Of a stretch of DNA of 35,139 nucleotides, positions 1 to 35,139 are shown one piece after another. The DNA is taken from positions 1 through 35,139 of the forward strand of contig JBBIJB010000012.1 in assembly GCA_037446215.1 (NCBI GenBank), read 5' to 3'. The stretch's first letter is position 1. The number at the start of each line of letters is the position of its first letter. The notes beneath the pieces are model-generated. The model saw only the letters and a program-made list of their open reading frames with translations, did no database searches and was not told where the DNA came from. A program made the position numbers and the translations under genes. The stretch is from Armatimonadota bacterium (lineage in GTDB: Bacteria; Sysuimicrobiota; Sysuimicrobiia; Sysuimicrobiales; Humicultoraceae).

Positions 1-582
1 CCCTACGGCGGCGGTCCGGGGATGGTGATGAAGCCGGAGCCCTTCTTCGCCGCCGTGGAGTCGCTTGCTCTGCCCGGGGCCGCTCCCCCGCGGGTCGTGC
101 TGACCTCGCCCCAGGGCCGCAGGTTCGACCAGCGCCTGGCAGAGGATCTGGCGCGCGAGCCGCACCTGGTGGTCCTCTGCGGCAGGTACGAGGGGGTGGA
201 TGAGCGGGTCGCCGCGGGACTGGGGGCCGACGAGGTCTCGATCGGCGACTACGTCCTCTCCGGCGGTGAGCTGGCGGCCATGGTGATAGTCGAGGCGACC
301 ACCCGGCTCGTGCCCGGCGTGGTGGGCGACGAGCAGTCAGTGAAGGCCGACTCGTTCTCCGAGGGGCTGCTCGACTACCCGCACTTCACGCGGCCGGTGG
401 AGTTCCGGGGTATGCGGGTGCCGGAGGTGCTGCTCAGCGGGCATCACGAGAGGATACGCCGATGGCGCAGGAGGGAGCAGCTTCGACGGACGCTGGCGCG
501 GCGCCCGGATCTGCTCACGCCCGAGCTATTGGCCGGCCCCGACAGATCACTGCTCGATGAGCGGGACCCCGAGGGGATCTGA
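1..582 (+). CDS. trmD: tRNA (guanine37-N1)-methyltransferase, 5'-truncated by the window edge
   Basis: Frame 1 is open from base 1 ([11 protein letters not shown]). Motifs [31 protein letters not shown] and [10 protein letters not shown]; upstream of rplS. Confidence 0.97.
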
Positions 583-626
583 CGTCCTTAGGCCCGCTAC
601 CCATGTGGCGGCTGCCGGCACTGCTG

Positions 627-635
627 TGGTAAAAT
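627..635 (+). promoter_or_regulatory. Putative extended -10 promoter (TGgTAAAAT) for rplS
   Basis: TG-n-TAAAAT in an AT-rich patch of the trmD-rplS gap; Shine-Dalgarno AAGGAGG at 678-684. Confidence 0.6.
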
Positions 636-693
636 CATCAACCGTGACGTCGGTGCCCGTCGGGGTGCCGCCCGGTCAAGGAGGCTGGACTAG

Positions 694-1035
694 ATGGATG
701 CGTTGAAGGCCGTGGAAGCGGCCAATCTCAAGAAGAAGGCACCCTCCTTCTCTGTGGGCGACACCGTCCGTGTGCAGATAAGGGTGACCGAGGGCGGCCG
801 CGAGAGGCTCCAGGCGTTCGAGGGAGCCGTCATCGGCCGACGGGGCTCGGGCGTGAGCGAGTCGTTCACCGTACGGCGCATCAGCCACGGCATCGGCGTG
901 GAGCGGATCTTCCCTCTCCACTCGCCTCGCGTCGAGAAGATCGATGTTGTGCGCCGCGGACGGGTCCGCCGGGCGAAGCTCCGCTACCTGCGCGGAAAGG
1001 TCGGCAAGGAGACCCGCATCAGAGAGAAGCGGTAG
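694..1035 (+). CDS. rplS: 50S ribosomal protein L19
   Basis: [55 protein letters not shown]. Confidence 0.98.
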
Positions 1036-1050
1036 GCGGCGTCAGTCGAG

Positions 1051-1704
1051 ATGGTGCGCGAGTTGCTGGCGGTGGCTGAGAGGCTGCCGCTCGGCATTCC
1101 CACGATCATACTCTCCCTTGCGGTCGTGCTGTTCATCCTGAGGCAGATCGTGCGGAGGATCTATCGGCTTCCCCCGTCGATCAGGCTGGCGGCGGTCGAG
1201 ACCCTGGACGCGACTATCTTCGCCGCTCTCATCAGCCTGGTCATCATAGTCTTCGTCGTCCAGGCCTTCTTCATCCCCTCGGGCTCTATGGAGCCCACCC
1301 TGCGGGTGGGCGACCGCATCCTGGTCGGGAAGTTCGTCTACCGCATCTGGCCCATACGCCGCGGGGACACGATAGTGTTCCGGTATCCCCTCAATCCCAA
1401 CAAGGACTTCGTGAAGAGGGTCGTGGGGCTGCCGGGCGAGCGGATAGAGATGAAGGACGGCCTGGTGCTCCTGGACGGCAGGCCCCTGGGCGAGGTCTAT
1501 CCCACTGCGCTTCCGGGCGGAGACCGTGCGTGCTCGAGCAACTACGGCCCTGAGGTGGTCCCCCCTGAGAAGCTCTTCGTTCTGGGGGATAACCGCTGCA
1601 ACAGCGAGGACAGCCGCTTCTTCGGGTTCGTTCCCATGGACAACGTCATAGGCCGCGCCCTCGCGGTCTACTGGCCGCTCGAACGCATCGGGCTGGTCCG
1701 GTGA
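1051..1704 (+). CDS. lepB: Signal peptidase I
   Basis: N-terminal TM helices, catalytic Ser box IPSGSMEPTL, Lys box DFVKRVVGLPGE, GDNR.NSEDSRFFG. Confidence 0.95.
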   Translation: MVRELLAVAERLPLGIPTIILSLAVVLFILRQIVRRIYRLPPSIRLAAVETLDATIFAALISLVIIVFVVQAFFIPSGSMEPTLRVGDRILVGKFVYRIWPIRRGDTIVFRYPLNPNKDFVKRVVGLPGERIEMKDGLVLLDGRPLGEVYPTALPGGDRACSSNYGPEVVPPEKLFVLGDNRCNSEDSRFFGFVPMDNVIGRALAVYWPLERIGLVR

Positions 1705-2519
1705 CCTCGGGCAGGCCAGATCCTGCCGGCGCGCCCCCCAAAGAGAAGAGCGAGAACCGACGCACGCTCTGCGATCTGAGGCGCCTGCTCCTGGAGGGGG
1801 CGATCCCTGCCTCGCGGTTGGCGGCGGACCCACGGGTCGGTGCCCGGCGGCTGGCGGCCGTGTGGGAGCGCCGAGCCATCCGGTCCGGGGCAGAGGAGGA
1901 GCGGCTGGCCGCGATGTTCGAGCTGGAGCGCGCGGCGTGGCGGGCGGGTACCGCGGTGGTGGCCGGGATAGACGAGGCGGGCCGCGGGCCGCTGGCCGGC
2001 CCGGTGGTGGCGGCGGCCGTCGCCTTTCCGCGGGAGTGCAGGATCGCGGGCCTCCGGGACTCCAAACAGCTCAGACCCGACGCCCGCGCCAGGCTGCTGG
2101 AGGCGATCATTGCCTCCGGCGCAGCGATTGGGGTGGGGCGCGCGGAGGTGCCCGAGATCGATCGCCTCAACATAGTCGGGGCGACGCGGCTGGCCTGGTT
2201 GAGAGCGTTCGAGGCGCTCGACCGGCCGCCCGCGCTCGTCCTCCTGGACGGGAATCTCCCGGGGAGGTTCCCGGCGCGGCAGGTCACGGTGGTGGGCGGG
2301 GACGCCACATGCGCCTCGATCGCCGCGGCTTCGATAGTCGCTAAAGTCAACCGCGACGGTGTGATGGCGGAGCTCGACCTCCGCTACCCAGGGTACGGAT
2401 TCGCCTCCCACAAGGGTTACGCCACGTCCTCCCACTTCGCCGCCCTGCGCAGGTGGGGGCCCACCGCGGAGCACCGCAGCAGCTTCCTGCCCCAGGAGTT
2501 CCGGGCCGGCCTGTTCTGA
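1701..2519 (+). CDS. rnhB: Ribonuclease HII with N-terminal helical extension
   Basis: AGIDEAGRGPLAGPVVAAAV, DSKQL, SIAAASIVAKVNRD, HKGY; GTG start overlaps the lepB stop. Confidence 0.95.
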   Translation: MTSGRPDPAGAPPKEKSENRRTLCDLRRLLLEGAIPASRLAADPRVGARRLAAVWERRAIRSGAEEERLAAMFELERAAWRAGTAVVAGIDEAGRGPLAGPVVAAAVAFPRECRIAGLRDSKQLRPDARARLLEAIIASGAAIGVGRAEVPEIDRLNIVGATRLAWLRAFEALDRPPALVLLDGNLPGRFPARQVTVVGGDATCASIAAASIVAKVNRDGVMAELDLRYPGYGFASHKGYATSSHFAALRRWGPTAEHRSSFLPQEFRAGLF

Positions 2520-2579
2520 GGATCCACTACGCCGGCACCCCCCTATCCGGTGGGGGCACCGGCCGATCATATCCATGGC

Positions 2580-2984
2580 ATGAACCAGACGGCCCCACGA
2601 CCCAGGAACTCATCCAGCGCGATAGGCGCAGGCGGAGAAACGGCGGCCGCCGCCTGGCTCGAGTCCCGCGGCTACACCATCCTAGCGCGCAACCTCCGCG
2701 CTCGCTCAGGCGAGGTAGACCTTGTGGCGCGAACCGGCGACGTCCTGGTCTTCGTGGAGGTGAAGAGCCGGACGGGCGGAGGGTACGGCCTTCCAACGGA
2801 GGCCATCGTCACCTCCAAGCAGCGGAGGCTCGTGCGGGCGGCGCAGGCGTTCCTGGCCTGGGGCGGGTTTGAGAACTGCTCGGTGCGCTTCGACGTTGTC
2901 GGCGTCCACCTCGGCCCTGGAGGACGGGTCTGCTCGATCGAGCACGTCCCCGACGCCTTCTGTGCCGAGAGGCCCATGCCCTAG
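2580..2984 (+). CDS. yraN: YraN/UPF0102 family putative endonuclease
   Basis: GE..AA.WLESRGY.ILARN.R...GEVDLVA...LVFVEVKSR, RFDVV. Start uncertain (GTG 2550 or ATG 2580). Confidence 0.92.
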   Translation: MNQTAPRPRNSSSAIGAGGETAAAAWLESRGYTILARNLRARSGEVDLVARTGDVLVFVEVKSRTGGGYGLPTEAIVTSKQRRLVRAAQAFLAWGGFENCSVRFDVVGVHLGPGGRVCSIEHVPDAFCAERPMP

Positions 2985-3002
2985 GCGATATGTGAGCCGT
3001 CC

Positions 3003-4436
3003 TCAGGCGTCGATGCCCCTGCCCGCCAGCTCTCCAACCAGCCTCTCCGCCGCCTCGGTTCCCTGTCGGATGCAGTCTGGGATCCCAACGCCGCGATAGC
3101 TGGATCCTGCCAACGCCAGGCCGCCGAGGGAAGCGATTTCGGCCTCTATGGCTGAGATCCTCTCGAGGTGCCCGGGACGGTACTGCGGCATCGACCCCCT
3201 CCAGCGGGTTATCCTGGTGAAGATGGGCTCCGCACCGATTCCAATGGTCGATCGCAGGTCCGCGCGCACCAATCCCTCGATGCGAGCATCCTCCTCCTCG
3301 ACGACCTCCTCACGCCCCGAGGCCCCGAGGTAGCAGCGTACCAGGACGACGTCCGGTGGTGCGCGGTGCGGCCACTTCGACGACACCCACGTGCACGCGG
3401 TTATGCTGAGCGGCTCCCCCTTCGCCACTATGAAGCCGTGGCCCGCGAGGGGGTGGTCGACCTCGGCCCTTCTGTACGCCATGGTGACGACCACCGTCGA
3501 GACGCTCGGTATCCGGGACAGCCCTTCGGCGGCCGTCCGAGATAGGGGTGCGACGAGCCCGGCGGTTACGCTCGCCGGTGTGGCGAGCAGCAACGCGTCG
3601 GCGTGGAGGGCCTGCCCGTCCTCCAGGGTAACTACGTACCCTGGTCTGCCGCCGCGCTGCTCCGTCCGGGACACGCCCACGGCCCGGCTGCCCGAGATCA
3701 CGGTGGTCCCGCCGAGGGAGGCGGCCAGCCGGCCCACCATCTCGCCCACCCCGCCTGTCAGGCTGAGGAACATCGGGGCATGTCGCTTGCCCCGGCCGGC
3801 CACCTGTCTGCGGCGAGAGATCGCCGCAAGCACCAGGCTTCGGTGGGTCGCCTCCCACTCCCGCAGCTGCGGGAAGGTCGCGCGAACGCTCAGTTCATCC
3901 ACGTTACCGGCGTGTATCCCGGCCAGCAGCGGGCCCGCGAGCCGTGTCACCGCGGCCTCGCCGAGCCGGCGGCGTATGAACGCTCCGATGCTCTCGTCCG
4001 AGTCGTCTTTACGCCGGGGAAGCACGAGATCCAGCCCCACGCGCAGCTTCTCCATCGGCGAGAGCAGGCCGCTGCGCCACAGCGGAAGGAACCGGCTTGG
4101 AATCCCCAGGGCAAGCCCCTCTGGCAGAGGGTAGAGCCTGCCCCTTGCGGCGACATAGACCGCCCTGCCCGGAACCGTGCCGATCAAGTGGTCGCCCAGC
4201 CCGATCTTCCTGCAGAGCTCCGCGGCCCACGGCTTCGTGGAGAGGAACGAGTCCGGCCCTGCCTCGACCAGGCAGCCACCGACGCGCTCGGTCAGCAGCT
4301 TGCCTCCCAGCCGGCCCTCCTGCTCGATCAGAGTGCACCTCGCGCCCATTTCCTTGGCGAGGGGATCGGTGGCGACGGCGTAAGCGGCGGCCATCCCCGT
4401 AATCCCTCCGCCTACGATCACAATGTGACTGCCCAC
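3003..4436 (-). CDS. hemY: Protoporphyrinogen/coproporphyrinogen III oxidase (HemY/CgoX type)
   Basis: FAD motif IVGGGITGMAAAY, EAGPDSF, GIHAG, SSKWPHRAP, MPQY.PGH, GVGIPDCIRQG. GTG at 4436 follows the hemH stop by 4 nt. Confidence 0.93.
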   Translation of the reverse strand: MGSHIVIVGGGITGMAAAYAVATDPLAKEMGARCTLIEQEGRLGGKLLTERVGGCLVEAGPDSFLSTKPWAAELCRKIGLGDHLIGTVPGRAVYVAARGRLYPLPEGLALGIPSRFLPLWRSGLLSPMEKLRVGLDLVLPRRKDDSDESIGAFIRRRLGEAAVTRLAGPLLAGIHAGNVDELSVRATFPQLREWEATHRSLVLAAISRRRQVAGRGKRHAPMFLSLTGGVGEMVGRLAASLGGTTVISGSRAVGVSRTEQRGGRPGYVVTLEDGQALHADALLLATPASVTAGLVAPLSRTAAEGLSRIPSVSTVVVTMAYRRAEVDHPLAGHGFIVAKGEPLSITACTWVSSKWPHRAPPDVVLVRCYLGASGREEVVEEEDARIEGLVRADLRSTIGIGAEPIFTRITRWRGSMPQYRPGHLERISAIEAEIASLGGLALAGSSYRGVGIPDCIRQGTEAAERLVGELAGRGIDA

Positions 4437-4440
4437 GCCA

Positions 4441-5454
4441 TCACCCTTCCCGCGTCCGACCCGCCTGGCCCTGGCCTCCCAGGCGGCTTGAGTCGGTTGC
4501 AAGCTCCGCGAGGGCCGCGATCAGGCCCTCGTGATCGTTGAGGGAGTCCGTTCTCTCGTAGCGCACTCCCAGCGAGTCGCAGAGCTCCTTGCACTCGATG
4601 TCAAGATCGTAGAGAACCTCGAGGTGATCAGATACGAAGCCCACAGGGCAGATGACCGCCGACGCGGCCCCGCGCGCTCCGAGATCGCGCAGCACCTCCC
4701 GGACGTCCGGCCCGAGCCACGGCTCACCAGTGCGCCCACCGCTCTGGTAGGCAAGGACCCAGCGGCGAACCCCGGCCGCATCGGCGACCGCCCGGCATGT
4801 CGCCGCCACCTCCTCGGGGTAGGGATCCTGCCAGGCCGCTATCCGCTCGGGCAGGCTGTGGGCGGTGAAGACGACAGCCGCCGACCGCTCCCCCTCGCCC
4901 CCCAGGCAGAGGGCCCCTCGCAGTCTCTCTGCCAGGGCTCCGATCAGGAGAGGATGGCTTCCCCACCTCTCCACGCAGGCCATCTCCAGCGACCCCGCAG
5001 GGCGACCGCCTCCTCCGGCCCTGTCTGAGGAGCCGCCCTCGCGGATCTCGTGGGCCGCGGCTTCCACCGCCGCGATGTAGGCCCCGACGCCCATCCGTGA
5101 GTAGTGGGGTGCCAGCACCAGCCCGACGCCTCTCTCGAGGCCGTCCGCTGCCATCGTCCGCACCGCCTCCGCGATCGAGGGGCGGGAGTGCCTGGTGCCG
5201 ATGTAGACCCTGAAGCCGCCGGGATCCGACGCGTCGAGCCGTTCCTGCAGCGCCGTGCCCTGCCTCCGAGTGATCTCCATCAGGGGTGAGATGCCGCCGA
5301 TGGCGGCATATCGCCGAGCGGCCTCTCGCACCGCCTCTTCACCCGGAGGTCGCCCTCCCCTCACGCTCGTCAGGTAGTCGGTGAGGGCAGATGGGCCGGC
5401 AGGGCTTCCGTGGGCCATCAGCAGGACGCCCACCGGAGGCCGGGTGCCTCTCAT
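4441..5454 (-). CDS. hemH: Ferrochelatase (probably coproporphyrin ferrochelatase CpfC)
   Basis: LLMAHGSP, LAPHYS, VFTAHSLP, AYQSGGRTGEPWLGPDV, GFVSDHLEVLYDLD; ATGA overlap with hemE. Confidence 0.94.
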   Translation of the reverse strand: MRGTRPPVGVLLMAHGSPAGPSALTDYLTSVRGGRPPGEEAVREAARRYAAIGGISPLMEITRRQGTALQERLDASDPGGFRVYIGTRHSRPSIAEAVRTMAADGLERGVGLVLAPHYSRMGVGAYIAAVEAAAHEIREGGSSDRAGGGGRPAGSLEMACVERWGSHPLLIGALAERLRGALCLGGEGERSAAVVFTAHSLPERIAAWQDPYPEEVAATCRAVADAAGVRRWVLAYQSGGRTGEPWLGPDVREVLRDLGARGAASAVICPVGFVSDHLEVLYDLDIECKELCDSLGVRYERTDSLNDHEGLIAALAELATDSSRLGGQGQAGRTREG

Positions 5455-6479
5455 CGACCCTCGGGGCGGGGGAAGGTGTGGACTAGGTCAACCAGCCTCC
5501 GCAGGCTGTCCGGGGGCGTCTTCGGCAGCACCCCGTGGCCCAGGTTGAATATGTGGCCGTGTCGGCCTCGCGCTTCCTCCATGATCTCCGATGCCGCCTC
5601 GGCTACCTCGTCGAACCGAGAGAGGAGGAGGATCGGATCCAGGTTCCCCTGTATGGCCATCTCGCCTATCTGCGACCAGGCCCACGACAGCCTTACGCGC
5701 CAGTCGACACCCATCACCGTGCCGCCGGCGGAGGCCATCAGCCCCAACAGCCCTCCGGTGCCGGTGCCGAAGTGTATCGAGGGAACCCCAAGGGCATCGG
5801 TGGCCTCGAACAGCCTGCGCATGTGCGGGAGCACCGCCCTGGCGTAGTCGCGGGGAGAGAGCGCGCCCACCCAGCTGTCAAACACCTGAACGGCCTGCGC
5901 GCCCGCAGCCACCTGGGCCCGCAGGTAGGCGATCGTGGTGTCCGTCAGATGCTCCATCAGCCTGGTCCAGAGCCGTGGCGTCTCGTATAGCATCCGCTTC
6001 GTGAGCACGAGGTCGCGCGATCCCCTGCCCTCGATCATGTAGCTCGCAACCGTGAAGGGAGCCCCTGCGAACCCGATCAGGGGAACCTTGAGCTCGCGCC
6101 GGAGGAGGCGTATCGCCTCGAGCACGTATGGGACCTCCTGCTCCGGCTCGAACCGCCTGAGGGCCGCTATCTGTGTCTGGGTTCGGACAGGCGTCTCGAT
6201 GACCGGACCGGTGCCCTCGACTATCTCGAACGGCACCCCGATGCCGGACAGCGGAAGCGTTATATCCGCGAACAGGATGGCCGCGTCGACTCCCAACTGC
6301 TCCACAGGTAGCATCGTGGTGCGGACGCACAGCTCGGGGTTCCTGCAGATCTCGAGCATCGAGTAGCGCTCACGGAGCGACCTGTACTCAGGCTGGTACC
6401 TGCCGGCCTGGCGCATGAACCACACCGGGGTGCGATCCACGGGCTCCCTCCGGCAAACGCGCAGGAAGCGGTCGTTCAT
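5451..6479 (-). CDS. hemE: Uroporphyrinogen decarboxylase
   Basis: PVWFMRQAGRY, DAAILFADI, IGFAGAPFT.ASY, QGNLDP, IFNLGHGVLP. ATG 6479 overlaps the radical SAM stop (ATGA). Confidence 0.96.
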   Translation of the reverse strand: MNDRFLRVCRREPVDRTPVWFMRQAGRYQPEYRSLRERYSMLEICRNPELCVRTTMLPVEQLGVDAAILFADITLPLSGIGVPFEIVEGTGPVIETPVRTQTQIAALRRFEPEQEVPYVLEAIRLLRRELKVPLIGFAGAPFTVASYMIEGRGSRDLVLTKRMLYETPRLWTRLMEHLTDTTIAYLRAQVAAGAQAVQVFDSWVGALSPRDYARAVLPHMRRLFEATDALGVPSIHFGTGTGGLLGLMASAGGTVMGVDWRVRLSWAWSQIGEMAIQGNLDPILLLSRFDEVAEAASEIMEEARGRHGHIFNLGHGVLPKTPPDSLRRLVDLVHTFPRPEGR

Positions 6480-7585
6480 GCCGGGTCGTAGCCGCACAGC
6501 GGATCCGAGTCAAGGGGGTCGCCCGTGTGGGCGAAGGCCCGTGCCCGCGAACCGCCGCAGATCGCGGCGAACTCGCACCTGCCGCACCTGCCCTTCAGGA
6601 GTGAGGTGTCGCGGAGCGATCTGAACAGGTGGCCCTCCCTGTAGATCTCCGACAGGCTGGAACTCGGCACGTTGCCGACGGCCAGCGGCAGGAACCCGGA
6701 GGGCGTAACCTCGCCGGTGCGAGAGATGAAGAGGATGCCGTTACCGTCGCGGATGCCGAAGCCGCGGGCTATGGCGGCCGCACTGGAGCCCGCCGCGTGA
6801 CCCGCGGAGCCCATCCGCTCCAGCGCCAGCCTTCGGAAGTGCGGAGCCTCCGTCGTCTTGACCGCGAAGGGGGCCCCCGGGATGATGTCCAACAGCCACT
6901 CCATGAAGCGGTCGGCATCCGCGGGGGCTAGCTCACGCAGCGCCGTGCCTCTCCCCACGGAGACCAGGAAGAACAGGCTCCAACGCTCTATCGGGAGCGC
7001 GCACAGCGCTTCGTAGAGCGCGGGCGCCTCCCTCGAGGTCTCGTCTGTCACCAGGGTGTTTACCTGTAGGCCGATGCCCGCTTCGAGGGCCCAGCGGGCA
7101 GCCTTCATCGTCGTCTTGAAGCAGCCCGGGACACCGCGGAAGGCGTCGTGGCTCTCCGCCGTCGCACCGTCAAGGCTGAGCGACATGCTCACTACCCCGG
7201 CCGCCCGCAGGCGCTCAAGGGCGAGGGGTGTGAGCATCGTCGTGCCGCTCGGTGCGAGCGATACCCCGATCCCGAGGGCCGCGGCCTCATCGATCAGGCG
7301 GAAGAGGTCCGGGCGCTTCAGCGGATCTCCCCCGGTCATGACGACGTGGGGAAACGGTTCGCCGAAGCCGGTCACCTGCCTGAGTACCGCAATCCCCTCC
7401 TCGGTGGTCAGCTCGTCCGGATCCCTCTCCACTACCGCCTCGGCCCTGCAGTGTCGGCACGCCAGGTCGCAGGCGCGCGTAAGCTCCCAGTAGACCAGCA
7501 TCGGCGCACGTGAGTAGACGTAGCCGCTCTGGGCACTACGGACGGCCTCGTACGAAGGGAGGGCAGGGCCGGCACGCCTAGGCAT
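6476..7585 (-). CDS. Radical SAM/SPASM-like protein related to AhbD/NirJ (probably TIGR04053-like family)
   Basis: WELTRACDLACRHCRAEA (CX3CX2C), TGGDP, SLDGA...HD.FRG, TTEAPHFRR, C-terminal PSGFLP and CGRCEFAAICGGSRARA...DPLC; SD AGGAG. Confidence 0.85.
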   Translation of the reverse strand: MPRRAGPALPSYEAVRSAQSGYVYSRAPMLVYWELTRACDLACRHCRAEAVVERDPDELTTEEGIAVLRQVTGFGEPFPHVVMTGGDPLKRPDLFRLIDEAAALGIGVSLAPSGTTMLTPLALERLRAAGVVSMSLSLDGATAESHDAFRGVPGCFKTTMKAARWALEAGIGLQVNTLVTDETSREAPALYEALCALPIERWSLFFLVSVGRGTALRELAPADADRFMEWLLDIIPGAPFAVKTTEAPHFRRLALERMGSAGHAAGSSAAAIARGFGIRDGNGILFISRTGEVTPSGFLPLAVGNVPSSSLSEIYREGHLFRSLRDTSLLKGRCGRCEFAAICGGSRARAFAHTGDPLDSDPLCGYDPA

Positions 7586-8873
7586 CGCCCATGCTCCTGA
7601 ACGCCGCCCCGGCAGCCTCCACGGTCTGCTCTATGTCGGCGTCGGAGTGCGCCGCCGAGACGAACCATGCCTCGAACTGAGAGGGCGGCAGCAAGATCCC
7701 TTGTTCGAGCATGCCCCTGAAGAACGCCGCGAACCGCCTGGTGTCAGCCGTCTGGGCCGCCGCGTAGTCCACGGGGGGCTCGCCCGTGAAGAAGACCGTC
7801 AGCAGGGAGGCCTCTCGGACGACCGAGACCTGCCTGCCCGATGCCCGGGCCGCATCCTCCAGCCCCTCGGCCAGGCGGGCCGACCTCGCCTCGAGTGTGG
7901 CGTAGGGCTCCTCGTCTGTAAGGCCTCGGAGCACAGCCACCCCAGCCGCCATCGCCAGGGGATTCCCGGAGAGCGTCCCGGCCTGGTAGACCGGGCCGAG
8001 CGGCGCCACGACCTCCATGATCTCCCGCGTTCCGCCGTACGCTCCCACGGGCAAGCCGCCGCCGATGATCTTGCCAAGCATCGTCAGGTCAGGGGCAACT
8101 TTGAACCGCCCCTGCGCTCCCCCGACGCCCAACCTGAACCCTGTGATGACCTCGTCGAACACCAGCAGCGACCCTTCGGCGGCGGTGATCTCCCTGAGGC
8201 CCTCCAGGAATCCCGGTCGGGGCCGCACCACGCCCATGTTGGCAGCCACCGGCTCGACTACGACCGCGGCGATCTCCCGGGGGTTGGCGGCGAAGACCGC
8301 GCGGACGGCGTCCAGGTCGTTGTAGGGCGCTACGAGGGTATCGGCCACCGCGGCCTCGGGTACGCCCGCGCTGCTGGGCAGCCCGAAGGTTGCCACACCC
8401 GACCCGGCCTGGGCGAGCAGGGGATCGGCGTGGCCGTGATAGCACCCGGCGAACTTCACGACCTTCTCGCGGCCGGTGAAGCCGCGCGCGACCCTCAGCG
8501 CGCTCATGCCTGCCTCGGTCCCCGAGCTCACGAACCTGAGGCGGTCCATCGAGGGCACGGCTCTGCGCACCAGTCGGGCCAGCTCCAACTCGTACGGGGT
8601 GGGCATCCCGAAGCTCGTCCCGCGGGCAGCCGCTTCTGCAATCGAGGAGACGACGCCAACATGTGCGTGGCCCAGCAGCAGCGCTCCCCACGCGCCGATG
8701 TAGTCGAGGTAGTTGGCTCCATCGGCGTCCGTGATCCTGGATCCCGCTCCGCTGCTCACGACGATCGGGCGGCCACCGACCGCACGAAAGGCCCTGACCG
8801 GGCTGTTGACCCCTCCCGGGAAGAAGGTCTCGCTCTCCGCGAAGAGCTCCCTTGAACTAGGACTGCTCGCCAT
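7578..8873 (-). CDS. hemL: Glutamate-1-semialdehyde 2,1-aminomutase
   Basis: PGGVNSPVRAF, SGTEA.MSA.R.ARG, GCYHGH.D, FDEVITGFR, PLP Lys in LGKIIGGGLPVGAYGG, QAGTLSGNP. Confidence 0.97.
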   Translation of the reverse strand: MASSPSSRELFAESETFFPGGVNSPVRAFRAVGGRPIVVSSGAGSRITDADGANYLDYIGAWGALLLGHAHVGVVSSIAEAAARGTSFGMPTPYELELARLVRRAVPSMDRLRFVSSGTEAGMSALRVARGFTGREKVVKFAGCYHGHADPLLAQAGSGVATFGLPSSAGVPEAAVADTLVAPYNDLDAVRAVFAANPREIAAVVVEPVAANMGVVRPRPGFLEGLREITAAEGSLLVFDEVITGFRLGVGGAQGRFKVAPDLTMLGKIIGGGLPVGAYGGTREIMEVVAPLGPVYQAGTLSGNPLAMAAGVAVLRGLTDEEPYATLEARSARLAEGLEDAARASGRQVSVVREASLLTVFFTGEPPVDYAAAQTADTRRFAAFFRGMLEQGILLPPSQFEAWFVSAAHSDADIEQTVEAAGAAFRSMGDA

Positions 8874-10197
8874 CGGTTGCCTCACCCTCCGTTTCGCCCA
8901 GGTCCCCGCAGCCCGGCTCCGGCCTCCGGTGGAGGGGATCCCCCAGGCCGAACAGCTCCCTAGCCGCGTCGAGCGCGCCCAGATCCGAGCGCGCAGCGGC
9001 GTCCCTCATCCGCACTATCGGCGTGTGCAGGAGCTTCCTGACTGCGGCGTGCACCGCCGCGCTCATCGCGTCCCGCTGCGTCTCCCCTACGTCCTGCAGC
9101 CTGCCGCGCATTCTGTCCGTCTCTGCCTGCACGATAGCATCGGCCCTGGCGCATAGCTGCGCGATCAAGGGGGCCGCCGCGCGGGCCGCCAGCCAATCCT
9201 CGAACCTGGACAGGGACTCATCGACGATCCGTTCTGCAAGGCCGAGCTGCTCGGGCGGGAGCCGTACGGGTGTCCCCTTTGCCGCCAGATGGTCCAGCAC
9301 TCTGAGCGTCACACCCTCGAGGGAGGCGACCTCCGGTGCCACTCCTCGCGGAACCCCGAGGTCGATGACGAGCAGGGGGCGCTCCCTACCGGCCGCGGGC
9401 GCCAGCATCCCCGCGGTGACAACCGGCCTCTGAGACGCGGTGCACACTACCACCAGGTCCACCTCGCCGCTCGCGGAGGTGATCGCGTCGAGCGCGGATG
9501 CCCGTGCATGGACGCGTGCGGCGATCGGCCTCGCCCTATCGGGTGTCCGGTTGGCAACGGCGATCACGCGAGCTCCGGCCGCTGTGAATACCTCTGCGAC
9601 CAGAGAGGCGATCTTTCCGGCGCCGACTATCATCATCGGGCGGCCCGCCACCGACCCAAGCGCGTCTCCGGCCAGGGAAAGGGCGGCCCGGGGCACCGAG
9701 GGAGCGCCTTTGGCGAGCCCGGTCTCCTGGCGGACCCGCCGCCCTGTGACTATGGCCGACTGCATCAGCCGGTTGAGCATCGGCCCTGTGGCTCCGGCAG
9801 AGCGCGCGATGTCAAGCGCCCGGCGGACCTGGCCCAGGATCTGTGGCTCTCCCACGATCATCGAGTCGAGGCCGGAGGCGACCCGGAGCGCCTGGCGCGC
9901 TGCAAAGGAGCCGCCGTGGAAGTAGAGCGCCGGCTCCAGGGCAGATCGCTCCACGCCCCGGGCAGCGCAGAGGAACTCCGTCACTCCATCCGCCGCGGAC
10001 GGTTTGGTAGTCGCAACGTAGAGCTCGGTCCTGTTGCACGTTGAGAGGAGAAACGCCTCCTCCACGCCTGGCAGCCCAAGCACTCCTTCCAGGGCGCAGG
10101 GGATCTCGGCGTCGGAAAACGCCACCCTCTCCCGTAGCTCAAGCGGTGCGGTCCTGTGGTTGAGCCCTACTGCGACCAGGGCTGTCCGATCGCTCAA
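8857..10197 (-). CDS. hemA: Glutamyl-tRNA reductase
   Basis: [14 protein letters not shown], catalytic [40 protein letters not shown] 10197 overlaps the hemB stop (alternative GTG 10221). Confidence 0.94.
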
Positions 10198-11195
10198 CTC
10201 TCCGCTTCCTCCCGCAGCCACCGCGCGGCTTCACCTGCCGCGTAGGTGATGACGATATCCGCTCCTGCGCGCCGGACCGCGGTCAGCGCTTCGAGGAGCG
10301 CCCTGCGCTCCTCGAGCCACCCGCGCTCGGCGGCGGCCTTGATCATCGCGTACTCACCGCTGACGAAATAGGCCGCCAGCGGAAGCCGCACCTCCTGCCT
10401 CGCCGCTCGGATGACGTCGAGGTAGGCGAGCGCCGGCTTCACCATGACAATATCCGCGCCCTCTTCGACGTCGAGATGGATCTCGCGCAGCGCCTCACGG
10501 ACGTTTGCGGGATCCATCTGGTATCCCCGGCGGTCCCCGAATCCCGGCGCCGAGTCCGCGGCGTCGCGAAACGGGCCGTAGAAGGCCGAGGCGTACTTGG
10601 CGGCGTAGGCCATGATCGCCGTATCCGTGTGCCCTGCAGAGTCGAGCCCCTGGCGGATCGCCCCCACTTGGCCGTCCATCATGGCGCTGGGCGCCACCAC
10701 ATCGGCTCCGGCGGCGGCGTGCGAGACGGCAGTCCGTGCGAGCAGTTGCAGGGTAGAGTCGTTGTCTACCTGTCCCTCCTCGATGACTCCGCAGTGACCG
10801 TGGTCGGTGTAGGCGCACAGGCAGACATCGGTCATGACGACGAGCGACGGGCAGTGCCGGCGCAGCAGCCGGACCGCTTCCTGCACAACTCCGTCCTCGA
10901 CGAAGGCACCGCTGCCCAGGGCATCCTTGCTTTCGGGAAGCCCGAAGAGCAGTACCGACCGGACCCCCAGCTCCAGCATGCGGCAGGCCTCGTCGACGAG
11001 CGTGTCGGGGGAGAGCCGTGCCTGTCCGGGCAGCGACCCTATCGGCTCCCGGATGCCCCGGCCCCCGCGCACGAAGAACGGAGCGACGAACTGCTCGGGA
11101 TGCAGCCTGGTCTCCGCAGCGAGCGCTCGCAGGGCACCGCTGCGGCGCATTCTCCTGGGGCGGAGTCTCGGGCTAGACTGTGGCGGACTCTGCAT
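10194..11195 (-). CDS. hemB: Porphobilinogen synthase (Zn-binding type)
   Basis: [72 protein letters not shown] before ATG 11195. Confidence 0.97.
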
Positions 11196-12000
11196 CTGGA
11201 CCTCCCTCGTCAGCGGCCCCCGGGCCGCCCCGGGCGGCCAGGAGGGCACGCACTATCCCCTGGGCGGTGTGCTCCTCTGCCACCGTGGAAGGCACCAGGC
11301 CCTCCTCGACCGCCGCAGCCGCAGTTACCGGGCCTATGCACGCGATCGTGACCCCGGCGAGCGCCCCGCGCTCCTCGCCGAGCAGGCGCACGAGACCCCG
11401 CGCGGTGGACGCGCTCGTGAGCACGATCGTGTCCGCCCCTTCCTCGCGCAGTGCCCTGTAGAGGCGCTCTTTCGATCTCGTCGGTCCCACGACGGTGCGG
11501 TAGGCGGTGACCTCGTCGACTTCCGCGCCCCGTCCGCGCAACACGTCGGCAAGCTCGGGCCCCGCGGCGTCGGCCCTTGGGAGGAGCGCCCTCTCACCGC
11601 GCTTGATCGGGATCTCGGCCGCGATCACCCGCGTCAGGAACCTCGACGGAACGAACTCCGCGTATATCCCTGCCTTGCAGAGCGCTTCTCGGGTCGCGTC
11701 GCCTATTGCGGCCCAGCGCACGCCTTTGGCGTCGGCGAGGTCGATGCGCAGCGACCTCGCCCTGCCGGCTATCGCCCTCGCTCCGTTGGCGCTGGTCACG
11801 ATCACCCAGTGGTAGTTACCTATCCTCTGAATCCTCTGATCGAGCGGGCCGCCTCGCCGCGGCCAGGCGATCGCGATAGTGGGCACCGCAATCGTCTTCG
11901 CCCCGAGCCGCCTGAGGGCTCTGCTGATGTAGCCGGCCTGCCCGCGCGGTCGCGTTATGATGATCTTGCGCCCGGCCAGCGGGCCTCGCGCGCCGCTCAC
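11173..12000 (-). CDS. hemD: Uroporphyrinogen-III synthase
   Basis: [46 protein letters not shown] overlap with hemC. Confidence 0.92.
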
Positions 12001-12905
12001 CTCCGTGCCCCTTCCAGTAGGAGGGCGGCCCCCCGTGCCAGCAGGATCTCGGCAAGCCGTGCGCCCAGCCCTCTCGGATCGTCCGCCGGGCCGCTCGCGC
12101 TCTCACGCAACACCCGGGTTCCCACTGGATCAAGGACCGCGCCCTCGATCTCGATCTCCCCTGGCCCGTACGCGGCCAAGGCGGCTATTGGGCGCTGGCA
12201 ACCGCCGCCCAGGGCCTCCAGCATGCTCCGCTCAGCCACTACCGCTGTCCGGGTGGGATGGTGGTCCACCGTGGAGAACCGATCGATCAGTGCATTATCG
12301 CCTTCCCTACACTGGATCACCACCGCTCCCTGCCCCACCGCGGGCAGCATCAGCGAGCGGTCTATCCGCCGGTGACTGCGGCTAAGAAGGCCGAGCCGGG
12401 CAAGACCGGCCGCCGCCAGGATCAACGCGTCGACCTCGCCCCGATCAAGCTTGCGCAGGCGCGTGTCCACGTTTCCCCGCATGCCCGTCACCACCAGGTC
12501 GGGGCGCGCGGCCAGCACGAAGGCCTTCCGCCGCGGGCTGTCGGTTCCGACGGTCGCGCCCGCGGGCAGCGCCTCGAGCCCGCATCCGTCCCTTGTGACC
12601 AGCACGTCGAACGGATCCTCCCTGGGCAGGAACGCAGCCATCCTCACGCCGGGAGTCGTCTCGCCGGGCAGGTCCTTTGCGCTGTGCACGGCCAGGTCGA
12701 TCCGGCGTTCGATCAGGGCGCCCTCCAGCTCCTTGACGAATGCTCCTATGCCGAGCTCCGAGGAAGGACGGTCCGGATGTCGGTCGCCGTGTGTCCGGAC
12801 CGGTATGATCTCGCAGAGCACTCCTGCGCCTCCGGCTGCCCTGGCCGCTGCGTCGGCCTGCGCGAGCGCCAGGGCGCTGCCTCGTGTCCCGAGGTATGCC
12901 CTCAT
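11997..12905 (-). CDS. hemC: Hydroxymethylbilane synthase (porphobilinogen deaminase)
   Basis: GTRGSALALAQ, FVKELE.AL...IDLAVHSAKDLP, RGNVDTRL.KL, PAVGQGA, cofactor Cys in LGGGCQRPI. Confidence 0.96.
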   Translation of the reverse strand: MRAYLGTRGSALALAQADAAARAAGGAGVLCEIIPVRTHGDRHPDRPSSELGIGAFVKELEGALIERRIDLAVHSAKDLPGETTPGVRMAAFLPREDPFDVLVTRDGCGLEALPAGATVGTDSPRRKAFVLAARPDLVVTGMRGNVDTRLRKLDRGEVDALILAAAGLARLGLLSRSHRRIDRSLMLPAVGQGAVVIQCREGDNALIDRFSTVDHHPTRTAVVAERSMLEALGGGCQRPIAALAAYGPGEIEIEGAVLDPVGTRVLRESASGPADDPRGLGARLAEILLARGAALLLEGARR

Positions 12906-13561
12906 CCAGGGGTGCCCTCAAGCGCCCCCCGGGCCGTACCGACGGGGTCCTCCCAGGCGCGCATGACCTCCAGGAAGACCTCGTCGAGCAGGTCACTGAC
13001 CTCCACGAGGGCTCCGACCTGGTTCTCGTCGAGCATCCCTCCCCTGCCCCTGGGTCTCGTGACCAGATCCAGGAGCAGGTGGCGGAAGAAGGCGAACGCC
13101 TCGGCCGCCTGCGTCATCACGACTCCTTCCCGCTTCAGCTCTATCCCGTAGGCGAGTGCCCGGGCCCTGAGTTCCGCCCGGATCGCGTCTCTCGATTGGG
13201 GAAAGGCGACGAAGCGCGCCACCGAGGAGACGAGGTCCCTGCCGTGATCCCTGGCCTTCGCCCGGAGCTCCTCATTCAAGGCCGAGAACCAGGTGCGGTC
13301 ATGCAGGGGGCGCGCAGGGGCCCGCGAGAGGAGCTTCTTCACCCTCCTCTCGACGAGATCGGCCAGATCTTCTACCCGCGGGACCTCGCGCTGCATCAGC
13401 GCCCGCAGGTCCCTCTCGAGGAAGCGCCGGTGGCCGCCGGGCGTGCGAAAGGTCCTGATCTGGCCCGCGTCGGCCCAATGCCGCAGCGTGGCCTCGTCAA
13501 CCCCCAGCTCGGAGGCGGCCTCTCCCAGGGGCAGCCAGCGATCTCTTCGTGGTTCACCCAT
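12902..13561 (-). CDS. Putative transcription regulator: BldC/excisionase (MerR-like) winged-HTH plus helical C-terminal domain
   Basis: N-terminus LGEAASELGVDEATLRHWADAGQIRTFRTPGGHRRF, then ~150 aa of amphipathic helices. Its stop overlaps the hemC start (ATGA). Confidence 0.85.
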   Translation of the reverse strand: MGEPRRDRWLPLGEAASELGVDEATLRHWADAGQIRTFRTPGGHRRFLERDLRALMQREVPRVEDLADLVERRVKKLLSRAPARPLHDRTWFSALNEELRAKARDHGRDLVSSVARFVAFPQSRDAIRAELRARALAYGIELKREGVVMTQAAEAFAFFRHLLLDLVTRPRGRGGMLDENQVGALVEVSDLLDEVFLEVMRAWEDPVGTARGALEGTPG

Positions 13562-13575
13562 CGGACTTTCAGCCT

Positions 13576-13605
13576 ATTCTATGCAATTCTGCGCAATCCT
13601 GCATT
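13576..13605 (-). repeat. Three phased 10-bp imperfect direct repeats over the putative heme-operon promoter
   Basis: Plus strand ATTCTATGCA / ATTCTGCGCA / ATCCTGCATT. On the minus strand they include a -10-like TAGAAT at 13581-13576. Confidence 0.7.
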
Positions 13606-13809
13606 TCCCTCGTGGCGCTCCAAACGGGCCCAGGGTGGTCCAGCATCCGCTCTGGGGGCTCGACCGTATCTTCTAAGGGGGCCTCCGGTGCGCGTTCTAT
13701 GCATAGTGCATTCGTCCACGTAGGATATCGCCTCTATGACTGCGAATAGTGCGGGACAACGAGTGGTTGAGCTGGCTTCACCTCAAGCGAGCATCCGGGG
13801 GGGATGTAG

Positions 13810-14799
13810 ATGAAGTCGCAGCGCGTGCTCGTTTTCCTGCTCCTGATCTGCTTTGCGCTCGCCGGTGTCCATGCGCAGGCGCAGCCCAGACCAGGCTGGC
13901 CGAGAAGCGTCACGATAGGCTCCGCTTCGATAGGCGGCGTCTACCACGTGGTCGCAGGGGGCTACGCTCGCGTCATAAGCGAGAAGATGGGCCTCGCAGC
14001 GACGAACCGCGTAACCGGGGGGCCCGTCCAGAACGTCCAGCTCGTTCAGACCAAGGAGATAGAGTTGGGCATGACCACCGCCGGTCCGGCCTTCGAGGCC
14101 TACCACGGACTGGGTGACTTCAAGGGCAAGCCGCTCGACTCGATCCGCATAGCGTTCCCGATGTACACCTCCTACGCCCACTGGATCGTCAACGCCGACT
14201 CGCCGGTCAGGTCGGTGGCCGATCTGTCGGGGAGGTCCGCCAGCCTCGGCCCGCGCGGCGGATCCGCGGAGTTCGTAGGCCTCCGGGTCTTCGACCTGTT
14301 CGGCGTGAGGGCTCGCTCGGTCTTCCTCAGCTTCGCGGACGGGGCGACCGCCCTGCGCGACAGGACGGTGGACGCCAACTTCGGTGTGATAGGGCTTCCG
14401 GTGCCGGCCTGGGTGGAGGCGTCGCTGACTCGCCCGATGCGCTTCTTCGGGTTCACCAAGGACCAGATCGACACACTCGCCGAGAAGTTCCCCTATCTCG
14501 CCAGGGCCGCGATCCGAGCCGGCGTCTATCGAGGGCAGGACACGGTCATCCCGACGGTGCAGATGTGGAACGCTGGCGTCGTGCACAAGGACATGCCTGC
14601 GGACTTCGTCTACGAGCTGGTGAAGACGATGTTCGGGAACCGAGAGTTCCTGGAGGCCGTCCACCCGACATCCGCGGAGATGCTCCCGGTGAACATCTTC
14701 TACATCAAGCTCCCGCTGCACCCCGGCGCAGTCAGGTTCTTCAGGGAGCAGAACGTTAGGCTGGCCGATGAGCACATCCCGCCCGAGATGAAGCGGTAG
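13810..14799 (+). CDS. TRAP transporter solute receptor, TAXI family
   Basis: Signal peptide ending AQA, IGSASIGGVYH, TGGPVQNV, SLGPRGG, YELVKTMF, C-terminal PLHPGAVRFFRE. Confidence 0.92.
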   Translation: MKSQRVLVFLLLICFALAGVHAQAQPRPGWPRSVTIGSASIGGVYHVVAGGYARVISEKMGLAATNRVTGGPVQNVQLVQTKEIELGMTTAGPAFEAYHGLGDFKGKPLDSIRIAFPMYTSYAHWIVNADSPVRSVADLSGRSASLGPRGGSAEFVGLRVFDLFGVRARSVFLSFADGATALRDRTVDANFGVIGLPVPAWVEASLTRPMRFFGFTKDQIDTLAEKFPYLARAAIRAGVYRGQDTVIPTVQMWNAGVVHKDMPADFVYELVKTMFGNREFLEAVHPTSAEMLPVNIFYIKLPLHPGAVRFFREQNVRLADEHIPPEMKR

Positions 14800-14822
14800 C
14801 AGCGGCAGGGGAGGTTAGGCGG

Positions 14823-16784
14823 TTGAGCATCCCGGGTTCAGGCCTCCTGGTCGACATAGAGCACGTCGGCGACACCTCCGAGATCCGGACCAGGGCTCTC
14901 GGGGGTGCTCTCCGCCTGCTCGTGCAGTTGACCGCGGTGGCGATGGCCGTATATCACATACTGCAGCTCGGGGGCTTCTTCGGGATCGTTACCGATCCAC
15001 AGAAGCTCTACGCTGTTCACCTGACGTTCATCCTGGTTCTGGCGTTTCTCCTGATCCCGGCTCGCAGGAAGGCGATCGCCTCTCCGACTGCGTTCGATTG
15101 GCTGCTGATCGCGGCCAGCCTGGTCGTCGTGGTCTACCTGTTCGCCGACTTCGTGCCGCTGACTCGGCGGGCCGGGGTGTTTCCGACGCAGTGGGACGTC
15201 GTCGTCGGTACGCTCCTCGCGGCGGCGACGGTCGAGGCGTCGCGACGCTCCACAGGGCTCGCACTGCCCATTCTCAGTTCGCTCTTCATCGCCTACGTCT
15301 TCATCGGCCCCTGGATGCCCGGGCTGCTGGAGCACAAGGGCTTCAGCTTCAACTCGCTGATCTCTTTCCTGTTCAGCGACAACGGGATCTACTCGGTGCC
15401 GATCCAGGTGTCCGCGCGCTACGTCTACCTGTTCATCCTCTTCGGCGCGTTCATCGAAGCCTCCAGCATCGGCAAGTTCATAGTCCACCTGGCCCTGAGC
15501 ATTGCAGGAGGCAGGCGCGGGGGCCCGGCCAAGGTCTCGATAATAACGAGCAGCCTCTTTGGAACCGCGAGCGGCTCCTCGGTGGCCAACGTCATGGTCG
15601 ACGGGGTGATCAACATCCCGCTGATGAAGGCTACCGGATTTCGCGGATCGGTCGCGGGCGGCGTAGAGGCGATGAACAGCACCGGCGGTCAGATCGTCCC
15701 GCCTGTCATGGGCGCAGCCGCTTTTCTAATGGCCGACATCATCGGCGTGCCCTACTCGAAGATCGCTATCGCAGCGATAGGACCGGCGCTGCTCTACTAC
15801 GTGGCCGCCTACTGGATGATCGACCTCTACGCGGCCTCGGCACGCCTCCACGGTCTTCCCAGGGCGCAGCTCCCCCGATTTGGGGACGTCATCTTCCGCC
15901 ACGGCTATCTCCTGCTGCCGATGGTCCTGCTGCTCTACATGATCATGGGCGCCGGGGCCTCGCCGTTCCGCTCTGCGCTGTACGCCCTCGCTGCGACCGT
16001 CCTGCTGTCGTGGCTGCGGGCGGACACCCGCCTCAACCTCCGCAAGATCGTCCGCGCGATGGAAGACGGCGCGAAGCGCACGGTCGAGATAGGAGCCACG
16101 TGTGCTGCGGCGGGAATCATCGTGGGAGTGCTCTCCCTCACCGGCCTTGGCGGGAAGTTCTCCGAGCTGCTGATCAACCTCGCCGGCGGCAACCTGCTCC
16201 TTGCGCTGATCGCGACGATGGTCGTCGCGATCATCCTGGGCATGGGGATGCCCACGACCGCGGCCTACGCGATCGGGGCGAGCGTGCTGGCCCCCGCGCT
16301 GGTCAAGCTGGGCGTGGCCCCGCTGGCCGCGCACATGTTCCTCTTCTACTTCGCGGTGATCTCGGCGGTGACCCCGCCCGTGGCGCTGGCGTCGTTCGCG
16401 GCGGCCAGCCTGGCGAAGGCGCCGATGTGGGATACGGCGATCCAGGCTGTGAAGCTCGGAATAGCCGGCTTCATAGTCCCATACATGTTCGTCTACGGAC
16501 CCGCGCTGCTGGTCGGGACCACTCAGTGGCAGGCGACATTGCTGGCGCTCGCGACCGGTACCATCGGGACGCTGTGTCTGGCTGCGGCCGCCATCGGCTA
16601 CCTCATGAAGCCGGCCACTCTCTTGGAGAGGGCACTCCTCATGGTGGCCGCGCTGACGCTGATCAAGCCCGGCGTAGCGACGGACGTTGTTGGGCTGGGC
16701 CTCCTGGCCCTGGCCCTCGTGATGCAGCGGTTGCGGGCCGCGCCGTCCACGGCCGCGCCCGCCCCCTCGGGCATGGGGCCCTAG
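14823..16784 (+). CDS. TRAP transporter fused 4TM/12TM permease
   Basis: Many TM helices, GGRRGGPAKVS, GTASGSSVANV, STGGQIVPPVMGAAAF.MA, LGMGMPTTAAY, TPPVALAS; SD GGAGG before TTG. Confidence 0.93.
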   Translation: MSIPGSGLLVDIEHVGDTSEIRTRALGGALRLLVQLTAVAMAVYHILQLGGFFGIVTDPQKLYAVHLTFILVLAFLLIPARRKAIASPTAFDWLLIAASLVVVVYLFADFVPLTRRAGVFPTQWDVVVGTLLAAATVEASRRSTGLALPILSSLFIAYVFIGPWMPGLLEHKGFSFNSLISFLFSDNGIYSVPIQVSARYVYLFILFGAFIEASSIGKFIVHLALSIAGGRRGGPAKVSIITSSLFGTASGSSVANVMVDGVINIPLMKATGFRGSVAGGVEAMNSTGGQIVPPVMGAAAFLMADIIGVPYSKIAIAAIGPALLYYVAAYWMIDLYAASARLHGLPRAQLPRFGDVIFRHGYLLLPMVLLLYMIMGAGASPFRSALYALAATVLLSWLRADTRLNLRKIVRAMEDGAKRTVEIGATCAAAGIIVGVLSLTGLGGKFSELLINLAGGNLLLALIATMVVAIILGMGMPTTAAYAIGASVLAPALVKLGVAPLAAHMFLFYFAVISAVTPPVALASFAAASLAKAPMWDTAIQAVKLGIAGFIVPYMFVYGPALLVGTTQWQATLLALATGTIGTLCLAAAAIGYLMKPATLLERALLMVAALTLIKPGVATDVVGLGLLALALVMQRLRAAPSTAAPAPSGMGP

Positions 16785-16907
16785 GCAGGCGGTCGGCCCG
16801 GGCGAACCGCCCGCGGGCCAGAGGCGCGGATCGACCCCTCGCTGCTCCCAACTCCGAAACCGCAGCCCGCGCGGTCGATCTATCCGATGGGGTGACCGCG
16901 GGGAGAG

Positions 16908-18434
16908 ATGCTTGCCACCGTCATGAGCGCCGCGATCGTCGGCCTCGACGCGCTGCCCGTGACCGTCGAGGTTGACGTGGGCAGGGGCCTGCCCAGCTTT
17001 GCGATCGTCGGGCTTCCCGACGCCGCGGTGCAGGAAGCGCGTGAGCGGGTGAGGGCGGCGATCCGCAACTCCTCGTTCGAGCTGCCTCCCCGGAGGACCG
17101 TGGTCAATCTGGCTCCGGGCGACAGGCGCAAGGAAGGCCCGGCGTTCGACCTGCCGATCGCGCTGGCGATCCTGGTCGCAACCGGGCAGCTGTCCCAACA
17201 GGCGGCCAGAGGGCATGTTGCCGTTGGGGAGCTGGCGCTGGATGGCTCGCTTCGGCCCGTTCCGGGCGTCATCGCCGTGGCTCAGGCGACACGGGCCCTC
17301 CGGGCCAGGGGGCTGCTGGTGCCCGAGGCGAACGCGCGCGAGGCAGCGGTGGTGGAGGAGGCCCCGGTATATGCGATGCGCGATCTACATGCCGCCGTCT
17401 CCCATCTCGACGGATCACATCGCATTCCGCCCACCCCGCCCGACCTGCCTTCGGTCCCCGCTGGGGAGGCGGCATCGATCGATCTCGCCGACGTCTGCGG
17501 GCAGCACTGCGCGCGCCGTGCCCTCGAGATCGCGGCGGCGGGCGGCCTCAACATCCTGTTCGTCGGACCGCCCGGGGTCGGCAAGACAATGCTCGCCAGG
17601 CGGCTCCCCACGATCCTGCCGCCGCTCTCGCGCCACGAGGCCATAGAGGTGACCAAGATCCACAGCGTGGCCGGCAGCCTTCCTGCCTGGGGAGGCCTGA
17701 TCCGGCAGAGGCCGTTTCGGGCACCCCACCACGCGGCAAGCGCCGCGGCCATAACCGGCGGGGGTGCTGTCCCTCGACCGGGCGAGGTGACCCTTGCGCA
17801 CCACGGCGTCCTGTTCCTCGATGAGCTCCCGGAGTTCCGACAGGATGTGCTGGACTCCCTTCGGCAGCCCCTCGAGGACGGCACGGTGACGGTCTCGAGG
17901 GCGGCGCAGACGGTGCGCTTCCCCGCGAGGTTCTGCCTGGCCGCGGCGATGAACCCCTGCCCCTGCGGCTTCAGGGGCGACAGCCGCCGGGAGTGCACCT
18001 GCACCCCGGCCCAGGTCCGGCGCTACCTCTCGCGGATCTCCGGCCCGCTACTGGACCGGATAGACCTCCACGTGGAGGTTCCCAGGGCGCCCGCTGCCGA
18101 GCTCCTGTCGCCCTCCGGAGGCGAGCCCTCCTGCGCGGTCCGGGCCCGGGTCGACGCCGCACGCTCGCTGGCCGCCGCACGTCTTGCCTCGATTCCGCGC
18201 CAGCGCTCCATCCCCCGCGGGGCTCTCAGATGGGGGCCCGTGGCCGCAGACGCGCTCGCCTTCCTTCGATCGGCCTGCGACAGGATGATGCTGGGCGGCA
18301 GGGCCTCCGAGCGGGTGCTGAGGGTCGCGCGCGTCATTGCGGATCTCGACTCCTCCGACCTGGTGACCACTGTACACCTGGCCGAGGCGCTGCAGTACAG
18401 GACGCTGGATCGGCGGCCCTCAGGGGCGTGTTGA
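16908..18434 (+). CDS. comM: YifB/ComM family Mg-chelatase-like AAA+ ATPase
   Basis: VGLPDAAVQEARERVR, NLAP...KEG..FDLPIA, Walker A GPPGVGKT, RPFRAPHH, LFLDELPEF, MNPCPCG, SGPLLDRID. Confidence 0.93.
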   Translation: MLATVMSAAIVGLDALPVTVEVDVGRGLPSFAIVGLPDAAVQEARERVRAAIRNSSFELPPRRTVVNLAPGDRRKEGPAFDLPIALAILVATGQLSQQAARGHVAVGELALDGSLRPVPGVIAVAQATRALRARGLLVPEANAREAAVVEEAPVYAMRDLHAAVSHLDGSHRIPPTPPDLPSVPAGEAASIDLADVCGQHCARRALEIAAAGGLNILFVGPPGVGKTMLARRLPTILPPLSRHEAIEVTKIHSVAGSLPAWGGLIRQRPFRAPHHAASAAAITGGGAVPRPGEVTLAHHGVLFLDELPEFRQDVLDSLRQPLEDGTVTVSRAAQTVRFPARFCLAAAMNPCPCGFRGDSRRECTCTPAQVRRYLSRISGPLLDRIDLHVEVPRAPAAELLSPSGGEPSCAVRARVDAARSLAAARLASIPRQRSIPRGALRWGPVAADALAFLRSACDRMMLGGRASERVLRVARVIADLDSSDLVTTVHLAEALQYRTLDRRPSGAC

Positions 18435-18441
18435 CCGCCTG

Positions 18442-18450
18442 TGCTACCTT
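18442..18450 (+). promoter_or_regulatory. Putative extended -10 (TGcTACCTT) just before the dprA ATG; possibly leaderless
   Basis: gtgcTACCTTaggggATG places a TAnnnT hexamer 5 nt upstream of the start codon. Confidence 0.4.
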
Positions 18451-18455
18451 AGGGG

Positions 18456-19628
18456 ATGGAGTCCGCTGACCAGGAGCGGGTCCGCCGACCGCCGCCCTCG
18501 GAGCGCGAGGTGGCGGCATGGGTGGGCCTGAGCCAGATGCCCGGGATTGGACCCCGCACCATCGCGAGATGGGTGGAGAAGGCGGGTTCTGCCGAGGCGG
18601 TCTGGGACCGACTGCCGGAGTTCGCGGGCAGCGGGGAACGGCTGGAGCAGGTCCTGGCGGCATGGCGTAGCCTTGACCCAGGATCGGTTGTGGAGTCGGC
18701 CAGGCGCGATGGGGTGGAGGTGATCGCCCTCTGCGATCCCTCGTATCCCAGGCGGCTCGCGGCCATCCCCGCACCTCCGCCGGTTCTCTTCGTGAGGGGG
18801 CGACTCGACGACTCACCTGCGGTCGCGATAGTCGGGGCCCGGAGGGCGACGCCCTATGGACGGGCTGCCGCGGGGCAGCTGGCGTGCGATCTGGCCCTGG
18901 CCGGCGTCTGCGTGGTGAGCGGTCTCGCTCGCGGGATCGACGGCGCCGCCCACAGGGCCGCCCTGGATGCAGGGGGCAGGACGGTGGCGGTGTTGGGCTG
19001 CGGGGTAGATGTGGTCTACCCGCCGGAGCACTCCGCGATGGCGGGTGAGATAGCGAGGCGCGGCGCGGTCGTCAGCGAGTTCTCGCCGGGGACGCCTCCG
19101 CTTCCGGGCCACTTCCCGAGGCGAAACAGGATAGTCAGCGGGCTGGCGCTGGGGGTAGTGGTTGTCGAGGGCGCCGAGGACAGCGGCGCGTTGATAACCG
19201 TGGACTACGCGCTCGAGCAGGGGCGCGAGGTCTTCGCGGTCCCGGGCAGCGTGTTCAGCAGCAAGAGCCGGGCGCCCCACGCGCTCCTCCGCCAGGGCGC
19301 GCGGATCGTCGAGAGCGCCGCGGACATACTGGATGAGCTGGGCCTACCGACCCCCGGCGAGGCAGCAGAGGATCCGGTAGGCCTTCGCGTGAAGACCGGT
19401 CGGGAGGGACCCGAGGACCGCATCCTCTCGCTGCTGGAGGAGGGACCGATGCAGCTTGACGAACTGGTGGATGCGTGCGAGATGCCCGCGGCCACCCTGG
19501 CGGCGCTCGTGACCGTGCTCGAGCTGAAGGGGATGGTCCGAGCCCTGCCCGGGCAGGTCTTCGTCAGGACGGTGCAGCAGGTGCCCAGATGCCCGGGCGG
19601 GTCGAGCCGGCCGGTGTCCGGAGGTTGA
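18456..19628 (+). CDS. dprA: DNA-processing protein DprA
   Basis: YP..L..I..PP.VLFVRG, AIVGARRATPYG, VSGLARGIDGAAH, FPRRNRIVSGL, SGALIT, GREVFAVPG, C-terminal LELKG wHTH. Confidence 0.95.
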   Translation: MESADQERVRRPPPSEREVAAWVGLSQMPGIGPRTIARWVEKAGSAEAVWDRLPEFAGSGERLEQVLAAWRSLDPGSVVESARRDGVEVIALCDPSYPRRLAAIPAPPPVLFVRGRLDDSPAVAIVGARRATPYGRAAAGQLACDLALAGVCVVSGLARGIDGAAHRAALDAGGRTVAVLGCGVDVVYPPEHSAMAGEIARRGAVVSEFSPGTPPLPGHFPRRNRIVSGLALGVVVVEGAEDSGALITVDYALEQGREVFAVPGSVFSSKSRAPHALLRQGARIVESAADILDELGLPTPGEAAEDPVGLRVKTGREGPEDRILSLLEEGPMQLDELVDACEMPAATLAALVTVLELKGMVRALPGQVFVRTVQQVPRCPGGSSRPVSGG

Positions 19629-19629
19629 C

Positions 19630-21825
19630 GTGAGCAGGTCGAAGCCCCTGGTCGTTGTCGAGTCGCCAACGAAGGCCAGGACCCTAGGGAAGATCCTGAA
19701 GAGATCACACGAGGTCAAGGCCTCGATGGGGCACGTCAAAGACCTGCCGAAGAGCAGGCTAGGCGTCGATGTCGACGACGACTTCACCCCCAAGTACATA
19801 GTCATCAAAGGGAAGGGTCCGATAATCAAGGAACTGAAGGAGGCCGCCAAGCGCGCTTCTTCGGTCTACATGGCGACGGACCCGGACCGGGAGGGCGAGG
19901 CGATCTCCTGGCACCTTGGCGAGGTCCTGCGCCCGGTGAACTCATCGATACGGCGGATTGAGTTCCACGAGGTCACGGAAGAGGCGGTCAGACGCGCGCT
20001 GGCCCACCCACGCGAGATAGACCAGAACCTGGTGGATGCTCAGCAGGCGCGCCGCATCCTGGACCGCCTGGTAGGGTACAACCTAAGCCCTCTGCTGTGG
20101 AGGAAGGTCCGCGGAGGCCTCAGCGCGGGGCGCGTTCAGTCCGTAGCGGTCAGGCTCATAGTCGACCGCGAGCGCGAGATCGAGGCGTTCGTGCCGCAGG
20201 AGTACTGGTCGATAGACGGGACCTTCGAGACCGAGGCAGGCACGAGCTTCACCGCCCGACTCTACTCGGCGGAGGGGGCGCGGTTTGGCGGGCCCGGGGA
20301 CGAGGGTGCCTCTGTCATCGGCACCGAGATGGTCGCCGCCGGGCTGGTGCGTGAGCTGCGAAGGCACACTTACTCGGTTGGCGAGGTCAGACGTCGTGAT
20401 CAGATACGCAACCCGGCCCCGCCCTTCACGACCAGCACGCTTCAGCAGGAGGCAAACCGACGGCTGGGATTCTCGCCCTCCAGGACGATGTCAGTGGCGC
20501 AGCAGCTCTACGAGGGGCTCGACATCGGGGACGGGGGCACGGTCGGCCTTATCACCTATATGCGGACCGACTCGGTCCGGGTGGCCCACCAGGCACAGCA
20601 GGAGGCACGCGACTACGTCAGGAGGTCGTTCGGCGAGCACTACCTTCCCGACCGTCCCCGCCACTACCGCTCGAGGAAGGGAGCCCAGGAGGCCCATGAG
20701 GCGATACGCCCGACCGCGATCTCCCGCAAGCCCGACCGGCTCAAATCGTTCCTGCGATCAGACCAGTACAGGCTCTACCGGCTCATCTGGGAGCGCTTCT
20801 TGGCCAGCCAGATGGCCGTCGCGGTCTTCGACACGCTCTCTGTGGACATACAGGGAGGAGGATTCCTGTTCCGGGCCTCGGGAAGCAGGATCAAGTTCCC
20901 CGGATTCCTCATCCTCTACCGCGAGGAGGCCGACGGCGGGCAGACAGAGAGGGAAGGATGGCTGCCGCCTCTGTCCCCGGGAGATCGGCTGGCGCTCCTG
21001 GATGTAGGAAGCGAGCAGCACTTCACCAAGGCTCCTCCAAGGTACACCGAGGCGGCCTTGGTGAAGGTGCTGGAGGAGAAGGGTATCGGTCGGCCCAGCA
21101 CCTACGCGCCGACGCTGGAGACGATACGGAAGCGGGGCTACGCCGCGACGCGAGAGAGACAAATGGTTCCAACCGAGATCGGCGTCACCGTCACCGATCT
21201 GCTGGTGGAGCACTTCCCCGAGGTCGTGGATGTCGACTTCACCGCCGGACTCGAGAGCGACCTGGACATGATCGAGGAGGGCAAGGCCGACTGGCTGGCG
21301 ATCATCCGTGAGTTCTACGGCCCCTTCGAGAGGACCCTGAGAAAGGCCGAGACCAAGATCCCTGTCATAGAGATCCCGGAGGTCGAGATCGGCGAGCCCT
21401 GCCCGCAGTGCGGGAAGCCGCTCGTCCGCAAGCACGGCAGGTTCGGGGAGTTCATAGCGTGCTCGGGGTATCCCGAGTGCAGATACACGCGGCCGGTGGG
21501 CATCGGCGTGGCCTGCCCGCAGTGCGGATCCGAGATCGTCGCCCGCCGTTCCCGACGGGGCCGCACGTTCTACGGCTGTGGCTCCTATCCCAGCTGCTCC
21601 TTCACGAGCTGGGACCGGCCGAGCGGCAAGTCCTGCCCGCGCTGCGGCAGCATGATGGTCGGGAAGCGCACCCGTCGGGGAGAAGAGCTCCGCTGCTCCA
21701 GCGTCGAGTGCGGATACAGCGAGGCTTCAAGATCGCGCCCCGGGCAGGGGGGGGCGGAGGCAGAGCCGGCACCGAGCGTCCCTAGGCCGAGGCGAAGGTC
21801 CTCTTCCCGTGCCCGGCGATCCTGA
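19630..21825 (+). CDS. topA: DNA topoisomerase I with three C-terminal zinc ribbons
   Basis: VVESPTKA, ATDPDREGEAI, SAGRVQS, LITYMRTDS, QEAHEAIRPT, GIGRPSTY; CPQC, CPQC and CPRC ribbons. Confidence 0.97.
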   Translation: MSRSKPLVVVESPTKARTLGKILKRSHEVKASMGHVKDLPKSRLGVDVDDDFTPKYIVIKGKGPIIKELKEAAKRASSVYMATDPDREGEAISWHLGEVLRPVNSSIRRIEFHEVTEEAVRRALAHPREIDQNLVDAQQARRILDRLVGYNLSPLLWRKVRGGLSAGRVQSVAVRLIVDREREIEAFVPQEYWSIDGTFETEAGTSFTARLYSAEGARFGGPGDEGASVIGTEMVAAGLVRELRRHTYSVGEVRRRDQIRNPAPPFTTSTLQQEANRRLGFSPSRTMSVAQQLYEGLDIGDGGTVGLITYMRTDSVRVAHQAQQEARDYVRRSFGEHYLPDRPRHYRSRKGAQEAHEAIRPTAISRKPDRLKSFLRSDQYRLYRLIWERFLASQMAVAVFDTLSVDIQGGGFLFRASGSRIKFPGFLILYREEADGGQTEREGWLPPLSPGDRLALLDVGSEQHFTKAPPRYTEAALVKVLEEKGIGRPSTYAPTLETIRKRGYAATRERQMVPTEIGVTVTDLLVEHFPEVVDVDFTAGLESDLDMIEEGKADWLAIIREFYGPFERTLRKAETKIPVIEIPEVEIGEPCPQCGKPLVRKHGRFGEFIACSGYPECRYTRPVGIGVACPQCGSEIVARRSRRGRTFYGCGSYPSCSFTSWDRPSGKSCPRCGSMMVGKRTRRGEELRCSSVECGYSEASRSRPGQGGAEAEPAPSVPRPRRRSSSRARRS

Positions 21826-22690
21826 GATCGCGGCATTCATACGCTATCTCGAGGCGGAGCAGGACGCCTCCCCCAACACACGCGCCGCCTACCGCCGCGA
21901 CCTTGAGGCGTTTCTGGCCTTCGCGAGGGAACGGGGGGTGGCCGCTTGGCAGGCGGTCGACCATGCCACGGTCAGGCACTACGTGGCCTCGATGCACGGG
22001 AGGTACTCGCGGGCGTCGATAGCTCGTAGCGTTTCGGCGCTACGCTCTTTCTTCAGGTTCCTCCGCAGGGAGGGTCGGATCGCCGGCAGCCCCCTGAGGC
22101 TGCTCTCCGTCTCCGGGAGGCGGAGGAGGCTTCCAGGCGCCCTGACCCACGACGCGGTAGCGGCCCTCCTGTCCGCGCCCCCCCTCGGGGGCCCAACAGG
22201 GCTCAGGGACCGCGCGATCCTGGAGTTGCTCTACGCCGGGGGCTTCCGTGTCGGGGAGCTCGCAGGCCTGCGGCGCGACCAGGTAGGCGGCGATGAGGTG
22301 AGGGTCCGAGGCAAGGGACGGCGCGAGAGACTGGTGCTGATCGGATCCAAGGCCCAGGAGGCCGTGCGACGCTATCTGGAGGAGGCGCGCCCGCGCCTGG
22401 TGCGCGGCCGGACCGAGGCGCTCTTCCTGGGCTCGCGGGGGAGTCCTCTGGGCCCCAGGGCCATCCAGTTGATCGTGGCCAAGTGGGTCCGCGCCGCCGC
22501 TCTGCAGCAGCGCATCAGCCCCCACTCCCTCCGCCACACTTTCGCCACCCACCTTTTGGACGGGGGCGCCGACCTGCGTGCCGTACAGGAACTGCTGGGT
22601 CACGCGAGCCTCTCGACGACCCAGATCTACACGCACGTCTCGCGCGACCGACTGAAGCGGGTCTACTCCCAGGCCCATCCGCGGGCCTAG
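21809..22690 (+). CDS. xerC: Tyrosine recombinase XerC/XerD family
   Basis: [73 protein letters not shown]; position after topA. Confidence 0.88.
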
Positions 22691-22718
22691 CCCGCCTTCG
22701 GGGCCGGCGGCACTTTCC

Positions 22719-22748
22719 TTGTCCGGGGCGGGCCTCCCGTGCTATACT
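22719..22748 (+). promoter_or_regulatory. Sigma70-type promoter of the rpsB-tsf operon
   Basis: TTGTCC (22719-22724), 18-bp spacer ending in TGc, TATACT (22743-22748). Confidence 0.75.
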
Positions 22749-22792
22749 ACCGCGGGTTTGCCGCAGCTTACGGCAGCGCCAGGGCGCAGGCC

Positions 22793-22829
22793 CCCCGCGG
22801 AGTCGACAGCGACTTTGCGGGGTTTCTGT
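22793..22829 (+). terminator. Terminator-like hairpin inside the rpsB 5' leader
   Basis: CCCCGCGGAGTCG-acag-CGACTTTGCGGGG (13 pairs including 2 G-U) followed by TTTCTGT. Confidence 0.4.
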
Positions 22830-22855
22830 CCGAGGCCTGCCGGGCGGCGTCCCAA

Positions 22856-22937
22856 GCACGCACGCTCCCAGACCCGCCGAGGGTGCCCGTGAGGGCCTCG
22901 GAAGGCCTGAGGGGATGAGGGGAGCGGAGGACAAACC
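22856..22937 (+). ncRNA. rpsB (S2) leader RNA, t44-like autoregulatory element
   Basis: Starts GCACGCACGC; outer stem CGCTCCC (22863-69)/GGGAGCG (22920-26); inner CCGAGG/CCTCGG with GGGTGC and a GCCC-GTGA-GGGC GNRA hairpin; ends GGAGGACAAACC. This is the usual t44 layout. Confidence 0.75.
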
Positions 22938-22980
22938 ACATGGGATGGCGGCCACGGCCGATCCCGAGGGAGGCAGCAGG

Positions 22981-23790
22981 TTGCCAGTAGTCACGATGAA
23001 GCAGTTGCTGGAGTCCGGGGTCCACTTCGGGCACCAAACTCGCCGCTGGAATCCCAAGATGTCCCGCTTCATATTCACGGAGCGCAACGGCATCCACATC
23101 ATCGACCTGCAGAAGAGCGTCCCCCTTATCGAAGAGGCCTATCGCTTCGTACGGGAGACCGTTGCTGGCGGCGGCAGCGTTCTCTTCGTCGGCACCAAGA
23201 AGCAGGCCCAGGAGGCGATCAAGGAGGAGGCGGTGCGCGCGGGCCAGCCCTACGTGAACCAGCGGTGGCTCGGCGGCATGCTCACCAACTTCCTGACGAT
23301 CCGGAAGCGGGTCGAGAGGCTCTACGAGATCGAGGAAATGGGCCAGAGGGGCATCACCGAGCTCCTTCCAAAGCGCGAGCAGGCGCGCCTCGCGGAGGAG
23401 GGCGCCAGGCTCGAGAAGTTCCTCGGCGGCATCAAGGCGATGAACCGCCTGCCGTCGGCCGCATACGTTGTCGATACCCGCCAGGAACACATCGCGGTCG
23501 CCGAGGCCCGGAAGCTCGGCATCCCCGTGGTTGCGATCCTGGACACGAACTGCGACCCGGACGAGGTGGACTACCCGATCCCCGGCAACGACGACGCCAT
23601 TCGCGCGGTGAAGCTCATCACCAACCGCATCGCGAACGCCTGCCTCGAGGGCATCGAGGAGAGGCGAAAGCAGGAGGTCGAGGAGGAGACCCCCGAGCTC
23701 GAACCGGCCGACCTGGCCGGCGAGGAGGAGAAGCTCGAGGCGGCACCTGAGATCTCGGAGCGCGAGTTCGCCCGCGAGCCCCAGGCCTGA
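22981..23790 (+). CDS. rpsB: 30S ribosomal protein S2
   Basis: TTG start after GGAGG (22969-73); [57 protein letters not shown]. Confidence 0.98.
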
Positions 23791-23814
23791 GCCCAGGAGG
23801 GAAGAGGTTACGAG

Positions 23815-24390
23815 ATGACCGTTACCACAGAGATGGTCAAGGAGCTCCGCGCGCGCACCGGCGCGGGCATCATGGACTGCAGGAAGACGCTCGAGTCCAC
23901 AGGCGGCGACATGGAGAAGGCGGCGGAGCTGCTGCGCGCCAAGGGGCTTGCGGCTGCGGCGAAGCGGGCGGGCCGGGCCGCCTCTGACGGCCTGATAGAG
24001 TCCTACATCCACCCGGGAAGCCGGCTAGGCGCGCTGGTAGAGGTGAACTGCGAGACCGACTTCGTCGCCAGGACGGAGGAGTTCCGCGTGCTGGCGCGCG
24101 AGATCGCGATGCAGGTGGCCGCGGCCGCGCCGACCTACATCTCGAGGGAGGACGTACCCGCCGCGGCGGCGGAGCAGCAGAGGGCCTTGCTCACATCCGA
24201 GGCAAAGGGTGCCTCCGAGGCCGAGATAGAGGCGCGCCTGTCGCGGTGGTTCGAGGAGGTGGTCCTTCTCGAGCAGCCCTACATCCGTGATGCCGGGAAG
24301 AGGGTCGTCGATGTGGTCAACGACACCGTAGCCCGCCTGGGAGAGAACGTGCGCATCAGGCGCTTTGCGCGCTTCAGGCTCGGCGAGTAG
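23815..24390 (+). CDS. tsf: Elongation factor Ts (short form)
   Basis: [49 protein letters not shown]; 191 aa. Confidence 0.96.
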
Positions 24391-24445
24391 AAGGTCAGGG
24401 CGCAGGGGCAGGAGAGACGATCGGGACGAGAGCGAGGTAGACGCC

Positions 24446-25198
24446 ATGGATGGCGCGTCGATGACCACGCCGCGGTCCGCCTACAGGCGCATACTCCTCA
24501 AGCTTAGCGGGGAGGCGCTCGGGGGGGATGGAGGCGCGGGACTCGATCCGGCAGTGCTTCAGCTCGTCGCCACCGAGCTCCGAGAGGTGACCTCTCGAGG
24601 GGTTCAGGTGGCGATCGTCGTGGGGGGAGGGAACATAGTCAGGGGCTCCGACCTGAGCCGGCGGTTGGGCATCGAAGAGGTGACCGGCCACACCATGGGG
24701 ATGCTGGCCACGGTCATCAACGGGCTTGCGCTGATGGACGCGATGGAGCGCGAGGGTCTGGTGGTGAGGGTGCAGTCGTCCATCGAGATGCGACAGGTGG
24801 CCGAGCCGTTCATAAGGCGGCGCGCGTTGCGCCACCTCGAGAAGGGGAGGATCGTCATCTTCGTCGGCGGCACCGGCAGCCCGTACTTCAGCACCGATAC
24901 GGCGGCGGCCCTGCGCGCGATCGAGATCCAGGCCGACGCGGTGCTGATGGCCAAGAAGGGCGTCGCAGGGGTCTACGACAAGGATCCCCGCCGCCACCCG
25001 GACGCCGTCATGTACTCGCACCTCGACCACATGGAGATCCTCAGCCGGGAGCTGGGGGTGATGGACGCGACCGCGGCGGCGCTGTGCAAGGACAACAGGA
25101 TGGACATAGTCGTCTTCGACCTCATGCAGCCGGGCAACATCGCCCGGGCGGTGCTGGGCGACCCAATAGGGACTCTCGTAGGAGGGAACCGGAGATGA
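24446..25198 (+). CDS. pyrH: Uridylate kinase
   Basis: [61 protein letters not shown]. Confidence 0.97.
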
Positions 25199-25752
25199 TG
25201 GACGAGGTCCTGGGTGATGCAAAGACGCGGATGCAGAAGACGGTTGAGGCGACCCGCCGCGAGTTCGCGAGCCTGCGCACGGGTCGCGCAAGCCCGGCAC
25301 TGCTGGACCAGATCCGCGTGGACTACTACGAGACCCTCACGCCCATCAACCAGCTCGCCACCGTGACGGTTCCCGAGCCGCGGCTGCTCGTGATACAGCC
25401 CTGGGACCGGAGCTCCGCGCGGGAGATAGAGCGGGCCATCCTCAAGAGCGAGCTCGGCCTCGTACCCAGCAGCGACGGGGTGGTCATACGGATCCCGATC
25501 CCTCCCCTGACCGAGGAGAGGCGCCGCGATCTCGTGAAGATCGCGCGCCGGCACGCCGAGGAGGGCCGCATCGCAATCCGCAACATCCGGCGCGAGGCCA
25601 AGGAGATGCTGGAGGAGTTCGAGGAGGCCGGAGACATCCCGGAGGACGACTGCCGGAGGGCCGTCGAACGGCTGCAGCAGCTGACGGACGAGATGATTGC
25701 CGGTCTGGATCGCCTGCTGGAGGCCAAGGAGAAGGAGATAATGGAGATCTAG
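25195..25752 (+). CDS. frr: Ribosome recycling factor
   Basis: [47 protein letters not shown] overlap with pyrH. Confidence 0.97.
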
Positions 25753-25980
25753 GTGGCCGGGCTCCCCGTCGATGTGCTGGGGTGGCAGCTTGAAGATGCC
25801 CTGGCCGAGCTGAAGGCTGCTGGATGGGCCGTGGAGGTCGCCCACACCCGGACCCCAAAGAGGGTCGAGGTAGGGGGACGGCTCCGCGTGGTCCGGCAGA
25901 GCCGCCGGGAGGACGGCTCGGTGCTTCTGGTCGTCACCCACGAGCGCTACACGCCGGCGGCTAGGCCCGCCGGTGGCTAG
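25753..25980 (+). CDS. Small protein with a PASTA-like pattern
   Basis: Fills the frr-uppS gap exactly, abutting the frr stop and overlapping the uppS start; pattern DVLG..LEDA..EL..AG...RVVRQ. Confidence 0.6.
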   Translation: MAGLPVDVLGWQLEDALAELKAAGWAVEVAHTRTPKRVEVGGRLRVVRQSRREDGSVLLVVTHERYTPAARPAGG

Positions 25981-26728
25981 CGACCGCGTCCGCGACCGCG
26001 CAGGCCGTCCGAAGCGGAGTCGACGCATCCCAGAGCACGTGGCAATAGTCATGGACGGCAACGGCCGCTGGGCAGAGGCTAAGGGGCTGCCGCGCATCGC
26101 AGGCCACCGAGCAGGGGTGGAGGCGATCCGCAGGACCGTTGCGGCCTGCCGCGAGCTGGGGATTCGCACCCTCACGCTCTTCGCCTTCTCCACAGAGAAC
26201 TGGCGGCGATCCCCAGAGGAGGTCACGGCACTCCTCGGGCTGCTCCAGGAGAGGCTTGTCGGCGACTCGGAGGAGCTGCATCGAAGCGGTGTCAGGATAA
26301 GGATCCTAGGTGAGCTCGCCGCGACCTCCGAGGAGACCCGGGCAGAAGCGGTTCGGGTGGAGGAGCTGACCAGACGCAACAAGGCCTTGACCCTGAACAT
26401 CGCCTTCAACTACGGGAGCCGGGCAGAGATCACCCGTGCGGTCAGGCAGATCGCCGCGAGCGTGCGTGACGGGAGACAGCCCCTCGAAGGAGTAGACGAG
26501 GCGAGCGTCGAGCGGGAGCTCTACACGGCGGGCCTGCCCGATCCCGACCTGGTGATAAGGACGGGCGGCGAGCAGCGGCTCTCCAATTTCATGCTGTGGC
26601 AGGCGGCCTACTCGGAGCTCTTCTTCCTCGACATCCATTGGCCGGACTTCTCCGGCGACGATCTGCGCTCCGTCGTTTCGCAGTTCCAGCAGCGCGAGCG
26701 GCGGTTCGGCGGGGTCCCGGGAGGGTAG
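25973..26728 (+). CDS. uppS: Undecaprenyl diphosphate synthase (isoprenyl transferase)
   Basis: PEHVAIVMDGNGRWA, AFSTENW.RS, NYGSRAEI, PDLVIRTGGEQRLSNFMLWQ.AYSE, RERRFGG. Confidence 0.96.
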   Translation: MASDRVRDRAGRPKRSRRIPEHVAIVMDGNGRWAEAKGLPRIAGHRAGVEAIRRTVAACRELGIRTLTLFAFSTENWRRSPEEVTALLGLLQERLVGDSEELHRSGVRIRILGELAATSEETRAEAVRVEELTRRNKALTLNIAFNYGSRAEITRAVRQIAASVRDGRQPLEGVDEASVERELYTAGLPDPDLVIRTGGEQRLSNFMLWQAAYSELFFLDIHWPDFSGDDLRSVVSQFQQRERRFGGVPGG

Positions 26729-26731
26729 AGA

Positions 26732-27544
26732 GTGGGGAGACCTGCCTACGGGTGGGCGGACCGCTCACTCCCGTCGCGCATCGCAACGGCGGTCGTTGGA
26801 GGCCCGCTGCTGGTCGCCGCCGTCTGGTATGGGGGCAGCGTGCTCGCCTCCGTGGTCGTCCTGCTCTCGGCGCTGGGCGCAGTCGAGTACCATCGCCTGA
26901 CGGCGCAGCCCGGAGCAGCCCTTTCGCCTGCCCTGGTTGGAGGTGCGCTGGCCTTCCCGGCGCTGGCCGCCCTGGGCCGATGGGAGGCGGCGCCCGCCGT
27001 GCTCGCCGCCGGTGTCGCCGCGGCTGCCGTCGAAACCCTCGCCTCTGCGGGGAGAGGCGGCGGAACAAGGCATGCCGGAGCCGTCGTGCTCGGGATGGTC
27101 TACGTCGGCGCGCTGCTCGCGCACCTGCTTCTCCTCCGCCTCGAAGCGGGCGCCGTCGCGGCCCTTTTCGTGCTGGGAGCTATCTGGGTCAACGATGCGG
27201 CCGCCTACGGCGTGGGCACCGCGTGGGGCAGGCATCGTCTGCTTCCCGCGATTAGCCCAGGCAAGAGCGTGGAGGGTCTCGTGGCCGGGTTGGTCGCCGC
27301 GGCGGCGGCGGCCGCGCTCGCCGCCGGGCCGCTGGGTCTGGAGCCGGCTCGGGCGGTGATACTAGTACTCGGCGTGGCGGCCGCCGCGGTTGTGGGAGAT
27401 CTCTGGGAGTCGGCGCTCAAGAGAGGGGCGGGCGTCAAGGACTCGGGCGGCATACTCCCGGGCCACGGCGGCGTCCTGGACAGGTTCGACGCGGTCCTGT
27501 TCGGCGTCCCGGCAGGCTACTACCTGTGGAGGCTGCTCATGTGA
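26732..27544 (+). CDS. cdsA: Phosphatidate cytidylyltransferase
   Basis: Hydrophobic; W.ND..AY..G, ISPGKSVEG, GDLWESALKR..GVKDSG..LPGHGGVLDRFD. Confidence 0.95.
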   Translation: MGRPAYGWADRSLPSRIATAVVGGPLLVAAVWYGGSVLASVVVLLSALGAVEYHRLTAQPGAALSPALVGGALAFPALAALGRWEAAPAVLAAGVAAAAVETLASAGRGGGTRHAGAVVLGMVYVGALLAHLLLLRLEAGAVAALFVLGAIWVNDAAAYGVGTAWGRHRLLPAISPGKSVEGLVAGLVAAAAAAALAAGPLGLEPARAVILVLGVAAAAVVGDLWESALKRGAGVKDSGGILPGHGGVLDRFDAVLFGVPAGYYLWRLLM

Positions 27545-28668
27545 AGCGGCTTGCGATACTGGGGTCGACGGGCAGCATCGGGCGCGCCGCCCTCGAGGTC
27601 GCCGAGCACCTGGGAGACGTCGAGGTCATCGGAATATGCGCGAATAGCGACTACCGTGTCCTTTCCGAGCAGGCGCGGCATTGGAGGCCGCGCGTCGTTG
27701 CAGTCGCGCATGAGCCTGCGGCCAGGGAGCTTCGCCCGCTCCTGCCGGATGGAGTCGCCCTTCTGGCCGGTCCGGACGCCGCCTCCGAGTTGGCGGCCAT
27801 GCCGGGGATCGATCTCGTGCTGGTCGCCGTTGTCGGCTCGGCCGGGCTGCGCCCGACCCTTGCGGCGCTGGAAGCGGGACGTGACGTCGCGCTGTCGAAC
27901 AAGGAGGCGCTCGTCGCAGGGGGGCATCTTGTGGCCGCCGCGCGTGAGCGAGGCCGGGCCCGGCTTCTTCCCGTCGACAGCGAGCACAGCGCCATAGCGC
28001 AGTGCCTCCTCGGCGAGGACCCTGGATCCGTGCGACGCCTGATCCTAACCGCTTCGGGCGGGCCGTTCCTCGATCGGCCGGTGGCCGACCTGCGCGCGGT
28101 GACGGTATCAGAGGCACTGACCCACCCCACCTGGAACATGGGGCGGAAGATCACCATCGACTCCGCGACGCTGATGAACAAGGGGCTGGAAGTCATCGAG
28201 GCGCACTGGCTGTTCGGTACTCCGGCAGAGCGGATAGATGTAGTGATCCACCCGCAGAGCCTGGTCCATTCGATGGTGGAGTTCGAGGACGGCTCCACGA
28301 TCGCGCAGTTCGGGCGTCCTGACATGCGCGGCCCGATACAGCACGCGCTCACCGGCATGATCCGGCGCGGCAGCTTGGTCGCTCCGATGGAATGGGGCGG
28401 GGTCGAGATGTCGTTTAGAGTTCCGGAGCGTGAGAGGTTCCCGGCGCTGTGGCTGGCGCGCGCCGCCCTTGAGCAGGGCGGCACGGCGCCGGCGGCCTTG
28501 AACGCTGCGAATGAGGTTGCGGTCTCCCGGTTCCTTGATGGGCGGCTCGCGTTCCCGGCGATAGCAGAGGTGGTCGAGGCGGTACTGGACCGCCACAGGC
28601 CGGTGCCTCTGCCTTCCCTCGAGGAGGTGCTGGGGATGCGTGGGCCCGGAGCAGGGCGGAGGAGATAG
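27541..28668 (+). CDS. dxr: 1-deoxy-D-xylulose-5-phosphate reductoisomerase; last helix probably frameshifted (native end probably 28685)
   Basis: LGSTGSIG, LSNKEALV, PVDSEHSAI, LTASGGPF, HPTWNMGRKITIDSATLMNKGLE.IEA, LNAANEVAV. Confidence 0.95.
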   Translation: MKRLAILGSTGSIGRAALEVAEHLGDVEVIGICANSDYRVLSEQARHWRPRVVAVAHEPAARELRPLLPDGVALLAGPDAASELAAMPGIDLVLVAVVGSAGLRPTLAALEAGRDVALSNKEALVAGGHLVAAARERGRARLLPVDSEHSAIAQCLLGEDPGSVRRLILTASGGPFLDRPVADLRAVTVSEALTHPTWNMGRKITIDSATLMNKGLEVIEAHWLFGTPAERIDVVIHPQSLVHSMVEFEDGSTIAQFGRPDMRGPIQHALTGMIRRGSLVAPMEWGGVEMSFRVPERERFPALWLARAALEQGGTAPAALNAANEVAVSRFLDGRLAFPAIAEVVEAVLDRHRPVPLPSLEEVLGMRGPGAGRRR

Positions 28669-28684
28669 TTGGAGGCATGAGGTG

Positions 28685-29710
28685 ATGGCTGTGTCGAGTG
28701 TGCTGGCCGCAGTGGTGGCGTTCGGGGCGATGATCCTGTTTCACGAGTTGGGCCACTTCCTCGCCGCCCGCAGGGCAGGCGTCGGGGTGCGTGCCTTCGG
28801 GATCGGGTTCGGCCCGGCGATCCTCAAGTGGAGGCGGGGCGAGACCGACTACTCGCTGAACCTCGTGCCCCTGGGCGGATACGTCAACATGGAAGGCGAG
28901 GACGCCCACTCCCAGGAGAGCGAGCGCAGCTTCGGCTCCAAGGGCGTCGCGGCGCGGATGGGGATCATCGCCGCAGGGCCCGCGATGAACCTGGTACTGG
29001 CGGTCCTGATCCTTGCGATAGCGGCCGGGACCGGAGGAGTGCCGCTGGGTGTCAGCACGCGGGTCGGGACGATGGAGGCCGGTTGGCCTGCCGCGGCCGC
29101 AGGGATCCTCCCGGGGGACGAGATCGCGGCCATCGACGGCATCCCGATGGAGAGCGGAGACCAGGTGATCTCCACGATCCACCGCAGCCCCGGTAGGTCC
29201 CTGGTCCTTACCGTGAGGAGGGGGCCGGATGAGCTGTCGTTCACGGTGACCCCGCGCCTCGACGAGGCGAGGGGGGTGGGCAGGATCGGCTTCTCACCGG
29301 AGCCGGTCTGGAAGCGCCTGAATCCAGCGGCGGCAGTGGCCTGGGGCGGCCAGAGAGCGGCCCAGCTGGTGGTCCTGCTGCTGGGCGCGATGGGCTCCCT
29401 GGTTCGGGAGGGTAAGTTCTTTGACAGCCTGGGGGGCCCAGTGGCCGCCGGGAGCATTCTCGCGCAGGCCGCCCGCTCGGGCGCTCAGAACTTCCTGCAC
29501 ATGGCCGCGTTCCTCAGCATAATCATCGGCGTGTTCAACCTGCTTCCCATACCCGCTCTCGACGGGGGCCGGCTGGCCTTCCTGGCGCTCGAGGGGATCC
29601 GGAGGCGCCGGATCGATCCCCGCAGCGAGGGGCTCATCCACACGGTCGGCTTCATGCTGCTGCTCCTCCTGCTGGCCACGCTGACCGTTAGGGACGTGCG
29701 CCGCCTGTGA
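28685..29710 (+). CDS. rseP: Site-2 intramembrane metalloprotease RseP (M50 family, one PDZ domain)
   Basis: HELGH, IGFGP, PLGGYV, AGPAMN, PDZ PA..AGILPGD.I.AIDG, NLLPIPALDGG; SD GGAGG at 28671-75. Confidence 0.95.
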   Translation: MAVSSVLAAVVAFGAMILFHELGHFLAARRAGVGVRAFGIGFGPAILKWRRGETDYSLNLVPLGGYVNMEGEDAHSQESERSFGSKGVAARMGIIAAGPAMNLVLAVLILAIAAGTGGVPLGVSTRVGTMEAGWPAAAAGILPGDEIAAIDGIPMESGDQVISTIHRSPGRSLVLTVRRGPDELSFTVTPRLDEARGVGRIGFSPEPVWKRLNPAAAVAWGGQRAAQLVVLLLGAMGSLVREGKFFDSLGGPVAAGSILAQAARSGAQNFLHMAAFLSIIIGVFNLLPIPALDGGRLAFLALEGIRRRRIDPRSEGLIHTVGFMLLLLLLATLTVRDVRRL

Positions 29711-29726
29711 GCCCCCAGGTCCGCCC

Positions 29727-30845
29727 ATGACTGCGGATCCGACCGCCCCCCGACAGCTGACGCGCCCTGTGAGGGTCGGGGACATCACGGTCGGAGGGGG
29801 TGCCCCGGTCTCGGTCCAGTCGATGACCACCACGGACACCCGGGATGTCGATGCGACCGTCGCGCAGATCTACGGCCTGGCGGTCGAAGGCTGCGAGATA
29901 GTGCGCGTCGCGGTTCCGGATCAGGAGGCCGCGCGGGCAATAGCCGAGATCCGGCCCCGTAGCCCGCTGCCCGTGGTGGCCGACATCCACTTCGACCACA
30001 GGCTTGCGCTGATCGCGCTGGAGTCCGGGGCCGACAAGCTTCGCATCAACCCCGGCAACATCGGGGGCAGGGCGCGCACCCGCGTCGTGGCCCGGGAGGC
30101 CAAGGCCAGGGGGGTACCGATCCGCGTCGGGGCCAACGTGGGCTCGCTCTCCAAGAAGGCCCTGCGGGCCCACGGAGGGCCTTGCGCCGACGCGCTCGTC
30201 GCCTCAGCCCTCGAGGACGTCGAGGTCCTAGAGGAGCTGGGCTTCCACGATATCGTCATCTCGGTCAAGGCCTCGGACGTACCGATGATGATCGATGCCT
30301 ACACCGTGATGAGCGAGCGGACGCGCTACCCTCTGCACCTCGGGGTGACCGAGGCCGGCACCGCATGGGCGGGCGGGCTTCGTTCAGCTGTGGGTATCGG
30401 AACCCTGCTCGCCAGGGGTATCGGCGACACCATACGCGTCTCCCTCGCTGCCGACCCGGTCGAAGAGGTGCGGACGGCCTATGAGATCCTGAAGAGCCTG
30501 GGGCTGCGCACAAGGGGGGTTCAGTTCATCGCCTGTCCGTCCTGCGGCCGCGCCGAGGTGGAGATAGTCGCCATTGCGCTCGAGGTGGAGCGGCGTCTTC
30601 GCGGTATCCCGGCGCCGGTGAAGGTGGCGGTGATGGGGTGCGCGGTGAACGGGCCCGGCGAAGCCAGGGTGGCCGACGTCGGCATTGCCTGCGGGAGGAA
30701 GATGGGGCTGCTCTTCCGGGATGGTAAGGTGGTGGCCAGCTTGCCCGAGGACCGCCTCGTGGAGGCGCTCGTGGAGAGCGCCTGGGAGATAGCACGCGAG
30801 AGGTACGGCGCCGCGCAAGCGTCGCCGAAGGGCTGGAGGCGATGA
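29727..30845 (+). CDS. ispG: HMBPP synthase
   Basis: VQSMTTTDT, ADIHFD, RINPGNIG, PLHLGVTEAG, GDTIRVSL, CPSCGR, MGCAVNGPGEA. Confidence 0.97.
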   Translation: MTADPTAPRQLTRPVRVGDITVGGGAPVSVQSMTTTDTRDVDATVAQIYGLAVEGCEIVRVAVPDQEAARAIAEIRPRSPLPVVADIHFDHRLALIALESGADKLRINPGNIGGRARTRVVAREAKARGVPIRVGANVGSLSKKALRAHGGPCADALVASALEDVEVLEELGFHDIVISVKASDVPMMIDAYTVMSERTRYPLHLGVTEAGTAWAGGLRSAVGIGTLLARGIGDTIRVSLAADPVEEVRTAYEILKSLGLRTRGVQFIACPSCGRAEVEIVAIALEVERRLRGIPAPVKVAVMGCAVNGPGEARVADVGIACGRKMGLLFRDGKVVASLPEDRLVEALVESAWEIARERYGAAQASPKGWRR

Positions 30846-31516
30846 TACCGCTAAGAGACAGCACGCGCTCCCGCTCGGTCCCCGTGGTGGCCTACGCGCT
30901 TGTCGCGGCCTCGGTGGCTTCCTTTCTCTACACGCTCGGGCTGGGGTCAGAGGAAGCGGTAGTTGCGCACTTCCAGACCTACGGGGCCGTCCCGGGAGTC
31001 GTCACAGGGGGCCCATGGCCGGGGTCGTGGGTCGGGTTGCTGACTTCGATCTTCCTCCACGGGAGCTGGATGCACCTTGGCTCGAACATGCTCTACCTCT
31101 GGATCTTCGGTGACAACGTCGAGGATGCAATGGGTCACGCCGGATTCCTCCTCTTCTACCTGCTATGCGGCGTGATCGCGTCGCTGGCGCACGTCGCCGC
31201 CTATCCCGGCTCGCCTGTCGCGCTCGTCGGAGCCAGCGGGGCGATAGCCGGTGTGCTCGGGGCATACCTGGTCCTCTACCCGCGCGCCAGGATCCTCTCG
31301 CTGCTGATCTTCGGGTTCTTCATAAGGCTCGCTGAGATGCCGGCCGCGGTGGTGCTGTCCCTGTGGTTCCTGCTGCAACTGCTGCAGGGCTTCGTGACCC
31401 TCGGGGTCCCCGAGACCACTGCCGTGGCCTGGTGGGCTCACATAGGGGGATTCGTCGCAGGGGTGGTGCTGGTTCCGCTGTTCGCGCGCCGACGCGCCGG
31501 CGGGGCCTTCAGATGA
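30842..31516 (+). CDS. Rhomboid family intramembrane serine protease
   Basis: MIPLRD, FLHGSWMHL.SNM.YLWIFGDNVED, catalytic VGASGAI, VAWWAHIGGF; ATGA overlap with ispG. Confidence 0.93.
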   Translation: MIPLRDSTRSRSVPVVAYALVAASVASFLYTLGLGSEEAVVAHFQTYGAVPGVVTGGPWPGSWVGLLTSIFLHGSWMHLGSNMLYLWIFGDNVEDAMGHAGFLLFYLLCGVIASLAHVAAYPGSPVALVGASGAIAGVLGAYLVLYPRARILSLLIFGFFIRLAEMPAAVVLSLWFLLQLLQGFVTLGVPETTAVAWWAHIGGFVAGVVLVPLFARRRAGGAFR

Positions 31517-31564
31517 GCAGGCAGGGCCCCCCGCCCGAGGCCGCTTCCCCGGTCCCCTTTCATC

Positions 31565-31573
31565 TGGTATAGT
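31565..31573 (+). promoter_or_regulatory. Putative extended -10 promoter (TGgTATAGT) for the MAT gene
   Basis: TG-n-TATAGT in an AT-rich patch; SD GGAGG at 31605-31609, 6 nt before ATG 31616. Confidence 0.6.
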
Positions 31574-31615
31574 TTGGCGCGTGGCCCTGGACCGGGCCGC
31601 TGAGGGAGGGTGAGA

Positions 31616-32821
31616 ATGCGCAACATCACAGTGGACGTCCTGGCCCGCACCCCAGTGTTTGCGCACCAGGTCGAGATCGTCGAGCGTAAGGGCATCGGAC
31701 ATCCTGACTCCATCTGCGACGCGATAATGGAGCGGGTCTCGATAGCGCTCAGCCGCGAGTACCTCCAACGGTTCGGTCGGATCCTCCACCACAACATTGA
31801 CAAGGCCTTCCTGGTTGCTGGTGGGGCTGAGATCCGACTCGGTGGAGGTGCCGTGACCGATCCGATGAGGTTGATCTTCGGCGACCGCGCGACCGCGCTG
31901 ATCAACGGGGAAGAGGTGCCGGTGCACGACATCGCCGTGGATACCGCGAAGGCGTGGATCAGCGAGAACCTCCGCTTCGTGGACCCAGAGCAGCACGTCC
32001 TCTACGACGTACAGATCAAGCCGGGTGCCCCGGAGCTCGTCGACATATTCCAGCGCGGCGGCGTGCCGAGGGCGAACGACACCTCGGCGGCCGTCGGCTA
32101 CGCGCCGCTCACGCCCACTGAGCAGGCGGTCCTCGAGATCGAGAGGATGATGAACTCGCGCACCTTCAAGCAGCACTTCCCCGAGGTCGGGGAGGATATC
32201 AAGGTCATGGGATTCCGCAGGGGCGCGGAGCTTCACATGACCGCGGCCGTAGCGTTCGTTGACAGGTACGTGGACTCCGAAGCGCAGTACTTCCGCCGCA
32301 AGGGAGAGCTGCACGACGCCGTCATGGAGAGGCTGAACACGGTCGAGGGGTTTGAGGCCCGGCACTTCTACCTCAACACCCTCGACGAGCCCGGGCGCGG
32401 CATCGGCGGGATGTACCTCTCCGTAACCGGTACCTCGGCCGAGAGCGGAGACTCCGGCCAGGTCGGGCGCGGGAACAAGGTCAACGGCGTGATCGCCTTG
32501 AACCGGCCGATGGGAACGGAGGCGGCCGCCGGCAAGAACCCCATCTCCCACGTGGGCAAGATCTACACGATAATGACTCACCAGGTGGCCAACACGATCC
32601 ATAGGGAGGTCAGCGGGATCGAAGAGGTCTACGTCTGGATGTTGAGCCAGATAGGATCACCGATCGACCACCCGAAGGTGACCGCGGTTCAGATGGTGCT
32701 GTCGCCGCGCGCGCGGCGCAGCACGGTTGAGAAGCGCGTCAGGGAGATCCTGGACTACGAACTGGCCAACATCCACCGCCTCACCCAGGAGCTGGCCGAG
32801 GGGCGGTACACGGTCTGCTGA
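31616..32821 (+). CDS. mat: Methionine adenosyltransferase, archaeal type
   Basis: EIVERKGIGHPDSICD, ILHHNIDK, ANDTS..VGYAP, GEDIKVMG.R, TGTSAESGDSGQVGRGN, EAAAGKNP.SHVGKIY, LSQIG.PID.P. Confidence 0.92.
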   Translation: MRNITVDVLARTPVFAHQVEIVERKGIGHPDSICDAIMERVSIALSREYLQRFGRILHHNIDKAFLVAGGAEIRLGGGAVTDPMRLIFGDRATALINGEEVPVHDIAVDTAKAWISENLRFVDPEQHVLYDVQIKPGAPELVDIFQRGGVPRANDTSAAVGYAPLTPTEQAVLEIERMMNSRTFKQHFPEVGEDIKVMGFRRGAELHMTAAVAFVDRYVDSEAQYFRRKGELHDAVMERLNTVEGFEARHFYLNTLDEPGRGIGGMYLSVTGTSAESGDSGQVGRGNKVNGVIALNRPMGTEAAAGKNPISHVGKIYTIMTHQVANTIHREVSGIEEVYVWMLSQIGSPIDHPKVTAVQMVLSPRARRSTVEKRVREILDYELANIHRLTQELAEGRYTVC

Positions 32822-32862
32822 GAGCCCCGAGCCCCGGGTGACCCAGGGTACGGAGGGAAGGT

Positions 32863-33147
32863 ATGCCGCTCTACGAGTACAGGTGCGCGGACTGCCACCG
32901 GCTGTTCGAGCACTATCATTCCGTCGGCGAGCCGGCGCCGGGATGCCCGAGCTGCGGGGGCCAGGCGCGTAAGGTCTACTCCTCGGTCGGGCTGATCTTC
33001 AAGGGAAGCGGGTTTCACACGACCGACTATCGCCGAAGCTCGGGGTCCGGAAACGGCGACTCGGGCCCCGCCTCCAAGGACGGGGGCCGGGAGAGCGCGG
33101 CCGCACCAGCGGAATCCGCGGCCACCTCGTCGCCTCCCAAGACCTAG
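32863..33147 (+). CDS. FmdB-family zinc ribbon protein
   Basis: MPLYEYRCADC...CPSCGG...IFKGSGFHTTDY with a low-complexity tail; SD GGAGG. Confidence 0.9.
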   Translation: MPLYEYRCADCHRLFEHYHSVGEPAPGCPSCGGQARKVYSSVGLIFKGSGFHTTDYRRSSGSGNGDSGPASKDGGRESAAAPAESAATSSPPKT

Positions 33148-33159
33148 ACCGGGCGGGCG

Positions 33160-34848
33160 ATGCCCGGCGAGGACTGCCAGACGCGTCGGCCTCGCCCCCG
33201 CCGGTGCCGCCTTGCCCTGCTCGCTGCCGCCGGCAGCCTTGTGGCCCTGACCACAGCCGCCCTGGCCCCACCCGCTTCCGGCGGCGTTCCCACCCCGGAG
33301 CCGATACGTGTCGTGGCCGCAGGGTTCGCGGGACTCACCCGGCCAGGCGCTTGGACCCCTGTTTGGGTGGAGGTGTCCGCTCCACCCGCGGGGATCGACG
33401 GGCGCGTGGTGGTGGAGTCGACCACCCACCCAGGGGGCGCAACGGTCGGCTTCGCGGCGCCGGTGAGGGCCGGTGGCGGCGCGACGGTTCGCGCCTTCAT
33501 CCTCGCGGCGATCTACGACGCGCGCCTCCCCGGTACGGTCCACCTGGAGCAAGGCGGTAGGCGCGTCGCATCGACGCCGATCCCGGCCCTCCGGCCGGTC
33601 GAGGGCGTGATAGCCGTGCTCTCGGCCGCTCCGGTAGCGCAGGACCTCCGCGCAGCCCGACTCGGGGGCCTGGATCTTGCCTACCTCGACCCAGAGCTGC
33701 TGCCGCCGGCCTGGCAGGCCTACGAGGCGGTGCGGCTGCTCCTGGTGCGAGACCTGGACGAGCGCAGGATCGACGACCTCCGCCGCTCGGCGCTGCTCCA
33801 CTGGGTGTGGACGGGCGGTCAGGTGGCCGCGGCGCCTTCGGGCGATGCAACGGCTCACCTGCGTGGCCCGACCGTCGGCCCGCTGCTCGGTATGGCACAG
33901 GAGGGTAGGATCGGTCGGGGCAGGGTGCGGCTCGTCTCCGGTGACCCGGCCGACGCCGCCACGCTGCGGGAGTGGGACCTTGTGATGAGGTCAGCCCTCA
34001 ACCCCAAGCCGGCCTCCGAGGCGCCGGGCCTGGGCGAGGCGCTCGGATCCGACCTCCCGGTCTCGGCCGCGACCCAGATCTGGGTGGCGGCGCTCCTGCT
34101 GACATACGTGATTGGTGTGCGTAGCGTGAGCAGGCTCGCCTCGGGGCGCTTCCCGCTCTCGCTCGCAGCGCTGATCATCTACGTTACCGCGGCTTCCCTG
34201 GTTGGCCTCTGGCTCTCCGGGGTCGTGCGGCGCGGCTCCGAGGGAGCAGTCGCGGCCGCGGTCGTGGAGGCGATCCCCAGAACGGACCATGGGCTGCTCA
34301 CGCTTGCGGCGCGCACGGTCTCCCGCGAGCGCGGCGAGTACAGACTCACGACCTCCTCGGCGCTCCCTATCCGCCCTGTTCCGCCCGCGCCACTGCTCAT
34401 CGAGCACGGAGAGCGGACGGCCGTACTGGGGCTTCGTAGCGGGATCCTGATTGGGGGAACGGCCGTGATTCCCGCGCCCGTCGGTGGGACCCTTGACGCC
34501 AGGACCGGGGCCGTCGCAATCTCCAACCGGTCCGGGCGCAGGGTGGAGGAGGCCTGGCTGTATCGGTCAGGGCGCGTGCAGCGCCTGCCCGCCGTGCCTG
34601 CCGTGCCTGCCGGCGCGTCCTTCGTGCCTGACGAGGGGAGCTGGCGTCCGGTGGGCCGCCTCCGCCGCTCGGACGTCGCGGACGCGTCGCTCCTCTGGGC
34701 GTTCTCCCGCCTGGAGGCCGATGATATACTTAGAGGGAGTTCGGCTTGGATCGTGGGGCTGTGGCGCGAACCCTCGGCTGCCGTCCGTTGGGACGGCCGC
34801 GCAGAGCCATCGAGATCGGTCCTGATAGTCCCGCTGGTCGCGCCCTGA
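33160..34848 (+). CDS. Hypothetical exported/membrane protein
   Basis: 562-aa ORF with signal-like N-terminus, GF.G..RPGAWTPVWVEV segment, an alpha/beta region ending AL..WV..GG, two central TM helices and a beta-rich C-terminus. Confidence 0.7.
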   Translation: MPGEDCQTRRPRPRRCRLALLAAAGSLVALTTAALAPPASGGVPTPEPIRVVAAGFAGLTRPGAWTPVWVEVSAPPAGIDGRVVVESTTHPGGATVGFAAPVRAGGGATVRAFILAAIYDARLPGTVHLEQGGRRVASTPIPALRPVEGVIAVLSAAPVAQDLRAARLGGLDLAYLDPELLPPAWQAYEAVRLLLVRDLDERRIDDLRRSALLHWVWTGGQVAAAPSGDATAHLRGPTVGPLLGMAQEGRIGRGRVRLVSGDPADAATLREWDLVMRSALNPKPASEAPGLGEALGSDLPVSAATQIWVAALLLTYVIGVRSVSRLASGRFPLSLAALIIYVTAASLVGLWLSGVVRRGSEGAVAAAVVEAIPRTDHGLLTLAARTVSRERGEYRLTTSSALPIRPVPPAPLLIEHGERTAVLGLRSGILIGGTAVIPAPVGGTLDARTGAVAISNRSGRRVEEAWLYRSGRVQRLPAVPAVPAGASFVPDEGSWRPVGRLRRSDVADASLLWAFSRLEADDILRGSSAWIVGLWREPSAAVRWDGRAEPSRSVLIVPLVAP

Positions 34849-34868
34849 CAGAGTGCCGAGGAGCGACG

Positions 34869-35139
34869 GTGCTGGCGCCAGACGCGGTCGCGCGAGGTGA
34901 TCTGCGCGCGAGGCTGGGGAGTTCCCAAGGGGTGCTCGTCCAGACGGTCTACCTCGGCGCCTGGGCCGCCTTCACAGTGCTCTCGCTTCCCGCCGGGGGT
35001 GGGCGGCTCGGCCTGGACGACGCCGACTGGCAGCTCGAGTCGCTCCTGCGGGAGCGGGACTTCGGCCTCTGGGCGGGGCTTCCGCCGAAGAAGGTGAAGA
35101 AGCGCTTCAAGTACAGCTACCGGGAGAAGAAGCGCCACA
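34869..35139 (+). CDS. Partial ORF running off the window: ABC-permease-like N-terminus joined to a histidine-phosphatase-like segment
   Basis: SD GAGGAG at 34858-63, GTG at 34869. Manual translation MLAPDAVARGDLRARLGSSQGVLVQTVYLGAWAAFTVLSLPAGGGRLGLDDADWQLESLLRERDFGLWAGLPPKKVKKRFKYSYREKKRH with no stop; absent from the ORF track. Confidence 0.55.
   Translation, partial: MLAPDAVARGDLRARLGSSQGVLVQTVYLGAWAAFTVLSLPAGGGRLGLDDADWQLESLLRERDFGLWAGLPPKKVKKRFKYSYREKKRH

Follow-up and report, generated by a model that had tools for sequence, protein, structure and literature searches.

A BldC-type helix-turn-helix protein with a histidine-less globin-like domain is probably the dedicated regulator of the heme operon that it heads

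The window, by which we mean the whole 35,139-nt stretch of Armatimonadota DNA analyzed here, carries a heme-biosynthesis operon that begins with the gene of an uncharacterized helix-turn-helix (HTH) protein, hereafter the regulator (Table 1). The TGA stop codon of this gene (12902-12904) overlaps the ATG of hemC (12903-12905) as ATGA, and nine genes follow 3' of it on the same strand, tightly packed or overlapping, which Pfam identifies in order as hemC, hemD, hemB, hemA, hemL, a radical-SAM gene, hemE, hemH, and hemY. The reading-frame coordinates and the Pfam assignments thus agree with the first-pass annotation, which had placed the regulator at the head of a 10-gene heme operon with an ATGA overlap. 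The radical SAM/SPASM protein is probably an oxygen-independent coproheme decarboxylase. The regulator has 166 homologs at E <= 1e-3, as expected of a real conserved gene, and a profile of its C-terminal domain (C-domain) alone retrieves 924 representative clusters at E <= 1e-3, 658 of them at E <= 1e-10, so that the family comprises at least 658 clusters at the stricter threshold when counted at 50% identity. A protein atlas lookup with the regulator returned the family's own clusters only, with scores of 0.81-0.86, which lie under the trusted level. The sequencing runs that contain the regulator DNA are labelled subsurface metagenome, and no RNA run is listed for the region.

Table 1. Coordinates of the genes, domains, and candidate regulatory elements in the window.
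Feature	Position	Strand	Basis or remark
Regulator gene, 219 aa, ATG start	12902..13561	-	First gene of the hem operon; open reading frame and homologs
BldC-type MerR-like winged HTH, residues 9-58, wing RTPGGHRRF	13388..13537	-	
His-less globin-fold sensor domain (predicted), RsbRD_N-like, residues 63-208	12938..13375	-	Predicted fold, hhalign, conservation
hemC (porphobilinogen deaminase)	11997..12905	-	Pfam
hemD (uroporphyrinogen-III synthase)	11173..12000	-	Pfam
hemB (ALA dehydratase)	10194..11249	-	Pfam
hemA (glutamyl-tRNA reductase)	8857..10221	-	Pfam
hemL (class-III aminotransferase)	7578..8885	-	Pfam
Radical SAM/SPASM protein, family TIGR04053, AhbD-like	6476..7585	-	
hemE (uroporphyrinogen decarboxylase)	5451..6497	-	Pfam
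hemH (ferrochelatase)	4441..5454	-	
hemY-type porphyrinogen oxidase	3003..4502	-	
Candidate operator, three head-to-tail 10-bp units: AGGATTgcgc, AGAATTgcat, AGAATA	13575..13600	-	
TAGAAT, possible -10 hexamer	13576..13581	-	Inferred; shares bases with the third repeat unit; its end lies 14 nt upstream of the ATG
Second exact copy of TGCATAGAA (TTCTATGCA on the + strand), single unit	13695..13703	-	118 nt upstream of the first

The N-terminal sequence quoted in the first-pass annotation is present in the regulator, and it scores above the Pfam cut-offs for HTH_17, MerR, and MerR_1, with 36.6 bits against 28.2 and 30.9 against 21.6 for the MerR-type HTH families (PF00376/PF13411). The NCBIfam HTH_BldC model (NF033787) also matches at E 1.1e-13, yet its 50.8 bits fall below the curated cut-off of 77. 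Sequence matches to the BldC chains in the PDB (6amk, E 2.4e-11; 6ama, E 3.4e-11) and comparisons of the predicted structure with BldC, by Foldseek (TM 0.83-0.90 normalized to BldC, 41-44% identity) and VIA-align (Z 8.9, rmsd 1.2, 52 residues), bear out the BldC-like HTH that had been recognized from the letters. Residues T25, R27, W29, and R39-F47 of this domain are invariant among 68 relatives.

The two proteins share a superposable MerR-like winged HTH with a GGHRR(Y/F) wing. BldC of Streptomyces (6amk, 6ama; NF033787) consists of an HTH alone, 68 residues long and lacking an effector domain, and acts on 9-bp repeats in development, whereas the regulator has 219 residues, a 146-residue folded C-terminal sensor domain, a candidate operator with a 10-bp repeat period, and a tie to heme genes. 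It also differs from classical MerR proteins, in which the wing is followed by a long coiled-coil dimerization helix and a short effector site: the MerR_1 match covers only profile positions 3-46 of 69, and after the wing the model continues with a linker and then a globin fold. CarH/LitR and related MerR-HTH photoreceptor regulators (5c8d, 3whp, 8jbs) come closer in layout, as they too fuse a MerR-like HTH directly to a tetrapyrrole-type sensor module and dispense with the coiled coil, and the HTH of the regulator matches both the cobalamin-binding protein 8jbs (E 7.2e-9) and CarH (E 0.004). Their sensor is a B12-binding domain, while that of the regulator is predicted to be a globin; a Pfam search at E <= 1 gave no match to B12-binding domains (PF02310/PF02607), and the TransRegCarH model scored 14.4 bits against a cut-off of 400, in keeping with the earlier remark that a CarH/LitR-like cobalamin domain is not to be seen.

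The C-domain was modeled on its own with a pLDDT of 86.4 and a pTM of 0.79. Its best VIA-align match is the non-heme sensor pXO2-61 (3pmc_B; Z 13.6, rmsd 2.5, 131 of 132 residues), which is also matched by this domain in the full-length model (Z 12.6, rmsd 2.8, 132 aligned). For the domain-only model, there follow DosC (4zva; Z 11.2, rmsd 2.9, 130 residues), the Rv2242 N-terminal fragment (Z 10.6), the MtR stressosome chain 3zta (Z 10.2), a Geobacter sensor (Z 9.9), AfGcHK (Z 9.8), and RsbR 2bnl (Z 7.8), with ApcE, allophycocyanin, and photocobilin chains at Z 8.0-10.3, all values in a range (below about 13) that can arise among helical proteins from arrangement alone. The best 16 VIA-align matches all belong to the globin superfamily, as do, by our reading, 41 of the 50 listed. 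Every match listed by Foldseek is likewise a globin-superfamily protein, with phycobiliprotein beta subunits dominating at TM 0.5-0.6 and DosC at TM 0.65/0.68 but E 0.06. Because no Foldseek E-value for the C-domain got as low as 0.001, the assignment of residues 63-208 to a predicted globin fold rests on the TM-scores, the VIA-align Z-scores, and the consistency of the lists.

Sequence comparison places the C-domain near the RsbRD_N class of sensor domains. About 20 homologs carry precomputed PF14361 labels, but hmmscan on seven of them gave no such match at E <= 10 and an Rsbr_N match in one, at E 0.019. The regulator itself has no PF14361 or PF08678 match at E <= 1, and a scan of 68 aligned members at E <= 0.01 returned no PF14361 and a single Rsbr_N match (E 0.0025); one relative (L090) reaches 25.1 bits against a cut-off of 24.3. 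Since the labels were not reproduced, we tested the link by hhalign, where the C-domain profile aligned with 18 RsbRD_N domains from related genomes over 114 columns (Prob 95.3%, E 2.1e-8) and, with 19 templates, reached Prob 96.9% and E 1.6e-10, against E 0.017 for the reversed profile and 0.19-0.84 for ten column shuffles. A PDB sequence search with the same profile gave nothing meaningful, the best match being to designed proteins at E 0.28. By profile comparison, the C-domain is thus a distant homolog of RsbRD_N sensor domains, and the earlier impression of a globin-like domain of the RsbR N-terminal class finds support in the VIA-align and Foldseek matches as well as in hhalign.

With RsbRD_N/RsbR-type sensors (PF14361, PF08678; 3pmc, 2bnl, 3zta) the C-domain shares a His-less globin fold, the W, RxxGR, FxxFR, and D motifs, and dimerization, here predicted, through the last two helices. 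Elsewhere, RsbRD_N domains either stand alone or form the N-terminal input of STAS, GGDEF, or kinase proteins, whereas in the regulator the domain is C-terminal to the HTH; its YG motif is a property of the regulator family that the RsbRD_N domains compared do not have. Heme-containing globin-coupled sensors (DosC 4zva, HemAT 1or4, AfGcHK 5ohe, BpeGReg 4uiq/6m9a) show the same fold (Z 8.0-11.2, TM 0.61-0.68) but have a proximal His, a heme cofactor, a role in gas sensing, and cyclase, kinase, or MCP outputs, where the regulator has no conserved His and an HTH output.

Within the C-domain, AYG (residues 137-139), AFAFFR (155-160), and the last helix LLDEVFLEVMRAW are present as the first-pass annotation had quoted them, and they fall where conservation within the family is highest (Y138, G139, A155, F156, F159, R160, and D193). 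In no column of the C-domain does His or Cys reach 40% among hem-linked relatives, which agrees with the proposed absence of a proximal His. Of the two ligand residues put forward for heme or a porphyrin, the His of RDHG does not survive this comparison: H106 is kept in just 4 of 51 hem-linked relatives (H87 in 6 of 51) and is ruled out as a ligand. With no conserved His or Cys in the family and no Cys at all in the regulator, canonical heme ligation is excluded. Tyr138, conserved in 86% of hem-linked and 100% of unlinked relatives, is a candidate ligand residue; from range offsets in the VIA-align output and from His98 of DosC, which we take to be the proximal His, it appears to lie near the proximal-His position, an estimate made at the level of aligned ranges rather than of single residues. 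Most of the conserved residues (W91, R104, G107, R108, F159, R160, and D193) are common to RsbRD_N domains of GGDEF and kinase proteins and carry no information on heme in particular.

Two copies of the C-domain are predicted to form a dimer with an ipSAE of 0.55, compared with 0.01 for the best control; of proteins with solved structures, 20 of 30 same-chain pairs and 1 of 23 single chains attain this mark. At least 86% of the contacts recur between runs, with a partner pLDDT of at least 69, and the predicted interface comprises C-domain residues 87-144 (148-205 of the full-length protein), i.e., the last two helices. Globin-coupled sensors dimerize through a G/H-helix interface, and the predicted interface is of the same kind; the score may mirror likeness to solved sensor-globin dimers. 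R160 and D193 form a conserved pair and are predicted partners across this interface, which makes a role for them in the pocket unlikely.

The position of the regulator at the head of heme genes recurs among its relatives. Of the 80 genome loci, 66 extend 3 kb or more downstream, and in 44 of these, hem genes (hemA/C/D/B/L/E/H/Y) follow the regulator in the same orientation (within 3 kb in 43, within 1 kb in 23, and within 200 nt in 7), counts in which the relatives are not independent samples. Hem genes lie directly upstream of the regulator gene at one further locus (L060), and at another (L062) an AhbD-like radical-SAM gene lies directly downstream. At 10 Chloroflexota loci, the stretch that separates the regulator from the hem genes was examined, and in all 10 it is made up of heme genes of the siroheme route: a SirC-like gene in 10, a fused AhbA-AhbB gene in 7, and an AhbC-like gene in 1. 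The linkage therefore holds for two heme routes, coproporphyrin and siroheme, and for several gene orders, and hem-linked members occur in every major clade of the family tree, so that the expected association of homologs with hem genes is found. At 20 of the 66 loci there is no heme gene nearby, the neighbors being rib genes, dnaN, priA, pucC, or others; unlinked paralogs have the same conserved C-domain residues.

The candidate operator falls inside the upstream stretch 13562-13620, and its 24-base three-unit pattern (13577-13600, up to 1 mismatch) has this single match in the 2.16-Mb, 91%-complete genome. Pairs of AGRWTT-type units at exactly 10 bp spacing occur in 27 of 80 upstream regions, whereas other spacings (6-9 and 11-15) give 0-1 and shuffled sequences 0.03 on average. 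They are found in 24 of 49 hem-linked regions versus 3 of 31 others, and of these three, two are truncated downstream and the third is L062; a relaxed scan gave 28 of 49 versus 4 of 31. The strict pair is absent from 25 of the 49 hem-linked regions. In five genomes with an unlinked regulator gene, the three-unit pattern was not found at up to 1 mismatch, but a two-unit scan of the hem regions found sites in 2 of 3 such genomes, where 4-6 units stand just before the hem genes (L106, upstream of sirC-hemC, and L108, upstream of hemA-hemC); in the third, L107, the operon start lies further upstream.

The head-to-tail A/T-core direct repeats resemble the sites of BldC, which, according to passages of PMC5859096, binds AATTxxxx(C) direct repeats head to tail. 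The site is also an imperfect palindrome (73% complementary), and classical MerR proteins use a palindromic operator in a 19-20-bp spacer; conservation across phyla is seen for the direct-repeat reading. The promoter calls are weak. In our own scan, the best sigma-70-like promoter of the regulator region scores 7 of 12, with a 17-bp spacer and a weak -35; across the 27 regions with a pair, the repeats lie downstream of the best promoter in 18 and overlap it in 8, including the regulator's own. A program scan of 13400-13900 for promoters and terminators found nothing.

From these observations, we consider it very likely that the protein is a dedicated hem-cluster regulator acting through the repeats, and the best explanation of the locus as a whole is probably a one-component transcription factor dedicated to heme biosynthesis. 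The three AGRWTT-N4 10-bp direct repeats, which lie 14-39 nt ahead of the regulator's start codon, would most likely be bound head to tail by the BldC-type HTH. As these repeats appear to overlap the operon promoter or to follow it closely, the bound protein would repress the regulator gene together with the nine hem genes, and we lean towards a repressor of the hem operon. The sensor, a predicted His-less globin of the RsbRD_N/pXO2-61 type, would dimerize symmetrically in vivo through its last two helices with R160-D193 across the interface, and a flexible linker would join the sensor dimer to the HTH, an arrangement that would resemble OmpR-type response regulators with their symmetric sensor dimers above tandem DNA-binding domains. 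We expect that a small molecule in the globin pocket may alter oligomerization or HTH spacing and, in turn, DNA occupancy. Heme, coproheme, or a carboxylate-rich porphyrin(ogen), as products or intermediates of the pathway, would be the most probable ligands, and the binding of one of them would amount to feedback control; a tetrapyrrole ligand is an assignment that we make tentatively. More speculative is the possibility that the regulator is the founding example of a His-less globin-fold tetrapyrrole sensor wired directly to DNA, which would bind heme, coproheme, or a carboxylate-rich porphyrin(ogen) via Tyr138 and conserved arginines, switch a BldC-style head-to-tail HTH assembly on 10-bp repeats, and impose end-product feedback on whole heme operons, in a manner common to Armatimonadota and Chloroflexota and to the coproporphyrin and siroheme routes.

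A hem-operon regulator could instead sense something other than a tetrapyrrole, such as a fatty acid, an acyl-CoA, or a redox, oxygen, or stress cue, and would then tie heme synthesis to the membrane or respiratory state rather than to end-product feedback. The best structural matches are indeed non-heme sensors, namely pXO2-61 (Z 13.6), the Rv2242 fragment (Z 10.6), and stressosome RsbR-type chains (Z 7.8-10.2), and parts of PMC8717448 report that the RsbR-type globin class to which the profile homology leads, including pXO2-61, binds fatty acid, not a tetrapyrrole, through a conserved Arg. Invariant residues of the family include several Arg and no His, and unlinked paralogs keep the same conserved residues. 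We nevertheless think this alternative rather unlikely, since the gene heads heme operons of two routes across phyla, a classic spot for an end-product or intermediate sensor, Y138-G139 is specific to the family, and phycobiliprotein-type globins, which bind tetrapyrroles with no His, also rank high.

The C-domain might also have no ligand and serve as a dimerization or oligomerization module, making the regulator a constitutive, concentration-dependent autoregulator, i.e., a BldC with a built-in clamp. The predicted dimer with its conserved R160-D193 pair would suit such a role, as would the sharing of the most conserved residues with the wider RsbRD_N superfamily and the precedent of BldC, described in passages of PMC5859096 as working with no effector domain. 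We regard it as improbable, because RsbRD_N-type domains in related genomes are N-terminal inputs of GGDEF and histidine-kinase proteins and therefore act as sensors, and because W91, R100, R104, R108, Y138, and G139 are conserved outside the predicted interface and need another explanation.

Lower again stands a bilin- or light-responsive regulator of the photoglobin/phycobiliprotein type, whose cue would be biliverdin or another linear tetrapyrrole, or light perceived through such a pigment, and whose output would be an adjustment of tetrapyrrole synthesis. The prominence of phycobiliprotein beta subunits in Foldseek, the ApcE, allophycocyanin, and photocobilin scores, the likeness of the HTH to 8jbs, and photoglobins fused to MerR-HTH and HTH_17, as reported in parts of PMC8717448, would fit. 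What makes it very improbable is that the likeness to these globins is one of fold only, that the sequence-profile link points to RsbRD_N, that non-heme and heme-sensor globins outscore photocobilins in VIA-align, that the regulator has neither a B12-binding domain nor a Cys for bilin attachment, and that the source runs are of subsurface origin by label. That the regulator is an excisionase-like or general DNA-binding protein with no link to heme, and lies beside the hem genes only incidentally, is extremely improbable: sources do label relatives as 'excisionase family DNA binding protein' and 20 of 66 loci have no nearby heme gene, but no integrase or other mobile-element gene is among the neighbors scanned, repeats precede hem genes even where the regulator lies elsewhere, and hem linkage extends to 44 of 66 loci, across different gene orders and both heme routes.

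The uncharacterized protein with its His-less globin-like sensor is thus probably the dedicated regulator of the operon and would represent a kind of heme-pathway control not yet described. As proposed, it would extend the BldC mode of DNA binding to a ligand-controlled regulator, and its family offers a concrete, testable set of regulator, operator, and operon for both coproporphyrin-dependent and siroheme-dependent routes. Should a tetrapyrrole prove to be what the globin-like domain senses, sensor globins would gain a DNA-binding output, and the regulator would reveal how a porphyrin can be recognized by a globin that has no His; with its 219 residues and short repeat operator, it would also be a candidate biosensor part for heme- or porphyrin-producing strains.

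To our knowledge, transcriptional control of heme synthesis is understood in only a few model bacteria and through unrelated regulators. Our literature searches found no description of the regulator family, nothing on the transcriptional control of heme synthesis in Chloroflexota or Armatimonadota, two large, mostly uncultured phyla, and no characterized hem regulator of this architecture, as the first-pass annotation had supposed. A term search of two reviews (PMC10991733 and PMC11442138) gave no MerR-type, excisionase-type, or globin-type hem regulator. Irr, HbrL, PerR/Fur, SpxA1, HssRS/ChrSA/HrrSA, and FG214 resemble the regulator in exerting transcriptional control over heme metabolism, but none of them is known to use a BldC-type HTH or a globin-fold sensor. 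FG214, a heme-binding one-component HTH-PAS protein from the same phylum, appears to be set apart from the regulator family by the PAS sensor domain that parts of its preprint describe (bioRxiv 10.64898/2026.03.15.711900).

In the gene product, a BldC-type HTH is followed by a histidine-less globin sensor of RsbRD_N-like type. This regulator is very probably dedicated to the heme-biosynthesis operons of Armatimonadota and Chloroflexota, acting via 10-bp tandem repeats, and is probably their repressor. Both domains come from known superfamilies, and what is new is their combination, the operator, and the role. We found no description of the family in openly readable literature or in the accessible text of two heme-regulation reviews (PMC10991733, PMC11442138). 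The nearest accounts, as far as their accessible text goes, are the BldC paper (PMC5859096) and the photoglobin paper (PMC8717448), the latter noting that another, different non-heme globin occurs fused to MerR-HTH and HTH_17; the third, FG214, has a different sensor fold, and the accessible part of a 2026 preprint describes it as a heme switch of HTH-PAS type in a species of Armatimonadota.

The ORF, its overlap with hemC, and its operon-heading position, as described in the first-pass annotation, were all confirmed. Four bases (ATGA) are common to the regulator stop and the hemC start, and on the same strand there follow hemC, hemD, hemB, hemA, hemL, a radical-SAM gene, hemE, hemH, and a hemY-type oxidase gene (Pfam), mostly with few-base overlaps; with these nine genes the proposed ten-gene operon is complete. 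The second-best NCBIfam match of the radical-SAM protein is heme b synthase AhbD (290 bits, under the cut-off of 500), and none of the ten operon genes is of the ChdC/HemQ type, which together suggest that its product is an oxygen-independent coproheme decarboxylase within a coproporphyrin-type operon. As a whole the operon resembles a coproporphyrin-type route whose last step would need no oxygen, this last step being the part that we infer. Orthologues of the TIGR04053 gene (53-70% identity) also lie in the hem clusters of six relatives' loci (L001, L002, L004, L050, L060, and L062). Upstream of the regulator, a divergent TRAP-type transporter comprises a solute receptor (NMT1_3 family) and a fused, DctM-type permease of 653 aa, and a second exact TGCATAGAA copy lies in the 248-nt intergenic region common to both sides. 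Two ORFs downstream of hemY overlap, so that at most one may be real; neither has a Pfam match at E <= 1e-5, nor the longer one an NCBIfam match.

Coordinates of features in the window, in its genome (G000), and in relatives' loci (L numbers)
Feature	Location	Strand	Details
Regulator ORF	12902-13561	-	219 aa, ATG start
Radical SAM/SPASM gene	6476-7585	-	TIGR04053 (NCBIfam), 445 bits, cut-off 395
Three-unit repeat (<=1 mismatch)	13577-13600		
Second exact TGCATAGAA copy	13695-13703		
TRAP-type transporter genes	13810-16784	+	
ORF downstream of hemY	1668-2576	-	302 aa
ORF downstream of hemY	1042-1833	-	263 aa
Fused AhbA-AhbB, then SirC-like gene	L034:10674-11717; L052, L073, L080, L030, L044, L024		334-363 aa; between regulator and hemA
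Second short match to regulator HTH	L038:11052-11240		48% identity, ~450 nt downstream of regulator gene
RsbRD_N-GGDEF protein (L096)	G000 contig C103:498-776		330-aa frame

Residues 9-58 are matched above cut-offs by Pfam HTH_17, MerR, and MerR_1, and by NCBIfam HTH_BldC at E 1.1e-13 (50.8 bits, below the cut-off of 77). A family profile searched against the PDB found BldC chains 6amk (E 2.4e-11) and 6ama (E 3.4e-11), as well as the MerR-HTH cobalamin-binding protein 8jbs (E 7.2e-9). The full-length AlphaFold model (pLDDT 83.8) aligns with BldC at TM 0.83-0.90 (BldC-normalised) and 41-44% identity, with the HTH superposing at Z 8.9 and rmsd 1.2 over 52 residues. All 68 aligned relatives keep the wing RTPGGHRRF unchanged, and the classical MerR coiled coil is absent, as the MerR_1 match covers only positions 3-46 of 69.

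The C-terminal domain (residues 63-208) is clearly a globin in its predicted fold. Residues 60-219 have no significant Pfam or NCBIfam match, and the domain profile found nothing among PDB sequences (best E 0.28). Within the full model, the domain matches the non-heme globin sensor pXO2-61 (3pmc_B) at Z 12.6, followed at Z 9-10.5 by DosC, ApcE, the Rv2242 N-terminal fragment, stressosome RsbR-type domains, and other globin-coupled sensors. Scores rise with a domain-only model built from 79 sequences (pLDDT 86.4, pTM 0.79), which gives Z 13.6 for 3pmc_B (rmsd 2.5, 131 of 132 residues), 11.2 for DosC, 10.6 for Rv2242, and 10.2 for MtR. Since helical proteins can score Z near 13 from arrangement alone, the case for the fold rests on the small target being covered in full and on the consistency of the lists; here globin-superfamily chains fill the top 16 rows and, by our reading, 41 of 50 overall. 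The Foldseek rows listed are likewise all globin folds (DosC at TM 0.65/0.68, a Bordetella globin-coupled sensor, phycobiliprotein chains), at E values no better than 0.06-0.2.

As an independent test at the sequence level, we compared the domain with RsbRD_N (PF14361) domains from related genomes, where they form the N-terminal parts of GGDEF and histidine-kinase proteins, and the homology indicated agrees with the fold result. Against 18 such domains, hhalign gave a probability of 95.3% and E 2.1e-8 over 114 columns (96.9% and E 1.6e-10 with a 19th sequence, itself a regulator-family member), compared with E 0.017 for a reversed template and 0.19-0.84 for ten column shuffles. W91, R104-x-x-G107-R108, F156-x-x-F159-R160, and D193 are common to both groups; Y138-G139 was not found in the RsbRD_N domains compared. 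The window's own genome encodes a second protein with this sensor-domain type, L096, which has a diguanylate-cyclase output.

The domain is also predicted to pair, with an ipSAE of 0.55 against 0.01 for the best control; among solved proteins, 20 of 30 one-chain pairs and 1 of 23 single chains reach the mark passed, and the score may stem from resemblance to solved sensor-globin dimers. At least 86% of contacts are common to the runs, with partner pLDDT of at least 69. The predicted interface comprises the last two helices (domain residues 87-144, full-length 148-205), and the pairs that come closest across the subunits include R160 and D193, which offers a possible reason for their near-invariance.

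What such a sensor would bind was approached by comparing conservation in 51 hem-linked and 20 unlinked relatives. The first-pass annotation proposed a globin-like heme-pathway regulator, every testable part of which held up except the His ligand: its candidate, H106 (the RDHG motif), is His in 4 of the 51 hem-linked relatives and was rejected. His and Cys stay below 40% in every domain column of the hem-linked set, and Cys is missing altogether from the window protein, so that canonical heme ligation is excluded as judged from conservation. Y138 is retained in 86% of hem-linked and 100% of unlinked relatives. Based on the ranges aligned to globins and on the proximal His of DosC, which we take to be His98, Y138 would lie about one helical turn or less from the proximal-His position, a crude range-based mapping rather than a residue-level one. 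According to the accessible text of PMC8717448, the equivalent position is usually Tyr in bilin-binding phycocyanins and Arg in fatty-acid-binding RsbR-type globins; the predicted fold would thus allow a tetrapyrrole or a lipid ligand, and the sequence favours neither. We tentatively give a tetrapyrrole somewhat less than an even chance and another small molecule a smaller one, the remainder falling to a bilin or to a regulator without ligand.

The link to heme genes recurs among relatives. A one-genome-per-species scan gave at least 583 stretches encoding relatives among the 600 pattern matches listed, and the best 80 of these formed the neighbourhood sample; they represent Armatimonadota and many classes of Chloroflexota, plus a few MAGs whose labels read Bacillota or Proteobacteria. 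With the hem proteins of the window as tblastn queries, same-strand downstream hem genes were located at 44 of the 66 sampled loci with at least 3 kb of downstream flank (43 within 3 kb, 23 within 1 kb, 7 within 200 nt) and at 4 of the 14 with shorter flanks. Hem genes lie directly upstream of the regulator in L060, an AhbD-like gene directly downstream in L062, and hemB divergently upstream in L008 and L010. Between regulator and hem genes, all 10 Chloroflexota loci examined carry a SirC-like precorrin-2 dehydrogenase, seven a fused AhbA-AhbB siroheme decarboxylase, and one (L011) an AhbC-like radical-SAM gene; the Chloroflexota with fused AhbA-AhbB/SirC-like clusters appear to make heme via the siroheme route. 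Alongside the window-type operons, these clusters show the regulator accompanying two distinct heme routes, with the genes arranged in several orders. Of the 66 loci, the 20 without a heme gene nearby are next to ribBA/ribH with dnaN, priA, PucC-type transporters, or other genes. In a midpoint-rooted FastTree of 79 proteins, with supports not considered, hem-linked members occur in all major clades and unlinked members form a few subclades. Subgroups of unlinked paralogues lie between ribBA/ribH and HAD hydrolase plus dnaN (L015, L021, L036, L023), after priA (L032, L035, L048, L077, L079), or after a PucC-type transporter (L058, L066, L074), and all retain the family's conserved residues. In the Chloroflexia locus L038, the second HTH match may represent an additional gene for a BldC-like stand-alone HTH.

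Just 5' of the regulator ATG, the coding strand reads AGGATTgcgc AGAATTgcat AGAATA, an arrangement of tandem units present in the closest relatives (L001-L005); yAGATTT tandem units occur at many Chloroflexota loci. Among 80 upstream regions (79 loci and the window, L041 being too short), AG[AG][ATC]TT pairs at exactly 10 bp occur in 27, whereas any other spacing between 6 and 15 gives 0-1 regions and shuffled sequences average 0.03. The pair marks 24 of 49 hem-linked regions versus 3 of 31 others, these three being two loci truncated downstream and L062; with one mismatch allowed in the second unit, the counts are 28 of 49 and 4 of 31, against 0-6 and 0-2 at other spacings. The window contains the two-unit pattern once (0 expected), and the 2.16-Mb, 91%-complete genome contains the three-unit pattern once. 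For three genomes in which the regulator gene lies apart from hem genes, we fetched the sequence upstream of hemC, and in two of them 4-6 repeat units directly precede the hem genes (sirC-hemC in L106, hemA-hemC in L108); in the third, the fetched region fell short of the operon start. A stricter three-unit search found no match in five genomes with a non-hem-linked regulator.

Relative to the best sigma-70-like promoter, the repeats are downstream in 18 of 27 regions, overlapping in 8 (window included), and upstream in 1, positions that would suit a repressor; the scan was a simple one with weak promoter calls, and a separate promoter scan of the window found no promoter. BldC forms head-to-tail cooperative multimers on AATTxxxx(C) direct repeats, as described in the accessible text of PMC5859096. 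From the likeness of both motif and HTH to those of BldC, the most economical reading is that the regulator would bind its repeats in the same head-to-tail mode. The window site is also an imperfect palindrome (73%); across phyla, the conserved reading of the site is the direct repeat only.
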